Assembly: GCF_016026235.1 (NCBI RefSeq) | Contig: NZ_CP065613.1 | Length of the DNA stretch: 64,000 bases | DNA from: Escherichia coli | GTDB taxonomy: Bacteria; Pseudomonadota; Gammaproteobacteria; Enterobacterales; Enterobacteriaceae | Reading direction: 5' to 3' (one strand) | In this document: piece after piece, positions 1 through 64,000 of the stretch | How positions within the stretch are numbered: position 1 is the stretch's first letter | Layout of the letters: the number at the start of each line of letters is the position of its first letter | Made by a program: the position numbers and the translations under genes | Notes under the pieces: model-generated | Seen by the model: only the letters and a program-made list of their open reading frames with translations | Database searches by the model: none | Told to the model about the DNA's origin: nothing

Positions 1-47
1 ATGTCATCCCAGTCCAGTTGTCGCCAGCGATCGCTGAAGGTTTTCAT
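1..47 (-). CDS. thiH: 2-iminoacetate synthase ThiH, N-terminal 15 codons only (gene continues beyond the window start)
   Basis: Reverse translation of 47..1 reads [15 protein letters not shown]; ATG at 47..45 overlaps the thiG stop (ATGA). Confidence 0.8.
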
Positions 48-814
48 GCCGATGCCTCCAGAAATCCAGTCAGCGGGCTGGTGGCATGAGCAAAATGACT
101 GCGGCTGCCCGGTCCGGACTGACGTGCCAGCAGGCCTGCTTCTACCGCCAGACGAAATGCCTTCGCCATGTTGACGGGATCGTCCGCTACGGCAATCGCC
201 GTATTCACTAACACCGCGTCGGCCCCCATTTCCAGGGCCTGCGCGGCATGGCTGGGAACGCCGATGCCAGCATCGACAACCACCGGAACTGTGGCCTGCT
301 GGATAATAATCTCCAGCATGGCACAGGTTTCCAGTCCCTGATTCGAGCCAATCGGCGCGCCGAGCGGCATCACCGCTGCACAGCCGACTTCTTCCAGACG
401 TTTACACAATACCGGATCGGCCCCGCAGTAAGGCAGCACGACAAATCCCTGTTGTACCAGCATTTCGGCGGCTTTCAGAGTTTCGATGGGATCGGGCAAC
501 AGCCAGCGGGCGTCAGGGTGAATCTCCAATTTTAGCCAGTTTGTGCCTAACGCTTCACGTGCCAGATGGGCGGCGAAAATGGCTTCTTCCGCCGTTTTCG
601 CCCCGGAAGTATTCGGCAGCAGGGTCACACCCGCCGCGATAAGCGGTTCGAGGATAGCGTCGTTGTGCTGGCGCAAGTCGACACGTTTCATCGCCAGTGT
701 CACCAGCTGGCTGCCGGAAGCGCGGATCGCCTCCATCATCAGTTGTGAAGAAGCGAATTTCCCTGTGCCGGTAAACAGATGTGAATCAAACGTTTTGTCC
801 GCAATACGTAACAT
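44..814 (-). CDS. thiG: thiazole synthase ThiG (256 aa)
   Basis: ORF 44..1072; internal Met begins [20 protein letters not shown], matching ThiG; the upstream extension in the track is an artefact. Confidence 0.93.
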
Positions 815-815
815 C

Positions 816-1016
816 TCAACCCCCTGCAATAACCTGAAAAAGCAGGATCTGGTCGCCATCCTGCACGATATGTTGCGTCCACTGCTCACGCGGGACGATT
901 TGCTGATTAATCGCCAGAGCCGCGCCCGCTTGTCGTTGGTCGAGTTGCTCCAGTAGTTCGTGAACAGTTTGCCCGGCGGCGCACTGCATCGGTTGATCGT
1001 TAAACAGGATCTGCAT
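816..1016 (-). CDS. thiS: sulfur carrier protein ThiS (66 aa, C-terminal GG)
   Basis: MQILFNDQ...LLFQVIAGG; ATG at 1016 confirmed in sequence. Confidence 0.93.
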
Positions 1017-1755
1017 TGCTTCCTCCGCATACCGGGCAACCACTGGCGCGGCGCAACGCCAGGCTGCGCCACTGGCTCGATTTACCGTCGAACAGTCGGA
1101 GTTCTCCCGCAGGTGTCTCTATACCGCTTAATAACTTAATGGCTTCCAGTGCCTGCAAAGTGCCCATAACCCCGACCACCGGGCCAACCACGCCCGCCGT
1201 GCGGCAGTTGCGTTCTGGCTCCTGGTTATCTGGCCACAGGCAGCGGTAACACCCCTGCTCCCAGGGCGGCGTCAGTACCATCAACTGACCGCCAAATCCG
1301 ACCGCGCTGGCGGTGATAAGCGGCGTGTTGAGTACCACGCAGGCGGCATTAATCTCCTGGCGAGTCGCCATATTGTCGGTACAGTCGAGCACCACATCGG
1401 CCCGTGCAACCGCATCTTTTAACGCCTCACCCGTTAACCGTTGTTGTAATGCTGTCAGTTGAATGTCGGGATTCAACTGTGTCAGTCGCTGTTGGCTGAC
1501 CTGCGATTTCGGGCGATCGATATCTTCAGTGGTAAAGAGGATTTGTCGTTGCAGATTGCTTAAATGCACATCGTCGTCATCTGCCAGTACCAGCGTCCCG
1601 ACGCCAGCGCCCGCTAGGTATAGCGCAGCAGGTGTACCCAGCCCGCCAAGACCGATAATCAGCACCTGGCTGTCGAGCAGTTTTTGCTGCCCGTCAAGAG
1701 CGATATCGTCGAGCAGGATTTGGCGGCTATAACGCATAAAATCACGGTCATTCAT
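1000..1755 (-). CDS. thiF: ThiS adenylyltransferase ThiF (251 aa)
   Basis: [15 protein letters not shown]... with GLGGLG nucleotide-binding motif; 3' end overlaps the thiS start. Confidence 0.93.
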
Positions 1756-2382
1756 CGCCAACTCCTGCAATTTCCAGCAACTGTGCCGTTGCCAAACGCC
1801 AGTCTGCGGCTTGAGTAATGGCGCTGACGACGGCGATACTGCCGACACCCGTTGCTATCACCGCAGGCGCGCGTGCCAGACTGACACCGCCAATCGCCAC
1901 GGTGGGATAATCCGCCAGTCGCTCAACATGCCGTGCCAGCTGTTCCAGCCCCTGCGGTGCAGAAGGCATCTGTTTGGTTTGCGTCGGGAACACATGTCCC
2001 AGCGCGATATAAGAGGGGCGTGCTGCCAGCGCGACGTCGATTTCCATATCGTCATGGGTCGAAACGCCCAGCCGCAGGCCTGCCGCGCGGATGGCATTGA
2101 GATCGGTGGCTTGCAAATCTTCCTGCCCCAAATGGACGCCATACGCCTGATGCTTGATCGCGAGCCGCCAGTAATCGTTGATAAACAATCGCGCGTTATA
2201 GCGGCGGCCCAGCGCAATTGCCGCCACGACATCGGCTTCCACCTCTTCATCGCGCCGATCTTTGATGCGTAGCTGGAGAGTACGTACGCCTGCATCCAAC
2301 AGACGTTCGATCCACTGTACGCTGTCCACCACCGGGTACAGTCCTAAACGAAAAGGTACAGGAGGAAAATCAGGCTGATACA

Positions 2383-2383
<1 letters not shown>
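1748..2383 (-). CDS. thiE: thiamine-phosphate synthase ThiE (211 aa)
   Basis: [20 protein letters not shown]...; start ATG overlaps the thiC stop by 1 nt. Confidence 0.93.
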
Positions 2384-4281
<1,898 letters not shown>

Positions 4282-4329
4282 TCATTCCAAAAAGTTAAGG
4301 ACGTGGCTTGTCAGACGACGGATGAAGCA

Positions 4330-4450
4330 AGAGACGATCGCCGCAAAGGCGATGCGATAGCAGATTAACTCTTGTTCCCTTCGCAGGTATTAGCCTGATC
4401 AGGTTCCGCGGATCCCGAATAAACGGTCTCAGCCAGTTAAGGCACTCCGA
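4330..4450 (-). promoter_or_regulatory. TPP (thi-box) riboswitch in the thiC leader
   Basis: Reverse strand contains CTGAGA ... ACCTGATCAGGCTAATACCTGCGAAGGGAAC, the conserved thi-box core, directly upstream of thiC. Confidence 0.8.
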
Positions 4451-4511
4451 CAAGAAATTAGCCCCCACAAACGGGGCGTTGAATGTAAATTACGCGTTAA
4501 CAGCGCAGAAC

Positions 4512-4988
4512 TCAAGCAGGATGTTTGACGCGGGCGGCGTCAAGCACCAGCAGAATCAGCTTATCTTCCAGCACAAAGCGCGCTTCCAGCGCCTCGCCGA
4601 TGTCAGATAAAACCTGTTGAAACTCAAGGTAATTATCATGATCGATGGCGGTTTCCAGGCTGGAATCGTAGTAATCCATAATCTGTTGGGTATTGGCTTC
4701 GAGTTGCGGCCAAATCTTCGCGGCGCGCGCGAGTTGCCCGTTGCCTTCCAGCTTATGAAGAATGCGCTCATAAATACTGAAATGCCCGGCAGACAAGTAA
4801 TCGACCAGGCTCTGACAAAAATCATCAAGGGCTTTTTCGTTTAGCCTCATGTACGATTCTTTGCCAGGCTTAATGCCAACCAGATTGTAGTAAGCCACGA
4901 GCAGATGCTTACGTACATGTAGCCAGCGATCAACCAGTTTGTTACTTCCTCTGACGCGCTCCGTCAGGTTATCGAGCTGGTTAAGCAT
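4512..4988 (-). CDS. rsd: regulator of sigma D, Rsd (158 aa)
   Basis: MLNQLDNLTERVRGSNKLVDRWLHVRKHLLVAYYNLVG... Confidence 0.93.
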   Translation of the reverse strand: MLNQLDNLTERVRGSNKLVDRWLHVRKHLLVAYYNLVGIKPGKESYMRLNEKALDDFCQSLVDYLSAGHFSIYERILHKLEGNGQLARAAKIWPQLEANTQQIMDYYDSSLETAIDHDNYLEFQQVLSDIGEALEARFVLEDKLILLVLDAARVKHPA

Positions 4989-5082
4989 GATTGACTCCGC
5001 AAGTTTGTATTCAAAAACTGCTCAGTGAGAAATGTAAAAACCATGTTAAACATGCCAGTGATGCAAAGGTAGTGCAAGAGCT

Positions 5083-5856
5083 ATGGATCGTATAATTGAA
5101 AAATTAGATCACGGCTGGTGGGTCGTCAGCCATGAACAAAAATTATGGTTGCCGAAGGGAGAATTGCCATATGGCGAAGCGGCAAATTTCGATCTTGTGG
5201 GTCAGCGCGCACTACAAATCGGCGAATGGCAGGGGGAACCTGTTTGGTTAGTACAACAGCAGCGGCGTCACGATATGGGGTCGGTACGTCAGGTCATTGA
5301 TCTCGATGTTGGGCTGTTTCAACTGGCCGGACGAGGCGTACAACTGGCGGAGTTTTACCGATCGCATAAATACTGTGGTTACTGCGGGCATGAAATGTAT
5401 CCGAGCAAAACCGAATGGGCGATGCTGTGCAGCCATTGCCGTGAGCGTTACTACCCGCAAATCGCCCCCTGCATTATTGTTGCCATCCGTCGCGATGATT
5501 CGATCCTCCTCGCCCAGCATACCCGCCATCGTAACGGTGTCCATACAGTACTTGCCGGATTCGTCGAAGTGGGCGAAACCCTCGAGCAGGCAGTCGCGCG
5601 GGAAGTGATGGAAGAGAGCGGAATTAAAGTTAAAAACTTGCGTTACGTGACTTCTCAGCCGTGGCCGTTTCCTCAGTCTTTAATGACCGCGTTTATGGCG
5701 GAATATGACAGCGGCGACATCGTGATCGACCCGAAAGAATTGCTCGAGGCGAACTGGTATCGCTATGACGATTTGCCGTTACTCCCGCCGCCCGGCACCG
5801 TAGCGCGCCGTCTGATAGAAGATACGGTGGCGATGTGTCGGGCAGAGTATGAGTGA
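5083..5856 (+). CDS. nudC: NADH pyrophosphatase / RNA decapping Nudix hydrolase NudC (257 aa)
   Basis: [22 protein letters not shown]..., zinc-ribbon CGYCGH...CSHC, Nudix box. Confidence 0.93.
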
Positions 5857-5895
5857 TGATACACTGACCGCCTGACGCACTAAGGAACAGCCAAA

Positions 5896-6960
5896 ATGAC
5901 CGAACTTAAAAACGATCGTTATCTGCGGGCGCTGCTGCGCCAGCCCGTTGATGTCACTCCAGTATGGATGATGCGCCAGGCGGGTCGCTATCTACCGGAA
6001 TATAAAGCCACGCGCGCCCAGGCAGGCGATTTTATGTCGCTGTGCAAAAACGCCGAGCTGGCGTGCGAAGTGACTTTGCAACCGCTGCGTCGCTACCCGC
6101 TGGATGCGGCGATCCTCTTTTCCGATATCCTCACCGTGCCGGACGCGATGGGGTTAGGGCTCTATTTTGAAGCCGGAGAAGGTCCGCGTTTTACCTCGCC
6201 AGTCACCTGCAAAGCCGACGTCGATAAACTGCCAATTCCGGACCCGGAAGATGAACTGGGTTACGTGATGAACGCGGTGCGTACCATTCGTCGCGAACTG
6301 AAAGGCGAAGTGCCGCTGATTGGTTTTTCCGGCAGCCCGTGGACGCTGGCGACCTACATGGTGGAAGGCGGCAGCAGCAAAGCCTTCACCGTGATCAAAA
6401 AAATGATGTATGCCGATCCGCAGGCGCTGCACGCTCTGCTCGATAAACTGGCGAAAAGCGTCACTTTGTATCTGAATGCGCAGATTAAAGCCGGTGCTCA
6501 GGCAGTGATGATTTTCGACACCTGGGGCGGCGTGCTTACCGGGCGCGATTATCAACAGTTCTCGCTCTATTACATGCATAAAATTGTTGATGGTTTACTG
6601 CGTGAAAACGACGGTCGCCGCGTACCGGTCACGCTGTTTACCAAAGGCGGCGGACAGTGGCTGGAAGCGATGGCGGAAACCGGTTGCGATGCGCTGGGCC
6701 TCGACTGGACAACGGACATCGCCGATGCGCGCCGCCGTGTGGGCAATAAAGTCGCGTTGCAGGGTAATATGGATCCATCGATGCTATACGCGCCGCCAGC
6801 CCGCATTGAAGAAGAAGTCGCGACTATACTTGCAGGTTTCGGTCACGGCGAAGGTCATGTCTTTAACCTTGGTCACGGCATTCATCAGGATGTGCCGCCA
6901 GAACATGCTGGCGTGTTTGTGGAGGCAGTGCATCGACTGTCTGAACAGTATCACCGCTAA
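5896..6960 (+). CDS. hemE: uroporphyrinogen decarboxylase HemE (354 aa)
   Basis: [36 protein letters not shown]... Confidence 0.95.
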
Positions 6961-6961
6961 G

Positions 6962-6989
6962 AGCCTGGTCCATCAGGCTATTTTATTTG
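6962..6989 (+). terminator. rho-independent terminator after hemE
   Basis: Hairpin AGCCTGgtccatCAGGCT followed by ATTTTATTTG. Confidence 0.6.
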
Positions 6990-7115
6990 CCATTTTGAGG
7001 CCGGGCAGTGCTCAAAATCCTCACGTACTACGTGTACGCTCCGGTTTTTCCGCCTGTCCGGCCTCAAACTGCCTTCAACAATTACGCCTGTTGAACCAGG
7101 CTCTAAGGAGCGATT

Positions 7116-7787
7116 ATGGATCTCGCGTCATTACGCGCTCAACAAATCGAACTGGCTTCTTCTGTGATCCGAGAGGATCGACTCGATAAAGATCCACCGG
7201 ATCTGATCGCCGGAGCCGATGTCGGGTTTGAGCAGGGCGGAGAAGTGACGCGAGCGGCGATGGTGCTGCTGAAATACCCCTCGCTTGAGCTGGTGGAGTA
7301 TAAAGTGGCCCGCATCGCCACCACCATGCCTTACATTCCAGGTTTTCTTTCCTTCCGCGAATATCCTGCGCTGCTGGCAGCGTGGGAGATGCTGTCACAA
7401 AAGCCGGATTTAGTGTTTGTCGATGGTCATGGGATCTCGCATCCTCGCCGTCTTGGCGTTGCCAGCCATTTTGGTTTGCTGGTGGATGTGCCGACCATTG
7501 GCGTAGCGAAAAAACGACTATGCGGTAAATTCGAACCGCTCTCCAGCGAACCGGGCGCGCTGGCCCCACTGATGGATAAAGGCGAGCAGCTGGCCTGGGT
7601 CTGGCGCAGCAAAGCGCGCTGTAACCCGTTGTTTATCGCTACCGGCCATCGGGTCAGCGTGGACAGCGCGCTGGCGTGGGTACAACGCTGCATGAAAGGC
7701 TATCGTCTGCCGGAGCCAACGCGCTGGGCGGACGCGGTGGCCTCGGAACGTCCGGCGTTCGTGCGCTATACAGCAAATCAGCCCTAA
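7116..7787 (+). CDS. nfi: endonuclease V (223 aa)
   Basis: [38 protein letters not shown]... Confidence 0.93.
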
Positions 7788-7829
7788 TTCAGGTAAACTG
7801 CGGGTAATTTCCGTATTTGAGAACTCAAC

Positions 7830-8420
7830 ATGTTACAAAACCCAATTCATCTGCGTCTGGAGCGCCTGGAAAGCTGGCAGCATGTCACTTTCATGGCTTG
7901 CTTATGCGAACGCATGTACCCCAATTACGCCATGTTCTGCCAGCAAACCGGTTTTGGTGATGGGCAAATTTACCGTCGTATTCTCGATCTCATCTGGGAA
8001 ACGCTGACCGTTAAAGACGCAAAAGTAAATTTCGACAGCCAACTGGAGAAATTTGAAGAAGCGATTCCTTCAGCCGACGATTTCGATCTGTACGGTGTTT
8101 ATCCGGCAATCGATGCCTGCGTGGCGTTAAGTGAACTGGTCCATTCGCGTTTGAGTGGTGAAACGCTCGAACACGCGGTAGAAGTGAGTAAGACCTCCAT
8201 CACGACCGTTGTGATGCTGGAAATGACTCAGGCTGGTCGCGAAATGAGCGATGAAGAGCTCAAAGAAAACCCAGCTGTAGAGCAAGAATGGGACATTCAG
8301 TGGGAAATATTCCGACTTTTAGCTGAGTGCGAAGAACGCGATATCGAGCTGATAAAAGGCCTTAGGGCAGACCTGCGTGAGGCGGGTGAGAGCAATATTG
8401 GTATAATTTTTCAGCAATAA
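7830..8420 (+). CDS. yjaG: DUF416-family protein YjaG (196 aa)
   Basis: MLQNPIHLRLERLESWQHVTFMACLCERMYPNYAMF... Confidence 0.9.
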   Translation: MLQNPIHLRLERLESWQHVTFMACLCERMYPNYAMFCQQTGFGDGQIYRRILDLIWETLTVKDAKVNFDSQLEKFEEAIPSADDFDLYGVYPAIDACVALSELVHSRLSGETLEHAVEVSKTSITTVVMLEMTQAGREMSDEELKENPAVEQEWDIQWEIFRLLAECEERDIELIKGLRADLREAGESNIGIIFQQ

Positions 8421-8606
8421 GACCAGAAAACGTGATTTAACGCCTGATTTGTCGTACCTGGAGTCTTCCCTTTCGCCCCCCGTCTGGTCTACATTTGGGG
8501 GGCGAAAAAAAGTGGCTATCGGTGCGTGTATGCAGGAGAGTGCTATTCTGGCATTTCCGTCGCACTCGATGCTTAGCAAGCGATAAACACATTGTAAGGA
8601 TAACTT

Positions 8607-8879
8607 ATGAACAAGACTCAACTGATTGATGTAATTGCAGAGAAAGCAGAACTGTCCAAAACCCAGGCTAAAGCTGCTCTGGAGTCCACTCTGGCTGCAA
8701 TTACTGAGTCTCTGAAAGAAGGCGATGCTGTACAACTGGTTGGTTTCGGTACCTTCAAAGTGAACCACCGCGCTGAGCGTACTGGCCGCAACCCGCAGAC
8801 CGGTAAAGAAATCAAAATTGCCGCAGCTAACGTACCGGCATTTGTTTCTGGCAAGGCACTGAAAGACGCAGTTAAGTAA
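8607..8879 (+). CDS. hupA: DNA-binding protein HU-alpha (90 aa)
   Basis: [90 protein letters not shown]. Confidence 0.96.
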
Positions 8880-8891
8880 GATTGCGTGGCA

Positions 8892-9587
8892 GTGAACAGT
8901 TTTAACGAAGGGGTGGTTTCACCCCTTTTGTCTTTCTGGCGTCGATCATTGATGCTGGCAGGTGCGCTGTTTCTCACTGCCTGTAGCCACAACTCTTCAC
9001 TTCCTCCCTTTACCGCCAGTGGATTTGCTGAAGACCAGGGCGCGGTACGCATCTGGCGAAAAGACAGCGGCGATAATGTGCATCTTCTTGCCGTGTTTAG
9101 CCCGTGGCGCAGTGGCGATACCACGACGCGAGAGTATCGCTGGCAGGGCGATAACCTCACGCTCATCAATATCAATGTTTACAGCAAACCGCCGGTGAAC
9201 ATTCGTGCGCGTTTTGACGATCGCGGTGATCTGAGCTTTATGCAACGTGAATCCGATGGGGAAAAGCAGCAGCTTTCTAACGACCAAATCGATTTATACC
9301 GTTATCGTGCTGATCAGATCCGCCAGATTAGCGATGCCTTACGTCAGGGGAGAGTCGTGCTGCGCCAGGGTCGCTGGCATGCGATGGAACAGACCGTGAC
9401 CACCTGCGAAGGGCAAACCATTAAACCTGATTTAGATTCGCAGGCGATAGCGCATATCGAGCGCCGCCAGAGCCGCTCTTCTGTTGATGTCAGCGTGGCA
9501 TGGCTGGAAGCGCCCGAAGGTTCGCAATTACTGTTGGTGGCAAACTCTGATTTCTGTCGCTGGCAACCCAACGAGAAAACGTTCTGA
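8892..9587 (+). CDS. yjaH: DUF1481-family putative lipoprotein YjaH; GTG at 8892 gives the K-12-style 231 aa product, ATG at 8952 is the biologically more plausible start
   Basis: ORF 8886..9587; MLAGALFLTAC lipobox begins at 8952; the hupA terminator lies inside the longer reading. Confidence 0.85.
   Translation: MNSFNEGVVSPLLSFWRRSLMLAGALFLTACSHNSSLPPFTASGFAEDQGAVRIWRKDSGDNVHLLAVFSPWRSGDTTTREYRWQGDNLTLININVYSKPPVNIRARFDDRGDLSFMQRESDGEKQQLSNDQIDLYRYRADQIRQISDALRQGRVVLRQGRWHAMEQTVTTCEGQTIKPDLDSQAIAHIERRQSRSSVDVSVAWLEAPEGSQLLLVANSDFCRWQPNEKTF
8909..8936 (+). terminator. rho-independent terminator after hupA
   Basis: Hairpin AGGGGTGgtttCACCCCT followed by TTTGTCTTTCT. Confidence 0.65.
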
Positions 9588-9588
9588 T

Positions 9589-10008
9589 TTACCAGTGGCC
9601 CATACCCATATGACCGCCACCACCGCAGCCGCCGTAACCCATTCCGGTACCGCGCGGAATACCCGCTTCAGCCATCGCAATATCTCGTTTCACCCGTAAC
9701 TCATCTAACGACTGACGCAAATTCTCCATCTCTTTGGCGACCGCGTTAATTTTGCTGCTATCCGGTGGGTTCGCGGCTAACAGGGCATTGTATTCATAAC
9801 GCTTCGTCACCAGTTGCTGTTGCAGTGCGCTGCTTTGAGCGTAAAAGTCATTATGGATTTTCTGCCACGCTGTCTGTTGTTCGCTGGTCAAAGGCGCGGC
9901 ATTTTGCTGCCACATACCGTGTCCGCCGTGAGCAAATGCCGATGTCGATCCCATCGCCATTGCTGAAAGCGCCATCATCACCAGGGCAATTTTCGTGTTC
10001 CGTTTCAT
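9589..10008 (-). CDS. zraP: zinc-resistance-associated periplasmic protein ZraP (139 aa, Gly/His-rich C-terminus)
   Basis: MKRNTKIALVMMALSAMAMGSTSAFAHGGHGMWQQ...; ATG at 10008 confirmed; upstream track extension is artefact. Confidence 0.9.
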   Translation of the reverse strand: MKRNTKIALVMMALSAMAMGSTSAFAHGGHGMWQQNAAPLTSEQQTAWQKIHNDFYAQSSALQQQLVTKRYEYNALLAANPPDSSKINAVAKEMENLRQSLDELRVKRDIAMAEAGIPRGTGMGYGGCGGGGHMGMGHW

Positions 10009-10042
10009 GGTTAATCCTCCAGTGGTTGTCTTACTTCGGGTA

Positions 10043-10060
10043 TTGCATCTTCCGTGCCAA
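10043..10060 (-). promoter_or_regulatory. sigma54 (-24/-12) promoter of zraP
   Basis: Reverse strand TTGGCACGGAAGATGCAA: GG and GC elements separated by 10 nt. Confidence 0.7.
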
Positions 10061-10101
10061 CGATGAAACGCTGATATGACGGGTAATCTGGCATGATAAA
10101 C

Positions 10102-10147
10102 GAGTAAAAATGACTCGCCTGCTGCGGGTAGCGAGTCATTTTTACTC
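10102..10147. promoter_or_regulatory. ZraR enhancer: 17-bp perfect inverted repeat between the divergent zraP and zraSR promoters
   Basis: GAGTAAAAATGACTCGC-N12-GCGAGTCATTTTTACTC. Confidence 0.75.
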
Positions 10148-10198
10148 ATTGAAACTTAAGCCTTTGTGTTACAGCGCAGGGTAAGCGCTGATAAAAGA

Positions 10199-10214
10199 TG
10201 GCATGATTTCTGCT
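10199..10214 (+). promoter_or_regulatory. sigma54 promoter of zraSR
   Basis: TGGCATGATTTCTGCT with GG/GC spacing of 10 nt, ~30 nt upstream of the zraS ATG. Confidence 0.65.
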
Positions 10215-10245
10215 GTCAGAAAGGGATGAGCAGGCAAAGAAGAAG

Positions 10246-11622
10246 ATGCGTTTTATGCAACGTTCTAAAGACTCCTTAGCTAAATGGTTAAGCGCGATCC
10301 TCCCCGTGGTCATTGTTGGGCTGGTGGGGCTGTTTGCGGTGACGGTGATTCGCGATTATGGGCGCGAGACTGCCGCCGCCAGACAAACGCTGCTGGAAAA
10401 AGGCAGTGTACTTATTCGCGCTCTTGAATCCGGCTCGCGCGTCGGCATGGGGATGCGCATGCATCATGCGCAGCAGCAGGCCTTACTGGAAGAAATGGCC
10501 GGGCAGCCTGGTGTACGTTGGTTTGCGGTCACGGATGAACAAGGAACAATCGTGATGCATAGCAACTCCGGCATGGTGGGAAAACAGCTTTATTCCCCGC
10601 AGGAAATGCAGCAGTTACATCTGGGAGATGAAGAAGCGTGGCGGCGGATCGATAGCGCAGACGGTGAGCCTGTTCTGGAAATTTATCGCCAGTTTCAACC
10701 GATGTTTGCTGCTGGAATGCACCGGATGCGCCATATGCAGCAGTATGCCGCGACACCACAAGCAATTTTCATCGCTTTCGACGCCAGTAATATTGTGAGT
10801 GCCGAAGATCGTGAGCAGAGAAACACCCTGATTATCCTCTTCGCCCTGGCGACGGTCTTGCTGGCAAGCGTGTTGTCATTCTTCTGGTATCGCCGCTATC
10901 TGCGCTCGCGCCAGCTGTTGCAGGATGAAATGAAGCGCAAAGAGAAGTTGGTGGCACTGGGGCATCTTGCGGCAGGTGTTGCCCACGAAATCCGTAACCC
11001 ACTTTCCTCGATTAAAGGACTGGCGAAATACTTTGCCGAGCGCGCGCCTGCAGGGGGAGAAGCGCATCAACTGGCGCAGGTGATGGCGAAAGAAGCTGAC
11101 CGCTTAAACCGCGTGGTAAGCGAGCTGCTGGAACTGGTTAAGCCAACGCATCTGGCTTTGCAGGCGGTGGATCTCAACACGCTGATTAACCACTCATTAC
11201 AGCTGGTAAGCCAGGATGCAAACAGCCGGGAGATCCAGTTACGCTTTACCGCCAACGACACATTACCGGAAATTCAGGCCGATCCGGACAGGCTGACTCA
11301 GGTCCTGTTGAATCTCTATCTCAATGCTATTCAGGCGATTGGTCAGCATGGCGTGATTAGCGTGACGGCCAGCGAAAGCGGCGCGGGCGTGAAAATCAGC
11401 GTTACCGACAGCGGTAAGGGAATTGCGGCAGATCAGCTTGAAGCCATCTTCACTCCGTACTTCACCACCAAAGCCGAAGGCACCGGATTGGGGCTGGCGG
11501 TCGTGCATAATATTGTTGAACAACACGGTGGTACAATTCAGGTCGCAAGCCAGGAGGGAAAAGGCTCAACGTTCACCCTCTGGCTTCCGGTCAATATTAC
11601 GCGTAAGGACCCACAAGGATGA
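10246..11622 (+). CDS. zraS: sensor histidine kinase ZraS (458 aa)
   Basis: Two TM segments and periplasmic domain, then HisKA (LGHLAAGVAHEIRNPL) and HATPase_c (GTGLGLAVV) motifs. Confidence 0.92.
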   Translation: MRFMQRSKDSLAKWLSAILPVVIVGLVGLFAVTVIRDYGRETAAARQTLLEKGSVLIRALESGSRVGMGMRMHHAQQQALLEEMAGQPGVRWFAVTDEQGTIVMHSNSGMVGKQLYSPQEMQQLHLGDEEAWRRIDSADGEPVLEIYRQFQPMFAAGMHRMRHMQQYAATPQAIFIAFDASNIVSAEDREQRNTLIILFALATVLLASVLSFFWYRRYLRSRQLLQDEMKRKEKLVALGHLAAGVAHEIRNPLSSIKGLAKYFAERAPAGGEAHQLAQVMAKEADRLNRVVSELLELVKPTHLALQAVDLNTLINHSLQLVSQDANSREIQLRFTANDTLPEIQADPDRLTQVLLNLYLNAIQAIGQHGVISVTASESGAGVKISVTDSGKGIAADQLEAIFTPYFTTKAEGTGLGLAVVHNIVEQHGGTIQVASQEGKGSTFTLWLPVNITRKDPQG

Positions 11623-12944
11623 CGCACGATAATATCGATATTCTGGTGGTGGATGATGACATTAGCCACTGCACTATTTTGCAGGCTTTACTGCGCGGCT
11701 GGGGCTATAACGTCGCGCTGGCGAACAGCGGGCGACAGGCGCTGGAGCAGGTGCGGGAACAGGTTTTTGATCTTGTGCTTTGCGATGTGCGAATGGCGGA
11801 GATGGACGGCATCGCCACGCTGAAAGAGATCAAAGCGTTAAACCCGGCGATTCCGGTACTGATTATGACCGCGTACTCCAGCGTCGAGACGGCGGTAGAA
11901 GCGTTGAAAACCGGGGCGCTGGATTATCTCATCAAGCCGCTGGATTTCGATAACCTACAGGCGACGCTGGAAAAGGCGCTCGCGCATACGCACAGTATTG
12001 ATGCTGAAACACCTGCGGTGACTGCCAGCCAGTTCGGTATGGTCGGTAAAAGCCCGGCGATGCAACACCTGCTCAGTGAAATCGCCCTCGTCGCGCCATC
12101 GGAAGCCACGGTGCTGATCCACGGCGATTCCGGCACCGGTAAAGAGCTGGTCGCCAGGGCGATTCACGCCAGTAGCGCACGTAGCGAAAAACCGCTGGTA
12201 ACGCTCAACTGTGCGGCACTCAACGAATCCTTACTGGAATCTGAATTGTTCGGTCACGAAAAAGGGGCGTTTACTGGAGCCGATAAACGCCGGGAAGGGC
12301 GCTTTGTTGAGGCGGACGGCGGCACGCTGTTTCTCGATGAAATTGGCGATATCTCGCCGATGATGCAGGTGCGTCTGCTGCGTGCGATTCAGGAGCGCGA
12401 AGTTCAGCGTGTCGGTAGCAACCAGACTATCTCGGTTGATGTCCGGCTGATTGCGGCGACCCATCGCGATCTTGCCGCAGAGGTGAATGCCGGGCGTTTT
12501 CGCCAGGATCTCTACTATCGCCTGAATGTGGTGGCGATTGAAGTACCATCGCTGCGGCAACGGCGGGAAGATATCCCTCTGCTGGCTGGCCATTTTCTGC
12601 AGCGCTTTGCCGAGCGTAATCGCAAGGCGGTAAAAGGTTTTACGCCCCAGGCGATGGATCTGTTGATTCATTACGACTGGCCGGGAAATATTCGTGAGCT
12701 GGAAAACGCGGTGGAACGGGCAGTGGTGCTGCTGACCGGGGAATATATTTCCGAACGCGAGCTGCCGCTGGCGATTGCCAGTACGCCGATCCCGCTGGGG
12801 CAAAGTCAGGATATTCAGCCGCTGGTGGAAGTGGAAAAAGAGGTGATTCTGGCGGCACTGGAGAAAACGGGCGGCAACAAAACTGAAGCCGCCCGTCAGT
12901 TAGGGATCACGCGTAAAACGTTATTGGCAAAACTGTCGCGTTAG
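11619..12944 (+). CDS. zraR: sigma54-dependent response regulator ZraR (441 aa)
   Basis: Receiver domain, AAA+ sigma54-activator core ([23 protein letters not shown]), C-terminal HTH; overlaps zraS by 4 nt. Confidence 0.93.
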
Positions 12945-14230
12945 TTCTGCTCGCGTTCGATAGCACGCCAGCCGATATCTTTCCGGCAGAAGCAGTCGTC
13001 CCAGTGGATATCGGTCATTAAGGCATAGGCGCGTTTCTGCGCTTCTGCCACGGTATGACCCAGCGCGGTGACGCACAGTACGCGTCCGCCGTTGGTCACT
13101 ACCTGCTCGTCATCCGCCAGTTTTGTGCCCGCGTGGAACACTTTGCCGCCTGCCACTTCTTCCAGCGGCAGGCCGTGGATCACGTCACCGGTGCGGTAAT
13201 CACTCGGATATCCACCCGCAGCCATCACCACGCCGAGAGAAGCGCGTTCATCCCACTCGGACGTTTTCTCGTCCAGTTTGCTTTCACAGGCCGCCAGGCA
13301 GAGCTCAACCAGATCGGACTTCATGCGCAGCATAATCGGCTGGGTTTCCGGATCGCCAAAGCGGCAGTTAAATTCAATAACCTTCGGATTGCCCTGTTTG
13401 TCGATCATCAGGCCCGCGTAGAGAAAACCGGTGTAGGTGTTGCCTTCCGCCGCCATGCCTTTCACGGTTGGCCAGATAATACGTTCCATGGTGCGCTGAT
13501 GAACGTCATCGGTTACTACCGGCGCGGGGGAGTAAGCGCCCATCCCGCCGGTGTTTGGTCCGGTATCTTTATCGCCTACGCGTTTGTGATCCTGGCTGGT
13601 AGCCATCGGCAGCACATGCTCGCCGTCCACCATCACGATAAAGCTCGCTTCTTCGCCATCGAGGAACTCTTCGATAACGATGCGATGACCCGCGTCGCCA
13701 AAAGCGTTGCCCGCCAGCATATCGTGAACAGCCGCTTCCGCTTCTTCCAGCGTCATCGCCACGATAACGCCTTTCCCGGCAGCCAGACCGTCCGCTTTAA
13801 TGACGATTGGCGCGCCTTTCTCACGCAGATACGCCAGCGCAGGTTCTACCTCGGTGAAGTTCTGGTATTCCGCCGTAGGGATCTTATGGCGGGCCAGGAA
13901 ATCTTTGGTAAACGCTTTTGAGCCTTCCAGTTGGGCCGCACCTGCGGTTGGGCCGAAGATTTTCAGCCCGGCGGCGCGGAAGGTATCGACCACGCCTTTC
14001 ACCAGCGGCGCTTCCGGGCCGACGATGGTCAGATCAATCTTTTCGTTTTGTGCGAAATCCAACAGCGCCGGGATATCGGTCACGCCAATAGCAACGTTTT
14101 GCAGCGCGGGTTCCAGCGCAGTGCCTGCATTACCCGGAGCAACAAAAACAGTCTCAACCAGCGGCGACTGGGCCGCTTTCCAGGCCAGCGCGTGCTCGCG
14201 CCCGCCGTTACCAATCACTAATACTTTCAT
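12941..14230 (-). CDS. purD: phosphoribosylamine-glycine ligase PurD (429 aa)
   Basis: MKVLVIGNGGREHALAWKAAQSPLVETVFVAPGNAGTA... Confidence 0.95.
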   Translation of the reverse strand: MKVLVIGNGGREHALAWKAAQSPLVETVFVAPGNAGTALEPALQNVAIGVTDIPALLDFAQNEKIDLTIVGPEAPLVKGVVDTFRAAGLKIFGPTAGAAQLEGSKAFTKDFLARHKIPTAEYQNFTEVEPALAYLREKGAPIVIKADGLAAGKGVIVAMTLEEAEAAVHDMLAGNAFGDAGHRIVIEEFLDGEEASFIVMVDGEHVLPMATSQDHKRVGDKDTGPNTGGMGAYSPAPVVTDDVHQRTMERIIWPTVKGMAAEGNTYTGFLYAGLMIDKQGNPKVIEFNCRFGDPETQPIMLRMKSDLVELCLAACESKLDEKTSEWDERASLGVVMAAGGYPSDYRTGDVIHGLPLEEVAGGKVFHAGTKLADDEQVVTNGGRVLCVTALGHTVAEAQKRAYALMTDIHWDDCFCRKDIGWRAIEREQN

Positions 14231-14241
14231 CTATTGCTCCA

Positions 14242-15831
14242 TTAATGGCGGAAGTGGCGCATGTCGGTGAAGAGCATCGCAATACCGTGCTCGTCGGCGG
14301 CGGCAATCACTTCGTCATCACGGATGGAACCGCCAGGCTGGATTACGCAGGTCACGCCCGCAGCGGCGGCGGCATCAATACCGTCGCGGAACGGGAAGAA
14401 CGCGTCAGAAGCCATCGAGGAACCTTTCACTTCCAGGCCTTCATCGGCAGCTTTAATACCGGCGATTTTCGCGGAGTACACGCGGCTCATCTGGCCCGCG
14501 CCAATACCGATGGTCATATTGTTTTTGGCATAGACGATAGCATTGGATTTCACGAACTTCGCCACTTTCCAGCAGAACAGCGCATCGCGCAGTTCCTGTT
14601 CGGTCGGCTGACGTTGGGTGACGACGCGCAGTTCTTCCGCACCGACCATCCCCAGGTCACGATCCTGAACCAGCAGACCGCCGTTCACGCGTTTGAAATC
14701 AAGACCCGGAACACGCTCGCCCCACTGACCGCAGGTCAGAACGCGTACGTTCTGCTTGGCGGCGGTGATTTTCAGGGCTTCTTCGCTGGCGGAAGGCGCA
14801 ATAATCACTTCGACAAACTGACGAGAAATGATGGCCTGTGCGGTTTCCGCATCTAGCTCGCGGTTAAAGGCAATGATGCCGCCGAATGCGGAGGTTGGGT
14901 CGGTTTTGTACGCGCGATCGTAAGCATCAAGAATGGAATTGCCGATAGCTACACCGCAAGGGTTGGCGTGCTTCACAATCACACATGCCGGCTCGGCGAA
15001 CTCTTTCACGCACTCCAGCGCCGCATCAGTATCGGCGATGTTGTTATAAGAGAGGGCTTTACCCTGAACCTGGGTTGCGGTAGCAACGGAGGCTTCTTTC
15101 ACATTCTCTTCTATATAGAAGGCAGCCTGCTGGTGGCTGTTCTCGCCGTAACGCATATCCTGCTTCTTAATGAAGTTCAGGTTCAGCGTGCGTGGGAAGC
15201 GACCGGCGGCTTCTTTGCTTTCACCGTGGTAAGCCGGAACCATGCTGCCGAAGTAGTTGGCAATCATGCTGTCGTAGGCGGCAGTGTGTTCGAAGGCTTT
15301 GATGGCGAGGTCGAAACGGGTTGCAAGCGTCAGCGATCCTTCGTTGGCATCCATCTCTTTAATAATGGCGTCGTAGTCGCTACTCTTCACCACGATTGCG
15401 ACATCTTTATGGTTCTTGGCGGCGGAGCGCACCATCGTTGGGCCGCCGATATCGATGTTCTCAACCGCATCTTCCAGCGAGCAACCTTCACGGGCCACAG
15501 TCTGGGCGAACGGATACAGGTTAACAACCACCATATCGATAGGCTGGATCTGATGTTCTTCCATAATGGCATCGTCCTGGCCGCGACGGCCCAGAATGCC
15601 ACCATGTACTTTCGGATGCAGGGTCTTCACGCGTCCATCCATCATCTCCGGGAAACCGGTGTAATCGGAAACTTCGGTTACCGGCAGACCTTTTTCTGCT
15701 AACAGACGGGCAGTGCCCCCTGTAGACAGCAGCTCCACACCGCGTGCGGAAAGTGCCTGGGCGAATTCGACGATACCGGCTTTGTCAGAAACACTGAGCA
15801 GAGCGCGGCGGACTGGACGACGTTGTTGCAT
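14242..15831 (-). CDS. purH: bifunctional AICAR transformylase / IMP cyclohydrolase PurH (529 aa)
   Basis: [44 protein letters not shown]... Confidence 0.95.
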
Positions 15832-15938
15832 GGTAAATCCCCTGGATTTGACTATTACAGAGAGCGTTAGCTGAATTTTTCGCGAAAAACTCAGCTAACG
15901 CCCCTAACGGGGCATCTTTATTTTTCGCCCGCATTGTA

Positions 15939-15954
15939 ACGAAAACGTTTGCGC
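15939..15954. promoter_or_regulatory. PurR operator (pur box) of the purHD promoter
   Basis: ACGAAAACGTTTGCGC, a close match to the pur-box palindrome, ~110 nt upstream of purH. Confidence 0.7.
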
Positions 15955-16125
15955 AACGCTCGCGAATTTTTCTCTTTCAATGGTGATCACAATTTTGACA
16001 GTGGTTACCGTGGGAAAAATACAGAAATTACATTGATGATTGTGGATAACTCTGTGCGTAAAAAGGTATAAAGCGGGGTTTTGCTGGGGAATGCAGCAGT
16101 CAGTCATTTTTCTGCAATTTTTCTA

Positions 16126-16263
16126 TTGCGGCCTGCGGAGAACTCCCTATAATGCGCCTCCATCGACACGGCGGATGTGAATCACTTCACACAAACAGCC
16201 GGTTCGGTTGAAGAGAAAAATTCTGAAATTCAGGGTTGACTCTGAAAGAGGAAAGCGTAATAT
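16126..16263 (+). promoter_or_regulatory. rRNA operon tandem promoters P1 and P2 with A/T-rich upstream region
   Basis: P1 -35 TTGCGG (16126) / -10 TATAAT (16148) + GCGCC discriminator; P2 -35 TTGACT (16236) / -10 TAATAT (16258). Confidence 0.8.
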
Positions 16264-16303
16264 ACGCCACCTCGCGACAGTGAGCTGAAAGCCGCGTCGC
16301 AAC

Positions 16304-16315
16304 TGCTCTTTAACA
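16304..16315 (+). promoter_or_regulatory. rrn leader boxA antitermination element
   Basis: TGCTCTTTAACA in the leader upstream of 16S. Confidence 0.8.
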
Positions 16316-16447
16316 ATTTATCAGACAATCTGTGTGGGCACTCGAAGATACGGATTCTTAACGTCGCAAGACGAAAAATGAATACCAAGTCTCAAGAGTG
16401 AACACGTAATTCATTACGAAGTTTAATTCTTTGAGCATCAAACTTTT

Positions 16448-17989
<1,542 letters not shown>

Positions 17990-18074
17990 CCTTAAAGAAG
18001 CGTACTTTGCAGTGCTCACACAGATTGTCTGATAGAAAGTGAAAAGCAAGGCGTCTTGCGAAGCAGACTGATAC

Positions 18075-18150
18075 GTCCCCTTCGTCTAGAGGCCCAGGAC
18101 ACCGCCCTTTCACGGCGGTAACAGGGGTTCGAATCCCCTAGGGGACGCCA
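18075..18150 (+). tRNA. gltV: tRNA-Glu (UUC) in the 16S-23S spacer
   Basis: GTCCCCTTCGTCTAGAGGCCCAGGACACCGCCCTTTCACGGCGGTAACAGGGGTTCGAATCCCCTAGGGGACGCCA. Confidence 0.95.
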
Positions 18151-18343
18151 CTTGCTGGTTTGTGAGTGAAAGTCACCTGCCTTGATATCTCAAAACTCAT
18201 CTTCGGGTGATGTTTGAGATATTTGCTCTTTAAAAATCTGGATCAAGCTGAAAATTGAAACACTGAACAACGAGAGTTGTTCGTGAGTCTCTCAAATTTT
18301 CGCAACACGATGATGAATCGCAAGAAACATCTTCGGGTTGTGA

Positions 18344-21243
<2,900 letters not shown>

Positions 21244-21335
21244 ACAACGCCGAAGATGTTTTGGCGGATGAGAGAAGATTTTCAGCCTGATACAGATTAA
21301 ATCAGAACGCAGAAGCGGTCTGATAAAACAGAATT

Positions 21336-21455
21336 TGCCTGGCGGCCTTAGCGCGGTGGTCCCACCTGACCCCATGCCGAACTCAGAAGTGAAACGCCGT
21401 AGCGCCGATGGTAGTGTGGGGTCTCCCCATGCGAGAGTAGGGAACTGCCAGGCAT
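21336..21455 (+). rRNA. rrfE: 5S ribosomal RNA
   Basis: TGCCTGGCGGCCTTAGCGCGGTGGTCCCACCTGACCCCATGCC...GGGAACTGCCAGGCAT, 120 nt. Confidence 0.97.
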
Positions 21456-21467
21456 CAAATTAAGCAG

Positions 21468-21495
21468 AAGGCCATCCTGACGGATGGCCTTTTTG
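21468..21495 (+). terminator. rrn operon T1 rho-independent terminator
   Basis: Hairpin AAGGCCATCCtgaCGGATGGCCTT followed by TTTT. Confidence 0.85.
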
Positions 21496-21514
21496 CATTG
21501 GCGCAGAAAAAAAT

Positions 21515-21556
21515 GCCGGATGCGACGCTGGCGCGTCTTATCCAGCTTACGCAGGC
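21515..21556. repeat. REP (palindromic unit) element
   Basis: GCCGGATGCGACGCTGGCGCGTCTTATCCAGC REP-like palindrome between the rrn terminator and the yjaB stop. Confidence 0.7.
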
Positions 21557-21571
21557 ACGATAGGGGGCAGC

Positions 21572-22015
21572 TTATTCCCCCACATACGCCAGATTCAGCA
21601 ACGGATACGGTTTCCCCAAATCGTCCACCTCAGAGCGTCCCGTAACCTTAAAACCCACCTTCTTATAGAACCCAACCGCCTGCTCATTTTGCTCATTAAC
21701 GTTGGTTGTCAGTTCCGGGGCCATTGAGAGCGCATGCTTCACCAGCATCCGGCCCACGCCGCAGCCGCGCACATCAGGATCGATAAACAGCGCATCCATA
21801 TGCTGCCCACTTAACAACATAAACCCAACCGGCTGTTCCCGCTCATTGACCGCGACCCACAACGGTGCTTCCGGCAGAAAGGAACGAACCAGCTCCTCCA
21901 GCTCGGCCCGATACTCTGCTGATAAAAAATCGTGGGTGGCATCGACAGATCGACACCAAATCGCAACGAGTTCCTCCCCTTCCTCATGCCGTGAGCGGCG
22001 AATACTAATAACCAT
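21572..22015 (-). CDS. yjaB: GNAT-family N-acetyltransferase YjaB (147 aa)
   Basis: MVISIRRSRHEEGEELVAIWCRSVDATHDFLSAEYRAELEELV... Confidence 0.9.
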   Translation of the reverse strand: MVISIRRSRHEEGEELVAIWCRSVDATHDFLSAEYRAELEELVRSFLPEAPLWVAVNEREQPVGFMLLSGQHMDALFIDPDVRGCGVGRMLVKHALSMAPELTTNVNEQNEQAVGFYKKVGFKVTGRSEVDDLGKPYPLLNLAYVGE

Positions 22016-22120
22016 TTTCTCTCCTTTTAGTCATTCTTATATTCTAACGTAGTCTTTTCCTTGAAACTTTCTCACCTTCAACATGCAGGCTCGACATTGG
22101 CAAATTTTCTGGTTATCTTC

Positions 22121-22156
22121 AGCTATCTGGATGTCTAAACGTATAAGCGTATGTAG
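22121..22156 (+). promoter_or_regulatory. metA promoter region with tandem MetJ met-box-like octamers
   Basis: AGCTATCTGGATGTCTAAACGTATAAGCGTATGTAG contains repeated AGACGTCT-like octamers upstream of metA. Confidence 0.5.
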
Positions 22157-22171
22157 TGAGGTAATCAGGTT

Positions 22172-23101
22172 ATGCCGATTCGTGTGCCGGACGAGCTACC
22201 CGCCGTCAATTTCTTGCGTGAAGAAAACGTCTTTGTGATGACAACTTCTCGTGCGTCTGGTCAGGAAATTCGTCCACTTAAGGTTCTGATCCTTAACCTG
22301 ATGCCGAAGAAGATTGAAACTGAAAATCAGTTTCTGCGCCTGCTTTCAAACTCACCTTTGCAGGTCGATATTCAGCTGTTGCGCATCGATTCCCGTGAAT
22401 CGCGCAACACGCCCGCAGAGCATCTGAACAACTTCTACTGTAACTTTGAAGATATTCAGGAACAGAACTTTGACGGTCTGATTGTAACCGGTGCGCCGCT
22501 GGGCCTGGTGGAGTTTAATGATGTCGCTTACTGGCCGCAGATCAAACAGGTGCTGGAGTGGTCGAAAGATCACGTCACCTCGACGCTGTTTGTCTGCTGG
22601 GCGGTACAGGCAGCGCTCAATATCCTCTACGGCATTCCTAAGCAAACTCGCACCGACAAACTCTCTGGCGTTTACGAGCATCATATTCTCCATCCTCATG
22701 CGCTTCTGACGCGTGGCTTTGATGATTCATTCCTGGCACCGCATTCGCGCTATGCTGACTTTCCGGCAGCGTTGATTCGTGATTACACCGATCTGGAAAT
22801 TCTGGCAGAGACGGAAGAAGGGGATGCATATCTGTTTGCCAGTAAAGATAAGCGCATTGCCTTTGTGACGGGCCATCCCGAATATGATGCGCAAACGCTG
22901 GCGCAGGAATATTTCCGCGATGTGGAAGCCGGACTAGACCCGGAAGTACCGTATAACTATTTCCCGCACAATGATCCGCAAAACAAACCGCGAGCGAGCT
23001 GGCGTAGTCACGGTAATTTGCTGTTTACCAACTGGCTCAACTATTACGTCTACCAGATCACGCCATACGATCTACGGCACATGAATCCAACGCTGGATTA
23101 A
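22172..23101 (+). CDS. metA: homoserine O-succinyltransferase MetA (309 aa)
   Basis: [45 protein letters not shown]... Confidence 0.95.
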
Positions 23102-23145
23102 TCTTCTGTGATAGTCGATCGTTAAGCGATTCAGCACCTTACCTC

Positions 23146-23170
23146 AGGCACCTTCGGGTGCCTTTTTTAT
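23146..23170 (+). terminator. rho-independent terminator after metA
   Basis: Hairpin AGGCACCttcgGGTGCCT followed by TTTTTT. Confidence 0.75.
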
Positions 23171-23246
23171 TTCCGAAACACACCTCAGTAGGTGAATAAA
23201 TTTTATTCATATTATTATCAATAAGTTATCAAGTATTTTTAATTAA

Positions 23247-23269
23247 AATGGAAATTGTTTTTGATTTTG
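23247..23269. promoter_or_regulatory. IclR operator in the aceBAK promoter
   Basis: AATGGAAATTGTTTTTGATTTTG (TGGAAA-containing IclR-box-like site) in the A/T-rich region upstream of aceB. Confidence 0.6.
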
Positions 23270-23369
23270 ATTTTTAAATGAGTAGTCTTAGTTGTGCTGA
23301 ACGAAAAGCGCACAACGATCCTTCGTTCACAGTGGGGAAGTTTTCGGATCCATGACGAGGAGCTGCACG

Positions 23370-24971
23370 ATGACTGAACAGGCAACAACAACCGATGAAC
23401 TGGCTTTCATAAGGCCGTATGGCGAGCAGGAGAAGCAAATTCTTACTGCCGAAGCGGTAGAATTTCTGACTGAGCTGGTGACGCATTTTACGCCACAACG
23501 CAATAAACTTCTGGCAGCGCGCATTCAGCAGCAGCAAGATATTGATAACGGAACGTTGCCTGATTTTATTTCGGAAACAGCTTCCATTCGTGATGCTGAC
23601 TGGAAAATTCGCGGGATTCCTGCGGACTTAGAAGATCGCCGCGTAGAGATTACCGGACCCGTAGAGCGCAAGATGGTGATCAACGCGCTCAACGCCAATG
23701 TGAAAGTCTTTATGGCCGATTTCGAAGATTCACTGGCACCAGACTGGAACAAAGTGATCGACGGGCAAATTAACCTGCGTGATGCGGTTAACGGCACCAT
23801 CAGTTACACCAATGAAGCAGGCAAAATTTACCAGCTCAAGCCCAATCCAGCGGTTTTGATTTGTCGGGTACGCGGTCTGCACTTGCCGGAAAAACATGTC
23901 ACCTGGCGTGGTGAGGCAATCCCCGGCAGCCTGTTTGATTTTGCGCTCTATTTCTTCCACAACTATCAGGCACTGTTGGCAAAGGGCAGTGGTCCCTATT
24001 TCTATCTGCCGAAAACCCAGTCCTGGCAGGAAGCGGCCTGGTGGAGCGAAGTCTTCAGCTATGCAGAAGATCGCTTTAATCTGCCGCGCGGCACCATCAA
24101 GGCGACGTTGCTGATTGAAACGCTGCCCGCCGTGTTCCAGATGGATGAAATCCTTCACGCGCTGCGTGACCATATTGTTGGTCTGAACTGCGGTCGTTGG
24201 GATTACATCTTCAGCTATATCAAAACGTTGAAAAACTATCCCGATCGCGTCCTGCCAGACAGACAGGCAGTGACGATGGATAAACCATTCCTGAATGCTT
24301 ACTCACGCCTGTTGATTAAAACCTGCCATAAACGCGGTGCTTTTGCGATGGGCGGCATGGCGGCGTTTATTCCGAGCAAAGATGAAGAGCACAATAACCA
24401 GGTGCTCAACAAAGTAAAAGCGGATAAATCGCTGGAAGCCAATAACGGTCACGATGGCACATGGATCGCTCACCCAGGCCTTGCGGATACGGCAATGGCG
24501 GTATTCAACGACATTCTCGGCTCCCGTAAAAATCAGCTTGAAGTGATGCGCGAACAAGACGCGCCGATTACTGCCGATCAGCTACTGGCACCTTGTGACG
24601 GTGAACGCACCGAAGAAGGTATGCGCGCAAATATTCGCGTAGCCGTGCAGTACATCGAAGCGTGGATCTCTGGCAACGGCTGTGTGCCGATTTATGGCCT
24701 GATGGAAGATGCGGCGACGGCTGAAATTTCCCGTACCTCAATCTGGCAGTGGATCCATCATCAAAAAATGTTGAGCAATGGCAAACCGGTAACTAAAGCC
24801 TTGTTCCGCCAGATGCTGGGCGAAGAGATGAAAGTCATTGCCAGCGAACTGGGCGAAGAACGTTTCTCCCAGGGGCGTTTTGACGATGCCGCACGCTTGA
24901 TGGAACAGATCACCACTTCCGATGAGTTAATTGATTTCCTGACCCTGCCAGGCTACCGCCTGTTAGCGTAA
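23370..24971 (+). CDS. aceB: malate synthase A (533 aa)
   Basis: [40 protein letters not shown]...; track start 23352 is an upstream in-frame ATG. Confidence 0.95.
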
Positions 24972-25000
24972 ACCACCACATAACTATGGAGCATCTGCAC

Positions 25001-26305
25001 ATGAAAACCCGTACACAACAAATTGAAGAATTACAGAAAGAGTGGACTCAACCGCGTTGGGAAGGCATTACTCGCCCATACAGCGCGGAAGATGTGGTGA
25101 AATTACGCGGTTCAGTCAATCCTGAATGCACCCTGGCGCAACTGGGCGCGGCGAAAATGTGGCGTCTGCTGCATGGCGAGTCGAAAAAAGGCTACATCAA
25201 CAGCCTCGGTGCACTGACTGGCGGTCAGGCGCTGCAACAGGCGAAAGCGGGTATTGAAGCAGTCTATCTGTCGGGATGGCAGGTAGCGGCGGACGCTAAC
25301 CTGGCGGCCAGCATGTATCCGGATCAGTCGCTCTATCCGGCAAACTCGGTGCCAGCTGTGGTGGAGCGGATCAACAATACTTTCCGCCGTGCGGATCAGA
25401 TCCAATGGTCCGCGGGCATTGAGCCGGGCGATCCGCGCTATGTCGATTACTTCCTGCCGATCGTTGCCGATGCGGAAGCCGGTTTTGGCGGTGTCCTGAA
25501 TGCCTTTGAACTGATGAAAGCGATGATTGAAGCCGGTGCAGCGGCAGTTCACTTCGAAGATCAGCTGGCGTCAGTGAAGAAATGCGGTCACATGGGCGGC
25601 AAAGTTTTGGTGCCAACTCAAGAAGCTATTCAGAAACTGGTCGCGGCGCGTCTGGCAGCTGACGTGACGGGCGTTCCAACCCTACTGGTTGCTCGTACCG
25701 ATGCCGATGCAGCGGATCTGATCACCTCCGATTGCGACCCGTATGACAGCGAATTTATTACCGGCGAGCGTACCAGTGAAGGCTTCTTCCGTACTCATGC
25801 GGGCATTGGGCAAGCGATCAGCCGTGGCCTGGCGTATGCGCCATATGCTGACCTGGTCTGGTGTGAAACCTCCACGCCGGATCTGGAACTGGCGCGTCGC
25901 TTTGCACAAGCTATCCACGCGAAATATCCGGGCAAACTGCTGGCTTATAACTGCTCGCCGTCGTTCAACTGGCAGAAAAACCTCGACGACAAAACTATTG
26001 CCAGCTTCCAGCAGCAGCTGTCGGATATGGGCTACAAGTTCCAGTTCATCACCCTGGCAGGTATCCACAGCATGTGGTTCAACATGTTTGACCTGGCAAA
26101 CGCCTATGCCCAGGGCGAGGGTATGAAGCACTACGTTGAGAAAGTGCAGCAGCCGGAATTTGCCGCCGCGAAAGATGGCTATACCTTCGTATCTCACCAG
26201 CAGGAAGTGGGTACAGGTTACTTCGATAAAGTGACGACTATTATTCAGGGCGGCACGTCTTCAGTCACCGCGCTGACCGGCTCCACTGAAGAATCGCAGT
26301 TCTAA
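25001..26305 (+). CDS. aceA: isocitrate lyase (434 aa)
   Basis: [38 protein letters not shown]...; active-site KKCGH present. Confidence 0.95.
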
Positions 26306-26326
26306 GCAACCTACAAACGTTGCTGA

Positions 26327-26462
26327 CTGTAGGCCGGATAAGGCATTTACGCCGCATCCGGCAATCGGTGCACGATGCCTGATGCGACGCTTGCGCGTCT
26401 TATCATGCCTACAACCGTTGCCGAACGTAGGCTGGATAAGGCGTTTACGCCGCATCCGGCAA
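26327..26462. repeat. BIME: cluster of three REP palindromic units between aceA and aceK
   Basis: Three copies of GCCGGATAAGGCRTTYACGCCGCATCCGGC-type palindromes in alternating orientation. Confidence 0.85.
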
Positions 26463-26488
26463 TTCTCTGCTCCTGATGAGGGCGCTAA

Positions 26489-30379
<3,891 letters not shown>

Positions 30380-30695
30380 TTAAATATCTCATTGTTTATT
30401 GATGTCTTAAATTTTAACTATCAGAACAGTGAAAAAATTTAATATGATTACAACTAAAGAAATATCATAAATCGCTCAATCTCATAATGCAGCCGTAAAA
30501 GTTTCGGTGGAATGAGATCTTGCGATTTTGTTAATAATTAAGTGGTTTGATGTTTAAAAATAATGCTGAGTTAATAAAAGTGTGTGAAGTGTATGACATT
30601 AAGTTATTTTGGCGTCAATGCGATTAACAGACACCCTTATTCTATTGCCACTCAGGTATGATGGGCAGAATATTGCCTCTGCCCGCCAGAAAAAG

Positions 30696-31520
30696 TCAGC
30701 GCATTCCACCGTACGCCAGCGTCACTTCCTTCGCCGCTTTGATCACCATCGCGCCAAACTCGGTCACGCGGTCATCGGTAATACGTGAAATCGGTCCGGA
30801 AATAGAAATTGCGGCAAACGGTTCACGGTGCTCATCGAAAATACACGCTGCAAGGCAACGTAGCCCCAGTGCATGTTCCTCATCGTCAAATGAATAACCC
30901 CGTTTGCGCGTTTGGGCGAGATCTTCTTTTAAATGCACAGGAGACACCAGCGTTGCGTGGGTATAGGCATGTAACCCTTTGCGGTGCAGCAGCTTCGTCA
31001 CCTGTTCTTCGCTCAGTTGGGCTAAAAAGGCTTTACCCGCACCGGAAGCGTGCATCGGCAATTTACCGCCGATAGGCGCGGACATTCGCATCAGATGCGT
31101 ACACTGTACCTGGTCGATAATAATCGCTTCGTGATCGCTTTGATCAAGCACCGCCATATTGACCGTTTCGCCAGACTCTTCCATTAAATTGCGCAGGATA
31201 GGGTGAACAATCGCTAACAAATTACGGCTCTGGAGAAAGCTGCTGCCGACCATAAAGGCATGTGCGCCGATTGCCCAATGTCCCAGTTCGCCGACCTGAC
31301 GCACGAAACCCTGCTGTTGCATCGTGGTTAGCAGGCGGTGGGTCGTGGAATTGGGTAACCCGGCTTGTTGCGCCAGCTCTGTGAGTGCCACGCTGCCATT
31401 GGATTCGGCAATCCACTCCAGTAATTTCAGGCCACGCGTTAAAGACTGAACCTGTCCAGTCGCTGGTGCGGTGGCAACGGCGGGTTTTCTGCCGCGTTTC
31501 GCGGGAATGGGTGCGACCAT
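30696..31520 (-). CDS. iclR: glyoxylate-shunt transcriptional repressor IclR (274 aa)
   Basis: MVAPIPAKRGRKPAVATAPATGQVQSLTRGLKLLEWIAESNGSVALTELAQQAGLP...; ATG at 31520. Confidence 0.93.
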   Translation of the reverse strand: MVAPIPAKRGRKPAVATAPATGQVQSLTRGLKLLEWIAESNGSVALTELAQQAGLPNSTTHRLLTTMQQQGFVRQVGELGHWAIGAHAFMVGSSFLQSRNLLAIVHPILRNLMEESGETVNMAVLDQSDHEAIIIDQVQCTHLMRMSAPIGGKLPMHASGAGKAFLAQLSEEQVTKLLHRKGLHAYTHATLVSPVHLKEDLAQTRKRGYSFDDEEHALGLRCLAACIFDEHREPFAAISISGPISRITDDRVTEFGAMVIKAAKEVTLAYGGMR

Positions 31521-31719
31521 GACAGTCTCCTTTTTCTGTATCGTGGAAATCATTTTCATTTTTATTGTTAGCTAATGCAATAGTTGCTGAACTGATCCGA
31601 TGAGTTAATGTTGAACAAATCTCATGTTGCGTGGTGGTCGCTTTTACCACAGATGCGTTTATGCCAGTATGGTTTGTTGAATTTTTATTAAATCTGGGTT
31701 GAGCGTGTCGGGAGCAAGT

Positions 31720-34700
31720 GTGAGCAGCAAAGTGGAACAACTGCGTGCGCAGTTAAATGAACGTATTCTGGTGTTGGACGGCGGTATGGGCACCATGATC
31801 CAGAGCTATCGACTGAACGAAGCCGATTTTCGTGGTGAACGCTTTGCCGACTGGCCATGCGACCTCAAAGGCAACAACGACCTGCTGGTGCTCAGCAAAC
31901 CGGAAGTGATCGCCGCTATCCACAACGCCTACTTTGAAGCGGGCGCGGATATCATCGAAACCAACACCTTCAACTCCACGACCATTGCGATGGCGGATTA
32001 CCAGATGGAATCCCTGTCGGCGGAAATCAACTTTGCGGCGGCGAAACTGGCGCGCGCCTGTGCTGATGAGTGGACCGCGCGCACGCCAGAGAAACCGCGC
32101 TACGTTGCCGGTGTTCTCGGCCCGACCAACCGCACGGCGTCTATTTCTCCGGACGTCAACGATCCGGCATTCCGCAACATCACTTTTGACCAGCTGGTGG
32201 CGGCCTATCGCGAATCCACCAAAGCGCTGGTGGAAGGTGGCGCGGATCTGATCCTGATTGAAACCGTTTTCGACACCCTTAACGCCAAAGCGGCGGTCTT
32301 TGCGGTGAAAACGGAGTTCGAAGCGTTAGGCGTTGAGCTGCCGATTATGATCTCCGGCACCATCACCGACGCCTCCGGGCGCACGCTCTCCGGACAGACC
32401 ACCGAAGCATTTTACAACTCCCTGCGCCATGCCGAAGCCCTGACTTTTGGCCTCAACTGCGCGCTGGGGCCAGACGAACTGCGCCAGTACGTGCAGGAAC
32501 TATCACGGATTGCGGAATGCTACGTCACCGCCCACCCGAACGCCGGGCTGCCCAACGCCTTTGGTGAGTACGATCTCGACGCCGACACGATGGCAAAACA
32601 GATACGTGAATGGGCGCAAGCGGGCTTTCTCAATATCGTCGGCGGCTGCTGCGGCACCACGCCGCAACATATTGCAGCGATGAGTCGTGCAGTAGAAGGA
32701 TTAGCGCCGCGCAAACTGCCTGAAATTCCCGTAGCCTGCCGTTTGTCCGGCCTGGAGCCGCTGAACATTGGCGAAGATAGCCTGTTTGTGAACGTGGGTG
32801 AACGCACCAACGTCACCGGTTCCGCTAAGTTCAAGCGCCTGATCAAAGAAGAGAAATACAGCGAGGCGCTGGATGTGGCCCGCCAGCAGGTGGAAAACGG
32901 TGCACAGATTATCGATATCAATATGGATGAAGGGATGCTCGACGCCGAAGCGGCGATGGTGCGTTTTCTCAATCTGATTGCCGGTGAACCGGATATCGCT
33001 CGCGTGCCGATTATGATCGACTCCTCAAAATGGGAGGTCATCGAAAAGGGGCTGAAGTGTATTCAGGGCAAAGGCATTGTTAACTCAATCTCGATGAAAG
33101 AGGGCGTCGACGCCTTTATCCATCATGCGAAACTGTTGCGTCGTTACGGTGCGGCAGTGGTGGTGATGGCCTTTGACGAACAGGGGCAGGCCGATACCCG
33201 CGCACGGAAAATCGAGATTTGCCGTCGGGCGTACAAAATCCTCACCGAAGAGGTTGGCTTCCCGCCAGAAGATATCATCTTCGACCCAAACATCTTCGCG
33301 GTCGCAACTGGCATTGAAGAGCACAACAACTACGCGCAGGACTTTATCGGCGCGTGTGAAGACATCAAACGCGAACTGCCGCACGCGCTGATTTCCGGCG
33401 GCGTATCTAACGTTTCTTTCTCATTCCGTGGCAACGATCCGGTGCGCGAAGCCATTCACGCGGTGTTCCTCTACTACGCTATTCGCAATGGCATGGATAT
33501 GGGGATCGTCAACGCCGGGCAACTGGCTATTTACGACGACCTGCCCGCGGAACTGCGCGACGCGGTGGAAGATGTGATTCTTAATCGTCGCGACGATGGC
33601 ACCGAGCGTTTACTGGAGCTTGCCGAGAAATATCGCGGCAGCAAAACCGACGACACCGCTAACGCCCAGCAGGCGGAGTGGCGCTCGTGGGAAGTGAATA
33701 AACGTCTGGAATACTCGCTGGTCAAAGGCATTACTGAGTTTATCGAGCAGGATACCGAAGAAGCCCGCCAGCAGGCTACGCGCCCGATTGAAGTGATTGA
33801 AGGCCCGCTAATGGACGGCATGAACGTGGTCGGCGATCTGTTCGGCGAAGGGAAAATGTTCCTGCCACAGGTGGTCAAATCGGCGCGTGTGATGAAGCAG
33901 GCGGTGGCCTACCTCGAACCGTTTATTGAAGCCAGCAAAGAGCAGGGCAAAACCAACGGCAAGATGGTGATCGCCACCGTGAAGGGCGACGTCCACGATA
34001 TCGGTAAAAATATCGTTGGCGTGGTGCTGCAATGTAACAACTACGAAATTGTCGATCTCGGCGTGATGGTGCCTGCGGAAAAAATTCTCCGTACTGCTAA
34101 AGAAGTGAATGCTGATTTGATTGGCCTTTCGGGGCTTATCACGCCGTCGCTGGACGAGATGGTTAACGTGGCGAAAGAGATGGAGCGTCAGGGCTTCACC
34201 ATTCCGTTACTGATCGGTGGCGCGACCACCTCAAAAGCGCACACGGCGGTGAAAATTGAGCAGAACTACAGCGGCCCGACGGTGTATGTGCAGAATGCCT
34301 CGCGCACCGTTGGTGTGGTGGCGGCGCTGCTTTCCGATACTCAGCGCGATGATTTTGTCGCTCGTACCCGCAAGGAGTACGAAACCGTACGTATTCAGCA
34401 CGGGCGCAAGAAACCGCGCACACCACCGGTCACGCTGGAAGCGGCGCGCGATAACGACTTCGCTTTTGACTGGCAGGCTTACACGCCGCCGGTGGCGCAC
34501 CGTCTCGGCGTGCAGGAAGTTGAAGCCAGCATCGAAACTCTGCGTAATTACATCGACTGGACACCGTTCTTTATGACCTGGTCGCTGGCCGGGAAGTATC
34601 CGCGCATTCTGGAAGATGAAGTGGTGGGCGTTGAGGCGCAGCGGCTGTTTAAAGACGCCAACGACATGCTGGATAAATTAAGCGCCGAGAAAACGCTGAA

Positions 34701-35403
34701 TCCGCGTGGCGTGGTGGGCCTGTTCCCGGCAAACCGTGTGGGCGATGACATTGAAATCTACCGCGACGAAACACGTACCCATGTGATCAACGTCAGCCAC
34801 CATCTACGACAACAGACCGAAAAAACGGGATTCGCTAACTACTGTCTCGCTGACTTCGTTGCGCCGAAGCTTTCTGGTAAAGCAGATTACATCGGCGCAT
34901 TTGCCGTGACTGGCGGGCTGGAAGAGGACGCACTGGCTGATGCCTTTGAAGCGCAGCACGATGATTACAACAAAATCATGGTGAAAGCGCTTGCCGACCG
35001 TTTAGCCGAAGCCTTTGCGGAGTATCTCCATGAGCGTGTGCGTAAAGTCTACTGGGGCTATGCGCCGAACGAGAACCTCAGCAACGAAGAGCTTATCCGC
35101 GAAAACTACCAGGGCATCCGTCCGGCACCGGGCTATCCGGCCTGCCCGGAACATACGGAAAAAGCCACCATCTGGGAGCTGCTGGAAGTGGAAAAACACA
35201 CTGGCATGAAACTCACAGAATCTTTCGCCATGTGGCCTGGTGCATCGGTTTCGGGTTGGTACTTCAGCCACCCGGACAGCAAGTATTACGCGGTGGCGCA
35301 AATCCAGCGCGATCAGGTTGAAGACTATGCCCGCCGTAAAGGTATGAGCGTCTCAGATGTTGAGCGCTGGCTGGCACCGAATCTGGGGTATGACGCGGAC
35401 TGA
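31720..35403 (+). CDS. metH: cobalamin-dependent methionine synthase MetH (1227 aa)
   Basis: GTG start then [29 protein letters not shown]...; B12-binding [10 protein letters not shown] motif. Confidence 0.95.
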
Positions 35404-35435
35404 TTCACAAATCTGTCACTTTTCCTTACAACAAA

Positions 35436-35468
35436 CAGGGCGCTCAATGAGTGCCCTGTCTCTTTATT
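35436..35468 (+). terminator. rho-independent terminator after metH
   Basis: Hairpin CAGGGCGCTCaatGAGTGCCCTG followed by TCTCTTTATT. Confidence 0.7.
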
Positions 35469-35622
35469 AATATGAAACACTTATACTGGAAACAGGCTGG
35501 AATAATCTTAGCCGGAAAAACGAATGTCAAAAGGCACAGTAAAGATGCCAGCCAGCGTGTTTCCGGTCCTTTGGTCATTCAATTGCTTCAGGAACATATA
35601 ACGATAAGGAGAACCTGAACTC

Positions 35623-37254
35623 GTGTTAACGCTGCTTCACCTGCTTTCTGCCGTCGCCCTGCTGGTCTGGGGGACTCATATTGTTCGAACCGGCGTAATG
35701 CGCGTCTTCGGCGCGCGTTTGCGTACTGTCCTTAGCCGGAGCGTCGAAAAAAAGCCGCTCGCCTTTTGCGCGGGGATCGGCGTTACCGCACTGGTACAGA
35801 GCAGTAATGCCACCACCATGCTGGTGACCTCGTTCGTCGCTCAGGATCTGGTAGCCCTCGCACCGGCTCTGGTCATTGTGCTGGGGGCAGATGTCGGGAC
35901 GGCGCTAATGGCGCGTATTCTCACCTTCGACTTATCCTGGCTGTCACCGTTACTTATTTTTATCGGCGTGATTTTTTTCCTCGGACGCAAACAGTCACGC
36001 GCCGGGCAACTGGGCCGCGTCGGTATTGGTCTTGGGCTGATTTTGCTGGCGCTGGAGTTGATTGTGCAGGCCGTAACGCCGATCACCCAGGCAAACGGCG
36101 TTCAGGTAATCTTTGCCTCGCTGACCGGCGATATTCTGCTGGATGCGCTGATTGGCGCGATGTTCGCCATTATCAGCTACTCCAGCCTTGCTGCTGTACT
36201 GCTGACCGCGACTCTGACCGCCGCAGGCATTATCTCCTTCCCCGTGGCGCTCTGTCTGGTGATTGGTGCTAACCTCGGTTCCGGCCTGCTGGCGATGCTC
36301 AACAACAGTGCCGCCAATGCCGCAGCCCGCCGTGTCGCGCTGGGTAGTCTGCTGTTTAAGCTGGTGGGTAGCCTGATTATCCTGCCGTTTGTCCATTTGC
36401 TGGCAGAGACAATGGGGAAGTTGTCATTGCCAAAAGCGGAACTGGTGATCTATTTCCACGTCTTCTACAACCTTGTACGTTGCCTGGTCATGCTGCCATT
36501 TGTTGACCCGATGGCACGGTTTTGCAAAACGATTATTCGCGATGAACCGGAACTGGATACCCAGCTACGGCCTAAACATCTGGATGTTAGCGCGCTGGAT
36601 ACGCCCACGCTTGCTCTGGCGAACGCCGCGCGCGAAACCCTGCGCATTGGCGACGCCATGGAACAGATGATGGAAGGGCTGAATAAAGTGATGCACGGCG
36701 AGCCAAGGCAGGAGAAAGAGCTGCGTAAGCTGGCAGATGATATCAACGTTCTCTATACCGCCATTAAGCTGTATCTGGCGCGGATGCCAAAAGAAGAGCT
36801 GGCGGAGGAAGAGTCGCGCCGCTGGGCGGAGATCATCGAAATGTCGCTCAACCTTGAACAGGCCTCCGATATCGTCGAGCGCATGGGTAGTGAAATTGCC
36901 GACAAATCGCTGGCTGCAAGGCGAGCATTTTCGCTTGATGGCTTGAAGGAACTGGATGCGCTCTATGAGCAATTGCTCAGTAATTTAAAACTGGCAATGT
37001 CGGTTTTCTTCTCTGGCGATGTTACCAGCGCTCGTCGTTTGCGCCGTAGTAAGCATCGCTTTCGCATTCTTAATCGCCGCTATTCCCACGCCCACGTCGA
37101 TCGCCTGCATCAGCAAAACGTGCAGAGTATTGAAACCAGTTCGCTACATTTAGGCTTACTGGGAGATATGCAGCGACTGAACTCGCTGTTTTGTTCGGTG
37201 GCTTACAGTGTGCTGGAACAGCCGGATGAAGATGAAGGACGGGACGAGTATTAA
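35623..37254 (+). CDS. yjbB: Na/Pi-cotransporter-family membrane protein YjbB (543 aa)
   Basis: GTG start; LTLLHLLSAVALLVWGTHIVRTGVMRVFGARLR...; polytopic membrane N-half, PhoU-like C-half. Confidence 0.9.
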   Translation: MLTLLHLLSAVALLVWGTHIVRTGVMRVFGARLRTVLSRSVEKKPLAFCAGIGVTALVQSSNATTMLVTSFVAQDLVALAPALVIVLGADVGTALMARILTFDLSWLSPLLIFIGVIFFLGRKQSRAGQLGRVGIGLGLILLALELIVQAVTPITQANGVQVIFASLTGDILLDALIGAMFAIISYSSLAAVLLTATLTAAGIISFPVALCLVIGANLGSGLLAMLNNSAANAAARRVALGSLLFKLVGSLIILPFVHLLAETMGKLSLPKAELVIYFHVFYNLVRCLVMLPFVDPMARFCKTIIRDEPELDTQLRPKHLDVSALDTPTLALANAARETLRIGDAMEQMMEGLNKVMHGEPRQEKELRKLADDINVLYTAIKLYLARMPKEELAEEESRRWAEIIEMSLNLEQASDIVERMGSEIADKSLAARRAFSLDGLKELDALYEQLLSNLKLAMSVFFSGDVTSARRLRRSKHRFRILNRRYSHAHVDRLHQQNVQSIETSSLHLGLLGDMQRLNSLFCSVAYSVLEQPDEDEGRDEY

Positions 37255-37263
37255 TACCGTGAC

Positions 37264-37336
37264 CCTGTAGGCCTGATAAGACGCGTAAAGCGTCGCATCA
37301 GGCACTATGAATAAGATGCCGGATCATGCATCCGGC
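37264..37336. repeat. REP elements between the convergent yjbB and pepE
   Basis: CCTGTAGGCCTGATAAGACGCGTAAAGCGTCGCATCAGGC and GCCGGATCATGCATCCGGC. Confidence 0.8.
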
Positions 37337-37343
37337 AATTCAC

Positions 37344-38033
37344 TTAAAAACGGTGACCCGCTTCCAGCGGAACCGCTTCTTCACCGGCCTTAAACACATA
37401 GGTGGTGTTCGGGCCACCCAGCGTTGCGTGACCTTTACTCACTGTGATCCAGTTACCTTCCGGTAGACCAATAATCGTCAGTTCTGGCGCGACGACCAGC
37501 AGTTCGCGAATACGCTGTTCACGGGTTTCACCTTTATGGCCTTCCGGCAACGCGTTGGTGAAGTGCGGGTTGATTTGCAACGGGAACAGATTCAGCGCAT
37601 CGAAACCTTGCGGATCGACAATCGGCATATCGTTGGTGGTACGAATGGTTGGGCAAGCAAGGTTAGCGCCTGCGCTCCAGCCAATATACAGCGCGCCACG
37701 TTTAACCACGTCAGTAATTGGTGCCAGCAGCCCGCGCTCGCGGCACTGTTTCAGCAACTGGAAAGTATTCCCGCCGCCGACAATCACGATCTCAGCATTT
37801 TCAATCGCGGCAACGGGATCGACAACGCTATGAATACCGGTGACAGAAACACCCAGCGGAGCGAGAACCGCAGCCGTTTTCTCTGTGTAATCATCCCAGG
37901 TCTGCGTTACGCCAGCGAAAGGGATAAACACCGCTGAGCGGCGACCCTGCAACTGTTCAGCAATTAGCGGCAGTGCATGTTCCAGCCAGGCTTTACCCGG
38001 CAGCGTCGAGTTACTCAATAAAAGCAGTTCCAT
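37344..38033 (-). CDS. pepE: alpha-aspartyl dipeptidase (peptidase E, 229 aa)
   Basis: [42 protein letters not shown]... Confidence 0.95.
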
Positions 38034-38155
38034 TACTTCTCCGGTTAGTAAGAAATCACGGAAGGAATGCTACCACTGCGAATTTAACCACTTACTGACA
38101 TGGCTCACGATGTCACGTATTGCACAGGCGCTGAGACTGATGACAAACACAGCAT

Positions 38156-38254
38156 TGCCTGATGCGCTACGCTTACCTGGCCTACCAGATAACTGCAATA
38201 TATTGAATTTTCAAAATTATGTAGACCGAATAAGGCTTCATTCCGCATCCGGCA
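38156..38254. repeat. REP/BIME-like palindromic units at the pepE-proximal edge of the sor island
   Basis: TGCCTGATGCGCTACGCTTACCTGGCCTAC ... GTAGACCGAATAAGGCTTCATTCCGCATCCGGC. Confidence 0.65.
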
Positions 38255-38413
38255 TAAACAATGTGCACTTTGCCACCAATTTGAGCGCCCCTTAAGGCGC
38301 TGATATTTTTTATGCTTCTCGTGCAAATTGTGCTGCTTCAGCAATCAGCAGCACATCCGGTCGCGAAGTTGCTGGTGCGACCAGCCAGCGACATGCAGAG
38401 TTGAGTAACGCGA

Positions 38414-39643
38414 TTAATCATGGGAAATTGCCTCTGCATGAGTGAGCAGATATTGCTCCGCCTCACCGGACCAGATCCCCTGATGACGCGCCAGAATCGC
38501 CGCCAGTGCTTGATCCTTAATCTGCGTGAGTGACGTCAGCGGCAGGTATTTCCCGGTATACACCAGCTTTTTGCCGCCGCCGACGGCAGGCAATTCAAGC
38601 GTGGTTTCGCCCGCGGCATTCAGCCCAAGAATATGTGTTACCACTTTTGCGGCCTGCACTTTTTTCTCTTCGATCAGTTTGACCGCCGCGCGCATGTCGT
38701 CGGTATTGCCGCCTGACGTGCCCACGTAGTGGGTAAATGCATAATGCACATCGTAGAAATTAATTGGCGCGCTGAAATGTTTATCCTGCGGTCCGGCGAA
38801 GAAATTCAGGCAACCATCTGTCGCCAGCAAGGAAGAGGCGAGAGTCACCAGTCCTTCATTAGGCACAAAGACGAAAATATCATCGAAGCCGTGACCGCCA
38901 CTCAGCGCCATTAACGTATCAAATGCTGCATCGGTGGCATTGAGATAATGAATCAGTGTTTGCGGTTCTGATGGATAGTGCTTGCGCGCATAACTCAATT
39001 TATCGTTGTCGGTATCGGTAATGACGAGCAGCGACGGGTTAACTGGTCCATGCAGCGCATAATCAATCGCCAACAGTCCCATTGGTCCGGTGCCGCCGAG
39101 GATCAGCGTGCGCCCTTGCGGGCGAATCCCCATCGTGTGGTTATAACTACCTTCCTGAAGATGATAGTTGGCGTTGAACGCGCCAATCACGCAGGAAAGC
39201 GGTTCAACCAGTGAGCCTTCAAAATAGGTTTCGCCGTCGTATGCCAGCAGGCAATCTTGTTCCATGACCTCGTTGGGAATAACCACATGCGTGGCTTCGC
39301 CGCCCACCCACGGGAAGGAGTAGCCGGGGCAGTCCGGGCGGTCGGGGAGTTGCAGGTTGGCCTGAATCACATAACGCTGACCCGGCTGGAATTTGTGCTG
39401 CCACTTTTTACCCAAGGCCAGAATATCGCCGCAAAACTCGTGGCCGATGATGATGGGGTTGGTCGCCACATCGTCGGGTACTTTTTTATGGTTTTCACCC
39501 AGATTGGCCTCTTTCCAGGAAGAGAGGCACAGGCTGTCAGTGACCACCGTCGCGAGGATTTCATCCTCCTGCATTTCAGGAAGGTCAAAGGTTTCCAGGC
39601 GTAAATCACGTTTACCATAAAGACGCAGAGCTGTTGTTTTCAT
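38414..39643 (-). CDS. sorE: L-sorbose-1-phosphate reductase (Zn-dependent MDR-family dehydrogenase)
   Basis: MKTTALRLYGKRDLRLETFDLPEMQEDEILATVVTDSLCLSSWK...; MDR fold (GHEFCG); ATG 39643 preceded by GAGGTGG. Confidence 0.8.
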   Translation of the reverse strand: MKTTALRLYGKRDLRLETFDLPEMQEDEILATVVTDSLCLSSWKEANLGENHKKVPDDVATNPIIIGHEFCGDILALGKKWQHKFQPGQRYVIQANLQLPDRPDCPGYSFPWVGGEATHVVIPNEVMEQDCLLAYDGETYFEGSLVEPLSCVIGAFNANYHLQEGSYNHTMGIRPQGRTLILGGTGPMGLLAIDYALHGPVNPSLLVITDTDNDKLSYARKHYPSEPQTLIHYLNATDAAFDTLMALSGGHGFDDIFVFVPNEGLVTLASSLLATDGCLNFFAGPQDKHFSAPINFYDVHYAFTHYVGTSGGNTDDMRAAVKLIEEKKVQAAKVVTHILGLNAAGETTLELPAVGGGKKLVYTGKYLPLTSLTQIKDQALAAILARHQGIWSGEAEQYLLTHAEAISHD

Positions 39644-39694
39644 AAACCACCTCATGTTGAGCGATGGCCCCGGCAGTCGTGCCGGGGCGAAGAA

Positions 39695-40519
39695 TCAGGA
39701 CAGGAAGCCCAGCGCATTACCGATAATCCCTAAGCCAAACAGGGCGAAAATCAGCCATACCGGGTTAATTTTTTTGTTGAGCAGACGAACCATAAGCAGC
39801 GTCAGACCGAGCGCCAGCAAACCAGGGCAAAGTTGGTCGAGAATGTTCTGCACGGTCATGGTGACGGTGGAGCCATCGGCGGCATGCGTTTGTGAAACCA
39901 CCAACGGTACGTTGATTGACGTCCATTTGGTGACCAGCACGCCCATCACAAACAGTCCGAGAATCGACGCGCCTTCGGTGAGTTTTTGCAGCACATTCCC
40001 GCCCATATCGCTGACGATATTCACCCCTTTGCGAAAGCCGAGCTGTAGGCCATACCACTTCATCGCCAGACGCACCGCATTGAAAATAAAGAAAAACAAA
40101 AGCGGGCCGAGGATGTTGCCAGAAAGTGCCAGAGATGCGCCGAGCGCAGCGGTAATCGGGCGCAGCGTTCCCCAAACCAGTGGATCGCCAACCCCTGCCA
40201 ATGGTCCCATCAGACCGACTTTGATGCCGTTAATGGTACCGTCATCAATTTCCGCGCCGTTGGCCCGCGCCTCTTCCATGGCGGCAGTGACGCCGATGAC
40301 CGGGCCACATACGGCTGGCGTGGTATTGAAGAACACCAGGTGTCGCCTGAGCGCCGCAACCTGATCCTCTTTTAATGGGTAAAGTCGCTTGATGGCGGGG
40401 ATCATGTCGTAGCAAAAGCCCAGCCCGTGAATACGTTCAAAGTTAAAGGACGCCTGTTGCAGGTTGGAGCGCAGAAACATGCTCACCAGATCGCTGCGTG
40501 TAATTTTTCTCTGTTCCAT
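39695..40519 (-). CDS. sorM: PTS mannose/sorbose-family EIID component
   Basis: MEQRKITRSDLVSMFLRSNLQQASFNFERIHGLGFCYDMIPAIKRLYP... typical EIID; ATG 40519 preceded by GGAG. Confidence 0.8.
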   Translation of the reverse strand: MEQRKITRSDLVSMFLRSNLQQASFNFERIHGLGFCYDMIPAIKRLYPLKEDQVAALRRHLVFFNTTPAVCGPVIGVTAAMEEARANGAEIDDGTINGIKVGLMGPLAGVGDPLVWGTLRPITAALGASLALSGNILGPLLFFFIFNAVRLAMKWYGLQLGFRKGVNIVSDMGGNVLQKLTEGASILGLFVMGVLVTKWTSINVPLVVSQTHAADGSTVTMTVQNILDQLCPGLLALGLTLLMVRLLNKKINPVWLIFALFGLGIIGNALGFLS

Positions 40520-40529
40520 GATGGCTCCG

Positions 40530-41327
40530 TTAATCGTCAAGTTGGTCAAGGGCGGTGGAGGTGGTGGCCTGGGGTTGAGGTTCAGCTTTACGCCACTGTG
40601 GATTTAGCTGGATGTAGACCAGGGCCATGATCACGCCGACGCCACCGAACGCCAGCAGACTGAGATCGAGGTAGCCACCTGCGAGGAAACCGAGGAAAAA
40701 GAAAGGCATCAAATATTTCACGCCCATCATACGTAGCACCATGGCGTAACCGACCACCACGATAAAACCGCCAGCAATTTGCAGACCGCGCGTCACGAAT
40801 TCCGGTATCGCGCTCAGCATATTGCTCACCATATCGGCGCTGACGAACAGTGAGACAATCAGTGCCGGAATAGCAACGCGCAGCGCCTGCACGCCAAGCG
40901 CGGAGACATGCAGAATATCGAGAGTGCGAAACCGTGCTTCTTCCGCTGCTTTATCCGCCGCGTGCTGGAACACTACGGTGATGGTACGGGCAAACACAGT
41001 CAGCACCTGGCCTGCCGCAGCCACAGGCAACGCGATGGCGATTCCGGTGGCGATGCTTTGCTGACCAACGATAACCAGAATGGCGGAGATTATGCTGGCG
41101 AGTGCAGAATCCGGAGATTGCGCCGCGCCGACGTTCATCCAGCCGAGAGCTATCAATTCCAGCGTACCACCGAGTATTATTCCGGTTTTTAAATCACCGA
41201 GAATTAAACCAATCACCGTACAGGCAATTAACGGGCGATGAGTCTGGAATTCATCCAGCACGCTGCCCATTCCGGCAATACAGGAAAAAAGAAATATAGC
41301 AATAATTTGTAGGGTACTTATTTCCAT
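40530..41327 (-). CDS. sorA: PTS mannose/sorbose-family EIIC component (265 aa)
   Basis: MEISTLQIIAIFLFSCIAGMGSVLDEFQTHRPLIACTVIGLILG... polytopic EIIC. Confidence 0.8.
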   Translation of the reverse strand: MEISTLQIIAIFLFSCIAGMGSVLDEFQTHRPLIACTVIGLILGDLKTGIILGGTLELIALGWMNVGAAQSPDSALASIISAILVIVGQQSIATGIAIALPVAAAGQVLTVFARTITVVFQHAADKAAEEARFRTLDILHVSALGVQALRVAIPALIVSLFVSADMVSNMLSAIPEFVTRGLQIAGGFIVVVGYAMVLRMMGVKYLMPFFFLGFLAGGYLDLSLLAFGGVGVIMALVYIQLNPQWRKAEPQPQATTSTALDQLDD

Positions 41328-41392
41328 GATTTGTCACCTTTTAAGTGTCGTCATCCCTGCCTGTTAAAGCATATGTACACTGGCGCTATTAT

Positions 41393-41887
41393 TTAATTTG
41401 CGATTAACTGTTCGTTTATTTTGTCGATAATATTGATTGAGGGATCTGACGCTACGACGCGTAAATCCAGTATGACGCCAAGATTATTTAACTCATGAAA
41501 TGCGTTAATATCATCATCATCTAATGAAACCGCTTTGGTTAACTGTTTTTTACCGGGCCGCCAGGCCATGCCGCCAATATTCAGGGTGCCTATTTTTACC
41601 CCCTGGCGAACCATCGCTAAGGCATCCTGTGGGCGAGTGAAAAGATAAAAAACGGTTTCGTCCTGATATTGCGGGTTGTGATAAACCGCGACGGCTTTTT
41701 CAATATTGACCACGTTAACCTTCATTCCCGGTGGCGCAGCCTGACGCAATAATGTCCGGCGAACTTCATCGTTATAAACTTCGTCATTGCAGATAATAAT
41801 GCGCTGGGCGTTAGCCACTTTCGACCAGACGGTAGTGACCTGACCGTGGATCAGGCGGTCATCAATGCGGGCGAGCGTAATGTTCAT
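41393..41887 (-). CDS. sorB: PTS mannose/sorbose-family EIIB component (164 aa)
   Basis: MNITLARIDDRLIHGQVTTVWSK... EIIB-Man signature with phosphorylatable His. Confidence 0.8.
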   Translation of the reverse strand: MNITLARIDDRLIHGQVTTVWSKVANAQRIIICNDEVYNDEVRRTLLRQAAPPGMKVNVVNIEKAVAVYHNPQYQDETVFYLFTRPQDALAMVRQGVKIGTLNIGGMAWRPGKKQLTKAVSLDDDDINAFHELNNLGVILDLRVVASDPSINIIDKINEQLIAN

Positions 41888-42294
41888 CAGAAATCCTCCT
41901 CTGTCGTTGCCAGTTGTTTCCAGACAACGCAGGTTTGCTTTGCGATTTGTGTCAGGTGTTCACACAGTTCATCAACATTCATGCTGTCCTGGTTATCAAC
42001 CAGTTCGAGCGCCAGCGGCAGAGAAAGGCCGCTGATTACCCGCAGACGAGGATTGCGCATCGCAAGCATCGCTGCCGCATTCCACGGGCTGCCGCACTGT
42101 AAATCCACGGCAATCAGCCACTCATCTTGATTGTGAATGCTTACTAACTTTTCCAGCTTTGCTACGATGTCTCCGGCGTTCTCGCCGGGCACAAATTCAA
42201 CTGCCTCGACCCTGGCGTCGCCGTACACCATCTGAACCGATTCCAGCATGGCGCAAGCTAATTTGCCGTGGGCGCAAAAAATGGCATTGACCAT
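41887..42294 (-). CDS. sorF: PTS mannose/sorbose-family EIIA component (135 aa)
   Basis: MVNAIFCAHGKLACAMLESVQMVYGD... EIIA-Man fold; stop overlaps the sorB start by 1 nt. Confidence 0.8.
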   Translation of the reverse strand: MVNAIFCAHGKLACAMLESVQMVYGDARVEAVEFVPGENAGDIVAKLEKLVSIHNQDEWLIAVDLQCGSPWNAAAMLAMRNPRLRVISGLSLPLALELVDNQDSMNVDELCEHLTQIAKQTCVVWKQLATTEEDF

Positions 42295-42303
42295 AAAGCC
42301 TCC

Positions 42304-43110
42304 TTAGCCGCGCGTTTTGCCGCCCGCAATGTTAGTGGTTACTCCGGTGATATAGCTGGCGCGTTCAGACAGCAGATAACAAACAAAATCAGCGACTTCT
42401 GCTAATCTTCCGGCGCGCCCAATAGGAATGGCGTTTTTGGTATAGCCTTCACGCAGCTGCTCGACGGTGATATTGCGCGTCCACGCCAGCGCTTCTTCAT
42501 ATTCCGGCGTGCGCAGTCCTGTTTTTTCCAGAATCCCCGGCGCGATACCGACCACACGGATACCGTGTTTACCCAATTCTTTCGACCAGGATCGCGTGAA
42601 GCTATTAAGCGCGGCTTTGGTAGCGGCGTAACAGCTTTGGCCTTCTGAGCCTTCCAGTCCACTTTCTGAGGAAACATTCACAATCACGCCATCATGTTGT
42701 TTGACCATCTGTCGCGCCACCGCCTGCGACATCAGAAAAACGCCTTTCTGGTTGATATTGAACATTTTTTCGAATGCAGCTTCGTTGAGTTCATACTGCC
42801 CGGCAGGCGCTTTGTCATCGACCAGCAGACGCGGGAAATTGACCCCGGCGTTATTGACCAGACCGTCGATGCGACCAAAACGCTGGATAATTTCCGCTAC
42901 CGTATGATTTACCTCTTTGGCGCTGGAAATATCGGTCGGCCAAAACTGATAGCCTTTATGACCTTCATATTGACCATCGCCACCGTGAATATCTACCATC
43001 TGTACGTTTGCGCCTTGTGCTAATAATTCCTCTACAATCGCCAGACCAATACCGGATGCGCCGCCGGTGACGATAATGATTTTATCCTGCAAATTTAACC
43101 ACGTTTGCAT
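42304..43110 (-). CDS. sorD: D-glucitol-6-phosphate dehydrogenase (SDR family, 268 aa)
   Basis: MQTWLNLQDKIIIVTGGASGIGLAIVEELLAQGANV... with TGGASGIG Rossmann motif and YxxxK. Confidence 0.8.
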   Translation of the reverse strand: MQTWLNLQDKIIIVTGGASGIGLAIVEELLAQGANVQMVDIHGGDGQYEGHKGYQFWPTDISSAKEVNHTVAEIIQRFGRIDGLVNNAGVNFPRLLVDDKAPAGQYELNEAAFEKMFNINQKGVFLMSQAVARQMVKQHDGVIVNVSSESGLEGSEGQSCYAATKAALNSFTRSWSKELGKHGIRVVGIAPGILEKTGLRTPEYEEALAWTRNITVEQLREGYTKNAIPIGRAGRLAEVADFVCYLLSERASYITGVTTNIAGGKTRG

Positions 43111-43179
43111 AACAGACTCCTGATTTTAGATAATAGGGACCCGCCGTAATTTTTATTACGGTAAACATCGGGAAGATTT

Positions 43180-44127
43180 TTATTTCAGTAATAGTTCAGC
43201 TGTGCTGCTATTCGTTACCAGACAATTAATATATTTTCCACGCAGTGCACCAACAATTCCGCTGTATTTTTCTTCACTCATGGCAATGCCAATGGAATAC
43301 CGCGCCTGCTTTAATTTATTCATTTCGATAGAGAGTGTTTTTTCGCTCATATTCGTTTCAACCATTGCGCCGTGAATATCAAAAAAGCGCGAGCAAATAT
43401 CGCCAGCAACCTGGCGGGCATTCAGGTCGTCACTCTCTTCACCACCATAAAACGCATGCCAGTTAGCGCCGTCGCGAATGGCCGGTGAGCCAATTCCCAC
43501 CAGGGCGACATCCAGATTATCCCAGTAGGCAGAGATGGTTTTAAAGTGCTGAGACTGCATGATCCCATTACGAATTAATGGGTTATCCAGCAGAGCCGGA
43601 AAATCCGCGAGATGCGATTCCCCTTTCAGCTTCGCTGCCGCGCTGTAGGTTAATGTGTTTACGTGATAGCGGCTTTCGAGTTTACCGGACGGTCCGCCAA
43701 TAATTGGTACGCAGATTAACTGCCGCGATTGCCCCGCCTGCGGCAAGTTTTCAACCAGTGCGCTCACCGCGCGACCCCAGGAAAAACCGACAATATCGCC
43801 AGGTTCCAGCAAGCGATCCAGCAGTTGCGCGCCGTGTAACCCCATCATCGCCAGTTGAGTCTCTTCATCCTCATCATTTCCCGACACCACCACAACGTCT
43901 TTCAGGCCAAACTTTTGCTTCAGTTGCTGCTCCAGCCAGAGATTTTCGTTGTAGTCATAGTTGATGGCGATGGTGACAATTCCCTGATCGCGGCCTCGTT
44001 TAAGCAAGCGGCTGATGGTGGTGCGGTAAATACCCAGTTCGAGCGCGATTTGCGCCTGCGTCATATCCTGTTCGTAATAGAGTTGGGCAATCTTCACAAT
44101 CAAACGGATATCGTCACTGTTTTCCAT
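43180..44127 (-). CDS. sorC: SorC-family sugar-binding regulator of the sorbose operon (315 aa)
   Basis: MENSDDIRLIVKIAQLYYEQDMTQAQIALELGIYRTTISRLLKRGRDQG... N-terminal HTH; ATG 44127 preceded by AGGAGG. Confidence 0.8.
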   Translation of the reverse strand: MENSDDIRLIVKIAQLYYEQDMTQAQIALELGIYRTTISRLLKRGRDQGIVTIAINYDYNENLWLEQQLKQKFGLKDVVVVSGNDEDEETQLAMMGLHGAQLLDRLLEPGDIVGFSWGRAVSALVENLPQAGQSRQLICVPIIGGPSGKLESRYHVNTLTYSAAAKLKGESHLADFPALLDNPLIRNGIMQSQHFKTISAYWDNLDVALVGIGSPAIRDGANWHAFYGGEESDDLNARQVAGDICSRFFDIHGAMVETNMSEKTLSIEMNKLKQARYSIGIAMSEEKYSGIVGALRGKYINCLVTNSSTAELLLK

Positions 44128-44474
44128 TGCCGCCTCCTGGTTCTGCACATTTGTGCAAATACGCTTTCTCACCGCTTGATCTGATATAACCCCATCATGA
44201 GGGCCTTTCAAAGCGATTTTTCACTCTTTGCATGGGGAGAAATAGCGCTTTCTCTTGCACATTTGTTTCTCTGCGTAGTAGTCATCAGCACAGGTGTGCA
44301 GCGATTCGTAATATGTTGATTATCCTTATTTTGCCAGGCAAATTTGCATCGTACTTCCGGAGACACTTTTGTGATAAAAGGCGTGGCAGATCACATTTAA
44401 TTTCGACGTTGCCGCATAACCCTGTTTTTCCCCGCTAAGAGGTACGGTATATTCCGCGTTTTACAGGAGAATTT

Positions 44475-45347
44475 ATGCTGCCCGACTCATCAGTCCGTTT
44501 AAATAAATACATCAGCGAAAGCGGAATTTGCTCACGCCGCGAAGCGGATCGCTATATCGAGCAAGGCAATGTGTTCCTTAATGGCAAGCGAGCCACCATT
44601 GGCGATCAGGTGAAACCCGGCGACATTGTGAAAGTAAACGGTCAGTTGATTGAGCCTCGGGAAGCCGAAGATTTGGTACTTATCGCCCTGAACAAGCCCG
44701 TCGGTATTGTCAGCACCACCGAAGATGGCGAGCGCGATAACATTGTCGATTTCGTTAACCACAGCAAACGCGTGTTCCCGATTGGCCGCCTGGATAAAGA
44801 CTCCCAGGGGCTGATTTTCCTCACCAATCACGGCGATCTGGTGAATAAGATCCTCCGTGCGGGTAACGATCATGAGAAAGAGTATCTGGTGACGGTAGAT
44901 AAACCGATTACCGATGAATTTATTCGTGGTATGGGGGCGGGAGTGCCGATCCTCGGGACGGTGACGAAAAAGTGCAAAGTCAAAAAAGAAACTCCGTTTG
45001 TCTTCCGCATTACCCTGGTGCAGGGGCTGAACCGTCAGATCCGTCGCATGTGCGAGCATTTCGGCTATGAAGTGAAAAAGCTGGAACGTACGCGCATTAT
45101 GAACGTCAGCTTAAGCGGCATTCCGCTGGGAGAATGGCGCGATTTAACCGACGACGAGCTTATCGATCTCTTTAAGCTCATCGAAAATTCCTCTTCCGAG
45201 GCAAAACCTAAAACGAAGGCCAAACCGAAAACGGCGGGCATCAAACGTCCAGTCGTTAAGATGGAAAAAACGGCGGAAAAAGGCGGTCGCCCGGCGTCCA
45301 ACGGTAAGCGTTTTACCTCGCCGGGGCGTAAAAAGAAGGGGCGCTAA
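44475..45347 (+). CDS. rluF: 23S rRNA pseudouridine synthase RluF (290 aa)
   Basis: [45 protein letters not shown]... S4 domain + RsuA-family catalytic core. Confidence 0.93.
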
Positions 45348-45620
45348 TCAGCGCCTGCCGCGCGTCGACGTATTTGCTGACCAGCTAAATGACGCTTCAG
45401 GATCCGGTTTATAAGCCTGCTTTTTCTTCAATTGGCGGGCTTTTTTTGCTTCAGCCTCACGCTCAACCATTAATTTATCGATGTAATCTTTCTTAATGCT
45501 GTTGGTTTCGGAGTTGGTCAATACGCGACCATGCGCAATCCGCGCCCGATCCAGCAGTGTTTTAAGTTCACGCTGCTCGCGTTCAGTCATCTCTTTTTGG
45601 GTAATACGGGGGAGTGCCAT
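45348..45620 (-). CDS. yjbD: DUF3811-family protein YjbD (90 aa)
   Basis: MALPRITQKEMTEREQRELKTLLDRARIAHGRVLTNSETNSIKKDY... Confidence 0.9.
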   Translation of the reverse strand: MALPRITQKEMTEREQRELKTLLDRARIAHGRVLTNSETNSIKKDYIDKLMVEREAEAKKARQLKKKQAYKPDPEASFSWSANTSTRGRR

Positions 45621-45872
45621 GATGGTGCCCTCAGTGAGCCAGAGAGTTCAGTATACGGGAATTCGTTTGCGAGCAGAACTGATAATATTCATTTTGCCTT
45701 CTCTTAACTATTTATCTCTTTCGATAATTAATTAGAGATGCAGATAAAAAAATTAAAGGCAATTATTCTCCGATAAAGACGCTGGTTAACAGAGTACAGG
45801 CTCGTTTATTGATGAGCATAGTGACAAGAAAATCAATACGGCCCGAAATATAGCTTCCAGGCCATACAGTAT

Positions 45873-47222
45873 TTACTCAAACAAATTAAAATGCAGCTTC
45901 TGCACCACCTGCTCGGCATCTTCGCCGGGCACCAGGAAGCACAGGTTATGGCTGGATGCGCCATAACAAATCATGCGAATGTTGAACGGTTCCAGTACGC
46001 CGAATACCTCTTTGCCAACGCCGCAGGCTTTTGACAGGTCATTGCCAATCAACGCGACCAGCGCCAGACCTTCTTCTACTTCCACCCGGCACAGTGCGGA
46101 AAGCTCCATCAGCAGAGATTGCGTCAGCAACGTATCGCCAGTGGAGGTTGAACCCGTGGTATCAAGGGTTAATGCCACGCTCACTTCTGACGTGGTGATT
46201 AAGTCTACCGAAATATTATGCCGCGCGAGGATGCTGAAAACTTCCGCGAGGAAGCCGCGAGAATGCAGCATATTCAGGCTGTGCAAAGTGAGCAGAGTCT
46301 GATTGCGACGAAGCGCCAGCGCGCGGAACAGCGGCGGATTTTCAGTTTTATTGCACACCAGCGTACCACCTGCGCGTGGGTCTTTGCTGGAGCCGACAAA
46401 GACCGGGATATCGCTGCGTACTGCGGGTAGCAATGTTGCCGGATGCAGTACTTTTGCACCAAAAGTTGCCATCTCTGCTGCTTCGGCAAACGCGATTTCA
46501 TCAATGCGTTTTGCTGCGGAAACCACGCGTGGATCGGTGGTGTAGATGCCCGGGACGTCGGTCCAGATATCAACACGAGATGCGTGTAAAGCCTCCGCCA
46601 GCAAGGCTGCCGTATAATCGCTGCCTCCACGGCCAAGCGTCGTTGTACGACCTTTATTTTCGCTACCGATAAATCCCTGGGTGATCACTAAGCCTTCATT
46701 GAGGCGTGGGAGCAGCTGCAGCGCGGCCAGTTCCGCCAGCGCGGCTACATCTGGCTCTGCACGACCAAATCGGTCGTTGGTACGCATCACTTTACGTACA
46801 TCAAACCACTGTGCCTGAACATCGCGTTCGCGCAGGATCTCGACAAACAGCAGGGTCGACATCAGCTCGCCGTGGCTGACCAGTTCATCTGTCAGCGCCG
46901 GAGACGTTGCCAGCGCCGCCGCTTCTGCCAGAACAGTAATGTTCTCCAGCAGACGTTCAATCTCTTCACGGATAACGTTCGGGTAACGTAGACGTTCCAG
47001 AATGGCAAACTGGATGTTGCGAATAGCGTCGAGTTTTTCGAATCGCTCGCCAGGTTCCAGCCCTTCCGCTAAAGCGACCAGCAGATTAGTGATACCAGCA
47101 GAAGCCGAGAGGACAACTAAACGTACGTTGGCATCAGAAAGCACAATATCAGCGCTGCGGTTCATGGCGTCAAAATCAGCTACGCTGGTACCGCCAAATT
47201 TGGAGACAACAATTTCAGACAT
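45873..47222 (-). CDS. lysC: lysine-sensitive aspartokinase III (449 aa)
   Basis: MSEIVVSKFGGTSVADFDAMNRSADIVLSDANVRLVVLSASAGITN... Confidence 0.95.
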   Translation of the reverse strand: MSEIVVSKFGGTSVADFDAMNRSADIVLSDANVRLVVLSASAGITNLLVALAEGLEPGERFEKLDAIRNIQFAILERLRYPNVIREEIERLLENITVLAEAAALATSPALTDELVSHGELMSTLLFVEILRERDVQAQWFDVRKVMRTNDRFGRAEPDVAALAELAALQLLPRLNEGLVITQGFIGSENKGRTTTLGRGGSDYTAALLAEALHASRVDIWTDVPGIYTTDPRVVSAAKRIDEIAFAEAAEMATFGAKVLHPATLLPAVRSDIPVFVGSSKDPRAGGTLVCNKTENPPLFRALALRRNQTLLTLHSLNMLHSRGFLAEVFSILARHNISVDLITTSEVSVALTLDTTGSTSTGDTLLTQSLLMELSALCRVEVEEGLALVALIGNDLSKACGVGKEVFGVLEPFNIRMICYGASSHNLCFLVPGEDAEQVVQKLHFNLFE

Positions 47223-47249
47223 GACTACCTCGTGTCAGGGGATCCATTT

Positions 47250-47500
47250 TCAGCCTTGGCACAAGGGAAGAGCGGAAGACGGGTGGGCGCAGAGCGATAC
47301 TTCGCTACTATTTTCACCCAGAAGTGCTCCACCACTTGCGAAACGCCCGACTGCGAACGCTTCTGGTGACAACCCAGGGGATTCAGCCCCTGTAGCCGAT
47401 GATGAACGTGGCCAGCCGTTCAATCACCTCGGCGATGCACCCCCTCAGGTGTTATCACAGGACTGGCTCCTCCAACACCGTTACTTGGGCAACGCGCCTC
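47250..47500 (-). promoter_or_regulatory. lysine riboswitch (L-box) in the lysC leader
   Basis: Reverse strand of the ~300-nt leader contains AGAGGCGCGTTGCCCAAGTAACGGTGTTGGAGGAGCCAG...; boundaries approximate. Confidence 0.75.
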
Positions 47501-47746
47501 TTCTGGCCTGCGCTAGCGCAGGTAGTACATTTATAAATAAAGGGTGAGCGGGGCGGTTGTCAACGACGGGGTCATGCGGATTTTTCATCCACTCCTGGCG
47601 GTCAGTAGTTCAGCTAATAAATGCTTCACTGCGCTAAGGGTTTACACTCAACATTACGCTAACGGCACTAAAACCATCACATTTTTCTGTGACTGGCGCT
47701 ACAATCTTCCAAAGTCACAATTCTCAAAATCAGAAGAGTATTGCTA

Positions 47747-49396
47747 ATGAAAAACATCAATCCAACGCAGACCGCTGCCTGGCAGGCACTACAGAAACAC
47801 TTCGATGAAATGAAAGACGTTACGATCGCCGATCTTTTTGCTAAAGACGGCGATCGTTTTTCTAAGTTCTCCGCAACCTTCGACGATCAGATGCTGGTGG
47901 ATTACTCCAAAAACCGCATCACTGAAGAGACGCTGGCGAAATTACAAGATCTGGCGAAAGAGTGCGATCTGGCGGGCGCGATTAAGTCGATGTTCTCTGG
48001 CGAGAAGATCAACCGCACTGAAAACCGCGCTGTGCTGCACGTAGCGCTGCGTAACCGTAGCAATACCCCGATTTTGGTTGATGGCAAAGACGTAATGCCG
48101 GAAGTCAACGCGGTGCTGGAGAAGATGAAAACCTTCTCGGAAGCGATTATCTCCGGTGAGTGGAAGGGTTATACCGGCAAAGCAATCACTGACGTAGTGA
48201 ACATCGGGATCGGCGGTTCTGACCTCGGCCCGTACATGGTGACCGAAGCACTGCGTCCGTACAAAAATCACCTGAACATGCACTTTGTTTCTAACGTCGA
48301 TGGGACTCACATCGCTGAAGTGCTGAAAAAAGTAAACCCGGAAACCACGCTGTTCCTGGTAGCATCTAAAACCTTCACCACTCAGGAAACCATGACCAAC
48401 GCCCATAGCGCGCGTGACTGGTTCCTGAAAGCGGCAGGTGATGAAAAACACGTTGCGAAACACTTTGCGGCGCTCTCAACCAATGCCAAAACCGTTGGCG
48501 AGTTTGGTATTGATACTGCCAACATGTTCGAGTTCTGGGACTGGGTCGGCGGCCGTTACTCTTTGTGGTCAGCGATTGGCCTGTCGATTGTTCTCTCCAT
48601 CGGCTTTGATAACTTCGTTGAACTGCTTTCTGGCGCACACGCAATGGACAAGCATTTCTCCACCACGCCTGCCGAGAAAAACCTGCCTGTCCTGCTGGCG
48701 CTGATTGGCATCTGGTACAACAATTTCTTTGGTGCGGAAACTGAAGCGATTCTGCCGTATGACCAGTATATGCACCGTTTCGCGGCGTACTTCCAGCAGG
48801 GCAATATGGAGTCCAACGGTAAGTATGTTGACCGTAACGGTAACGTTGTGGATTACCAGACTGGCCCGATTATCTGGGGTGAACCAGGCACTAACGGTCA
48901 GCACGCGTTCTACCAGCTGATCCACCAGGGAACCAAAATGGTACCGTGCGATTTCATCGCCCCGGCTATCACCCATAACCCGCTCTCTGATCATCACCAG
49001 AAACTGCTGTCTAACTTCTTTGCTCAGACCGAAGCGCTGGCGTTTGGTAAATCCCGCGAAGTGGTTGAACAGGAATATCGCGATCAGGGTAAAGATCCAG
49101 CAACGCTTGACTACGTGGTGCCGTTCAAAGTGTTCGAAGGTAACCGCCCGACCAACTCTATCCTGCTGCGCGAAATCACTCCGTTCAGCCTGGGTGCGTT
49201 GATTGCGCTGTATGAGCACAAAATCTTTACTCAGGGCGTGATCCTGAACATCTTCACCTTCGACCAGTGGGGCGTGGAGCTGGGTAAACAGCTGGCGAAC
49301 CGTATTCTGCCAGAGCTGAAAGATGATAAAGAAATCAGCAGCCACGATAGCTCGACCAATGGTCTGATTAACCGCTATAAAGCGTGGCGCGGTTAA
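47747..49396 (+). CDS. pgi: glucose-6-phosphate isomerase (549 aa)
   Basis: [45 protein letters not shown]... Confidence 0.96.
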
Positions 49397-49406
49397 TCAT
49401 CGTTCA

Positions 49407-49500
49407 TGCCTGATGCCGCTATGTAGGCCGGATAAGGCGTTCACGCCGCATCCGGCAACCGATGCCTGATGCGACGCGGTCGCGTCTTATCAGGCCTACA
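49407..49500. repeat. REP/BIME cluster downstream of pgi
   Basis: ATGCCTGATGCCGCTATGTAGGCCGGATAAGGCGTTCACGCCGCATCCGGCAA...GCCTGATGCGACGCGGTCGCGTCTTATCAGGCCTAC. Confidence 0.85.
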
Positions 49501-49572
49501 GGTCGATGCCGATATGTACATCGTATTCGGCAATTAAAACATAGCACGATTGATTAAATAACCTTAATAACA

Positions 49573-49599
49573 ATGCCGACGTTATGTCGGCATTTTTTT
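49573..49599 (+). terminator. rho-independent terminator after pgi
   Basis: Hairpin ATGCCGACgttaTGTCGGCAT followed by TTTTTTT. Confidence 0.8.
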
Positions 49600-49907
49600 A
49601 TCAGATAAATCCCCTTGTCTGTGATTTAACGGAAATCATACCGTGAGGTTAATCCTAAAATAGATTTTTAATCGTTGTTTATTTCGGAAAATACGCAGAT
49701 TAATTACTTTTGTTTTTATTTTAATTTTATGATTTTTATTGTTATTTAAATATAAGTTGAAACTTATATTTGATATTCATTCCAATTATCCTAAAACGCC
49801 ATCGCTAATTCCCCGCGCCGTAATTCGCATGCTTTAGTTGTGTATACTCGATCCCGCCCGAAATGTTTTTGGGTAAATCTCCATTCATTCAATGAAGGGA
49901 AATTGTT

Positions 49908-50150
49908 ATGAAAAAAGTTCTGTATGGCATTTTTGCCATATCTGCGCTTGCGGCGACTTCTGCGTGGGCTGCACCTGTACAGGTGGGCGAAGCGGCAGGG
50001 TCGGCAGCAACGTCGGTTTCGGCGGGGAGTTCCTCCGCGACCAGCGTCAGCACCGTAAGCTCGGCGGTGGGTGTCGCGCTCGCGGCAACCGGTGGCGGTG
50101 ATGGTTCTAATACCGGGACCACCACAACCACGACCACCAGTACCCAGTAA
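49908..50150 (+). CDS. yjbE: secreted Ser/Thr/Gly-rich protein YjbE (80 aa)
   Basis: [40 protein letters not shown]...[10 protein letters not shown]; A/T-rich promoter region upstream. Confidence 0.9.
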
Positions 50151-50263
50151 TAAAGTATGTATCCCCAAAATAATTTGAGTCATTGCATCTGTGGCTTGAA
50201 GTATGAAGGGATTTACCATAACCACACTCCGGTGTGGTTATTCTGCCCCTCTGGAGAAGAGTC

Positions 50264-50902
50264 GTGAAGCGACCTGCACTCATTCTTATCTGCCTGCTAT
50301 TACAGGCCTGTTCAGCCACGACTAAAGAGCTGGGCAATTCACTGTGGGACAGTCTGTTCGGCACGCCAGATGTACAGCTGACGGACGATGATATTCAAAA
50401 TATGCCCTACGCCAGCCAGTACATGCAGCTTAATGGCGGGCCGCAGTTGTTTGTGGTGCTGGCCTTCGCTGAAGACGGACAACAAAAATGGGTCACTCAG
50501 GATCAGGCCACTCTCGTCACACAACATGGTCGTCTGGTGAAGACTTTGCTTGGCGGCGACAACCTGATTGAAGTGAATAACCTTGCCGCCGACCCGCTGA
50601 TTAAACCCGCACAAATTGTTGATGGTGCAACATGGACGCGCACGATGGGCTGGACCGAGTACCAGCAGGTACGCTACGCCACCGCACGCTCAGTCTTCAA
50701 ATGGGATGGCACCGATACCGTCAAGGTCGGCAGCGATGAAACCCCGGTTCGCGTGCTGGACGAAGAAGTCTCCACCGACCAGGCGCGCTGGCATAACCGC
50801 TACTGGATCGACAGCGAAGGGCAAATTCGCCAGTCGGAACAGTATCTCGGCGCAGATTATTTCCCGGTGAAAACCACTCTCATCAAGGCGGCAAAACAAT
50901 GA
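50264..50902 (+). CDS. yjbF: lipoprotein YjbF (212 aa)
   Basis: GTG start 50264 after GGAGA; MKRPALILICLLLQAC lipobox. Confidence 0.88.
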   Translation: MKRPALILICLLLQACSATTKELGNSLWDSLFGTPDVQLTDDDIQNMPYASQYMQLNGGPQLFVVLAFAEDGQQKWVTQDQATLVTQHGRLVKTLLGGDNLIEVNNLAADPLIKPAQIVDGATWTRTMGWTEYQQVRYATARSVFKWDGTDTVKVGSDETPVRVLDEEVSTDQARWHNRYWIDSEGQIRQSEQYLGADYFPVKTTLIKAAKQ

Positions 50903-51636
50903 TTAAACAAACTATTGTCGCATTGATTTTGAGTGTGGGAGCGTCATCGGTCTTCGCGGCAGGAACCGTCAAGGTGTTCAGCAATGGCAGCAGTGAGGCC
51001 AAAACGCTAACGGGCGCAGAGCATTTAATCGATCTGGTAGGCCAACCGCGGCTGGCAAACAGCTGGTGGCCTGGTGCGGTGATTAGCGAAGAGCTGGCAA
51101 CGGCGGCAGCATTGCGTCAGCAGCAGGCGTTGCTGACACGGCTGGCAGAACAGGGCGCAGATTCCAGCGCTGACGATGCCGCTGCGATTAACGCCTTACG
51201 CCAGCAAATTCAGGCGTTGAAAGTGACAGGTAGGCAAAAAATCAATCTTGATCCCGATATCGTCCGCGTTGCCGAACGCGGTAACCCACCGTTGCAGGGC
51301 AACTACACGCTGTGGGTCGGACCACCGCCGTCCACGGTCACGCTGTTCGGGCTTATCAGCCGTCCTGGCAAGCAGCCATTCACTCCAGGTCGCGACGTGG
51401 CGAGCTATCTCTCCGGCCAGAACCTGCTTAGCGGTGCGGATCGCAGCTACGCGTGGGTGGTTTACCCGGACGGACGCACGCAAAAAGCGCCGGTGGCTTA
51501 CTGGAACAAGCGTCACGTAGAGCCGATGCCCGGCAGCATTATTTATGTTGGCCTCGCGGACTCCGTCTGGAGTGAGACGCCTGATGCCCTTAACGCCGAC
51601 ATTCTTCAGACTCTGACGCAGCGGATACCCCAATAA
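50899..51636 (+). CDS. yjbG: periplasmic protein YjbG (245 aa)
   Basis: [27 protein letters not shown]... signal peptide; overlaps yjbF by 4 nt. Confidence 0.9.
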
Positions 51637-53732
51637 TGAAAAAAAGACATCTGCTTAGCTTACTGGCGCTGGGCATTAGCATGGCTTGCTACGGCGAAAC
51701 ATATCCTGCGCCCATTGGCCCGTCGCAGTCGGATTTCGGTGGCGTAGGATTATTACAAACGCCCACCGCACGCATGGCGCGGGAAGGGGAGTTGAGCCTG
51801 AACTATCGCGATAACGATCAGTACCGTTATTACTCAGCTTCAGTGCAACTCTTCCCGTGGCTGGAAACAACGCTGCGCTACACCGACGTGCGCACCCGGC
51901 AGTACAGCAGCGTCGAAGCGTTCTCTGGCGATCAAACGTATAAAGATAAAGCCTTCGATCTCAAACTGCGTTTGTGGGAAGAGAGTTACTGGCTGCCGCA
52001 AGTGGCGGTTGGTGCGCGGGATATCGGCGGTACGGGGCTGTTTGATGCGGAATATCTTGTTGCCAGCAAAGCCTGGGGGCCGTTCGATTTTACGCTCGGC
52101 CTGGGCTGGGGATATCTGGGTACCAGCGGTAATGTGAAAAATCCGCTCTGTTCAGCCAGTGATAAATATTGCTATCGCGATAACAGCTACAAACAGGCGG
52201 GATCTATCGACGGTAGCCAGATGTTCCACGGTCCTGCCTCACTGTTTGGCGGCGTGGAATACCAGACGCCCTGGCAACCGCTGCGCCTGAAACTGGAGTA
52301 TGAAGGCAATAATTATCAGCAGGATTTTGCCGGTAAGCTGGAGCAAAAAAGTAAGTTTAACGTCGGGGCGATTTATCGCGTTACCGATTGGGCCGACGTT
52401 AACCTTAGCTATGAACGTGGCAACACCTTTATGTTTGGCGTTACGTTGCGCACCAACTTTAACGATCTGCGCCCGTCTTACAACGATAACGCCCGCCCGC
52501 AATATCAACCGCAGCCGCAGGATGCCATTTTGCAGCATTCGGTGGTGGCGAATCAGTTAACGCTGTTGAAATACAATGCCGGACTTGCCGATCCACAGAT
52601 CCAGGCGAAAGGCGATACGCTGTATGTTACCGGCGAGCAGGTGAAATATCGTGATTCGCGCGAAGGGATCATCCGTGCTAATCGGATCGTGATGAACGAT
52701 CTGCCGGATGGGATCAAGACGATCCGCGTTACGGAAAATCGCCTTAACATGCCGCAGGTGACGACGGAAACGGATGTCGCCAGCCTGAAAAATCATCTCG
52801 CTGGAGAGCCGTTGGGCCACGAAACGACGCTGGCGCAAAAACGCGTCGAGCCAGTGGTTCCGAAGTCCACCGAGCAGGGCTGGTATATCGACAAATCGCG
52901 CTTTGATTTCCATATCGATCCGGTGCTGAACCAGTCGGTCGGTGGCCCGGAAAACTTTTACATGTATCAGCTGGGCGTGATGGGAACGGCAGATTTGTGG
53001 CTGACGGACCATCTGCTGACCACCGGCAGCCTGTTTGCAAATCTTGCCAACAACTACGACAAGTTTAACTACACCAATCCGCCGCAGGACTCGCACTTAC
53101 CGCGCGTGCGTACCCATGTGCGCGAGTATGTGCAGAATGATGTCTATGTGAATAACCTGCAAGCCAACTACTTCCAGCATCTGGGCAACGGCTTCTACGG
53201 TCAGGTCTACGGTGGTTATCTCGAAACCATGTTTGGCGGTGCTGGGGCAGAAGTGTTGTATCGCCCGCTGGACAGCAACTGGGCGTTTGGTCTGGATGCC
53301 AACTACGTTAAACAGCGCGACTGGCGTAGCGCAAAGGATATGATGAAATTCACCGACTACAGCGTGAAAACCGGACATCTGACCGCCTACTGGACGCCAT
53401 CTTTCGCTCAGGATGTGTTAGTTAAAGCCAGCGTCGGGCAGTATCTGGCAGGGGATAAAGGCGGCACGCTGGAGATCGCCAAACGCTTTGATAGCGGTGT
53501 GGTGGTGGGTGGCTATGCCACGATCACGAATGTTTCGAAAGAGGAGTACGGCGAAGGGGACTTCACCAAAGGCGTGTATGTCTCTGTACCGTTGGATCTC
53601 TTCTCGTCTGGCCCGACACGCAGCCGTGCGGCGATTGGCTGGACGCCGCTGACGCGTGACGGTGGTCAGCAACTTGGGCGTAAGTTCCAGTTGTATGACA
53701 TGACCAGCGATCGGAGCGTCAATTTCCGCTAA
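51636..53732 (+). CDS. yjbH: outer-membrane protein YjbH (698 aa)
   Basis: [28 protein letters not shown]...; last gene of the yjbEFGH operon. Confidence 0.9.
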
Positions 53733-53778
53733 GTTATGGGAAAGGTGCCAGTTTTCGCAATCACTGGCACCCTCATTC

Positions 53779-54057
53779 TTAATGGCCTGTTGAGCCATCA
53801 GGAACGCAGTTCACCCCCGGTTTGCGATCTGGTGTGTAAAGGCGAAAACATTCTGTCTTCCTGTCCGTCGATATCGGTTGCAGGTCTGGTTGCCTGAGCG
53901 ACTGGGCCATCATTGGGCTGGAGACATTGCTTTGCGGTAGGTCGGCTTTATCAGCAGTACCGAGCGGACCAGCATAAGCAGGAAGAACAGAGACTGATAA
54001 CATCAAAGCAGCAAAATAAGGCTTCATTTTTACCACCTTTATCAGGTTACGTTTCAT
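53779..54057 (-). CDS. yjbT: small putative periplasmic protein (92 aa), probably YjbT
   Basis: MKRNLIKVVKMKPYFAALMLSVSVLPAYAGPLG... signal peptide; position between yjbH and psiE. Confidence 0.55.
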   Translation of the reverse strand: MKRNLIKVVKMKPYFAALMLSVSVLPAYAGPLGTADKADLPQSNVSSPMMAQSLRQPDLQPISTDRKTECFRLYTPDRKPGVNCVPDGSTGH

Positions 54058-54158
54058 TTGTTCCAGAGGAACATTGTCGATTTTTCGCGCATTGCTGATG
54101 GTTGGGAATCACCTGAATGGGTGATTTTTGAATTACCGGCTTGGGTGCGGTTTGTCTT

Positions 54159-54196
54159 GCCGGATGCGCCGCCAGGCGCGGCTTATCCGGCCTACG
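54159..54196. repeat. REP element
   Basis: GCCGGATGCGCCGCCAGGCGCGGCTTATCCGGCCTACG. Confidence 0.75.
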
Positions 54197-54326
54197 GGTA
54201 GGTATATCCGGCTTTGGTGGAGGCGCGCTCCAAATCCAGGTTGAACAAAACATACACAAAAAATATAGATCTCCGTCACATTTTTGCGTTATACAGGAAG
54301 CTCGCCACTGTGAAGGAGGTACTGCT

Positions 54327-54737
54327 ATGACGTCACTCTCTCGTCCGCGCGTGGAGTTTATCTCCACCATTTTGCAGACCGTACTCAATCTTGGCCTGCT
54401 GTGCCTCGGCCTTATTTTGGTTGTCTTCCTCGGCAAAGAAACGGTGCATCTGGCTGATGTGCTGTTCGCGCCAGAACAAACCAGCAAATATGAGCTGGTA
54501 GAAGGACTGGTGGTTTACTTTCTCTATTTCGAATTTATCGCGCTGATTGTGAAGTACTTTCAGTCCGGTTTTCACTTCCCGCTACGTTACTTTGTCTATA
54601 TTGGGATCACCGCCATTGTGCGCTTGATCATCGTCGATCATAAATCGCCACTGGATGTGTTGATCTACTCGGCTGCGATCCTGTTACTGGTGATCACCCT
54701 GTGGCTGTGTAATTCGAAACGGCTGAAGCGGGAGTAA
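54327..54737 (+). CDS. psiE: phosphate-starvation-inducible membrane protein PsiE (136 aa)
   Basis: [47 protein letters not shown]... Confidence 0.93.
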
Positions 54738-54742
54738 AAAGA

Positions 54743-54770
54743 CAGCACGCCGAATTGGCGCGGCGTGCTG
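54743..54770. terminator. stem-loop between the convergent psiE and xylE; reads as a terminator for xylE
   Basis: 10-bp stem CAGCACGCCG/CGGCGTGCTG; on the minus strand it is followed by TCTTTTTA. Confidence 0.6.
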
Positions 54771-54780
54771 GACAGGAAGA

Positions 54781-56256
54781 TTACAGCGTAGCAGTTTGTT
54801 GTGTTTTCTTCGTTTCCGGTTCCCAGAGGGCTTCCAGCTCCTCAAGGGTTTTACCTTTGGTTTCCGGGACAAATTTCCACATAAATAGTGCTGCCAGAAC
54901 GCCCATACACCCGTAAATCCAGTAGGAGAAACCGTTGTGGAAATGGGTCACCAGCCAGGAGTTTTTGTCCATCATCGGGAAGGTCCAGGAGACGAAGTAG
55001 TTCGCCAGCCACTGGGCCGCCACCGCGATTGCCAGCGCTTTACCACGAATGGCATTCGGGAAGATTTCCGACAGCAGTACCCAGCATACCGGACCCCAGG
55101 ACATGGCAAAGGCGGCAACATAGAACAGCATCGACAGTAGCGCCACAATACCCGGTGCCTGAGTGTAAAACGCGGTACCGAGGCTAAACATACCGATTGC
55201 CATTCCGAGCGCGCCGATAATTTGCAGTGGCTTACGACCAAATTTATCCACCGTCATAATTGCCAGAACGGTGAAGGTGAGGTTGATAACTCCGACAATA
55301 ATGGTCTGCAACAGCGCGATATCCGTGCTGGCCCCCAGCGTTTTGAACACTTCCGGCGCGTAGTACAACACCACATTGATGCCGACAAATTGCTGGAAGA
55401 TGGAGAGCATAACGCCGATTACAATCACGCCCACGCCAAACATCAGCAGACGACCACCGGTTTTGCGGCCATGATCCAGGGAGTGTTTAATTTCCTGTAC
55501 TGCCTGAGTTGCAAGCGTGTTGCCCATAATTTTGCGCAGGATACTTTCCGCCTGTTCTTGCTTGCCGCGTGACATCAGCCAGCGAGGACTTTCTGGCACG
55601 GTATACAGCAGCATTAAGAACAGCAGTGCAGGGATACATTCCGAGGCAAACATATAACGCCAGCCGTCAGTATTCAGCCAGCTGGCATCACCGGAACGGG
55701 CAATAAAATAGTTCACGCAGTAAACTAAAAGTTGCCCGAAAATAATCGCAAACTGGTTAAAAGAGACCAGTTTCCCGCGAATATGAGCAGGAGCAAGTTC
55801 CGCAATATACATTGGTGAAAGCATTGAGGCTAAACCAACGCCAATACCGCCAATAATGCGATAAATAACAAATTCCGGGACATAACCTGCCAGATAAACA
55901 GGCACTGTGTTGTCCGGGTTTATAGAGGTAAAACCAAGTTCTGGCCAGGCAGAACCTACACCAGAAATAAAAAACAGGACAGCAGCAATCTTAAGTGAAT
56001 CACGACGACCGAAGCGGTTACTGCAATAACCACCGAGGGCACCGCCGATGATGCAACCAATCAGAGCGCTGGCTACGCAAAACCCTAACAGGGAGTTGGC
56101 AGCGGATTCACTTAAGTTTTGTGGAGCAACAAAGACGGTATTGAGTGACTCAACAGTACCGGAAATAACGGCGGTGTCGTAGCCAAATAATAAACCACCT
56201 AATGTAGCGACTAAGGTAATCGAAAATATATAACTGGAATTATACTGGGTATTCAT
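54781..56256 (-). CDS. xylE: D-xylose:H+ symporter (MFS, 491 aa)
   Basis: MNTQYNSSYIFSITLVATLGGLLFGYDTAVISGTVESL... Confidence 0.95.
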   Translation of the reverse strand: MNTQYNSSYIFSITLVATLGGLLFGYDTAVISGTVESLNTVFVAPQNLSESAANSLLGFCVASALIGCIIGGALGGYCSNRFGRRDSLKIAAVLFFISGVGSAWPELGFTSINPDNTVPVYLAGYVPEFVIYRIIGGIGVGLASMLSPMYIAELAPAHIRGKLVSFNQFAIIFGQLLVYCVNYFIARSGDASWLNTDGWRYMFASECIPALLFLMLLYTVPESPRWLMSRGKQEQAESILRKIMGNTLATQAVQEIKHSLDHGRKTGGRLLMFGVGVIVIGVMLSIFQQFVGINVVLYYAPEVFKTLGASTDIALLQTIIVGVINLTFTVLAIMTVDKFGRKPLQIIGALGMAIGMFSLGTAFYTQAPGIVALLSMLFYVAAFAMSWGPVCWVLLSEIFPNAIRGKALAIAVAAQWLANYFVSWTFPMMDKNSWLVTHFHNGFSYWIYGCMGVLAALFMWKFVPETKGKTLEELEALWEPETKKTQQTATL

Positions 56257-56532
56257 TCAGACCTGCCTTAGACCATTCTGATCTTTTATCAGTGCATTGA
56301 TGTTGGAATTGTCAGGCAGTTAAGGCAATTATCATTTTTTACAATGCGTTTACGTAATGTCTTTTCTGTGATCTTAATTGTGATAATTATCCAAAATTGA
56401 TAAAAACAATACTATTGCCGTGACTCAGAGCACGAAAGAGAATTATCGTAAGTGGGAAAACAAATAACGTAAAAATAATAAGTTCTATGATGGAAATATT
56501 AACCGGCGAACGATTCAGATTGCAGACGAAAG

Positions 56533-56557
56533 AAAAAAAGGCGCTCCGTGGAGCGCC
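56533..56557 (-). terminator. rho-independent terminator of the malEFG operon
   Basis: Minus strand GGCGCTCCacGGAGCGCC followed by TTTTTTT. Confidence 0.8.
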
Positions 56558-56627
56558 GAATAACAGTCACAAGTTGGGATAACGTAAGTTGAGGGTGCAG
56601 CGGCATAACATTGGCAGAACAACATCT

Positions 56628-57518
56628 TTAACCTTTCACACCACCTGCCGTCAGGCCGTTGACCAGCCAGCGTTGAGCCAGCAAGAAGACGATGGTGATC
56701 GGTAATGCAGACATCACGGCAGCGGCGGCAAAGTCACCCCACAGGTAGTTTTGCGGGTTGAGGTATTGCTGCATCCCCACGGCCAGGGTGTAGCTGTTTA
56801 CGTCACGCAGTAACAGCGATGCGACCGGAACTTCAGTAATGGCAGCGATAAACGACAGGATGAACACCACCGCCAGAATCGGTACTGACAGCGGCAACAG
56901 GACAAGGCGGAAGGCCTGCCACGGTGTCGCACCATCCAGCGCCGCCGCTTCTTCCAGCGAACTGTCGATGGTTTCGAAATAGCCTTTGATGGTCCAGACA
57001 TGCAGCGCAATCCCACCCAGATACGCGAAAATTACGCCGCCGTGAGTATTCAGGCCAATGAATGGAATGTACTCACCCAGACGATCAAACAACGCATACA
57101 ACGCGACCAGTGAAAGTACTGCTGGGAACATCTGGAAAATCAGCATTCCTTTCAGCAGCGTCGCTTTGCCTGGAAAGCGCATACGGGCGAAAGCGTAGGC
57201 GCAGGTGGTAGAGAGCGCCACAATGCCAATCGCGGAAATCCCGGCGACCTTTACCGAGTTCCATAGCCACAGCAGTACCGGGAATGGCGGTGGCGTAATG
57301 CGACCATCAGCCTGTTCCACGCTAAAACCTAACGCCAGTTTCCAGTGATCCCAGGAGATTTGCTCCGGGATCAGGCTGCCGGTCGCAAAGTTCCCCTGGC
57401 GCAGTGAGATAGCGACGACCATCAGCAGCGGGAACATAATCGCCGCGATAAAAAGTAGCAGTAGCAGGTGAGTAATAAACAAACGTGCTTTTTGCGATTT
57501 CGGTTGGACCATTGCCAT
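56628..57518 (-). CDS. malG: maltose ABC transporter permease MalG (296 aa)
   Basis: [39 protein letters not shown]... Confidence 0.95.
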
Positions 57519-57532
57519 TTTTGTTATCTCCC

Positions 57533-59077
57533 TTAATCAAACTTCATTCGCGTGGCTTTCAGGTTCACTATCGCCAGCGCACCCACCAGCAGGAAGATCA
57601 GCGTGGCAATTGCTGCAGCCAGACCGAAGTCCTGACCCCCGCCGCCTTCAAAAGCGATACGGTAGGTGTAGTTAACAAGCAGGTCGGTATAACCGGCTGG
57701 CGTGGTCGTGCCAAGACGATCCGGGCCGCCGTTGGTTAACAGCTGAATCAGCACGAAGTTGTTAAAGTTAAAGGCGAAGCTGGCGATCATCAGCGGCGTC
57801 AGCGGTTTAATCAGCAGCGGCAGCGTAATCTTAAAGAAGTTCTGGAACGGACCTGCGCCATCCATTGCTGAGGCTTCATACAAATCGTCCGGAATCGCTT
57901 TCAGCAAGCCCATGCAGAGGATCATCATGTACGGATAACCCAGCCAGGTATTGACGATAATTAGCATCGTGCGGGCGGTGGTCGGATCGCTGAACCAGGC
58001 GGGCTTCACGCCAAACAGCGCGCTCAACATCATGTTGATTTCACCGAAGCTCTGGTTAAACAACCCTTTGAAAATCAAGATTGAAATGAATGATGGCACC
58101 GCGTAGGGCAGAATCAGCAGAACGCGATAGACCGCTTTGCCGCGCAATGCTTCCCACTGCACCAGACATGCCAGAACCATGCCGACCGCCACCGTTAAAA
58201 AGACAGTGATCAGCGAGAACACCACGGTCCAGACGAAAATGGCGAGGAACGGTTTCTGAATGCCTTCGTCGGTAAAGACGCGGGTAAAGTTTTTCCAGCC
58301 GGTGGTCACGGTGTAACCGGGGCTTAGCTTTTCATCACCCCAGTTGCCGTCGGCGGTAATGGACTGGTAAAAGCCAATTTGGTTATTCGGACGATATTTC
58401 ACGCCGCTCTGATTATTCGTCAACGTGCCGTCACCGTCGAGTGTGTAGAGCGGCTGCGTGCCAGAAAACTGGCGCAGGGAGCTCATCATCACTTTGTTGC
58501 CATCCGGCAGAATGGCGGTAATGTCACTCAGCGCCTGACGATTCTGGGTAATCACGCGTAGATTTGCGCGTTCGCCTTCGGGCTGGGCGGTCGTTTCTTT
58601 CAGTTGCAGTTTTTGCTCGCCGCCAAATTTAAAAGCGTTGGAGAGGTAATTTTTGCCGGTTTCGCCGTCGCTGAGGGCTAGTTGCCACTCATCGCCCGCC
58701 GGGTAAAGACCAAAATTATAGGTTTTGCCTGCTTGCCAGGAGCGATCTAGCAACACTTCCTGCGCACGTTCAAAAGTCAGCTGGTTAGTGCTGCTGTAGT
58801 TGGTGAAGGCAATGGCGATGGTGCAGACCAGAGGGAAGAGGACGAATAATCCCATTCCAGCCATTCCCGGGTAAACATAGCGCCAGGCGTAGGCTTTACG
58901 ATTGGCGAAAATATACAGCCCCGCTGAACTCAATATCAGCGTGGTAATGGCGAACAGGTATTCCCCTTGTGCGTACATTAAAACAACAAGGTAACCCACC
59001 AGCAGGCCGAGCAGACCTAACACTGACCATTTCAGCGCGTCGCTTTGCCACCAATGTTTCTTTTTAATGACATCCAT
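57533..59077 (-). CDS. malF: maltose ABC transporter permease MalF (514 aa)
   Basis: [40 protein letters not shown]...; ATG 59077. Confidence 0.95.
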
Positions 59078-59096
59078 GGGGTTCTTCCTCATTCCA

Positions 59097-59220
59097 GGAC
59101 GGATAAGGCTTTCACGCCTTATCCGACAACAACTGCCTGATGCGACGCTGACGCGTCTTATCAGGCCTACATACGTTTCGGTTTTGTAGGCCGGACAAGG
59201 CGTTCACGCCGCATCCGGCA
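59097..59220. repeat. REP/BIME cluster in the malE-malF intergenic region
   Basis: GGATAAGGCTTTCACGCCTTATCC ... GCCTGATGCGACGCTGACGCGTCTTATCAGGCCTAC ... GTAGGCCGGACAAGGCGTTCACGCCGCATCCGGC. Confidence 0.9.
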
Positions 59221-59230
59221 TTTCACAGCA

Positions 59231-60424
<1,194 letters not shown>

Positions 60425-60489
60425 CTATGGTCCTTGTTGGTGAAGTGCTCGTGAAAACACCTAAACGGACTCTAGTTTCTTTATACGGC

Positions 60490-60710
60490 AACCTCTTTCC
60501 ATCCTCCTTGCCCCTACGCCCCACCGTTGCTTTGTGTGATCTCTGTTACAGAATTGGCAGTAATGTGGAGATGCGCACATAAAATCGCCACGATTTTTGC
60601 AAGCAACATCACGAAATTCCTTACATGACCTCGGTTTAGTTCACAGAAGCCGCGTTCTCATCCTCCCGCCTCCTCCCCCATAAAAAAGCCAGGGGGTGGA
60701 GGATTTAAGC
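60490..60710. promoter_or_regulatory. divergent malEp/malKp control region with MalT boxes and CRP site
   Basis: GGAGGATGGAA (rev, ~60497-60507) and GGGGGTGGAGGAT (~60692-60704) MalT-box-like motifs; CRP-like TGTGATCTCTGTTACA at 60535-60550. Confidence 0.7.
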
Positions 60711-60785
60711 CATCTCCTGATGACGCATAGTCAGCCCATCATGAATGTTGCTGTCGATGACAGGTTGTTACAAAGGGAGAAGGGC

Positions 60786-61901
60786 ATGGCGAGCGTACAG
60801 CTGCAAAATGTAACGAAAGCCTGGGGCGAGGTCGTGGTATCGAAAGATATCAATCTCGATATCCATGAAGGTGAATTCGTGGTGTTTGTCGGACCGTCTG
60901 GCTGCGGTAAATCGACTTTACTGCGCATGATTGCCGGGCTTGAGACGATCACCAGCGGCGACTTGTTCATCGGTGAGAAACGGATGAATGACACTCCGCC
61001 AGCAGAACGCGGCGTTGGTATGGTGTTTCAGTCTTACGCGCTCTATCCCCACCTGTCAGTAGCAGAAAACATGTCATTTGGCCTGAAACTGGCTGGCGCA
61101 AAAAAAGAGGTGATTAACCAACGCGTCAACCAGGTGGCGGAAGTGCTGCAACTGGCGCATTTGCTGGATCGCAAACCGAAAGCGCTCTCCGGTGGTCAGC
61201 GTCAGCGCGTGGCGATTGGCCGTACGCTGGTGGCCGAGCCAAGCGTATTTTTGCTCGATGAACCGCTCTCCAACCTCGATGCTGCACTGCGTGTGCAAAT
61301 GCGTATCGAAATCTCCCGTCTGCATAAACGCCTGGGCCGCACAATGATTTACGTCACCCACGATCAGGTCGAAGCGATGACGCTGGCCGACAAAATCGTG
61401 GTACTGGACGCCGGTCGCGTGGCGCAGGTTGGGAAACCGCTGGAGCTGTACCACTATCCGGCAGACCGTTTTGTCGCCGGATTTATCGGTTCGCCAAAGA
61501 TGAACTTCCTGCCGGTAAAAGTGACCGCCACCGCAATCGATCAAGTGCAGGTGGAGCTGCCGATGCCAAATCGTCAGCAAGTCTGGCTGCCAGTTGAAAG
61601 CCGTGATGTCCAGGTTGGAGCCAATATGTCGCTGGGTATTCGCCCGGAACATCTACTGCCGAGTGATATCGCTGACGTCATCCTTGAGGGTGAAGTTCAG
61701 GTCGTCGAGCAACTCGGCAACGAAACCCAAATCCATATCCAGATCCCTTCCATTCGTCAAAACCTGGTGTACCGCCAGAACGACGTGGTGTTGGTAGAAG
61801 AAGGTGCCACATTCGCTATCGGCCTGCCGCCAGAGCGTTGCCATCTGTTCCGTGAGGATGGCACTGCATGTCGTCGACTGCATCAGGAGCCGGGCGTTTA
61901 A
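60786..61901 (+). CDS. malK: maltose ABC transporter ATPase MalK (371 aa)
   Basis: [51 protein letters not shown]... Walker A/B and LSGGQ. Confidence 0.95.
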
Positions 61902-61942
61902 GCACCCTACAAAACACACAAAGCCTGTCACAGGTGATGTGA

Positions 61943-63313
<1,371 letters not shown>

Positions 63314-63324
63314 TAGCAAAACCT

Positions 63325-63356
63325 GGGCCGGATAAGGTGCTTGCGCCGCATCCGGC
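63325..63356. repeat. REP element after lamB
   Basis: GGGCCGGATAAGGTGCTTGCGCCGCATCCGGC. Confidence 0.85.
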
Positions 63357-63401
63357 ATAAAACAGGTTGTCATTATCTGAAAGGGGCGAAAGCCCCTCTG
63401 A

Positions 63402-64000
63402 TTATCGGGTTTAGCGCGCTATTGCCTGGCTACCGCGCCTGGAATCAGTCTTGCCGATGTTAACTACGTACCGCAAAACACCAGCGACGCGCCAGCCATT
63501 CCATCTGCTGCGCTGCAACAACTCACCTGGACACCGGTCGATCAATCTAAAACCCAGACCACCCAACTGGCGACCGGCGGCCAACAACTGAACGTTCCCG
63601 GCATCAGTGGTCCGGTTGCTGCGTACAGCGTCCCGGCAAACATTGGCGAACTGACCCTGACGCTGACCAGCGAAGTGAACAAACAAACCAGCGTTTTTGC
63701 GCCGAACGTGCTGATTCTTGATCAGAACATGATCCCATCAGCCTTCTTCCCCAGCAGTTATTTCACCTACCAGGAACCAGGCGTGATGAGTGCAGATCGG
63801 CTGGAAGGCGTTATGCGCCTGACACCGGCGTTGGGGCAGCAAAAACTTTATGTTCTGGTCTTTACCACGGAAAAAGATCTCCAGCAGACGACCCAACTGC
63901 TCGACCCGGCTAAAGCCTATGCCAAGGGCGTCGGTAACTCGATCCCGGATATCCCCGATCCGGTTGCTCGTCATACCACCGATGGCTTACTGAAACTGAA
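63402..64000 (+). CDS. malM: maltose-operon periplasmic protein MalM, partial at the window end and lacking a recognisable start codon and signal peptide
   Basis: Frame from 63402 reads LSGLARYCLATAPGISLADVNYVPQNTSDAPAIPSAALQQLTWTPVDQSKTQ...; in-frame TGA at 63399; no ATG/GTG/TTG before the mature sequence. Confidence 0.8.

What the first reader, a model, noticed from the sequence alone, without database searches (positions are those of the whole stretch)
6994..7068. Long interrupted inverted repeat between hemE and nfi
Downstream of the hemE terminator, TTTGAGGCCGGGCAG (6994..7008) and CTGTCCGGCCTCAAA (7054..7068) form a 15-bp inverted repeat (14/15 complementary) separated by 45 nt that is itself partly palindromic. 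This could form a large stem-loop in a read-through transcript or act as a protein-binding site; I cannot assign it to a known element class.
Basis: seen in the sequence. Interest (0 to 1): 0.3.

Follow-up and report, generated by a model that had tools for sequence, protein, structure and literature searches.

The report
Mobile hairpin repeat between hemE and nfi
The inverted repeat is the inner stem of a 143-bp non-coding mobile element (the old E. coli "RSA" repeat family) that inserted between hemE and nfi in about 6% of E. coli strains; the insertion itself is ordinary, but relatives with the same hairpin tip occur in many bacterial phyla.

Summary
In detail: 6994-7008 and 7054-7068 pair 14/15, and the region folds far better than shuffles.

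It is not a stand-alone repeat. It is the inner stem of a 143-bp, whole-length palindromic element (6961-7103) inserted at the hemE stop codon.
- K-12, O157 and about 94% of 5,426 complete E. coli genomes have an empty site (CACCGCTAAGGAGCG) that is 146 bp shorter.
- 305 genomes carry the insertion, flanked by a duplicated TAA (maximally CTAAG).

The element has about 5 copies per genome and 6 in K-12. That matches the "RSA" repeat (150/151 bp, 6 copies), although the RSA sequence itself could not be checked.

It behaves as a miniature transposon: terminal inverted repeats starting GAG, a 3-bp TNA target duplication, no ORF, and presence/absence polymorphism at two or more loci. No transposase partner was found.

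The hairpin tip (CCTCACGTAC-N4-5-GTACGCTCC) also recurs in multicopy hairpin elements across many phyla, with lineage-specific arms and a compensatory C-G/U-A variant. Rfam's Xanthomonas sRNA sX9 is the right half of one such element.

Any effect on nfi expression is inferred, not shown.

The parts
6958..6960 (+). Left copy of the target-site duplication (TAA), which is also the hemE stop codon. The longest possible direct repeat is CTAAG, 6957-6961.
   Evidence: Filled versus empty site alignment A1. The empty sites in K-12, O157 and TP10-1 read CACCGCTAAGGAGCG.
6961..7103 (+). The inserted element: 143 bp, GAGCC...GGCTC, palindromic over its whole length, no ORF. Orientation is defined by CCTCAC...GCTCC lying on the + strand.
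   Evidence: Empty sites are 146 bp shorter. The family alignment covers five E. coli loci. Covariance model R1 hits 6995-7065 at 66.7 bits, the only hit in the window.
6961..6978 (+). Left terminal inverted repeat, GAGCCTGGTCCATCAGGC.
   Evidence: 16/18 complementary to 7086-7103 (my count from the sequence; one search reports the wider pair I1). In the second filled haplotype (L003) my base count from alignment A1 gives 17/18.
6962..6988 (+). Terminator-like hairpin (AGCCTGG-TCCA-TCAGGCT) followed by ATTTTATTT. This is the 'hemE terminator' of the finding, and it belongs to the element.
   Evidence: Terminator scan. The small hairpin folds at -9.7 kcal/mol. It is absent from empty sites. The motif CAGGCTATTTTAYTTG is conserved in other family copies.
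6991..7008 (+). Left arm of the reported inverted repeat (inner stem).
7019..7044 (+). Apex of the hairpin: CCTCACGTAC-TACGT-GTACGCTCC-GG. Read on the - strand it is CC-G-GAG-CGUAC-loop-GUACG-UGA-GG.
   Evidence: Invariant in the E. coli copies. The same motif occurs in many phyla. The apical stem shows C-G / U-A compensation.
7054..7071 (+). Right arm of the reported inverted repeat (inner stem).
7086..7103 (+). Right terminal inverted repeat, GCCTGTTGAACCAGGCTC.
   Evidence: On the - strand it forms a weaker terminator-like hairpin.
7104..7106 (+). Right copy of the target-site duplication (TAA). It restores the nfi Shine-Dalgarno context TAAGGAG (7104-7110) ahead of the ATG at 7116.
   Evidence: Alignment A1; ORF list; annotation of the identical strain.

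Best explanation
The repeat is the inner stem of a non-autonomous mobile element, a MITE of the E. coli 'RSA' repeat family, which inserted into the TAA that serves as the hemE stop codon and as the start of the nfi ribosome-binding site.

Shown:
- Insertion duplicated the 3-bp target. hemE therefore keeps its stop codon and nfi keeps its Shine-Dalgarno sequence, but the two genes are now 155 nt apart instead of 9.
- The element is selfish DNA. It was not built for this locus and is missing here in most E. coli.

Inferred:
- Mobilisation is most likely by a transposase supplied in trans that makes 3-bp staggered cuts at TNA. The termini (GAG...CTC) and the TNA duplication fit what I recall of the IS1031 group of the IS5 family, the bacterial counterpart of Tourist/PIF-Harbinger MITEs. 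No partner was identified.
- Local consequence: read-through hemE mRNA now carries a hairpin of -65 to -70 kcal/mol whose first module looks like an intrinsic terminator. nfi is therefore probably expressed somewhat less, or from processed transcripts, in carrier strains.
- The nearly invariant hairpin tip suggests a conserved recognition step by an unknown factor.
For: Insertion:
- The empty site is 146 bp shorter in K-12, O157 and TP10-1, and the filled site is flanked by a duplicated TAA/CTAAG.
- 305 of 5,426 genomes are filled, in two haplotypes at 99.5% and 97.1% identity to the window.

Repeat family:
- Median 5 places per genome.
- Homologous copies lie at ucpA-cysP, ycbX-rlmL, pheM-pheS and qseE-qseG.
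- K-12 strains have 6 places. The original K-12 record lists RSA as 150/151 bp with 6 occurrences (PMC5172473, Table 1).

A second polymorphic locus:
- ucpA-cysP is filled in 1,387 genomes. There is a clean empty allele 146 bp shorter, and another empty allele that keeps a 13-nt remnant.

Target duplication:
- Among 221 distinct copies from many taxa, 19 have intact terminal repeats plus identical TNA flanks, against 2-5 in shifted controls. Every other 3-mer class scores 3 or fewer.
- In Syntrophus, by my reading of the flanks printed, the two flanks match each other and vary between copies (TAA/TAA or TTA/TTA).

Other:
- No ORF and no promoter-like site on the + strand; a terminator-like site at 6962-6988.
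- Strong folding.
Against: - No autonomous element or transposase sharing these termini was found.
- The link to IS5/IS1031 rests on my memory of ISfinder's family table and could not be verified.
- Identity with 'RSA' is circumstantial (copy number and length). The RSA consensus was not available, and NC_000913.3 does not annotate it.
- At this locus alone, a 5-bp duplication (CTAAG) cannot be distinguished from TAA plus G...C termini.
- Only about 9% of copies retain clean ends and duplications.
- A hairpin tip conserved across phyla is not expected for an ordinary deletion-derived MITE, and it remains unexplained.
- No expression data were available, so every effect on hemE or nfi is inference.
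Confidence: 0.85

Rival explanations
1. A dedicated cis-regulatory RNA structure (attenuator, terminator or mRNA stabiliser) that evolved to control hemE-nfi expression.
For: The + strand RNA folds at -65 to -70 kcal/mol, with a terminator-like hairpin and U-run directly after the hemE stop.
Against: It is absent from this site in about 94% of E. coli, where the genes are 9 bp apart with the Shine-Dalgarno sequence overlapping the stop codon. The same sequence sits at unrelated loci and on plasmids. Across taxa, copies show no sense/antisense preference relative to neighbouring genes: 29 against 21.
Confidence: 0.08
2. The element encodes, or is processed into, a small RNA like Xanthomonas sX9, and that RNA is its function.
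For: Rfam sX9 (RF02228) matches the right half of a family member at 98.5 bits against a gathering score of 44 (L164). It matches the E. coli copy weakly: 22 bits at 7023-7073. sX1-15 were confirmed by northern blot in Xanthomonas (PMC3300014).
Against: The E. coli match is far below threshold. No promoter-like site was found on the + strand. Copies occur in both orientations relative to genes. Multicopy spread with target duplications is explained by mobility without any RNA function. An sRNA seen on a northern blot may be a stable processing product of a transcribed hairpin.
Confidence: 0.15
3. A single-strand (HUH/Y1 transposase) element similar to REP/REPIN or IS200/IS605 derivatives. It would be recognised as a folded hairpin, with the flanking TAA serving as a cleavage or target site rather than a true duplication.
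For: There are small hairpins at both ends, which are both direct and inverted repeats of each other (D1 and I1). There is strong strand asymmetry: the - strand folds better in 93 of 116 copies, and isolated mismatches are pyrimidine-pyrimidine on the + strand 276 times against 33. The tip hairpin is conserved with a compensatory change, which is typical of structure-specific recognition.
Against: By my reading of the flanks, the two flanks match each other and vary between copies (TAA/TAA, TTA/TTA), and adds TCA and TGA pairs; this is what a real duplication of a variable target gives. No RAYT- or TnpA-like gene recurs near copies. The copies are related, so the asymmetry statistics are not independent.
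Confidence: 0.1
4. A double-stranded DNA binding site for a regulator or nucleoid protein acting on hemE-nfi.
For: The region is palindromic, and the tip motif is highly conserved.
Against: The tip loop varies between 4 and 5 nt (6 in some copies), which fits a hairpin loop and not a fixed-spacing dimer site. The apical stem covaries. The site is absent in most strains. Conservation across phyla rules out an enterobacterial regulator.
Confidence: 0.05

Closest known systems
RSA repeats of E. coli (Bachellier & Hofnung; also published as 'BEE95')
   Same: About 150 bp, intergenic, long palindrome, 6 copies in K-12 (compared with PMC5172473 Table 1). The name and the synonym come from a reference cited in PMC3751351.
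   Different: Identity was not verified by sequence. The hemE-nfi copy is an additional, strain-polymorphic insertion that K-12 lacks. It has an unusually perfect inner stem: 11/12 by my count, against 9/12 in the other E. coli copies. I know of no description of RSA as a MITE with a TNA duplication, but the relevant papers were not in the library.
Xanthomonas sRNA sX9 (Rfam RF02228)
   Same: sX9 corresponds to the right half of a family member, from the tip hairpin to the right terminus. That member is flanked TAA|GAGCG...AGCTC|TAA, the same layout as the E. coli element.
   Different: The E. coli copy scores only 22 bits against a gathering score of 44. sX9 is filed as an sRNA gene, not as part of a mobile repeat. 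Whether the E. coli copy yields an RNA is unknown.
Tourist-like MITEs / PIF-Harbinger, and the bacterial IS5 family (IS1031 group)
   Same: 3-bp A/T-rich target duplication (TWA/TNA), short terminal inverted repeats, small size, and clean empty sites. Precise excision is documented for the Tourist MITE mPing (PMC4561436, listed).
   Different: No partner transposase was found. The 'GAG ends, 3-bp duplication' rule for IS1031 is recalled, not tested. Ordinary MITEs do not keep an internal motif conserved across phyla.
ERIC/IRU and REP/BIME elements of enterobacteria
   Same: Dispersed intergenic palindromes, transcribed as parts of mRNAs, that can form hairpins.
   Different: No sequence similarity. 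The ERIC2 primer sequence and a REP consensus, both recalled from memory, were searched in the window: ERIC gave 0 matches, and REP matched only at 26329, 26427, 49423 and 59186.
REPINs (REP doublets mobilised by RAYT transposases)
   Same: A symmetric long hairpin of about 100-140 nt built from two inverted halves, multicopy, with strand-asymmetric imperfections.
   Different: The duplicated flanks covary. No RAYT gene lies nearby. Here the centre is the most conserved part, whereas in a REPIN the centre is the least conserved (recalled).

Membership tests
RSA repeat family (E. coli) | About 150-bp unit present in 6 copies in K-12 | tested here: met
   K-12 MG1655, C600 and J53 records each hold 6 places. 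The unit is 141-144 bp plus its duplication. PMC5172473 Table 1 lists RSA as 150/151 bp with 6 occurrences.
RSA repeat family (E. coli) | Sequence identity to the published RSA consensus or to annotated RSA coordinates | not testable with these tools
   NC_000913.3 carries no RSA features at ucpA-cysP or hemE-nfi. The primary papers are not in the library.
MITE (miniature inverted-repeat transposable element) | Terminal inverted repeats | tested here: met
   6961-6978 against 7086-7103 is 16/18; haplotype L003 is 17/18 (my counts; one search reports the wider pair I1).
MITE (miniature inverted-repeat transposable element) | Target-site duplication shown by filled versus empty sites | tested here: met
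   TAA (maximally CTAAG) is duplicated, and empty alleles carry a single copy. Across taxa, TNA flanks are enriched: 19 against 2-5 in controls.
MITE (miniature inverted-repeat transposable element) | Small, non-coding, multicopy, with insertion polymorphism | tested here: met
   143 bp with no ORF. Median 5 copies per genome. Polymorphic at hemE-nfi (305 of 5,426 genomes) and at ucpA-cysP (1,387 of 5,426).
MITE (miniature inverted-repeat transposable element) | An autonomous element with matching ends that supplies the transposase | tested here: not met
   No recurrent neighbouring gene. No distant matching ends or split half-sites in about 2 Mb of fetched loci. The search covered only DNA near copies, not whole genomes.
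IS5 family, IS1031 group derivative | 3-bp duplication (TNA) and ends starting GAG (recalled from ISfinder) | tested here: inconclusive
   The features are present in proteobacterial copies: GAGCC, GAGCG, GAGGC and GAGGG ends with TAA, TTA or TCA flanks. The defining rule could not be checked, and other lineages have different ends.
Rfam sX9 (RF02228) | Score at or above the gathering threshold (44 bits) | tested here: not met
   The window copy scores 22 bits at 7023-7073. A metagenomic relative scores 98.5 bits, so the homology is real but the E. coli copy lies outside the model's scope.
Intrinsic terminator of hemE | GC-rich hairpin plus U-run belonging to the gene's native 3' end | tested here: not met
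   The hairpin and T-run exist but lie inside the insertion and are absent from empty alleles.
REP/BIME and ERIC/IRU | Match to the family consensus | tested here: not met
   No match at the site. The consensus sequences were recalled from memory.
REPIN / HUH-mobilised hairpin | Fixed flanking cleavage motif rather than a covarying duplication, plus an associated RAYT/TnpA gene | tested here: not met
   Flanks covary (TAA/TAA, TTA/TTA, TCA/TCA). No associated gene was found.

The most novel reading that the evidence does not exclude
E. coli RSA and Xanthomonas sX9 are members of one pan-bacterial superfamily of TNA-duplicating hairpin MITEs. It is found in Proteobacteria (alpha to delta), Chlorobi, Firmicutes, Planctomycetes, Nitrospirae and Bacteroidetes.

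The arms and termini have diverged to match each host. The hairpin tip, CC-G-GAG-CGUAC-loop-GUACG-UGA-GG on the purine-rich strand, has stayed almost invariant, and its closing pair switches only between C-G and U-A. That implies selection for recognition of a folded single strand (DNA or RNA) by a conserved, still unidentified partner, and possibly a mobilisation mechanism that reads the hairpin rather than the terminal repeats.
Probability: 0.4. Interest if true: 0.7.

Novelty: new member of a known kind. Interest (0 to 1): 0.4.

Why it matters
Locally, it shows that the hemE-nfi 'intergenic region' of this strain is a strain-specific insertion. The insertion separates two genes that sit 9 bp apart in K-12, in what looks like an operon, and places a terminator-like hairpin in front of the endonuclease V gene in about 6% of E. 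coli. That is a testable source of natural variation in deaminated-base repair.

More generally, the filled/empty pairs give direct evidence that the little-studied RSA repeats are, or recently were, mobile. They define the ends and target of the element. They also tie RSA to an Rfam 'sRNA' family and to hairpin elements in distant phyla, so the conserved tip gives a concrete handle for finding whatever moves or binds these elements.

Tried and rejected
- Rfam on the window copy gave only chance-level hits (mir-584, mir-310) and a weak sX9 hit. I kept sX9 as a lead, and it was later confirmed on a relative.
- REP and ERIC identity was rejected.
- A native hemE terminator was rejected, because the hairpin is absent from empty alleles.
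- The search for an autonomous partner found nothing. Clustering of 827 neighbouring ORFs gave no recurrent family. Searches for terminal-repeat k-mers and for split half-sites turned up only random matches or internal variants.
- An HUH / single-strand transposition model was considered because of the strand asymmetry, but downgraded because the flanking triplets covary.
- A promoter inside the element driving nfi was not found on the + strand.
- Literature: the RSA/BEE95 primary papers, the ISfinder family table and the hemE-nfi co-transcription data could not be retrieved.
- My first automated duplication scan over-extended the repeats into the palindromic target and was uninformative. The stricter version gave total counts no higher than controls. 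Only the class-resolved version is used.
- A first structure string for the pair count was off by one column and was corrected.
- The inverted repeat at 55987-56119 was checked as a possible ERIC and showed no ERIC-like sequence.

Full report
**1. Observation**

They pair 14/15, with a G.T as the only exception, and are separated by 45 nt. The repeat finder extends them to 18 nt (6991-7008 / 7054-7071) and reports a second, outer pair at 6950-6978 / 7086-7114.

Only 12 inverted repeats of at least 15 nt within 160 nt of each other exist in the whole 64-kb window, and two of them are these nested pairs. The 81-nt core folds at -40.3 kcal/mol (z = -7.9). The full 141-nt palindrome folds at -65.2 kcal/mol on the + strand and -74.3 kcal/mol on the - strand (z = -8 to -9).

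**2. What it is: an insertion**

The window is E. coli. It is 100% identical over 901 bp to strain FDAARGOS_943, with nudC-hemE-nfi-yjaG-hupA annotated there.

In nearly all other complete E. coli genomes the same 901 bp aligns in two pieces spanning 755 bp. In K-12 MG1655, hemE ends at 4198780 and nfi starts at 4198790.

Aligning filled and empty alleles:
- Empty: ...CAC CGC TAA GGAGCGATT ATG...
- Filled: ...CGC TAA | GAGCCTGG...CCAGGCTC | TAA GGAGCGATT ATG...

The insertion is 146 bp. The longest direct repeat at its edges is CTAAG. Because the target is nearly palindromic, this locus alone cannot separate a 5-bp duplication from a 3-bp TAA duplication plus G...C termini.

The left TAA copy is the hemE stop codon. 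The right copy restores the nfi Shine-Dalgarno context.

A junction-spanning query finds the filled allele in 305 of 5,426 genomes. They fall into two haplotypes, 78 at 99% identity or more and 227 at about 97%. In the commoner haplotype the terminal repeats are almost perfect, 17/18 by my count from the alignment. The window copy carries two substitutions in the right repeat and a 1-nt deletion (206 against 207 bp).

**3. A repeat family**

The 155-nt intergenic sequence matches a median of 5 places per E. coli genome, range 1-9. Other copies lie at:
- ucpA-cysP
- ycbX-rlmL
- between the pheM leader and pheS
- 4 nt after the qseE stop

. These align over the whole element, and the centre is the most conserved part.

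K-12 strains hold exactly 6 places. The original K-12 GenBank record listed 6 'RSA' repeats of 150/151 bp (PMC5172473 Table 1). RSA is also the name Bachellier and Hofnung gave to the 'BEE95' elements (a reference cited in PMC3751351). I therefore file the element as RSA, on copy number and length. The consensus itself was not available, and NC_000913.3 does not annotate RSA.

The element does not match a REP or an ERIC consensus recalled from memory.

**4. Evidence for mobility and the target**

The ucpA-cysP copy is also polymorphic. It is filled in 1,387 genomes. One empty allele is again exactly 146 bp shorter, and a third allele retains a 13-nt remnant resembling the outermost repeat.

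A Citrobacter copy is flanked TTA|GAGCC...GGCTC|TTA, and its first G completes a TAG stop codon for the upstream ORF.

Among 221 distinct copies from genomes and metagenomes, 19 have terminal repeats of at least 8/10 plus identical flanking triplets of the form TNA (TAA, TTA, TCA, TGA). Shifted controls give 2-5, and every other triplet class gives 3 or fewer. In Syntrophus, by my reading of the flanks printed, the two flanks match each other and differ between copies (TAA/TAA or TTA/TTA), as expected for a true duplication.

Proteobacterial copies begin GAG and end CTC.

Small size, no ORF, terminal repeats, target duplication, multiple copies and insertion polymorphism together make this a MITE. 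A 3-bp TNA duplication with GAG ends matches what I recall of the IS1031 group of the IS5 family, and it parallels Tourist/PIF-Harbinger MITEs. I could not verify that rule.

I found no autonomous partner. Copies also sit on plasmids of Pantoea, Klebsiella, Citrobacter and Salmonella, and in prophage-like contigs.

**5. Unexpected breadth**

The taxa were:
- Enterobacterales, Aeromonas, Pseudomonas and Microbulbifer
- Burkholderiales
- Agrobacterium, Devosia and a Rickettsiaceae MAG
- Myxococcales, Syntrophus, Desulfobacterales and Oligoflexia
- Chlorobium
- Clostridia, Bacillus and Eubacteriaceae
- Scalindua
- Nitrospirales
- Rikenellaceae

Copies are usually multicopy within a genome. In every lineage the motif sits at the tip of a 120-145-nt rod-like hairpin whose arms are lineage-specific and follow the host's base composition. 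Contamination is therefore unlikely.

Support for the structure:
- The helix next to the tip covaries.
- On an ungapped alignment of 64 copies, the covariation score is 0.255 against 0.126 in shuffles (0 of 500 as high) and 0.09-0.21 for slid partners.
- Because my pattern fixed the tip, I built a covariance model. It recovered extra copies in which the closing pair of the apical stem has changed from C-G to U-A, or in which the stem has gained a compensated pair.
- In 1.9 Mb of fetched DNA only the C..G (123) and T..A (127) combinations occur, and no single-sided variant.

The structure is strand-asymmetric:
- The strand reading GGAGCGUAC...GUACGUGAGG folds better in 93 of 116 copies.
- Isolated mismatches are pyrimidine-pyrimidine on the other strand 276 times against 33. 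On the purine-rich strand these could form a G.U pair and tandem G.A pairs around one bulged G.
- The copies are related, so these statistics are not independent.

Copies show no sense/antisense bias relative to flanking ORFs (29 against 21). They avoid divergent promoter regions: 3, against 23 in convergent regions.

**6. Link to an Rfam family**

The only Rfam family that repeatedly approached threshold was Xanthomonas sRNA sX9: 22 bits on the window copy and 33 bits on a Chlorobiaceae copy.

A metagenomic copy with the U-A tip, flanked TAA|GAGCG...AGCTC|TAA, matches sX9 end to end at 98.5 bits against a gathering score of 44. sX9 is therefore the right half, from tip to right terminus, of a member of this superfamily. 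That explains why sX9 ranks among the most prevalent 'sRNAs' in bacterial genomes (PMC9029176).

**7. How it most likely works here**

Shown:
- The sequence is an insertion of a multicopy palindromic element with a duplicated target.
- Both ORFs and the nfi ribosome-binding site are preserved.

Inferred:
- The element was mobilised in trans by a DDE transposase cutting TNA with a 3-nt stagger.
- It is selfish and near-neutral at this site.
- In the hemE-nfi transcript it adds a very stable hairpin whose first module (6962-6988) resembles an intrinsic terminator. No promoter-like site lies on the + strand. nfi expression in carriers is therefore probably reduced, or depends on read-through or processing. 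By analogy with sX9, a stable right-arm fragment may accumulate.

None of this could be tested with sequence tools. Co-transcription of hemE and nfi in K-12 is my recollection plus the 9-bp spacing, not a retrieved result.

**8. Verdict**

The finding is real but ordinary in kind. It is a strain-polymorphic copy of a known, poorly studied enterobacterial repeat, here shown to have MITE anatomy.

The most novel reading not excluded is that RSA and sX9 belong to a pan-bacterial hairpin-MITE superfamily whose tip is kept by selection for an unknown partner. The family and the conservation are well supported. Whether this has already been described elsewhere, and what recognises the tip, remain open.

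Noticed in passing
L012:215-545 (K-12 ucpA-cysP), L157, L158: The RSA copy between ucpA and cysP is also polymorphic in E. coli. It is filled in 1,387 of 5,426 genomes. One empty allele is exactly 146 bp shorter. Another keeps a 13-nt remnant (TTTTAAACCCGGT) resembling the element's outermost repeat, which suggests hairpin-mediated deletion or imprecise excision.
   Followed up: partly
L079:4400-8600 (uncultured Clostridia MAG): At least 8 copies or fragments of the hairpin element, in both orientations, lie in short spacers between small ORFs. By eye these ORFs look like a ribosomal-protein operon, but I did not annotate them.
   Followed up: partly
L084:7640-7700; also L089, L093, L105, L110, L127, L131: Some enterobacterial copies carry an extra ~57-nt module (…TTTGAACGCCCCTGGGCGGCCCGTAAGGGTGAGCGTAGCGAATC) inserted right next to the tip, on either side and in either orientation. 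Its origin is unknown. GGGTGAGCG recalls the ERIC core, from memory.
   Followed up: no
L044:3380-3525, L044:12240-12360, L043:2630-2770, L045:8430-8575: Chlorobium carries shorter elements with the same termini (GGGCACCTCTA...) in which the conserved tip is replaced by an unrelated short centre. The tip is therefore not present in all relatives.
   Followed up: partly
L007:1501-1642 and L008:1501-1633: One E. coli RSA copy lies inside the pheST leader, between the pheM attenuator ('Phe leader region') and the pheS start codon. Its purine-rich strand is the one in the mRNA.
   Followed up: no
window 7050-7054: The window's copy lacks one base (CCGC-CTG against CCGCGCTG) compared with the other filled hemE-nfi alleles listed, which all span 207 bp in their records against 206 bp in the window.
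   Followed up: yes
window 26329-26362, 26427-26460, 49423-49456, 59186-59219: Four classical REP (PU) sequences on the - strand, 0-1 mismatch to a consensus recalled from memory.
   Followed up: no
window 10099-10150: A 20-nt inverted repeat (95%, 12-nt spacer) in the zraP-zraS intergenic region. From memory it matches the known ZraR binding sites.
   Followed up: no
window 15864-15901: A 38-bp near-perfect palindrome (19-nt arms, no spacer), about 33-70 bp upstream of the purH start codon. Not identified.
   Followed up: no
window ~57537-59080 (NZ_CP065615.1 3323202-3324745): malF is annotated as a frameshifted pseudogene in FDAARGOS_943, the best-matching strain (100% identical over the 901 bp compared). 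I did not check whether the frameshift is present in the window, or whether it is real or a sequencing error.
   Followed up: no
L092:1-516 (Bacillus sp. REN16): One copy of the tip motif lies in an rRNA operon spacer, downstream of the 16S 3' end and two tRNA genes.
   Followed up: no

What the first reader, a model, noticed from the sequence alone, without database searches (positions are those of the whole stretch)
10043..10214. zraP/zraSR divergent sigma54 promoters with central 17-bp ZraR palindrome
Sigma54 -24/-12 elements face in opposite directions (zraP: TTGGCACGGAAGATGCAA on the minus strand; zraSR: TGGCATGATTTCTGCT on the plus strand), flanking the perfect inverted repeat GAGTAAAAATGACTCGC-N12-GCGAGTCATTTTTACTC. 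This is the textbook zinc-responsive enhancer arrangement and appears intact; recorded as a reference point.
Basis: partly seen in the sequence, partly recalled or inferred. Interest (0 to 1): 0.2.

Follow-up and report, generated by a model that had tools for sequence, protein, structure and literature searches.

The report
Known zraP–zraSR sigma-54 control region
This is the well-known E. coli switch in which the regulator ZraR binds between the zraP and zraSR genes and turns both on through the alternative sigma factor 54; it is intact, identical to the laboratory strain K-12, and ordinary.

Summary
Window 10009-10245 is the 237-bp zraP–zraSR intergenic region. It is 100% identical to E. 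coli K-12 MG1655.

- **Promoters.** The two -24/-12 elements (10044-10060 minus, 10198-10214 plus) are the two best sigma-54 matrix hits in the 64-kb window. They are the exact sequences bound by sigma-54 in published K-12 ChIP-seq.
- **Palindrome.** The arms lie at 10102-10118 and 10131-10147. The strongest published ZraR ChIP-exo peak maps inside it (window 10106-10138).
- **Conservation.** Across Escherichia, Citrobacter and Salmonella arizonae the spacer varies freely. Both promoters, both ZraR sites and their 31-bp spacing are conserved.

One refinement: this is not a single 17-bp palindrome. It is two 17-bp ZraR sites, each with its own dyad (CGAGT-N7-ACTCG), inverted relative to each other and three helical turns apart.

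Small additions:
- A cross-genus site consensus, GRGTAAAAATGACYC.
- An 11-bp indel on the zraP side, roughly one helical turn.
- An unexplained conserved block at 10163-10184.
- No IHF consensus.

Just outside the finding, the ZraS periplasmic sensor domain occurs in E. coli as two sharply bounded types that are 59% identical. K-12 carries the minority type.

Verdict: already known, low interest.

The parts
9589..10008 (-). zraP coding sequence (139 aa periplasmic ZraP, Metal_resist family). It is 98% identical to K-12, with a 2-aa deletion in the Gly/Met-rich tail.
10044..10060 (-). zraP sigma-54 promoter, TTGGCACGGAAGATGCA. GG is at 10058/10057 and GC at 10046/10045. The predicted start site is about 10033, giving a leader of about 25 nt.
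   Evidence: Sequence read. Matrix rank 1 in the window. Identical to ChIP-seq site OS38. Conserved in all 22 loci. The start site is predicted, not mapped here.
10101..10117 (.). ZraR site 1, CGAGTAAAAATGACTCG. It has the internal dyad CGAGT-N7-ACTCG, centred at 10109. That is about -76 from the zraP start site and -116 from the zraS start site.
   Evidence: The ChIP-exo peak at window 10106-10138 covers it.
10118..10131 (.). 14-bp spacer between the two ZraR sites. The sequence is not conserved but the length is: the sites are 31 bp centre to centre in 21 of 22 loci.
10132..10148 (.). ZraR site 2, CGAGTCATTTTTACTCA. It is the inverted copy of site 1, centred at 10140. That is about -85 from the zraS start site and -107 from the zraP start site.
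10163..10184 (.). Conserved block TTTGTGT-N7-CAGGGT(A/T)A between ZraR site 2 and the zraS promoter. Function unknown. No counterpart on the zraP side.
   Evidence: Alignment A2. No IHF consensus. No sigma-70-like promoter.
10198..10214 (+). zraSR sigma-54 promoter, ATGGCATGATTTCTGCT. GG is at 10200/10201 and GC at 10212/10213. The predicted start site is about 10225, giving a leader of about 21 nt.
   Evidence: Sequence read. Matrix rank 2. Identical to ChIP-seq site OS39. Conserved in all 22 loci.
10246..11622 (+). zraS coding sequence (458 aa sensor kinase). Its periplasmic domain, roughly nt 10340-10838, is a divergent type relative to K-12.
11619..12944 (+). zraR coding sequence (441 aa). 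It is the sigma-54 enhancer-binding response regulator: receiver, AAA+ sigma-54 interaction domain and Fis-type HTH.

Best explanation
This is the native control region of the E. coli ZraPSR system. One shared enhancer sits between two divergent sigma-54 promoters.

RNA polymerase carrying sigma-54 binds the -24/-12 elements of zraP (reading leftward) and zraSR (reading rightward) as closed complexes that cannot start transcription unaided. When periplasmic Zn2+/Pb2+ or envelope stress activates the kinase ZraS, it phosphorylates ZraR. ZraR dimers occupy the two 17-bp dyad sites, which lie 31 bp apart (three helical turns, so on the same face of the DNA). They assemble into the active AAA+ oligomer. 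The intervening 50-60 bp of DNA loops so that the oligomer touches the polymerase. ATP hydrolysis then opens the promoter.

zraP is induced very strongly. zraSR is induced modestly, giving positive autoregulation. ZraP then feeds back negatively on ZraS.

What is shown directly or in cited data for the identical sequence: the sequence elements, their statistical significance, their conservation and spacing, sigma-54 occupancy, ZraR occupancy, and ZraR dependence of expression. What is inferred from knowledge of NtrC-family activators: dimer-per-site binding, oligomerisation, looping, and the exact start sites.
For: - **Sequence and coordinates.**
- **Identity to K-12.** 100% over the intergenic region.
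- **Gene identities and domains.**
- **Motif statistics.**
- **Sigma-54 occupancy.** ChIP-seq sites OS38 (fold above threshold 39) and OS39 (fold above threshold 9) have exactly these sequences. They are the only high-stringency peaks in this part of the K-12 chromosome (PMC4591121).
- **Salmonella LT2.** ChIP-chip sites at the orthologous positions, with 16-fold (zraP) and 3.7-fold (hydHG) sigma-54-dependent induction (PMC3844500).
- **ZraR occupancy.** ChIP-exo peak_9 (signal/noise 73) at NC_000913.3 4201786-4201818 maps to window 10106-10138, inside the palindrome.
- **ZraR dependence.** With zinc, deleting zraR changes zraP by log2 -12.7 and zraS by log2 -3.2.
- **gSELEX.** 81 of 86 clones carry this spacer (PMC8249747).
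- **Phylogenetic footprint.** Among 18 aligned sequences from three genera, mean column identity is 69%. Both promoters and both ZraR sites are near-invariant.
- **Spacing.** Site-to-site spacing is 31 bp in 21 of 22 loci. Site 2 to the zraS GG is 58.5-60.5 bp. Site 1 to the zraP GG is 50.5-51.5 bp in Escherichia and 61.5-62.5 bp in Citrobacter and Salmonella, a difference of 10-12 bp (11 bp between the typical values), roughly one helical turn.
- **Population.** The region is present in 5419 of 5426 complete E. coli genomes.
Against: Nothing contradicts the explanation. There are gaps.

- No start site was mapped here, and EcoCyc lists both promoters as 'predicted' according to the ChIP-seq paper's table.
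- No IHF consensus lies between the enhancer and either promoter, so how the short loop forms is unexplained.
- Without zinc, zraS expression does not depend on ZraR (log2 -0.02). Some other basal promoter must therefore exist, but the sigma-70 scan found none.
- A conserved block at 10163-10184 has no assigned role.
- A second ZraR ChIP-exo peak (window 9993-10018) has no ZraR motif beneath it.
- The primary footprinting paper (Leonhartsberger et al. 2001, J Mol Biol) is not in the held library. My statement that it describes two inverted repeats separated by 14 bp rests on memory.
Confidence: 0.96

Rival explanations
1. The 46-bp hyphenated palindrome is a structural DNA or RNA element (cruciform, bidirectional terminator, or REP-like repeat) rather than a protein-binding enhancer.
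For: It is a long perfect inverted repeat (17-20 nt arms) that could in principle extrude as a hairpin.
Against: - It lies between the 5' ends of two divergent genes and upstream of both predicted start sites, so it is not transcribed and no terminator is needed there.
- The terminator scan finds nothing, and Rfam finds nothing in the region.
- Conservation does not look like a stem. The asymmetric centre AAAAATG of each arm is invariant. The flanking GAGT/ACTC positions tolerate A/G and T/C changes that break arm-to-arm complementarity in many species, for example GAGT...ACTC in site 1 against GGGT...ACCC in site 2 in Citrobacter.
- ZraR ChIP-exo maps onto it.
Confidence: 0.01
2. The region encodes a 42-aa protein on the minus strand (10011-10139). 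NCBI's pipeline annotates it as 'hypothetical protein' in some genomes, and on this reading the conserved sequence reflects that gene.
For: PGAP annotates WP_001297563.1 at this position in strain FDAARGOS_943 and in other genomes.
Against: - No Pfam family matches.
- The ORF overlaps the zraP promoter and ZraR site 1.
- The reading frame is not kept in relatives. E. albertii has a 1-nt indel, and Citrobacter and Salmonella have an 11-nt indel within it.
- Outside the four regulatory islands the sequence is poorly conserved.
Confidence: 0.02
3. The shared enhancer really serves only zraP. On this reading zraSR is driven mainly from another, unrecognised promoter, and its -24/-12 element is a weak or accessory sigma-54 site.
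For: - zraS responds far less than zraP: log2 -3.2 against -12.7 with zinc, and -0.02 against -5.6 without.
- Sigma-54 occupancy is lower at zraS (fold above threshold 9 against 39).
- Induction in Salmonella is 3.7-fold against 16-fold.
Against: - The zraS element scores at the 85th percentile of real sigma-54 sites.
- It is bound in vivo in both E. coli and Salmonella.
- It is as strictly conserved as the zraP element, and its distance to ZraR site 2 is held within 2 bp.
- zraS does lose about 9-fold expression in a zraR deletion with zinc.
- No sigma-70-like promoter is detectable.

The most likely picture is a genuine but weaker ZraR-dependent promoter plus an undefined basal one.
Confidence: 0.05

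Closest known systems
E. coli K-12 zraP–zraSR (hydHG) intergenic region (Leonhartsberger et al. 2001; sigma-54 ChIP-seq sites OS38/OS39 of Bonocora et al. 2015)
   Same: All 237 bp are identical, along with gene order and neighbours (hupA-yjaH-zraP / zraS-zraR-purD).
   Different: Nothing differs in the control region. The adjacent genes differ. ZraP lacks 2 residues in its C-terminal tail. The ZraS periplasmic domain is only 59% identical to that of K-12.
NtrC enhancer at glnAp2 (two dyad-symmetric 17-bp sites about three helical turns apart, upstream of a sigma-54 promoter)
   Same: Two 17-bp dyad sites sit 31 bp apart, about 75-115 bp upstream. They are bound by a receiver-AAA+-Fis-HTH response regulator. 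The glnAp2 comparison itself is from general knowledge.
   Different: The recognition sequence differs (GRGT-N7-ACYC with an invariant A5TG centre, not TGCACC-N5-GGTGCA). One enhancer serves two divergent promoters. I identified no additional low-affinity sites.
NorR enhancer at norR–norVW (inverted repeats with core GT-N7-AC)
   Same: ZraR sites contain the same GT-N7-AC core spacing (GAGT-AAAAATG-ACTC). Both sit in a divergent intergenic region next to the regulator gene (PMC2831303).
   Different: NorR needs three sites and has an IHF site between the enhancer and the promoter. Here there are two sites and no IHF consensus. Only one norR–norV promoter is sigma-54-dependent, whereas both are here.
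hycA–hypA divergent sigma-54 promoters of the formate regulon (FhlA)
   Same: This is the other E. coli case of two back-to-back sigma-54 promoters in one intergenic region. The motif centres are 128 bp apart there and 154 bp apart here.
   Different: The activator (FhlA) and enhancer sequence (CATTTCGTACGAAATG) are different. FhlA is not a two-component response regulator.

Membership tests
Sigma-54 (-24/-12) promoter | GG and GC dinucleotides exactly 10 bp apart within a TGGCAC-N5-TTGCW-like sequence | tested here: met
   zraP: TGGCACGGAAGATGCA. zraS: TGGCATGATTTCTGCT. Against a matrix from 133 independent ChIP-seq sites they score 17.43 and 16.35, the 94th and 85th percentile of real sites and ranks 1 and 2 in the window.
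Sigma-54 (-24/-12) promoter | Correct orientation and short distance upstream of a gene | tested here: met
   The minus-strand element lies 35 bp upstream of the zraP ATG (10008). The plus-strand element lies 32 bp upstream of the zraS ATG (10246).
Sigma-54 (-24/-12) promoter | Occupied by sigma-54 holoenzyme in vivo | not testable with these tools
   I could not measure this here. Published ChIP-seq in K-12 (sites OS38 and OS39, PMC4591121) and ChIP-chip in Salmonella LT2 (PMC3844500) show binding at sequences identical or orthologous to the window's. Identity to K-12 was tested.
Sigma-54 (-24/-12) promoter | A cognate enhancer-binding protein with a sigma-54 interaction AAA+ domain is available | tested here: met
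   ZraR, encoded 1.4 kb downstream, has Response_reg + Sigma54_activat (E = 8e-74) + HTH_8.
Bacterial enhancer (upstream activating sequence) of an NtrC-family activator | Dyad-symmetric sites about 70-150 bp upstream of the promoter, in helical phase with each other | tested here: met
   There are two CGAGT-N7-ACTCG sites centred at 10109 and 10140, 31 bp apart. They lie at about -76/-107 from zraP and -85/-116 from zraS.
Bacterial enhancer (upstream activating sequence) of an NtrC-family activator | Conserved in sequence and spacing among orthologous loci while the flanking spacer drifts | tested here: met
   Alignment of 18 sequences from three genera. Spacing table for 22 loci.
Bacterial enhancer (upstream activating sequence) of an NtrC-family activator | Bound by the activator | not testable with these tools
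   Published ZraR ChIP-exo peak_9 maps to window 10106-10138. gSELEX recovers this spacer in 81 of 86 clones. I did not measure binding here.
Bacterial enhancer (upstream activating sequence) of an NtrC-family activator | IHF site between enhancer and promoter. This is common but not obligatory. | tested here: not met
   No WATCAANNNNTTR match with up to 1 mismatch anywhere in 10009-10245. Because the feature is optional, this does not affect membership.
ZraPSR locus | Divergent zraP and zraS-zraR genes in the hupA-yjaH / purD-purH neighbourhood | tested here: met
   ORF map, K-12 and RefSeq annotation, Pfam domains.

The most novel reading that the evidence does not exclude
The control region may hold more than the four textbook elements, and it is wired to two different sensors.

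(a) The conserved block TTTGTGT-N7-CAGGGTTA lies at about -62 to -41 of the zraS promoter and has no counterpart on the zraP side. It could bind an unidentified architectural or regulatory protein, or provide a third low-affinity ZraR contact. That would make the shared enhancer asymmetric and could help explain why zraS responds orders of magnitude less than zraP.

(b) The same invariant control region is coupled, in different E. coli lineages, to two old and sharply bounded ZraS periplasmic sensor types that are 59% identical. These may respond to different signals. K-12, on which all experiments were done, carries the minority type.
Probability: 0.2. Interest if true: 0.45.

Novelty: already known. 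Interest (0 to 1): 0.1.

Why it matters
It confirms that the window is ordinary E. coli chromosome around zraPSR and that the zinc/envelope-stress switch is intact.

The comparative analysis adds a few things:
- A cross-genus consensus for the ZraR site, GRGTAAAAATGACYC. A 2016 Salmonella review still listed the ZraR enhancer sequence as not known.
- Evidence that the distance from the enhancer to the zraP promoter changed by roughly one helical turn (11 bp between the typical values).
- A conserved block with no assigned function.

The neighbouring ZraS sensor-domain dimorphism could matter more. All conclusions about what ZraS senses come from the type carried by only about 23% of sequenced E. 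coli genomes.

Tried and rejected
- **Second TGGCATGAT copy (10089-10097, plus strand, just left of site 1).** I considered it as a third -24 element. It has no GC at -12, scores only 7.3, and is not conserved outside E. coli and its closest relatives. I treat it as chance.
- **IHF site.** None found in the intergenic region.
- **Sigma-70 promoter or terminator.** None found.
- **Rfam.** Nothing in the region.
- **Other sigma-54-like hits in the window** (25339, 5470, 63315, 58158 and others). They score 14.0 or less, which is at chance expectation, and none corresponds to a high-stringency K-12 ChIP-seq peak.
- **Inverted repeat flanking the zraP promoter (10001-10012 / 10059-10070).** The left arm is zraP coding sequence and the right arm is not conserved. 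I treat it as chance.
- **CpxR-box-like GTAAG-N5-ATAAA at 10181-10195.** Not conserved in Citrobacter. The CpxR consensus is from memory. Not pursued.
- **Solved structure of the ZraS periplasmic domain.** No PDB match by sequence.
- **Primary paper (Leonhartsberger 2001).** Not held.
- **Literature on ZraS type dimorphism.** Nothing relevant found. The one 'zraS_2' mention sits in a gene cluster with atoA and atoD and is probably the atoSC system carrying a zra-like label, not a zraS type.

Full report
**1. What is in the sequence.**

- Plus strand 10043-10060 is TTGCATCTTCCGTGCCAA, which reads TTGGCACGGAAGATGCAA on the minus strand.
- 10199-10214 is TGGCATGATTTCTGCT on the plus strand.
- 10102-10118 (GAGTAAAAATGACTCGC) and 10131-10147 (GCGAGTCATTTTTACTC) are perfectly complementary arms separated by 12 nt.

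The repeat finder extends the arms to 20 nt at 95% complementarity (10099-10118 / 10131-10150).

The ORF map places these features between two genes. A 139-aa gene on the minus strand ends its upstream side at 10008. A 458-aa gene on the plus strand starts at 10246 and is followed by an overlapping 441-aa gene. Pfam identifies the three as:
- a Metal_resist protein;
- a HisKA/HATPase_c histidine kinase;
- a Response_reg + Sigma54_activat + HTH_8 regulator.

The neighbours are nfi, yjaG, hupA and yjaH on one side and purD and purH on the other. This is the E. coli zraP / zraS-zraR locus.

**2. Identity with the reference.**

The 301 bases spanning the whole intergenic region are 100% identical to K-12 MG1655, NC_000913.3. 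The conversion is K-12 coordinate = window coordinate + 4,191,680. The 237-bp spacer is present in 5419 of 5426 complete E. coli genomes and is at least 99% identical in 3718 of them.

**3. Are the -24/-12 elements real?**

The loose pattern TGGCAY-N6-TGCW occurs three times in the window, twice here.

I took the sigma-54 ChIP-seq motif lists of Bonocora et al. 2015 (PMC4591121). I left out the two zra sites and built position weight matrices from the remainder.

With 40 intergenic sites, the two zra elements rank 1 and 2 of the window.

With all 133 other sites:

| Element | Score | p per site | Percentile among real bound sites |
|---|---|---|---|
| zraP | 17.43 | 4.7e-7 | 94th |
| zraS | 16.35 | 1.3e-6 | 85th |
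| next best in window | 14.0 | at chance expectation | – |

A correctly oriented divergent pair of this quality is expected 1.6e-5 times per 64 kb.

The same paper lists exactly these 17-mers as bound sites. OS38 is TTGGCACGGAAGATGCA (zraP, fold above threshold 39). OS39 is ATGGCATGATTTCTGCT (zraS, fold above threshold 9). They are the only high-stringency peaks in this part of the K-12 chromosome.

In Salmonella Typhimurium LT2 the orthologous sites (TGGCACGGAAGATGCAAG and TGGCATGATCTCTGCTTA) bind sigma-54 holoenzyme. They give 16-fold and 3.7-fold sigma-54-dependent induction (PMC3844500).

Using the convention of the ChIP-seq paper (start site 19 bp downstream of the motif centre), the predicted start sites are about 10033 on the minus strand and about 10225 on the plus strand. 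These are predictions. No start site was mapped here.

**4. Is the palindrome the ZraR site?**

The supplementary ChIP-exo table of Choudhary et al. 2020 (PMC7657598) gives the strongest ZraR peak in the genome (peak_9, signal/noise 73) at NC_000913.3 4201786-4201818. That maps to window 10106-10138, inside the palindrome, whose centre is 10124.5.

In the same study, deleting zraR lowers expression as follows (log2 change):

| Condition | zraP | zraS |
|---|---|---|
| with zinc | -12.7 | -3.2 |
| without zinc | -5.6 | -0.02 |

Genomic SELEX with purified ZraR recovered this spacer in 81 of 86 clones, as the single high-affinity target (PMC8249747).

The original footprinting paper (Leonhartsberger et al. 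2001) is not in the held library. My recollection is that it describes two inverted repeats separated by a 14-bp spacer. That fits the anatomy below, but it rests on memory.

**5. Anatomy, refined.**

Each arm is itself a 17-bp dyad: CGAGT-AAAAATG-ACTCG at 10101-10117 and CGAGT-CATTTTT-ACTCa at 10132-10148. A 14-bp spacer separates them. The structure is therefore two dimer-type sites that are inverted relative to each other, not one palindrome. Their centres (10109 and 10140) are 31 bp apart, three helical turns.

Relative to the predicted start sites, the two sites lie at about -76/-107 for zraP and -85/-116 for zraS.

**6. Comparative evidence.**

A scan of one genome per species with ZraP returned 21 loci from Escherichia, Citrobacter and Salmonella enterica subsp. 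arizonae. In an alignment of 18 intergenic regions, mean column identity is 69%. Four islands are nearly invariant: the zraP -24/-12 element, site 1, site 2, and the zraS -24/-12 element.

The site consensus is GRGTAAAAATGACYC. The asymmetric centre AAAAATG is changed in only 2 of 44 sites. The second and fourteenth positions vary freely (A/G and T/C). This argues against a base-paired stem and for protein recognition or DNA-shape recognition. The consensus matches exactly only at the two sites in the whole window.

Spacings:

| Interval | Distance |
|---|---|
| site 1 centre to site 2 centre | 31 bp in 21 of 22 loci (32 bp in one) |
| site 2 centre to the zraS GG | 58.5-60.5 bp |
| site 1 centre to the zraP GG, Escherichia | 50.5-51.5 bp |
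| site 1 centre to the zraP GG, Citrobacter and Salmonella | 61.5-62.5 bp |

The zraP-side difference is 10-12 bp (11 bp between the typical values of 51.5 and 62.5), roughly one helical turn. This is the pattern expected if the activator must lie on a particular face of the helix relative to the polymerase. That reading is an inference.

**7. Mechanism.**

The cited data, together with identity to K-12, show three things:
- sigma-54 holoenzyme occupies both promoters;
- ZraR occupies the palindrome;
- both transcription units depend on ZraR when zinc is present, zraP far more than zraS.

The following steps are inferred from the NtrC family. Phosphorylation by ZraS drives ZraR dimers on the two in-phase sites to assemble the active AAA+ ring. 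The short intervening DNA loops. ATP hydrolysis remodels the closed complex.

No IHF consensus is present in the spacer, so looping may rely on intrinsic bending. The symmetric A5 tracts are one candidate. Alternatively it may rely on the unexplained block described in section 8. No sigma-70-like promoter or terminator is detectable, and Rfam finds nothing in the region.

**8. Loose ends.**

(a) A fifth conserved block, TTTGTGT-N7-CAGGGT(A/T)A at 10163-10184, lies between site 2 and the zraS promoter. It has no counterpart on the zraP side. I could not assign it.

(b) ZraR-independent basal zraS expression implies a basal promoter that I did not find.

(c) A second ZraR ChIP-exo peak (signal/noise 34) maps to window 9993-10018, over the zraP start codon, where there is no ZraR-like motif. 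The likeliest cause is indirect cross-linking through the loop to polymerase at the zraP promoter, but this is a guess.

(d) A second TGGCATGAT at 10089-10097 is a non-conserved chance copy with no -12 element.

(e) Some RefSeq genomes annotate a 42-aa 'hypothetical protein' across 10011-10139 on the minus strand. It has no family, overlaps the promoter and site 1, and its frame is broken in relatives. It is almost certainly spurious.

**9. Outside the finding: two types of the ZraS sensor domain.**

The control region and the cytoplasmic part of ZraS are identical to K-12. The periplasmic sensor domain is only 59% identical in protein sequence and is 7 residues shorter. The divergent block is sharply bounded at about nt 10340-10838.

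Among complete E. coli genomes the split is strictly bimodal:
- 4183 genomes carry the window type, at 95% identity or more.
- 1236 genomes carry the K-12 type. Of these, 967 are at least 99% identical to K-12 and 269 are 90-95% identical.
- Between the two types, nucleotide identity is only 60-80%, with no intermediates.

REL606 carries the window type and K-12 carries the other. From general knowledge both strains belong to phylogroup A, so the split would not follow phylogroups; this was not tested here. Both types also occur in other Escherichia species. E. whittamii and E. albertii NBRC 107761 are K-12-like. Escherichia sp. MOD1-EC7003 and strain SCPM-O-B-8794 are window-like. Each type is about as far from the other as from Citrobacter or Salmonella (59% against 61-66%).

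I found no solved structure of this domain and no report of the dimorphism in the searchable literature.

**10. Verdict.**

The feature is already known and fully intact. Interest is low. The small additions are the cross-genus ZraR consensus, the roughly one-turn indel, the unassigned conserved block, and the sensor-domain dimorphism next door.

Noticed in passing
window 10340-10838 (within zraS, 10246-11622): The ZraS periplasmic sensor domain is a sharply bounded divergent type. It is 59% identical in protein to K-12, while the flanks are 98-100% identical. Among complete E. coli genomes the split is strictly bimodal: 4183 carry the window type and 1236 carry the K-12 type, with no intermediates. 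Both types also occur in other Escherichia species, and K-12 and REL606 carry different types. I found no report of this in the searchable literature.
   Followed up: partly
window 10163-10184: A conserved block, TTTGTGT-N7-CAGGGT(A/T)A, lies between ZraR site 2 and the zraS promoter in Escherichia and Citrobacter, and partly in Salmonella arizonae. It has no counterpart on the zraP side. It is not an IHF, sigma-70 or ZraR-like motif. Its function is unknown.
   Followed up: partly
window 9993-10018: A second published ZraR ChIP-exo peak (signal/noise 34; K-12 4201673-4201698) lies over the zraP start codon, downstream of the zraP promoter. No ZraR-like motif is present there. It may be indirect cross-linking through the DNA loop.
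   Followed up: no
window 10011-10139 (minus strand): A 42-aa ORF is annotated 'hypothetical protein' (WP_001297563.1) by PGAP in some E. coli genomes. It overlaps the zraP promoter and ZraR site 1, has no Pfam match, and its frame is not conserved in relatives. It is probably a spurious gene call.
   Followed up: partly
window 10089-10097: A second exact copy of TGGCATGAT, the -24 half of the zraS promoter, sits just left of ZraR site 1. It has no -12 GC, scores 7.3 on the matrix, and is not conserved beyond E. coli and its closest relatives.
   Followed up: yes
window 9606-9659 (3' end of zraP): ZraP is 139 aa, against 141 aa in K-12. There is a 6-nt deletion in the Gly/Met-rich C-terminal tail (...PRGT--GMGYGG... 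against ...PRGAGMGMGYGG...).
   Followed up: no
H7 (NZ_CP147101.1, strain KFu021), region matching window 9589-10700: In this river-water isolate the match is split into two pieces, with an IS1A transposase annotated and zraP listed twice. An IS1 insertion appears to have disrupted the locus.
   Followed up: no
window 4359-4459, 16448-21453, 26332-26409, 47314-47510, 49426-49711, 59097-59167: Rfam gathering-threshold hits elsewhere in the window: a TPP riboswitch, an rRNA operon with a tRNA and 5S, three naRNA4 (REP-derived) copies, a lysine riboswitch, and STnc430. All are as expected for this part of the E. coli chromosome.
   Followed up: no

Follow-up and report, generated by a model that had tools for sequence, protein, structure and literature searches.

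Interlocked stop codons of zraR and purD in Escherichia coli and a putative purHD terminator within the zraR coding sequence

Introduction

Convergent bacterial genes can run into one another at their 3′ ends, and several forms of this arrangement have been described. Lillo and Krakauer (2007; PMC2174442) counted 1890 convergent overlaps in 58 species, 1218 of them at least 5 nt long and 672 at most 4 nt, with the length distribution rising abruptly at 4 nt, and found 58 such overlaps in E. coli; the stop codons of two opposing genes can overlap only as CTAA, TTAA, CTAG or TTAG. The same paper discusses E. coli cases in which an intrinsic terminator, a GC-rich hairpin with a U-tract, is embedded in the coding sequence of the convergent neighbor, and the classic cases of overlapping termination, dnaQ-rnh and ilvA-ilvY, are cited by Conway et al. 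(2014; PMC4161252), who observed overlapping 3′ ends in 276 of 370 convergent operons. Overlap of the zraR and purD transcripts has itself been reported: zraR-purD, yjaH-zraP and aceK-arpA appear in a list of 165 convergent excludons of MG1655 (ExcludonFinder 2025, PMC12288877), where a listed pair had a call in 50% or more of 58 RNA-seq samples, based on RNA-seq coverage only. The stop-stop tetramer, ATGA/TGATG coupling, embedded terminators, antisense clean-up by Rho and the zraR-purD transcript overlap are all already in the literature.

We compared with these systems a window of 64,000 nt from E. coli (contig NZ_CP065613.1), centering the analysis on the junction between zraR, which encodes a sigma-54-dependent response regulator, and purD, which encodes phosphoribosylamine-glycine ligase. 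The window is a segment of the chromosome that extends from thiH to malM.

Results

Gene packing in the window

Gene starts, stops and reading frames were checked against the PGAP annotation of NZ_CP065615.1, which is 99.9% identical and was mapped onto the window. The initial annotation had listed two tight convergent junctions, zraR/purD and rluF/yjbD, together with eight co-directional overlaps, and direct inspection found its gene names, coordinates and overlap types to be correct throughout; the convergent junctions yjaH/zraP and aceK/arpA are absent from its list (Table 1). For the seven convergent pairs of protein-coding genes, spacing in the window is −32, −4, 0, 1, 43, 46 and 89 nt. 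Sixteen of about 51 genes take part in at least one overlap, a share that matches the figure of about one third of bacterial genes given in PMC4161906. The packing of genes in the window is ordinary and of a kind already well described in bacteria, and the earlier judgment that it is normal for E. coli and of low interest is upheld, with the same classes covered in PMC2174442 and PMC10666635.

Table 1 Features of the tight gene junctions in the window, with positions counted from its first nucleotide
Feature	Position	Strand	Description
thiG stop / thiH start	44..47	-	4 nt, ATGA
thiF 3′ end / thiS start	1000..1016	-	17-nt overlap
thiE 3′ end / thiF start	1748..1755	-	8-nt overlap
thiC stop / thiE start	2383..2383	-	1 nt, TGATG; 4 nt with the alternative GTG at 2386 (3 nt upstream)
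yjaH stop / zraP stop	9585..9591	.	convergent; yjaH TGA 9585-9587, 1-nt gap, zraP TAA 9591-9589
zraS stop / zraR start	11619..11622	+	4 nt, ATGA
zraR CDS	11619..12944	+	441 aa; stop TAG 12942-12944; ORF list, PGAP
U-tract of putative purHD terminator	12859..12866	-	antisense to zraR codons E415-K416
Putative purHD intrinsic-terminator hairpin	12867..12896	-	stem ACGGGCGGC/GCCGCCCGU, 12-nt loop; antisense to zraR codons 417-426
TTAG tetramer	12941..12944	.	4-nt CDS overlap; stop codons share 12942-12943
purD CDS	12941..14230	-	429 aa; stop TAA 12943-12941; ORF list, PGAP
C-rich, G-poor RNA stretch, antisense to purD	13045..13330	+	C/G 1.2-1.76, against 0.78 within zraR
aceK 3′ end / arpA-espL4 pseudogene 3′ end	28194..28225	.	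32-nt convergent overlap
sorF (IIA) stop / sorB (IIB) start	41887..41887	-	1 nt, TGATG
rluF CDS	44475..45347	+	stop TAA 45345-45347
Quasi-palindrome GGCGCT-AATC-AGCGCC	45340..45355	.	weak hairpin; both stops in or beside loop
yjbD CDS	45348..45620	-	stop TGA 45350-45348, abutting rluF stop
yjbF stop / yjbG start	50899..50902	+	4 nt, ATGA
yjbG stop / yjbH start	51636..51636	+	1 nt, TAATG

All eight same-strand overlaps hold against the PGAP starts, and six of them are stop/start overlaps of 4 nt or 1 nt. The thi, zraSR, yjbEFGH and sor operons are alike in carrying the −4 (ATGA) and −1 (TGATG/TAATG) types treated by Huber et al. (2023; PMC10666635), in agreement with the earlier description of these overlaps as typical of translational coupling, whereas thiE/thiF and thiF/thiS overlap over longer stretches than these types. 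Shine-Dalgarno motifs precede most of the overlapped starts, with yjbH lacking one. At these junctions a terminating ribosome is predicted to be able to reinitiate on the next gene. The overlaps had also been taken to fix reading frames and start sites; this is correct for the frames, but an overlap by itself is no proof of a start, as thiE illustrates with its alternative ATG and GTG codons.

Interlocking of the zraR and purD stop codons

The shared two bases of the zraR and purD stop codons, as first annotated, are seen alike in the sequence, the ORF list and the PGAP annotation; the + strand reads c-g-t-T-A-G-t-t at 12939-12946. Both genes are complete: ZraR matches its NCBIfam equivalog over the full length (1-441 of 441, E 1e-300) and PurD matches the purD equivalog over 1-425 of 425, as RluF and YjbD also match full-length NCBIfam equivalogs. 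Neither the zraR end nor the purD end is an annotation artifact. Enumeration over TAA, TAG and TGA on both strands yields only the four tetramers TTAA, TTAG, CTAA and CTAG for a stop-stop overlap, and within the interlocked tetramer only the first base (T or C) and the fourth (G or A) can change without loss of a stop. The zraR/purD junction, formed by two complete convergent genes whose stops lie in frame in a permitted tetramer, is a plain member of the 4-nt tail-to-tail class of PMC2174442, with TTAG here, CTAG and TTAA in its relatives, and no essential difference from that class. Given the published counts of convergent overlaps (PMC2174442), it belongs to a frequent and expected class and is no oddity.

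The junction region is present at 90% identity or more in 5419 of 5426 complete E. coli genomes. Scanning species-representative genomes with a back-translated ZraR motif gave 50 loci, and purD is convergent to zraR in 44 of them, which come from Escherichia, Salmonella, Citrobacter, Klebsiella, Kluyvera, Trabulsiella, Kosakonia, Phytobacter and Pluralibacter. The overlap is exactly 4 nt in 43 of the 44 (TTAG in 37, CTAG in 4 and TTAA in 2), the exception being Klebsiella pneumoniae with an 11-nt overlap, and variation in the tetramer is confined to the two outer bases, where changes are silent in either frame. Across these genomes the neighboring yjaH/zraP junction has a spacer of anywhere from 1 to 89 nt, in many cases holding REP-like insertions. 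Compared with yjaH/zraP, the zraR/purD junction is thus unusually frozen, and in the genomes sampled it has remained fixed across Enterobacteriaceae; this would be expected if an insertion or a change in a central base damages both genes.

A putative purHD terminator embedded in zraR

Since the two genes leave no intergenic DNA between them, the signals that end their transcripts would have to lie inside the opposing gene. On the purD-sense strand, 44 nt past the purD stop and opposite the helix-turn-helix codons of zraR (415-426 with the U-tract included), a hairpin with a 9-bp stem, 8 of whose pairs are G-C, folds at −20.8 kcal/mol, and the 121-nt region around it has a fold z-score of −2.64. 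The U-tract directly 3′ of the hairpin reads UUUUCUCC in Escherichia, where it is interrupted, and UUUUUUCC, a better tail, in most other genera. It is found on the purD-sense strand only, the + strand continuing with CAGUUAGGG. The stems are identical in K-12, as judged from the alignment of the window to that genome. A stable GC-rich stem-loop close to the stop and followed directly by a U-rich tract is what characterizes an intrinsic terminator; the loop is atypical, with 12 nt that are partly self-paired against the usual 3-8 nt. An automatic terminator scan missed the hairpin because its loop limit of 8 nt is below this length: over 12000-14000 the scan returned three terminator-like sites, against 2.1 expected, and none at the junction.

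Hairpin and U-rich tail are present in all 45 purD-adjacent zraR loci, with folds of −13.8 to −21.1 kcal/mol. Five zraR-like loci that have no adjoining purD (two MAGs, Serratia sp. DD3, Pragia and Leminorella) keep the amino acids at these positions but use different codons for them, and each is missing the stem or the U-tract. We infer from these features that hairpin and U-tract form the intrinsic terminator of purHD; with its synonymous-site footprint, this putative element adds a little to a class already known. The site would resemble the embedded terminators discussed in PMC2174442 in being a GC-rich hairpin with a U-tract inside the opposing gene, and it differs from them in its 12-nt loop and in being recognized through sequence and synonymous-site conservation. 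No 3′ end is entered at K-12 positions 42044xx-42046xx in the curated Term-seq lists from Adams et al. (2021), and the TERMITe supplements mention neither purD nor zraR. A purHD terminator, hydG/purD and a small RNA from the purD 3′UTR were each sought in the literature, with no relevant result. An Rfam scan of 8500-15900 with E up to 1 matched no family. A small RNA from the purD 3′UTR was considered and is unlikely, because the 44 nt between stop and hairpin vary at synonymous sites.

The hairpin might instead act in the zraR-sense RNA or at the level of DNA, as an mRNA-stabilizing or ribosome-pausing structure or a protein-binding inverted repeat, with no role in ending purHD transcripts. 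The stem shows the same complementarity on either strand and also folds on the + strand, and the few natural variants do not discriminate between the strands: GGC to GGT, in two loci (L015 and L046), leaves a wobble pair on the + strand and a mismatch on the − strand, and CGT to CGC, in three loci, does the reverse. The Term-seq lists, with no 3′ end near the hairpin, are likewise compatible with a function on the zraR strand. This interpretation is nevertheless unlikely, given that the U-tract follows the hairpin on the purD-sense strand only, that the hairpin sits 44 nt behind the terminal gene of an operon otherwise lacking a terminator, and that zraR-like genes with no downstream purD keep the amino acids and lose the stem or the U-tract.

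Synonymous-site footprint of the hairpin

When 40 full-length zraR genes from related species are aligned by codon, the six stem codons (417-419 and 424-426) show a minor codon in 0, 1, 1, 0, 0 and 4 sequences, respectively. None of the 75 other invariant Thr, Gly, Ala or Arg columns of zraR has one or fewer sequences with a minor codon, their medians being 14-20, and among 200000 resamplings matched for amino acid not one reached a value as low as that of the stem codons. Codons 416-426 form the window of lowest entropy in zraR, at 0.31 bits against a gene mean of 1.06. Within it, the loop codon Thr422 varies freely and uses all four codons, and K416 is AAA in 40 of 40 species. No comparable synonymous trough was found in purD, its 3′ half included, where the lowest window is at 0.55 against a mean of 0.945. 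Covariation in the stem is uninformative, since every synonymous stem base pairs with a first codon position that the protein constrains.

This pattern suggests that purifying selection on synonymous sites of zraR maintains the hairpin. A different explanation would attribute the conservation to codon bias and shared ancestry, with the hairpin as a by-product of the TGG...AAR motif and purHD transcripts ended by Rho or by collision of RNA polymerases. Among the stem codons, GGC, GCC and CGT are frequent in enterobacteria and GGC and CGT are preferred ones, the sampled species are related rather than independent, regions of Rho termination often lie behind convergent genes in the window, and the missing Term-seq 3′ end fits here as well. 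Against this, the same 40 genomes vary freely at the 75 other columns (medians of 14-20 compared with 0-1 in the stem), the Thr codon of the loop is unconstrained, and the five loci with no adjoining purD use other codons for the same residues. Codon bias contributes something to the conservation of the stem codons, but the comparison with other columns of zraR speaks against a leading role for it, and we regard the by-product explanation as very improbable.

Termination of zraSR transcripts and transcript overlap

Neither the terminator scan nor folding revealed a hairpin with a U-tract after the zraR stop. In K-12, a bicyclomycin-sensitive Rho-termination region lies at 4204911 (+), antisense to purD, with a Rho score of 4.28 and p of 5.7e-8 (Adams et al. 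2021, PMC7815308, supplementary file 2). By coordinate mapping this position corresponds to about 13210 in the window, 266 nt past the zraR stop. It falls within the untranslated, C-rich and G-poor stretch of RNA at 13045-13330 (Table 1), so that such RNA also lies upstream of it. Read-through from zraSR is Rho-terminated inside antisense purD according to the K-12 data, and we infer the same for the present strain. Adams et al. (PMC7815308) also place Rho regions just beyond yjaH (antisense to zraP, score 17.2), aceK (antisense to arpA), rluF (antisense to yjbD) and yjbD (antisense to rluF), so that yjaH, zraR, aceK, rluF and yjbD are alike in the pattern of antisense clean-up, in data from K-12 grown in LB.

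Overlapping convergent transcripts, the defining property of a convergent excludon, are documented for zraR-purD in MG1655. The pair is like other convergent excludons (PMC12288877, PMC4161252) in this transcript overlap; the class also includes mutual exclusion or processing by RNase III. On a more far-reaching reading, the interlocked stops and the embedded terminator would constitute a conserved cis-antisense module through which zraSR transcription, linked to zinc and envelope stress, and purine-regulated purHD transcription interfere across Enterobacteriaceae, whether by RNA polymerase collision, by duplex RNA or by altered terminator efficiency. Such interference, if true, would explain why this junction is frozen while neighboring junctions drift; we hold it to be highly unlikely.

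The rluF/yjbD junction

The rluF and yjbD stops directly abut at 45347/45348, as first annotated, with a gap of 0 in the window. The arrangement is polymorphic in E. coli: 3321 of 5426 genomes carry the abutting form as a contiguous sequence, and a spacer, which in K-12 is 132 nt long and single-copy, is present in 1770 of 5426. The quasi-palindrome at the junction might be taken for a bidirectional intrinsic terminator serving both genes, since on the yjbD-sense strand the scan found a hairpin, GGCGCT-GATT-AGCGCC, with CCUUCUUUUU after it, and rluF-yjbD is missing from the K-12 list of convergent excludons (PMC12288877). We consider this unlikely. The fold is no better than those of shuffled sequences (z of −0.27 and +0.50), there is no U-tract after the quasi-palindrome on the rluF-sense strand, and the terminator-like sites returned by the scan are at shuffle expectation. 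Two other E. coli alleles have CGT for the last Arg, which places a C-A mismatch in the yjbD-sense stem while the abutment is kept. The K-12 junction also differs: it has the spacer, and Rho-termination regions flank it at 4231569 (+) and 4231091 (−). A bidirectional terminator at this site is unsupported, in view of the U-rich tail on one strand only, the fold z-scores and the allele variants.

Discussion

The combination of ordinary gene packing, a purHD terminator embedded in zraR and Rho-dependent ending of zraSR transcripts is, in our assessment, the probable account of this locus. The genes zraR and purD are complete and convergent, and their stops interlock in TTAG for want of a spacer. 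According to this model, transcripts of purHD would end at the intrinsic terminator encoded on the antisense strand of zraR codons 415-426, which selection on synonymous sites would keep in place. Transcripts of zraSR, having no hairpin terminator of their own, would enter antisense purD and be stopped by Rho about 270 nt downstream, after translation has ended at the TAG.

For annotation, these junctions validate both frame and end for about 20 genes and mark the window as a normal segment of the E. coli chromosome. The zraR/purD pair offers a clean example of two genes with no spacer, in which the terminator of one operon apparently occupies synonymous sites of the opposing gene, at the deepest trough in zraR, and the other operon uses Rho. 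If the putative terminator acts as proposed, any recoding or deletion at the zraR 3′ end would be expected to affect termination of purHD, and scans for synonymous constraint will flag embedded sites of this kind for reasons unrelated to the protein.

Convergent gene ends

In K-12, rluF and yjbD are separated by a 132-nt single-copy spacer (positions 2228–2359 of L054, the K-12 locus used for the comparison), whereas in the window the two genes abut at a quasi-palindromic junction (GGCGCT-AATC-AGCGCC). Inverted copies of this quasi-palindrome flank the K-12 spacer, which was found in 1770 of the 5426 E. coli genomes. A strong Term-seq 3' end, at 4231270 on the minus strand, has been mapped within the K-12 spacer (Adams et al. 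2021, PMC7815308). On the other side of rluF, the window carries a seven-gene L-sorbose operon (sorC, sorD, sorF, sorB, sorA, sorM and sorE) between pepE and rluF, while K-12 is without the operon and the pepE–rluF distance there is only 211 nt.

The convergent yjaH/zraP spacer is 1 nt in Escherichia, as compared with 2–89 nt in other genera (loci L004–L052), where REP-like palindromes (GCCGGATG...TTATCCGGCCTAC) occur in the longer spacers. In this strain arpA/espL4 is a pseudogene that carries five in-frame stops and a frameshift; nevertheless, its 3' end overlaps the 3' end of aceK by 32 nt.

Features discussed, with window coordinates and strand
Feature	Window position	Strand
Annotated yjaH start (GTG)	8892	
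hupA terminator hairpin	about 8915–8940	+
yjaH/zraP convergent spacer	9587–9589	
Open zraP frame, to the upstream ATG at 10149	9589–10149	-
arpA/espL4 pseudogene	28194–30379	-
L-sorbose operon	38414–44127	-
rluF/yjbD quasi-palindrome	45340–45355	
rluF/yjbD junction	45347/45348	
malF, intact	57533–59077	
malE start codon (ATA)	60419–60421	-

Reading frames and start codons

The open zraP frame encodes 186 aa when read from the upstream ATG; PGAP calls a 139-aa zraP and a distinct 42-aa hypothetical ORF in a different frame, and the K-12 annotation of zraP is 426 nt (141 aa). Coordinate offsets give a net difference of 27 nt from K-12 in the zraP–zraS intergenic region.

The malE start codon is ATA in the window and ATG in the 99.9% identical reference genome; ATG is also the malE start in K-12. 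The malE entry in the computed ORF list therefore begins 17 codons further downstream, giving 379 aa as against 396 aa. The ATA is either a true start-codon mutation or a sequencing error. The malF gene is intact in the window, while in the reference genome (L002 32634–34177) it carries a frameshift.

Within its first 14 codons, yjaH as annotated contains the hairpin of the hupA terminator (GGGGTGGTTTCACCCC, then TTTTGTCTTT). At the K-12 hupA terminator, a very strong Term-seq 3' end (4200605, plus strand; 102752 reads) is classed as "internal yjaH" (PMC7815308). The yjaH start, or the mode of yjaH expression, may merit re-examination.

Follow-up and report, generated by a model that had tools for sequence, protein, structure and literature searches.

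The window analyzed here is a 64,000-nucleotide stretch of Escherichia coli DNA in which purH and purD follow each other on the minus strand (Table 1). On the plus strand, the rrnE region with its promoters, leader and 16S rRNA starts a few hundred bases past the purH leader. The segment 15780..16130 is a 100% match to the chromosome of an O157:H7 E. coli, and the K-12 counterpart of the interval described below carries no annotated feature. The purHD operon is a textbook example of PurR regulation, and E. coli leaders have been intensively mined. Control of purHD by PurR has been reported, and the operator found in the window, ACGAAAACGTTTGCGC, is the same 16-mer that is given as the purH-purD PurR site in a ChIP-chip table (PMC3159470).

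Table 1. Features of the purHD operon and its upstream region, in coordinates of the window.
Feature	Position	Strand	Description or basis
purD	12941..14230	-	Next ORF after purH
purH	14242..15831	-	529-codon ORF; ATG at 15831..15829
Shine-Dalgarno AGGGGA of purH	15838..15843	-	Sequence
GCUCU, conserved 3' flank of P2	15861..15865	-	Orthologue alignment
P2, 15-bp hairpin GUUAGCUGAGUUUUU-CGCG-AAAAAUUCAGCUAAC	15866..15899	-	One G.U pair; sequence and folding
P1, GC-rich hairpin GCCCC-GUUA-GGGGC	15900..15913	-	About -10 kcal/mol
T-rich run ATCTTTATTTTT	15914..15925	+	Simple terminator scan; putative terminator tail
Predicted purHD transcription start	15925..15926	-	Promoter geometry, 7-8 nt past the -10; leader of ~95 nt
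Candidate -10 hexamer TACAAT	15933..15938	-	Predicted; directly adjoins the PurR box
PurR operator of purHD, ACGAAAACGTTTGCGC	15939..15954		Sequence; context, outside the hairpins

The PurR box and an adjoining hexamer of the form TAnnnT, mostly TACAAT, are kept in approximately 45 orthologous Enterobacterales purH loci. The hexamer varies between TACAAT, TAAAAT, TAGAAT and TATTAT at a fixed position after the box; a simple sigma-70 scan missed TACAAT in the window because its -35 element is poor. The conserved box and hexamer would place the start of transcription about 7 nt downstream (~15926, near 4,207,627 in K-12), so that both hairpins would be transcribed as part of the purHD leader, with 13 nt predicted between the start and P1. 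The Shine-Dalgarno (SD) sequence of purH is embedded in a short hairpin of its own, AAAUCC-AGG-GGAUUU (15849..15835), and also shows complementarity to the CCCC in P1.

Two adjacent palindromes between the PurR box with its -10 hexamer and the purH ATG had been singled out in the original prediction, with positions and sequences that proved exact. On the plus strand, the long palindrome reads GTTAGCTGAATTTTT-cgcg-AAAAACTCAGCTAAC (15866..15899) and has the 14/15 complementarity originally described. Its sole mismatch, A15875/C15890, corresponds to a G.U wobble in the minus-strand sequence. A repeat search extends the long palindrome to 15864..15901, with 19-21-nt arms that are 95% complementary, and ranks it first among the short-range inverted repeats of the whole window. 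The small hairpin, GCCCCtaacGGGGC (15900..15913), adjoins the long palindrome and is directly followed on the plus strand by the T-run, whose minus-strand complement makes up the initial 12 nt of the predicted leader, an A-rich segment. The folding of both palindromes is well beyond chance. The 97-nt leader in the purH sense has a minimum free energy (MFE) of -35.5 kcal/mol compared with -18.8 ± 3.4 kcal/mol for dinucleotide shuffles (z = -4.96, with 0/200 shuffles as good), and a plus-strand 71-mer gave a z of -4.48 against its shuffles. The hairpin region is present in 5419 of 5426 complete E. coli genomes, where it is at least 97% identical and occupies one locus each.

For the comparative analysis we examined the regions upstream of 80 purH loci, taking one genome per species. 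An arrangement of P1, P2 and GCUCU was found at 39 of these loci in addition to the window, in species of the Enterobacteriaceae, Erwiniaceae, Yersiniaceae and Pectobacteriaceae. All species examined have the structure between the conserved PurR box with its -10 hexamer on one side and the SD and ATG of purH on the other. Among the 40 loci the base of P2 is near-invariant, CGUUA...UAACGCUCU (CGUUA...UAACG), and the spacer between P1 and P2 measures 0-1 nt (none in E. coli). The apex of P2 is highly variable and unalignable. P2 ranges from 34 nt in Escherichia, where it is capped by the CGCG tetraloop, up to 98 nt in Cedecea, Serratia and Rahnella, which carry inserts. Downstream of P2 are a GCUCU that is invariant apart from the two lineages described below and a pyrimidine/U-rich tail, and the start codon lies 33-56 nt beyond this unit (146 nt in Siccibacter colletis, locus L027). 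The place of P1 is taken in most orthologues by a hairpin consisting of a C-run, a loop and a G-run that differs in loop and length; four loci (L016, L025, L033 and L041) have a weak version or none.

A covariance model (R1) built from 21 short-form sequences recovered 35 orthologous loci, all in the purH sense, and a search of the 64-kb window with this model gave no significant match other than the purH leader. Searching the window against Rfam 15, even at E <= 10, gave no family match, the ZTP riboswitch (RF01750) included. The only overlapping match was a spurious miRNA hairpin that reached 23.8 bits, the gathering score being 76. A search of 18 orthologous loci likewise matched nothing in Rfam.

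The pattern of substitutions shows that pairing is conserved between species, with compensatory changes. In the 40-sequence alignment 86.8% of the cells are paired, compared with 80.1% after shuffling of the columns and no more than 48.5% with the partners slid against each other. Double changes occur in 13 of the 20 pairs (6.8 ± 1.3 in shuffles) and the covariation score is 0.272 versus 0.158; 0/500 shuffles reach any of the observed measures, in statistics that overstate independence because the sequences are phylogenetically related. Covariation in the 21-sequence set agrees with this result. Within P2 the covarying positions are 5, 10 and 11-15 from the base. The fifth pair (31:144) is GC in 24 sequences, CG in 10, UA in three and UG in two, and the tenth is G.U, A-U or G-C. 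Position 6 is either C-G or a C.C or C.U mismatch, and the first four pairs (GUUA/UAAC) never vary. In P1, 82.5% of the cells of alignment A4 are paired and four of the five pairs show double changes. The persistence of the P2 helix over lengths of 34-98 nt, with an apex that cannot be aligned, is hard to explain without selection for pairing. Because the base of P2, the G-run of P1 and GCUCU are invariant, their pairing is compatible with the alignment and hardly proven by covariation; protein recognition or a DNA-level constraint could also account for their invariance.

The strand distribution of the wobble pairs differs among the groups. In the short-form Enterobacteriaceae, G.U wobbles are found almost only on the purH-sense strand, with no antisense G.U in nearly all sequences, and every sequence except one (L018) favors the sense over the antisense fold, by 0.1-5.7 kcal/mol. 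Overall, there are 78 G.U pairs in the sense and 37 in the antisense orientation, and of the 39 distinct sequences, 27 fold more stably in the sense. The asymmetry is mixed in the long-apex forms of the Yersiniaceae and Erwiniaceae, and Serratia silvae and Rahnella bruchi favor the antisense fold by 15 kcal/mol. Given this G.U asymmetry and the position behind a conserved promoter, we take the purH mRNA to be the functional strand, which these sequence comparisons make likely. With similar confidence, we consider the conserved element to be a functional RNA structure of the sense-strand leader. The earlier assignment of the hairpins to the purH 5' leader is backed by the conserved PurR box and -10 hexamer and by covariation, with a start predicted from promoter geometry.

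Inspection of the flanks of P2 revealed a second conserved pairing. The GGGGC strand of P1 (15904..15900) can pair with GCUCU (15865..15861) through C-G, G-C, G.U, G-C and G.U pairs, which lengthens P2 into a continuous 20-bp helix (15904..15861) and sacrifices P1. The five pairs are present in 32-39 of the 40 sequences, in which both strands are almost invariant. In two lineages GCUCU has become GUUCU with pairing kept, by a double change (GAAC/GUUC) in Brenneria and by a G.U pair in Erwinia psidii. The RNAalifold consensus, computed unguided, is the extended helix and not P1. Constrained ensemble energies of the two folds have a median difference of 1.7 kcal/mol, and the extended fold is favored in 35 of 39 sequences. 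MFE structures with an extended P2 frequently show the released CCCC paired to the G-rich SD. The predicted effect is modest, with a mean unpaired probability of the SD of 0.44 when P1 and P2 are both formed versus 0.33 when P2 is extended. The duplex energies of the C-run with the SD are nearly the same for cognate and non-cognate partners (-8.32 versus -8.29 kcal/mol), so this pairing is without support from covariation, and it is weak in Rahnella and one Klebsiella sp.

Taken together, these observations lead us to favor, by a modest degree, a model in which both palindromes form a cis-acting structure in the 5' leader of the minus-strand purHD mRNA, possibly with a two-state fold. The leader would begin with a single-stranded, A-rich segment of 13 nt and continue with P1, P2 directly after it, GCUCU and, after about 20 nt, the SD. 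The G-run of P1 would have two conserved partners, the C-run within P1 or GCUCU in the 20-bp form of P2. In the first state, with P1 and P2 formed, the C-run would be hidden and the ribosome-binding site available. In the second, with P2 extended, the C-run would be freed to pair with the G-rich SD, or the long duplex would be exposed to processing. Either outcome would lower the translation or stability of the purHD mRNA, on top of repression by PurR. The choice between the states might be made by folding kinetics or temperature, or by a protein or small molecule. The specifically translational version of this two-state mechanism is a tentative proposal, and we would put its chances well short of even.

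Part of this picture has a history. The original K-12 purHD sequence was reported by Flannigan et al. (1990, Mol Microbiol 4:381) and Aiba and Mizobuchi (1989, JBC 264:21239), and the former reportedly mapped the 5' end of the purHD mRNA by primer extension and described two mutually exclusive dyad-symmetry hairpins in the leader. The reported dyad symmetries belong to the same locus and would match P1, P2 and the alternative pairings, and the palindromes as such have probably long been known in E. coli. To our knowledge no function was assigned to them. The searchable literature yielded no paper that contains these hairpin sequences or discusses purHD hairpins, and no experimental report of regulation through the purHD leader. 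The conservation across families, the covariation and the GGGGC:GCUCU alternative come from the present analysis; as far as we have checked, these features, together with the strand signature and the conservation of the competing helix, are undocumented.

Structured leaders are known from other nucleotide-biosynthesis genes. In E. coli and Salmonella, the promoters of pyrC and pyrD carry a PurR box, and their leaders can form a hairpin able to occlude the SD. This hairpin arises by pairing of the extreme 5' end with the SD, and its formation depends on the start nucleotide used, which makes translational control dependent on the start site. The purHD operon resembles pyrC and pyrD in serving nucleotide synthesis, in the PurR box at its promoter and in having a leader structure; it differs in that the structure is internal, is of far greater length and leaves the SD outside. 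In many other phyla, purH is preceded by the ZTP riboswitch (pfl motif, RF01750). The purHD structure is likewise a structured leader before the same gene, a parallel that would make RNA control specific to purH an appealing idea for enterics. Unlike the ZTP riboswitch, it is an almost perfect hairpin with no obvious ligand pocket or pseudoknot and no match to RF01750.

The leader structure is supported by covariation across four Enterobacterales families yet has no Rfam entry. If it modulates translation or stability, it would add a post-transcriptional layer to purine synthesis at the AICAR/ZMP step, a step that is under riboswitch control in many other bacteria, and the purHD leader would offer a compact model in which competing helices are easily mutated. 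Should no effect be measurable, it is an ordinary leader hairpin. A more far-reaching version of the model would make P1, P2 and GCUCU an order-wide two-state riboregulator of purHD in the Enterobacterales whose balance responds to a signal in the cell; temperature, a protein, or a metabolite of purine or folate stress such as ZMP/ZTP could provide it. If true, this element would fill the role of the ZTP riboswitch at enteric purH and explain purine control that is independent of PurR. We regard this version as a long shot.

Several features of P2 are also consistent with an element of processing or stability, in which a helix of at least 20 bp would be a substrate of RNase III or a dsRNA-binding protein and would set the half-life or translatability of purHD. 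The conserved trait is a long, nearly perfect duplex whose apex varies in length and sequence (34-98 nt). In E. coli the extended helix of 20 bp spans about two helical turns, which is the length of an RNase III substrate, and the helix is longer in other genera. The leaders of pnp, rnc and adhE are processed by RNase III and share with purHD a near-perfect 5'-UTR duplex of ~20 bp or longer. The purHD leader differs from them in its conserved helix-base sequence and competing hairpin, which are not typical requirements there. A role as RNase III substrate does not explain why the helix base, P1 and GCUCU are invariant in sequence. In the accessible part of published RNase III site lists, the site in the rrsE leader is the only one in the purH-rrsE interval (PMC5371410), and the main text of a second RNase III dataset paper does not mention purH (PMC6212723). 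We consider this explanation unlikely.

An attenuator on the sense strand is a further alternative that assigns a role to both hairpins. P2, closed by G-C/C-G pairs and followed by its pyrimidine/U-rich tail, would serve as a weak or regulated terminator, and P1 as the anti-terminator. Such an arrangement accords with the mutually exclusive formation of P1 and the base of P2, and with the pair of mutually exclusive dyad symmetries that Flannigan et al. (1990) reportedly described in the purHD leader. In the Erwiniaceae and Yersiniaceae the tail after P2 and its closing G-C pairs is U-rich, with 5-6 U in eight positions (UCUUUUUAUU in Serratia grimesii, UCUUAUUUAC in Pantoea). In the Enterobacteriaceae, including E. 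coli, the corresponding tail UCUCUGUAAU has only 4/8 U and fails a terminator scan. Moreover, the base of the P2 stem is A/U-rich, and the overlap between P1 and the terminator would be just 2-5 nt. K-12 Term-seq in LB and in M63 glucose detected no 3' end in the purH 5' UTR (PMC7815308). Attenuation therefore appears decidedly unlikely.

On the opposite strand, the small GC hairpin together with AUCUUUAUUUUU had been suggested to terminate read-through into the rRNA promoter region. As an intrinsic terminator, it would stop transcripts antisense to purHD before the UP/Fis/P1 region of rrnE. The structural half of this suggestion is borne out: GCCCCTAACGGGGC and ATCTTTATTT form a GC-rich stem-loop directly followed by a T-run, as in intrinsic terminators including bidirectional ones. 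The stem has an energy of about -10 kcal/mol, its 12-nt tail contains nine U, and the unit passes a simple terminator scan. The stop codons of zraR (plus strand) and purD (minus strand) overlap (12941..12944), which leaves no intergenic terminator, so plus-strand read-through into antisense purDH is conceivable. Read-through from zraSR antisense to purD is the only obvious source of a plus-strand transcript.

The proposed function fares poorly. The T-run is essentially confined to Escherichia. It has five T in its first eight nucleotides in the window, against means of 4.0 in the Enterobacteriaceae, 2.4 in the Erwiniaceae and 3.0 in the Yersiniaceae, in which the hairpins persist. The scan threshold of five T in eight was reached only in the window, one other E. 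coli and two non-Escherichia outliers (L012 and L044), with E. albertii at 4/8. These bases also double as the initially transcribed region of purHD, and the wobbles of the short-form Enterobacteriaceae are almost all missing from the plus-strand fold. A scan for promoter-like sites on the plus strand upstream within purHD found none. The terminator scan itself has low specificity, with eight matches in 4.5 kb compared with 5.3 expected. In K-12 Term-seq from LB and M63, no 3' end was recorded at 4,207,5xx-4,207,6xx or under purH (PMC7815308). The same study lists plus-strand transcription antisense to purD as Rho-terminated inside that gene, in a region at K-12 position 4,204,911 (~13210 of the window), ~2.7 kb before the hairpins (PMC7815308). 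Intrinsic terminators lie at gene ends, whereas these hairpins are in a promoter-proximal leader, next to an unconserved T-run and with no mapped 3' end. We give termination on the plus strand little chance, and that chance would lie with E. coli itself. For annotation, whether or not the structure has an effect, the palindromes are best assigned to the purH transcript and not marked as a terminator protecting rrnE.

A role at the level of DNA, with the palindrome serving as a transcription-factor operator on purHD or as a cruciform site, is the least probable of the alternatives and we find it hard to credit. RbsR and PhoP, reported as a repressor and an activator of purHD in addition to PurR, would be possible ligands, and the invariant half-sites CGTTAGCTGA and TCAGCTAACG are palindromic. 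The spacing between these half-sites ranges from 14 to ~80 bp among species, which is incompatible with a dimeric operator and points instead to a hairpin joining them. The apex, including TTTCGCGAAA, is unconserved even within the Enterobacteriaceae, and G.U-type substitutions are tolerated, mostly on one strand. RbsR, a member of the LacI family, would more plausibly use the PurR-box-like AAACGTTTTCG.

Other candidates were rejected. The P2 arms, inspected as half-sites for PurR or RbsR, would be everted and variably spaced, and we judge the resemblance coincidental. A dispersed repeat of the REP, BIME or ERIC type does not fit, as each genome has one locus; the second place returned by BLAST is the reverse-strand self-match of the palindrome. 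Two possible leader peptides were also discarded. The mini-ORF AUG CCC CGU UAG over P1 lacks an SD at a workable distance, and Serratia, Yersinia and Cedecea do not share its AUG, while a 49-aa ORF (15785..15934) begins upstream of the predicted transcription start. A pairing of GCGAAAAA (15928..15921) with UUUUUCGC (15889..15882) is specific to E. coli, unconserved and located partly upstream of that start.

The sequence that follows the hairpin was also considered as a boxA/Nus site and rejected as such for E. coli. As in rrn leaders, a hairpin is followed by CGCUCU, and some Yersiniaceae have CGCUCUUUA at this place. Unlike the rrn-leader boxA, the window has GCTCTCTGTAA, which matches seven of the ten specified positions of the consensus GYTCTTTAANA and carries C in place of T at position 6. 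A C4T/T6C mutation inactivates the suhB boxA, and purH is absent from the boxA lists of the same study (PMC5725501). By comparison, the boxA of rrnE, which the window also contains (16305..16315), matches the consensus perfectly.

The purH leader appears to be under more constraint than the neighbouring spacer, because the differences found in two other E. coli genomes fall outside it. In strain EP91B, an IS3-family insertion (L003 912..1460) separates the purH promoter region from rrnE; strain ATCC 43888 (L002) diverges strongly just upstream of the PurR box, and its leader is identical throughout. The purH-rrnE spacer of the window also contains a small palindrome with a GATC site, AATGGTGATCACAATT.

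Within the leader, one nucleotide is A in the window and G in K-12 and most E. coli (AAAGAUG versus AAGGAUG). Only 48 of 5419 E. coli genomes carry the 74-nt element with at least 99% identity to the window. The common allele places its AAGGAUG immediately 5' of a mini-ORF, AUG CCC CGU UAG, that overlies P1, the GC-rich leader hairpin. Leaders of Enterobacteriaceae and Erwiniaceae keep GGAUG, and the AUG is not kept outside these two families.

Coordinates of features in the window
Feature	Position	Strand
zraR ORF	11619..12944	+
purD ORF	12941..14230	-
zraR/purD stop codon overlap	12941..12944	
Rho-termination region	~13210	+
mini-ORF	15904..15915	-
Variable leader nucleotide	15917	-
purHD discriminator, GCGGGC	15927..15932	-
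Spacer palindrome	15979..15994	
RF02849 match	16093..16326	+
rrnE boxA	16304..16316	+

Long hairpins are also present in the purH leaders of Photorhabdus/Xenorhabdus (L045, L047, L048) and of Vibrio, Aeromonas, Grimontia, and Oceanisphaera (L055-L081). None of these hairpins, which lie outside Enterobacteriaceae, Erwiniaceae, Yersiniaceae, and Pectobacteriaceae, was matched by Rfam or by R1, the covariance model built from 21 short-form purH leaders. The Morganellaceae hairpin has the base GUUAUUG...CAAUAAC and is possibly a diverged homologue. Stems in Vibrionales and Aeromonadales are of the UUUGGCAAA/UUUGCCAAA type.

P2, the long leader hairpin, has an apical insert in Erwiniaceae and Yersiniaceae, where a YUCUAUAUAGAR-type palindrome recurs (L021, L028, L030, L031, L035, L036, L038, L041, L043); some genera have UCUAUAU, which resembles it, after the hairpin. 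The antisense strand outfolds the sense strand by 15 kcal/mol in Serratia silvae (L039) and Rahnella bruchi (L040).

The purHD discriminator, which separates the -10 hexamer from the inferred start, has a high GC content in the window and its relatives (GCCCGCGC, TCCCCGCG). GC-rich discriminators are classically linked to stringent control by ppGpp/DksA.

The rrnE boxA of the window, TGCTCTTTAACAA, served as the internal comparison for the CGCUCU flank in the purH leader. It agrees perfectly with the published consensus GYTCTTTAANA, with a hairpin before it and the boxC-like TGTGTGGG after it. The rrnE promoter/leader region is matched over the full length of Rfam RF02849, 'Yersinia sRNA 197', with a score of 117 bits, below the gathering score of 167. 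Since the model has this match, and has it beside purH in other genera too (L021, L036, L045, L048, L051, L053), the family seems to describe an rrn leader and not an independent sRNA.

The zraR and purD ORFs are convergent and share 4 nt at their stop codons, and thus there is no space for an intergenic terminator between them. A Rho-termination region antisense to purD has been reported at K-12 position 4,204,911 (PMC7815308).

What the first reader, a model, noticed from the sequence alone, without database searches (positions are those of the whole stretch)
21456..21571. yjaA is absent between the 5S rRNA and yjaB
Only 116 bp separate the end of the 5S rRNA (21455) from the yjaB stop (21572), and they contain just the rrn T1 terminator and one REP element. 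In K-12 this interval holds yjaA (~127 codons). yjaA is a classical Clermont marker; yjaA-negative with arpA present (even decayed) argues against phylogroup B2 or F and is consistent with A, B1 or D/E.
Basis: partly seen in the sequence, partly recalled or inferred. Interest (0 to 1): 0.35.

Follow-up and report, generated by a model that had tools for sequence, protein, structure and literature searches.

The report
Common yjaA-negative E. coli allele
This E. coli strain lacks the small gene yjaA between its rrnE ribosomal RNA operon and yjaB, a long-known presence/absence difference shared by about half of complete E. coli genomes and used for routine strain typing, so the finding is correct but ordinary.

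Summary
The 5S rRNA of rrnE ends at 21455 and the yjaB stop codon starts at 21572. The 116 bp between them hold one terminator hairpin and one REP element. K-12 has 520 bp here, including the 127-codon yjaA. No yjaA-like sequence exists anywhere in the 64-kb window. None was found either on the chromosome of FDAARGOS_943, a near-identical E. coli genome.

This is the ordinary yjaA-negative allele. 2809 of 5426 complete E. coli genomes carry it and 2594 carry yjaA.

It is a replacement, not a clean deletion of the K-12 sequence. The terminator is the rrnB-T2 type, not T1. The terminator, spacer and REP together are 98.9% identical to the 3' flank of rrnA in K-12.

yjaA occupies the same site in Pectobacterium, Kosakonia, Phytobacter, Citrobacter youngae and Salmonella salamae. 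It is missing there in other Salmonella, Citrobacter and Klebsiella. The polymorphism is therefore old and recurrent.

The phylogroup reading holds. The arpA primers match exactly, and arpA itself is a pseudogene. The proxy genome is chuA-positive. That refines the call to D or E, and to D by the E-specific arpA test.

Already known; low interest.

The parts
21336..21455 (+). 5S rRNA (rrfE), the last gene of the rrnE operon
   Evidence: Rfam RF00001 at 21338-21453, 93.2 bits. The 120-nt extent comes from alignment to the K-12 rrfE annotation.
21456..21571 (.). The whole 116-bp rrfE-yjaB intergenic gap: the yjaA-negative allele
   Evidence: Alignment to K-12. The same junction occurs in 2809 of 5426 complete E. 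coli genomes. Alignment with O157, E. coli C, NT1F10, E1V33 and MOD1-EC7003 is.
21467..21497 (+). Intrinsic terminator of rrnE: 11-bp stem, 4-nt loop (21467-21492), then a T-run. The sequence is identical to the K-12 rrnB/rrnA T2 hairpin.
   Evidence: Fold; -22.8 kcal/mol; identity to rrnB T2 and rrnA T2. The simple consensus scan did not flag it.
21515..21550 (+). A single REP (repetitive extragenic palindromic) element
   Evidence: 2 mismatches to the REP consensus; 4 copies in the window against 0 expected. Stem-loop of -17.1 kcal/mol. Sub-threshold Rfam naRNA4 hit of 30.1 bits.
21551..21571 (.). 21-nt spacer specific to the yjaA-negative rrnE allele, lying between the REP and the yjaB stop. 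Homology to the rrnA flank ends at 21550.
   Evidence: Alignment A3.
21572..22015 (-). yjaB, an intact GNAT acetyltransferase of 147 aa. Its last codon differs from K-12 (..YVGE* here, ..YVGA* in K-12); this is the right edge of the polymorphic segment.
   Evidence: ORF; NCBIfam PRK10514 at 275 bits; Pfam GNAT domains; alignment.
27815..28214 (+). In-silico arpA amplicon of the Clermont quadruplex (AceK.f/ArpA1.r), 400 bp with exact primer matches
   Evidence: primer sequences verified in PMC4322292 Table 1.
28194..30379 (-). arpA (annotated espL4 by PGAP), a pseudogene with an internal stop near codon 433 and a frameshift near codon 609
   Evidence: tblastn and blastn against K-12 arpA; PGAP note 'frameshifted; internal stop' in FDAARGOS_943.

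Best explanation
The window carries the common yjaA-negative haplotype of the E. coli rrnE-yjaB junction.

Shown: the strain has no yjaA in the window, and its near-identical relative has none on its chromosome. In place of the 520-bp K-12 segment (rrnE-specific terminator, yjaA and its flanks) there is a 116-bp module. The module consists of an rrnB-T2-type intrinsic terminator hairpin, a 22-nt spacer, one REP element and a 21-nt spacer that abuts the yjaB stop codon.

Inferred function: the hairpin ends rrnE transcription. On the other strand, the REP stem-loop lies 22-57 nt past the yjaB stop, where REPs typically stabilise the 3' end of an upstream mRNA. rrnE and yjaB are convergent.

Inferred history: both haplotypes are old. 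yjaA is the ancestral occupant of the site just downstream of this rrn operon and upstream of metA across the Enterobacterales. It has been lost or replaced repeatedly. Within Escherichia the yjaA-negative module has a single origin. It is paralogous to the rrnA 3' flank, and it is passed among lineages by homologous recombination anchored in the conserved rRNA operon and in yjaB-metA. This accounts for the patchy distribution of yjaA across phylogroups that the Clermont scheme exploits.

For typing, the window reads arpA+ yjaA-. Together with chuA+ in the proxy genome this gives phylogroup D or E, and D by the E-specific arpA allele test.
For: - Coordinates and content of the gap.
- K-12 layout and the replacement boundaries (left about 10 nt after the 5S, right in the last yjaB codon).
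- No yjaA in the window.
- No yjaA on the FDAARGOS_943 chromosome, which is about 100% identical to the window over 1-16400, 21456-31600 and 39001-64000.
- Population frequency: 2809 genomes with the contiguous yjaA-less junction against 2594 with the yjaA segment. These total 5403 of 5426. One search gives an independent count of about 2607 yjaA places.
- The same module occurs in O157, E. coli C, NT1F10, and Escherichia sp. E1V33 and MOD1-EC7003.
- The hairpin is identical to rrnB T2.
- The hairpin-spacer-REP stretch is 98.9% identical to the K-12 rrnA flank, and homology stops exactly at the REP end.
- yjaA is syntenic (5S-terminator-yjaA-[yjaB]-metA-aceB) in Kosakonia and Phytobacter. The same holds for Salmonella salamae, Pectobacterium versatile, Citrobacter youngae and GCA_002421005.
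- yjaA-less junctions occur in S. arizonae and diarizonae, Citrobacter spp., Klebsiella spp. and Pseudocitrobacter.
- Evidence of recombination: in E. whittamii Sa2BVA5, the stretch from 5S to the start of metA is about 99% identical to K-12, then identity drops to about 92%.
- Typing.
Against: - Terminator and REP functions are inferred from sequence and folding only. The simple terminator scan did not flag the hairpin.
- The whole-genome statements (no yjaA elsewhere, chuA present) rest on a proxy genome. It differs from the window by a few SNPs and an 85-bp indel, and it is not the window's own genome.
- The megablast test would miss a yjaA copy below about 85% identity. Plasmid records of the proxy genome were not examined separately.
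- The direction of evolution is not settled. The yjaA-less form is the one seen in most sampled Salmonella, Citrobacter and Klebsiella, so insertion or transfer of yjaA into some lineages cannot be excluded.
- The D-versus-E call is a PCR-logic inference. metA-aceB is closest (99.4%) to O157:H7-type genomes, so whole-genome placement might differ.
Confidence: 0.9

Rival explanations
1. The yjaA-less junction is an assembly artefact. A collapse or mis-join at the repeated rRNA operon attached the 5S and flank of another rrn operon (for example rrnA) to yjaB.
For: The first 95 nt of the gap are 98.9% identical to the rrnA 3' flank of K-12. rRNA operons are classic sites of mis-assembly.
Against: The identical junction, including the 21 nt between the REP and the yjaB stop that rrnA lacks, is present in 2809 complete genomes. 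It also lies on unique-sequence draft contigs of Escherichia sp. E1V33 and MOD1-EC7003 that read through from yjaB into the terminator or 5S. The yjaA-positive and yjaA-negative counts are complementary. The proxy genome has no orphan yjaA elsewhere.
Confidence: 0.02
2. This lineage recently underwent a simple deletion of yjaA from a K-12-like yjaA-positive ancestor.
For: K-12 and many A, B2 and C strains have yjaA at exactly this site. yjaA appears ancestral at the site across Enterobacterales.
Against: The gap is not a subset of the K-12 sequence. The terminator hairpin differs, a REP and spacer absent from K-12 rrnE are present, and the last yjaB codon differs. No yjaA remnant is detectable. 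The same module, with ordinary allelic divergence, occurs in other E. coli lineages and in the Escherichia sp. representatives E1V33 and MOD1-EC7003. The allele therefore long predates this strain.
Confidence: 0.04
3. The yjaA-less arrangement is the ancestral state in Escherichia and Enterobacteriaceae. On this view yjaA was acquired by insertion or homologous import in some lineages (A, B2, C, clades I/II), so the window simply retains the primitive state.
For: yjaA-less junctions with the same T2-type hairpin plus REP occur in Salmonella arizonae and diarizonae, several Citrobacter, Klebsiella and Pseudocitrobacter. The E. coli yjaA-positive allele has a derived, unique terminator hairpin. 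E. whittamii shows that yjaA can be imported with its flanks.
Against: yjaA sits at the same site, directly after the 5S terminator and before (yjaB-)metA-aceB, in Pectobacterium (a different family). It does so also in Kosakonia, Phytobacter, Citrobacter youngae, Salmonella salamae and another enterobacterial genome. Amino-acid identities of 47-72% scale roughly with host distance. That pattern is hard to obtain by independent insertions.
Confidence: 0.2

Closest known systems
Clermont yjaA marker, negative state (triplex PCR 2000; quadruplex PCR 2013; ClermonTyping in silico)
   Same: The locus is exactly this one. The primers yjaA.1b/2b lie inside K-12 yjaA (seen against the primer table) and have no site in the window. 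The combined arpA+ yjaA- profile is read as in the published scheme.
   Different: Nothing differs in kind. The work here only adds the sequence anatomy of the null allele, which the PCR scheme does not describe.
K-12 MG1655 rrfE-yjaA-yjaB interval (b4010-b4012)
   Same: The flanks are orthologous: rrnE on the left and yjaB-metA-aceBAK-arpA-iclR-metH on the right, at about 98% nucleotide identity.
   Different: K-12 has 520 bp with a different terminator hairpin (CCCCGG..CCGGGG) and the 127-aa yjaA. The window has 116 bp with a T2-type hairpin and a REP, and yjaB ends in E* instead of A*.
3' flank of rrnA (and T2 of rrnB) in E. coli K-12
   Same: The hairpin is identical to rrnB T2. The hairpin, 22-nt spacer and REP are 98.9% identical to the rrnA flank. 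Some yjaA-negative rrnE alleles (EH08-18-36) also carry the T1 plus pseudo-5S segment, as rrnA and rrnB do.
   Different: The window allele lacks T1 and the pseudo-5S repeat. After the REP the sequence continues into yjaB instead of mobB.
REP/BIME elements of enterobacteria
   Same: It is a 36-nt imperfect palindrome matching the REP consensus. It is extragenic, sits between convergent genes, and other copies occur in the window.
   Different: It is a single REP, not a BIME pair. It has two departures from the consensus in the 3' arm (CCAGCTTAC against CMGGCCTAC).

Membership tests
yjaA-negative allele of the E. coli rrnE-yjaB junction (Clermont yjaA-) | No yjaA gene and no yjaA primer sites | tested here: met
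   tblastn and blastn against the window find nothing better than E=0.095. The primers yjaA.1b/2b and the 2000-version primers have no site with 4 or fewer mismatches.
yjaA-negative allele of the E. coli rrnE-yjaB junction (Clermont yjaA-) | Flanks orthologous to K-12 rrfE and yjaB, so this is the true yjaA site | tested here: met
   Rfam finds a 16S-tRNA-23S-5S operon. yjaB, metA, aceBAK, arpA, iclR and metH follow in K-12 order.
yjaA-negative allele of the E. coli rrnE-yjaB junction (Clermont yjaA-) | The same junction sequence recurs in other E. coli | tested here: met
   2809 of 5426 complete genomes cover at least 80% of a query spanning the junction; alignment.
yjaA-negative allele of the E. 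coli rrnE-yjaB junction (Clermont yjaA-) | yjaA absent from the rest of the genome | tested here: inconclusive
   Testable only on the proxy FDAARGOS_943 chromosome. The chimeric metA-aceB plus reverse-complemented yjaA query gave 1 place there and 2 places in yjaA-positive controls. The window's own genome is not available.
YjaA family stress response protein (NCBIfam NF041448) | An ORF scoring above the family cut-off | tested here: not met
   K-12 YjaA scores 177 bits against a cut-off of 125. No homologous ORF exists in the window.
Intrinsic (Rho-independent) terminator, rrnB T2 type | G+C-rich hairpin followed by a T-run, immediately downstream of the 5S | tested here: met
   11-bp stem at 21467-21492 followed by TTTTTGCATT, -22.8 kcal/mol. 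It is identical to K-12 rrnB T2 and rrnA T2. The simple scan did not list it.
Intrinsic (Rho-independent) terminator, rrnB T2 type | Actually terminates rrnE transcription | not testable with these tools
   This needs 3'-end mapping (Term-seq or RNA-seq).
REP element | Match to the REP consensus palindrome in an extragenic position, as part of a multi-copy family | tested here: met
   21515-21550 has 2 mismatches. Three more copies lie at 26377, 49464 and 59135, with 0 expected by chance. The fold is -17.1 kcal/mol.
Clermont phylogroup D/E profile (arpA+ chuA+ yjaA-) | arpA amplicon of 400 bp | tested here: met
   AceK.f and ArpA1.r match exactly at 27815-28214.
Clermont phylogroup D/E profile (arpA+ chuA+ yjaA-) | chuA amplicon of 288 bp | tested here: inconclusive
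   chuA lies outside the window. It is present with exact primer sites (a 288-bp product) in the proxy genome FDAARGOS_943.
Clermont phylogroup E (allele-specific arpA test) | ArpAgpE.f and ArpAgpE.r anneal with matched 3' ends | tested here: not met
   Both primers have a 3'-terminal mismatch in the window (..GCT against ..GCC..GAA against ..GAG), identical to the non-E strain K-12. By PCR logic this gives D rather than E.

The most novel reading that the evidence does not exclude
The yjaA-negative allele may not be a deletion scar. It may be a transplanted rrn 3'-flank module: the T2 hairpin, spacer and REP shared at 98.9% identity with rrnA. On this reading, ectopic exchange or gene conversion between rRNA operons reaches about 100 nt past the 5S and can overwrite yjaA. 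Together with homologous import anchored in the rRNA operon, as seen in E. whittamii, this would explain two things. yjaA, ancestral at this site across Enterobacterales, is lost again and again. And the Clermont yjaA marker is homoplasious across phylogroups and species.
Probability: 0.3. Interest if true: 0.25.

Novelty: already known. Interest (0 to 1): 0.08.

Why it matters
The practical value is limited to strain typing. The window is arpA+ yjaA-, and chuA+ by proxy, so the strain falls in Clermont group D or E rather than A, B1, B2 or F. It lacks the non-essential gene annotated as a YjaA-family stress-response protein.

The null allele has a defined and conserved architecture that is related to the rrnA flank. 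yjaA presence/absence is also an old polymorphism that crosses species boundaries. These points form a small mechanistic footnote explaining why this widely used marker does not track phylogeny perfectly. They do not change any accepted view.

Tried and rejected
- I suspected from memory that this terminator-REP-yjaB-end arrangement is carried on plasmids or Tn9-like elements. A blastn search of 72,556 plasmid records found only mislabelled chromosomes and chromosomal fragments, so the idea was dropped.
- The simple terminator scan did not call the obvious hairpin. I relied instead on folding and on its identity to rrnB T2.
- An Rfam search of the gap with permissive thresholds gave only a sub-threshold REP-derived hit (naRNA4, 30 bits against a gathering score of 59.5) and noise. 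There is no hidden RNA gene.
- The 53-aa ORF at 21484-21645 overlaps the REP and lies antisense to yjaB. It was not pursued, as it is almost certainly spurious.
- A count using the 135-nt gap alone gave only 1065 full-length matches, because megablast fragments short divergent alleles. The anchored 401-nt query and the complementary yjaA count are the better estimates.
- The literature search did not reveal what strain FDAARGOS_943 is.
- TspE4.C2 was not typed. It does not change a '+ + - ?' assignment.
- Testing concerted evolution of the rrnA and rrnE flanks within one genome was uninformative. In E. coli C the rrnE hairpin loop is inverted but the rrnA loop is not, so there is no evidence of recent homogenisation in that strain.

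Full report
**What is at the coordinates**

Rfam finds a complete rRNA operon on the plus strand. It comprises 16S at 16448-17989, a tRNA at 18075-18147, 23S at 18344-21243 and 5S at 21338-21453. In register with the 120-nt K-12 rrfE annotation, the mature 5S spans 21336-21455.

The next gene is a 147-aa ORF on the minus strand at 21572-22015. It is YjaB: NCBIfam equivalog PRK10514 at 275 bits, with Pfam GNAT domains. Beyond it come metA, aceB, aceA, aceK, arpA, iclR and metH in K-12 order.

**Content of the gap**

Folding shows an 11-bp G+C-rich stem with a 4-nt loop at 21467-21492, followed by TTTTTGCATT. The hairpin folds at -22.8 kcal/mol.

At 21515-21550 there is a REP element with 2 mismatches to the consensus. 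Three further copies lie at 26377, 49464 and 59135, and none are expected by chance. A permissive Rfam search gives only a sub-threshold REP-derived hit.

The simple terminator scan missed the hairpin. The K-12 rrnB region shows T1 to be a different hairpin, and the window sequence ACTGCCAGGCATCAAATTAAGCAGAAGGCCATCCTGACGGATGGCCTTTTTGC is identical to rrnB T2.

**Comparison with K-12**

MG1655 has rrfE at 4213040-4213159, yjaA (127 aa) at 4213234-4213617 and yjaB at 4213680-4214123, which leaves 520 bp between 5S and yjaB. The pairwise alignment shows a replacement rather than a nested deletion.

- The sequences are collinear up to CATCAAATTA, about 10 nt after the 5S.
- They then differ in the terminator hairpin. 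K-12 has CCCCGG..CCGGGG at -22.0 kcal/mol.
- They become collinear again only inside the last codon of yjaB. The protein ends ..YVGE* here and ..YVGA* in K-12.

No remnant of yjaA is detectable in the gap or anywhere else in the 64-kb window. The best E-values are 0.63 for protein and 0.095 for DNA, and all four yjaA primers lack a site.

**How common the allele is**

A 401-nt query spanning the junction is covered at 80% or more in 2809 of 5426 complete E. coli genomes. The 520-bp K-12 yjaA segment is found in 2594 genomes. The two sets are essentially complementary, totalling 5403 of 5426.

The null allele aligns well with those of O157, E. coli C, a pig isolate, and the Escherichia sp. genomes E1V33 and MOD1-EC7003. 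One strain, EH08-18-36, additionally has a 168-bp T1 plus pseudo-5S segment. This is the ordinary yjaA-negative state, not a peculiarity of this strain and not an assembly artefact.

**Identity of the strain and the rest of its genome**

The window is about 100% identical to E. coli FDAARGOS_943 (NZ_CP065615.1) over 1-16400, 21456-31600 and 39001-64000. The next-best genomes are only 98.1-99.2% identical. The window differs from FDAARGOS_943 by a few SNPs and an 85-bp length difference, so I treat that genome as a proxy only.

To test for yjaA elsewhere, I used a chimeric query: metA-aceB of the window joined to the reverse complement of K-12 yjaA. It gave a single place in FDAARGOS_943 and two places in yjaA-positive controls such as S88 and K-12 derivatives. 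The proxy chromosome therefore has no yjaA above about 85% identity.

**Typing**

Primer sequences and profiles were checked in PMC4322292, and the scheme in PMC6113867.

- AceK.f and ArpA1.r match exactly and give a 400-bp product at 27815-28214. The strain is arpA-positive.
- arpA itself is a pseudogene. It is 98.5% identical to K-12 arpA, with a stop near codon 433 and a frameshift near codon 609. PGAP marks it 'frameshifted; internal stop'.
- The proxy genome carries chuA between dctR and yhiD, with exact chuA.1b and chuA.2 sites. The profile is '+ + - ?', which is D or E.
- Both E-specific arpA primers have 3'-terminal mismatches in the window, just as in K-12. By PCR logic this gives D.
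- metA-aceB is nevertheless closest (99.4%) to O157:H7-type genomes. Whole-genome placement should have the last word.

**Origin of the polymorphism**

A scan of species-representative genomes with YjaB, followed by local searches, showed yjaA-less junctions in several genera. Each has 5S, a T2-type hairpin and REP-like sequence running into the yjaB end. They occur in Salmonella arizonae and diarizonae, several Citrobacter, Klebsiella and Pseudocitrobacter.

The same scan showed yjaA between 5S and yjaB in Kosakonia and Phytobacter, at 65-66% amino-acid identity. A protein search and context look-ups extended this list:

- Salmonella salamae has yjaA-yjaB-metA.
- Citrobacter youngae has yjaA-metA.
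- Pectobacterium versatile has 23S-5S-terminator-yjaA-metA-aceB-aceA, without yjaB.

I infer that yjaA is the ancestral occupant of this site and has been lost or replaced repeatedly. The opposite polarity is not excluded.

In E. whittamii Sa2BVA5 the stretch from 5S through yjaA and yjaB to the start of metA is about 99% identical to K-12, after which identity falls to about 92%. This is direct evidence that the segment moves by homologous recombination.

**Relation to rrnA**

The first 95 nt of the gap (T2 hairpin, 22-nt spacer and REP) are 98.9% identical to the 3' flank of rrnA in K-12. In a joint alignment the homology ends exactly at the end of the REP. After that point rrnA continues to mobB and the window continues to yjaB.

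The null allele is thus a conserved rrn-flank module rather than a deletion scar. Whether it reached rrnE by ectopic exchange with another rrn operon is a hypothesis I could not test. In E. coli C the two flanks differ in the hairpin loop, so there is no sign of recent homogenisation in that strain.

**Verdict**

The feature is a textbook marker polymorphism: already known and of low interest. The small additions are the anatomy of the null allele and the deep, recurrent history of yjaA loss.

Noticed in passing
window 28194-30379 (-): arpA (called espL4 by PGAP) is a pseudogene with a stop near codon 433 and a frameshift near codon 609. It is otherwise 98.5% identical to K-12 arpA, and the Clermont arpA primer sites are intact.
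   Followed up: yes
L006 (Escherichia whittamii Sa2BVA5), 5S to start of metA: About 1.2 kb covering 5S, yjaA and yjaB is about 99% identical to K-12. The adjoining metA-aceB is only about 92% identical. This looks like an import of an E. coli phylogroup-A-like segment into another Escherichia species, anchored in the rRNA operon.
   Followed up: partly
L048 (Salmonella salamae) against L021 and L024 (S. diarizonae, S. arizonae): Salmonella shows the same yjaA presence/absence polymorphism at the same site as E. coli.
   Followed up: partly
L052 (Pectobacterium versatile), L053 (Citrobacter youngae): yjaA lies directly between the 5S terminator and metA, with no yjaB. yjaB is therefore also a variable occupant of this junction.
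   Followed up: no
L044 (E. coli EH08-18-36), rrnE 3' flank: This yjaA-negative allele carries an extra 168 bp (a T1 hairpin plus a pseudo-5S end), as in rrnA and rrnB. The extra segment is bounded by 18-nt direct repeats (AACTGCCAGGCATCAAAT) that could mediate its loss or gain.
   Followed up: partly
L046 (E. coli C), rrnE terminator: The 4-nt loop and closing pair of the T2 hairpin are inverted (CCGTCAGG against CCTGACGG) relative to all other alleles and to the strain's own rrnA flank.
   Followed up: no
L041/L042 (FDAARGOS_943, proxy genome): Several pseudogenes were seen in about 100 kb inspected: glpG (internal stop), shuT (frameshift), hutW (internal stop) and a truncated pstS-like gene next to an IS2. 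This hints at an unusually decayed or IS-rich lineage, and complete genomes closer than about 99% are very few.
   Followed up: no
window 21349-21352 (5S rRNA): The 5S has GGCGGCCTTAGCG where K-12 has GGCGGCAGTAGCG. This short stretch varies among enterobacterial 5S genes in the fetched loci, and it accounts for the 2 mismatches between the window and FDAARGOS_943 in this region.
   Followed up: no
window 39001-64000 against FDAARGOS_943 3318193-3343277: The match is split into two pieces, with the proxy genome 85 bp longer. This is an indel between the window's genome and its closest relative.
   Followed up: no

Follow-up and report, generated by a model that had tools for sequence, protein, structure and literature searches.

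The sorCDFBAME operon between pepE and rluF of Escherichia coli: probable ancestry at the site and nested losses

The L-sorbose PTS and catabolic operon sorCDFBAME of Klebsiella pneumoniae is known from the Lengeler laboratory. A seven-gene sor operon of E. coli, including proof of function, has likewise already been published: a sor fragment of CFT073 cloned into DH5alpha gave growth on L-sorbose (PMC2831201), and knock-out, knock-in and induction data are available for ST131 (PMC12817954). The latter paper describes a further gene, sdhL, as an ST648-specific insertion, and sorbose is reported to induce sdhL in ST648. PMC13410766 lists the acquisition of sor by E. coli as an open question. 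The operon is textbook-level, and recent studies have returned to it as a marker of fitness in high-risk E. coli lineages.

We analyzed a stretch of 64,000 nt from E. coli FDAARGOS_943 (NZ_CP065613.1; hereafter the window), in which the interval between pepE and rluF was compared with K-12, other E. coli genomes and related genera. With a probability of roughly 85%, the segment is a chromosomal L-sorbose catabolic operon, sorCDFBAME, that is ancestral at this site and has undergone two nested losses in E. coli. Our analysis supplies the identities of the genes, the synteny, the junctions and the counts of alleles; function and induction are taken from the papers cited above.

Gene content and control region

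The pepE–rluF interval (38034–44474) comprises seven intact co-directional ORFs, all on the minus strand (Table 1), whose starts follow NZ_CP065615.1, a RefSeq record 100% identical to the window. The initial annotation had described seven co-directional minus-strand genes, identified them as sorCDFBAME in the order of the Klebsiella operon and called them known biology. ORFs, family matches and RefSeq agree with the first statement, NCBIfam models, PDB 2W48, PDB 1NRZ and synteny with the second, and the published operon with function proven in E. coli with the third. Separate IIA, IIB, IIC and IID proteins, each above its TIGR cut-off, place the transporter in the mannose-family PTS. The sorB product carries the motif RIDDRLIHGQ with its conserved histidine, and it matches 1NRZ, the sorbose-specific IIB of K. 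pneumoniae; SorC aligns with K. pneumoniae SorC (2W48) over residues 1–315 of both proteins. The model matched by sorD, NF004817, is named 'sorbitol-6-phosphate dehydrogenase subunit'. The last base of sorF overlaps the start of sorB, and sorF evolves faster than the other genes of the operon, with 74–94% identity between genera versus 93–100% for sorM and sorA.

Table 1 Features of the pepE–rluF interval and its borders (window coordinates)
Feature	Position	Strand	Description
pepE	37344-38033	-	Above NCBIfam equivalog cut-off
pepE-proximal flank	38034-38114		Common to sor-less strains; untranslated region upstream of pepE
BIME	38157-38254		Inverted REP units 38161-38185 (+) and 38221-38249 (-); inverted-repeat match
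6-bp G+C hairpin AGCGCC-TTAAGG-GGCGCT	38284-38301		Directly 3' of the sdhL-remnant stop codon
sdhL remnant, 3' 54 nt	38310-38363	-	Stop TAA at 38310-38312
sdhL remnant, 5' 58 nt	38364-38421	-	ATG overlaps sorE stop (ATGATTAA)
sorE	38414-39643	-	L-sorbose-1-phosphate reductase, 409 aa, medium-chain dehydrogenase fold; RefSeq name sorE
sorM, PTS EIID	39695-40519	-	TIGR00828, 472 bits (cut-off 293); RefSeq start
sorA, PTS EIIC	40530-41327	-	TIGR00822 'EII-Sor', 427 bits (cut-off 340)
sorB, PTS EIIB	41393-41887	-	PDB 1NRZ, 305 bits over 160 residues; TIGR00854, 223 bits
sorF, PTS EIIA	41887-42294	-	TIGR00824, 146 bits (cut-off 98)
sorD, D-glucitol-6-phosphate dehydrogenase (SDR)	42304-43110	-	NF004817, 501 bits (cut-off 304)
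sorC, SorC-family regulator, 315 aa	43180-44127	-	PDB 2W48, 608 bits; AGGAGG at 44133-44138
Perfect palindrome TGCACAAATGTGCA	44143-44159	-	Between candidate -10 and sorC start; candidate SorC operator
GGGTTATATCAGATCA, candidate sor -10 region	44177-44192	-	Conserved; TTGAAA ~17 nt upstream within block 44210-44222
CAAATGTGCAAGAGAAAG	44248-44265	-	Conserved; half-site as in TGCACAAATGTGCA; candidate upstream SorC site
GCACACCTGTGC	44288-44299	-	Conserved; half-site as in TGCACAAATGTGCA; candidate upstream SorC site
TGCAAATTTGC, distal conserved block	44338-44348	-	Cross-genus alignment
CACAAAAGTG, distal conserved block	44364-44373	-	Cross-genus alignment
AAATGTGATC, distal conserved block	44389-44398	-	Cross-genus alignment
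rluF-proximal flank	44440-44474	+	Common to sor-less strains; holds AGGTACGGTATATT, candidate rluF -10
rluF	44475-45347	+	Above NCBIfam equivalog cut-off

For SorE, no NCBIfam equivalog match above cut-off was found, and its Pfam matches (ADH_N and ADH_zinc_N) are both weak (E ~ 1e-6). Orthologues with 84–97% identity nevertheless stand at the equivalent place in the operon in 30+ loci of the cross-genus synteny set, which comprises 80 loci retained from 196 SorE matches; Salmonella and E. fergusonii (without sorE) are not among them. By fold and orthology, SorE would be a medium-chain (Zn-type) dehydrogenase corresponding to sorbose-1-phosphate reductase, its use of Zn being predicted. In the proposed pathway, SorF, SorB, SorA and SorM would form EIIA, EIIB, EIIC and EIID of a mannose-family PTS that takes up L-sorbose as L-sorbose-1-phosphate, which SorE would reduce to D-glucitol-6-phosphate and SorD would then oxidise to fructose-6-phosphate. 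The primers used for cloning from CFT073 map to window positions 38384–38413 and 44446–44473, enclosing exactly the seven genes without sdhL. Growth on L-sorbose and induction are predicted for the window allele, as shown for near-identical alleles (PMC2831201, PMC12817954).

To describe the region upstream of sorC, we used a cross-genus alignment of 18 sequences (17 related loci and the window), throughout which the TGCACAAATGTGCA palindrome is nearly invariant. SorC would control the operon from a promoter within 44128–44400, where three conserved candidate elements of the TGCACA/TGTGCA type lie, one of them between the -10 region and the sorC start. The scan called no consensus sigma-70 promoter for sor; that it missed GGGTTATATCAGATCA, the putative -10, fits an activator-dependent promoter. 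The distal blocks can be assigned to sor: K-12 lacks them, and Erwinia, Pantoea and Serratia retain them even though rluF is not next to sor there. At the rluF border, AGGTACGGTATATT is conserved in every locus with an adjacent rluF. A longer, TTG-initiated sorC ORF reaching 44211 was rejected, as the sequence upstream of the annotated start is conserved as palindromes and not as codons.

Conservation of the site across genera

In MG1655 (K-12), pepE and rluF are divergent neighbours separated by only 211 bp, with metH two genes off, and the operon is found at the pepE–rluF site in 2865 of 5426 complete E. coli genomes. These data confirm what had been noted beforehand on the adjacent, divergent, sor-less arrangement in K-12 and on the variable presence of sor in E. 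coli near metH. Beyond the species, the order rluF<>sorCDFBAME>(sdhL)>pepE-yjbB recurs in over 25 loci that represent eight or more genera (among the 80 loci retained from 196 SorE matches). Site, orientation and intergenic sequence are the same in Escherichia whittamii, E. albertii, Pseudocitrobacter, Citrobacter, Klebsiella, Raoultella, Enterobacter and Cedecea; the sorC–rluF intergenic region is alignable across genera, and the pepE-proximal flank block is also conserved across them.

The operon diverges in step with its surroundings. Among E. coli, nucleotide identity is 96–100% for the sor genes versus 96–98% for pepE/rluF, and relative to E. whittamii the values are 90–94% and 91–92%, respectively. 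GC content is 51.1% in the segment versus 52.4% in the rest of the window, and its profile runs without a step at the borders. We found no tRNA in 34–48 kb, no integrase- or IS-like ORF among the window ORFs, and no target-site duplication or direct repeat at the junctions. Of the features by which genomic islands are recognized (mobility features, tRNA or repeats; atypical composition; a site empty in related species), all three are therefore missing here.

Taken together, the site shared across genera, the flank-like divergence and the native GC content argue that the operon is ancestral at this site and that the K-12 state is a deletion. The residence of the operon between rluF and pepE would predate the divergence of the Escherichia, Citrobacter and Klebsiella lineages. 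An ancestral operon leaves no acquisition to explain, so that the premise of an unclear acquisition mechanism, as worded in the initial annotation, falls away together with its description of an inserted accessory island; its remark that integrase, IS and tRNA are lacking was correct. The operon has a different location in Erwinia, Pantoea, Serratia and Mangrovibacter, which implies relocation deeper in the tree.

The sdhL remnant, the pepE-side flank and E. coli alleles

The apparent spacer between sorE and pepE holds, at 38310–38421, the two ends of an SdhL-type shikimate-dehydrogenase-like gene, of which 112 nt are left. According to DNA alignments and translation, 701 bp have been lost from the middle, the two parts no longer share a reading frame, and a 27-codon ORF is left. 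A tblastn search with an intact 270-aa relative matched these two ends only; an intact sdhL ORF (~270 codons, HI0607-homologous) was not found in the window, where codons 1–19 and the last 17 survive. Intact relatives match PDB 1NPY (HI0607) with E = 6e-113 (aligned 1–268) and NCBIfam NF009202 with 462 bits, and in genomes carrying them the sdhL start likewise overlaps the sorE stop. The window shares an identical deletion junction, AACTTCG|CGACC, with a B2 strain and O157:H7, and this junction occurs in about 2587 of the 5426 complete E. coli genomes, with intact sdhL in 177. Linkage of sdhL to sor is confined to Enterobacterales. The original operon would probably have possessed sdhL as an eighth, translationally coupled gene. 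It is rather doubtful whether SdhL is a true eighth sor gene whose substrate would be a sorbose-related ketosugar, e.g. 5-keto-D-fructose. If so, the SdhL class, an orphan, would obtain its first physiological context, and most E. coli including the window strain would have lost the SdhL branch via one ancient 701-bp deletion. The idea of 5-keto-D-fructose derives from an analogy with 5-ketofructose reductases of the shikimate-DH family.

An earlier account of this flank, which listed REP/BIME units (38156..38254) and a hairpin with a T-run (38283..38310), was incomplete in that tblastn and DNA alignments place the sdhL remnant there too. Its REP/BIME part is supported by the pattern match and the inverted units. 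The REP pattern has 8 matches in the window versus 0 expected, six of them outside the BIME pair. The BIME arms pair in minus-strand RNA (-69.5 kcal/mol, z = -3.25), and the sor transcript may end here. Most sor+ Escherichia carry the BIME; the sdhL+ E. coli strains ECONIH1 and IMT16316 lack it. The hairpin and T-run do exist, but their orientation is wrong for sor and pepE: the T-run (38302–38311) follows the hairpin on the plus strand only, being the complement of the sdhL-remnant stop region, and on the minus strand the hairpin is followed by CAAATTGG instead of a U-run. The terminator scan called no minus-strand intrinsic terminator of sor and listed the hairpin on the plus strand only. 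We rejected the hairpin and T-run as the sor terminator, as they suit plus-strand transcription and both sor and pepE lie on the minus strand. E. whittamii and L007 have an imperfect version of the hairpin, and ECONIH1 has none.

In local alignments with K-12, the window has about 6.3 kb in place of ~50–95 bp of unrelated K-12 filler, and homology to the 211-bp K-12 spacer is clean to 38114 and continues with mismatches to 38123. The two alleles hence differ by block replacement and not by the clean insertion read initially. Positions 1–96 of the K-12 spacer match the BIME-less sdhL+ haplotype, and its sequence past the window-defined breakpoints matches Citrobacter and Klebsiella flanks. For the filler, no homologue was detectable in any sor+ locus compared or elsewhere in the window, so that none of the haplotypes examined yields the K-12 allele by one simple deletion step. 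E. coli haplotypes comprise sdhL+ without BIME, sdhL+ with BIME, and ΔsdhL; that of the window is uncommon (best non-self match 98.6%; 38 genomes with ≥99% identity over the remnant). In the proposed order of events, a single 701-bp deletion inside sdhL would have produced the window allele, found in about half of complete genomes, and a second loss, in a BIME-less haplotype, would have created the empty site of K-12 by removing everything from ~26 bp past sdhL to a point ~35–65 bp short of rluF.

Alternative histories and comparison with known systems

That the genes form a different mannose-family PTS (e.g. for fructose, mannose or a sugar derivative) merely resembling sor is extremely improbable. 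The NCBIfam models passed are subfamily models common to mannose, fructose and sorbose systems, and SorE offers only the weak matches given above, but full-length matches at the 87–88% level to the K. pneumoniae SorC and IIB-Sor structures, a gene order identical to sorCDFBAME and the near-identical CFT073 and ST131 operons, which confer or are needed for L-sorbose use (PMC2831201; PMC12817954), point to sor itself. A site originally empty as in K-12, which gained a 6.3-kb island horizontally from a Klebsiella-like donor, would account for the incomplete presence among E. coli genomes and for the sharp junctions of the block replacement; moreover, the operon stands among other neighbours in Erwinia, Pantoea and Serratia, and its gene order recurs in Enterococcus, so that it is transferable in principle. 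We consider this history very unlikely and strongly disfavoured given the identical site, orientation and intergenic sequence in at least eight enterobacterial genera, a divergence that tracks flanking core genes within and between species, the native composition, and the lack of integrase, IS, tRNA and target-site duplication. The published distribution, with the operon in >86% of every phylogroup but A and B1, also speaks against it.

Somewhat less improbable, though still unlikely, is that an operon ancestral in the family was lost early in E. coli and regained from other Escherichia or a close relative by homologous recombination via the pepE/yjbB and rluF/yjbD flanks. The K-12 flanks beyond the breakpoints are closer to Citrobacter/Klebsiella than to the window-type sor+ haplotype, a likeness that marks the two E. 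coli haplotypes as old and distinct, and the rarity of the window haplotype would suit such a re-entry. In Pseudocitrobacter, the sor, rluF and yjbD proteins are 94–99% identical to those of the window and pepE 86%, a pattern that hints at exchange of the block between genera. Within E. coli, however, the sor genes are as deeply diversified as the core genes beside them, the several distinct haplotypes fit long residence better than a single re-entry, and presence in basal phylogroups with absence in A/B1 points to loss.

Our preferred reading, an ancestral operon with losses in E. coli, reverses the polarity of papers that treat sor as acquired or sdhL as an insertion: cross-genus synteny indicates that sor with sdhL would be the ancestral state and that E. 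coli lineages would differ by two nested deletions. This added value is small but concrete. It matters for sor as a "pathogen-enriched" marker because the actual pattern is loss in phylogroups A and B1, and it turns one locus into three PCR-typable alleles.

Compared with known systems, the REP/BIME units fit the E. coli pattern, being inverted and intergenic; the window copies are somewhat degenerate relative to E. whittamii and L007, and in E. albertii the unit is amplified ~four-fold. Haemophilus influenzae HI0607 (1NPY, SdhL class) is a full-length homologue of the intact relatives of the remnant, and further homologues of this class (65–72% identity) occur in Lautropia and other contigs with neighbours unrelated to sor. 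The Klebsiella oxytoca-group and Raoultella genomes examined have intact sdhL after sorE, in contrast to the 112-nt stump of the window. The E. coli sor operons of CFT073 (c4981–c4987), ST131 and ST648 (PMC2831201, PMC12817954, PMC13410766) share locus and genes with the window, sor+ E. coli being 96–99% identical to it in nucleotide sequence, and ST131 and O157:H7 have the same common ΔsdhL form. Finally, the K. pneumoniae sor operon has the same seven genes, order, orientation and predicted pathway; its SorC and SorB, both with solved structures, are near-identical in length and about 87–88% identical to those of the window, and the seven genes of the two operons show no difference of substance.

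Operon content and sequence identity

ORF calls gave seven minus-strand genes between pepE and rluF, as the initial annotation had it, and the reading frames of all seven are intact. Gene coordinates use the RefSeq start codons of a record identical to the window; strain FDAARGOS_943 is 100% identical over 37300–45400. The four PTS subunits exceed the cut-offs of the NCBIfam mannose/fructose/sorbose models, and the proposed Klebsiella-type identity was borne out, with SorC matching its K. pneumoniae counterpart end to end and SorB matching the K. pneumoniae IIB structure.

Features of the pepE–rluF region (window coordinates)
Feature	Coordinates	Strand	Remarks
pepE	37344–38033	-	
REP unit	38161–38185	+	REP pattern
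REP unit	38221–38249	-	REP pattern
sdhL remnant, 3' part	38310–38363	-	last 54 nt
sdhL remnant, 5' part	38364–38421	-	first 58 nt
sorE	38414–39643	-	RefSeq start, identical record; medium-chain dehydrogenase domains, weakly matched
sorM (EIID)	39695–40519	-	RefSeq start, identical record; NCBIfam above cut-off
sorA (EIIC)	40530–41327	-	RefSeq start, identical record; NCBIfam above cut-off
sorB (EIIB)	41393–41887	-	RefSeq start; aligns with K. pneumoniae sorbose-specific IIB, PDB 1NRZ
sorF (EIIA)	41887–42294	-	RefSeq start, identical record; NCBIfam above cut-off
sorD (SDR)	42304–43110	-	RefSeq start; above cut-off of NCBIfam sorbitol-6-phosphate dehydrogenase model
sorC	43180–44127	-	RefSeq start; K. 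pneumoniae SorC PDB 2W48, 315/315 residues, 608 bits
Perfect palindrome TGCACAAATGTGCA	44143–44159		between candidate -10 and sorC ribosome-binding site
Conserved GGGTTATATCAGATCA	44177–44192		candidate -10
Element sharing the palindrome's half-site	44248–44265		
Element sharing the palindrome's half-site	44288–44299		
Distal conserved blocks	44338–44398		
rluF	44475–45347	+	

Among these genes, sorF evolves much faster than the others: between genera it is 74–94% identical, compared with 93–100% for sorM and sorA, and two E. coli strains share 93% nucleotide identity over it, in agreement with a published report of four sorF clusters in E. coli. In E. coli SCPM-O-B-8794 (L007), which retains the eighth operon gene sdhL, the sorD match (4068–4880) is truncated to about two thirds of the gene, which may be a pseudogene. 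On the far side of rluF, rluF and yjbD abut stop codon against stop codon in the window (45347/45348), while in K-12 (MG1655, L093, 4228–4359) and in some further strains they are separated by a 132-bp insert that is rich in G+C and repeat-like (…GCCCCTTCGGGAAAAGGGTTAGGGTGAGGGGA…). Its presence does not depend on the sor allele, since one locus (L003) is sor-less yet free of the insert.

Origin of the empty site

A SorE query yielded 80 loci, one genome per species, and the neighbours were charted for each. The order lysC-yjbD-rluF<>sorC-D-F-B-A-M-E>...>pepE<yjbB recurs in Escherichia whittamii, E. albertii (partial contig) and a further Escherichia species, in three Pseudocitrobacter species, at least seven Citrobacter genomes, the Klebsiella oxytoca group, K. 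indica, Raoultella and two Enterobacter isolates, and in Cedecea and others, some of which lack pepE. Species by species, sor protein identities follow those of the flanking core genes. Nucleotide identities among E. coli strains are 96–100% for sor and 96–98% for pepE/rluF; against E. whittamii they are 90–94% and 91–92%, respectively. The sorC–rluF intergenic region can be aligned between genera, the GC content is 51.1% in the sor segment and 52.4% in the remaining window sequence, and the locus holds no tRNA and, among its ORFs, no mobility gene. Because identity tracks the flanks, the intergenic region is alignable, GC content is native and neither tRNA nor mobility gene is present, the simplest reading is that sor has resided between pepE and rluF since before these genera split, which makes the empty site the derived one. 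The operon had initially been described as inserted, by an unclear acquisition mechanism and with no mobility gene or tRNA nearby. The last point was confirmed by ORF and tRNA checks; the same site and order in several genera, with sor divergence tracking the flanks, speak for an ancestral locus with deletions and not for an island, and with the empty site as the derived state there is no acquisition left to explain.

The MG1655 pepE–rluF spacer measures 211 bp and is identical in three other sor-less strains. Spacer positions 1–81 (with mismatches to 90) correspond to window 38034–38114 (to 38123), and homology resumes on the rluF side at 177–211 (window 44440–44474). Since about 6.3 kb in the window thus takes the place of about 90 bp in K-12 to which it is unrelated, the two alleles differ by a replacement and not by a clean insertion; no duplication was found at the borders. 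K-12 spacer 1–96 matches the sdhL+ haplotype of E. coli ECONIH1 and IMT16316, which lacks the BIME (the pair of inverted REP units near pepE), up to 26 bp from the stop codon of sdhL, and just past the window breakpoints K-12 resembles Citrobacter and Klebsiella (TTCTGGAAAG on the pepE side, ...TATTTTTTATC..CCCAAAGGTA on the rluF side). The empty allele therefore looks like a collapsed form of the occupied BIME-less site. The K-12 deletion takes out all conserved blocks upstream of sorC and ends just short of a conserved AGGTACGGTATATT upstream of rluF, and the empty allele retains the rluF core promoter region. It also contains about 50 bp of filler (spacer ~97–146), for which a search of over 90 loci and the window returned chance 10–11-mers only; this untraced filler is the main loose end.

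The filler and the long-standing divergence of the flanks of the two haplotypes would be accommodated if sor had been lost early and had come back into E. coli at a later time through homologous recombination, a course of events that we consider improbable beside continuous residence followed by deletion. At deeper levels sor does move, as shown by its other neighbours in Erwinia, Pantoea, Serratia and Mangrovibacter. Enterococcus crotali and E. ureilyticus (L034, L036; 5400–11230) carry an operon of the same order with 40–73% identity, which is unusually high between Firmicutes and Enterobacteriaceae and suggests whole-operon transfer between phyla; in Gilliamella, the sor genes stand in another order. 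In the three Pseudocitrobacter loci (L006, L008, L082), the proteins of sor, rluF and yjbD show 94–99% identity to those of the window, compared with 85–86% for pepE and 90% for lysC, which hints at exchange of a yjbD-rluF-sor block between Escherichia and Pseudocitrobacter by recombination.

The lost eighth gene sdhL

In relatives, the sorE–pepE gap exceeds the 380 bp of the window and is occupied by a gene of 270 codons, read in the same direction as the operon, with an ATG that overlaps the stop codon of sorE (ATGATTAA) in all genera checked. The intact protein is of the SdhL type within the shikimate dehydrogenase family (E = 6e-113 to PDB 1NPY, H. influenzae HI0607; 462 bits to NCBIfam NF009202, cut-off 306). 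In the window, 701 bp of sdhL are gone and the two remaining parts are out of frame, a remnant that the initial annotation overlooked when it correctly placed REP/BIME units in this flank. The deletion junction, AACTTCG|CGACC, is the same in the window, the B2 strain Seattle 1946 and O157:H7. Counted by whole matches of a 151-bp junction-spanning probe, the deletion allele occurs in 2587 genomes of the complete E. coli collection, and the deleted 701 bp are kept in only 177. These counts therefore define three alleles at the locus: sor together with sdhL in ~3% of the complete genomes, sor with a stump of sdhL, as in the window, in ~48%, and neither in ~47%, K-12 included. A published study recorded sdhL in ST648 alone, described it as an insertion and found it sorbose-induced (PMC12817954); the cross-genus comparison turns this polarity round.

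That SdhL has a sorbose-related function is unlikely. A 5-ketofructose reductase of the shikimate dehydrogenase family exists (PDB 7COK; PMC7954740), but the seven sor genes alone are enough for growth on sorbose, which counts against such a role. A general assignment of SdhL to the sorbose pathway was rejected, as three distant homologues outside Enterobacterales have unrelated neighbours. Near one distant homologue on a metagenomic contig (L096, 11378–13104) lie a DarT/Macro (DarTG-like) pair and a YoeB/Phd toxin-antitoxin pair, which are unrelated to the sor finding. In five Citrobacter and Klebsiella spallanzanii loci (L011, L014, L023, L033, L047), the sdhL–pepE gap is 2–8 kb and holds variable extra cargo, such as three ORFs of 154, 74 and 289 aa in L014 (12086–13735); insertions into the region appear to concentrate at this junction and not in the sor operon itself.

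Operon boundaries, regulation and known function

The REP pattern gave 8 matches in the window where 0 were expected, and the two inverted units beside pepE, detected by a variable-gap pattern and missed by a fixed-spacing one, support the initial BIME call; in minus-strand RNA their arms form a stable paired structure (-69.5 kcal/mol, z = -3.25). Over 37.2–45.7 kb, nothing reached the Rfam gathering score; the only matches were sub-threshold and REP-related, to ES036 (38178–38218, E = 0.69) and to naRNA4 (37270–37337, 44.8 bits with the gathering score at 59.5, E = 1.4e-5), the latter given by a canonical REP in the yjbB–pepE gap (37267–37337). In E. albertii (L042, 3526–4326), the sdhL–pepE REP/BIME segment is repeated in tandem about four-fold; the sorE match on this contig is partial and may represent a pseudogene. 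The hairpin with a T-run reported near pepE does exist (38284–38301 plus tail) but reads as such on the plus strand only, while sor and pepE are on the minus strand. Its T-run is simply the sdhL stop region (GCATAAAAAATA) read on the opposite strand, the minus-strand hairpin has no U-tract, and E. whittamii has the structure in imperfect form and ECONIH1 not at all, so we rejected it as a sor terminator. A scan for a minus-strand terminator after sorE found none. More likely, we infer, hairpin and BIME structure jointly set the sor 3' end, and read-through into pepE is possible, as pepE follows sor in the same orientation.

In an alignment of the window with 17 related loci drawn from several genera of enterobacteria, the blocks upstream of sorC are near-invariant, also where rluF is not the neighbour. 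In Klebsiella, SorC acts as both repressor and activator, and the conserved blocks would be candidate sites for both activities. A sigma-70 consensus scan of the sorC–rluF intergenic region called no promoter, which fits an activator-dependent sor promoter. A CRP site in the TGTGAT...ATCACA block (44364–44398) was rejected: the half-sites are 16 nt apart here and 4 nt in some genera, against 6 nt in the CRP consensus.

The sor operon is known biology and was rightly recognised as such from the outset. DH5alpha gained growth on L-sorbose from a CFT073 fragment bearing the sor genes (PMC2831201); the cloning primers map to window 38384–38413 and 44446–44473, and therefore the seven genes with the sorC upstream region are sufficient. 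A 2025 study reported sorbose induction together with knock-out and knock-in phenotypes (PMC12817954). We found sor at the pepE–rluF site in 2865 of the 5426 genomes of the complete E. coli collection, and a survey of ~44,000 genomes placed it in >86% of each phylogroup except A (9.6%) and B1 (12.1%) (PMC12817954), a pattern that agrees with a derived empty site.
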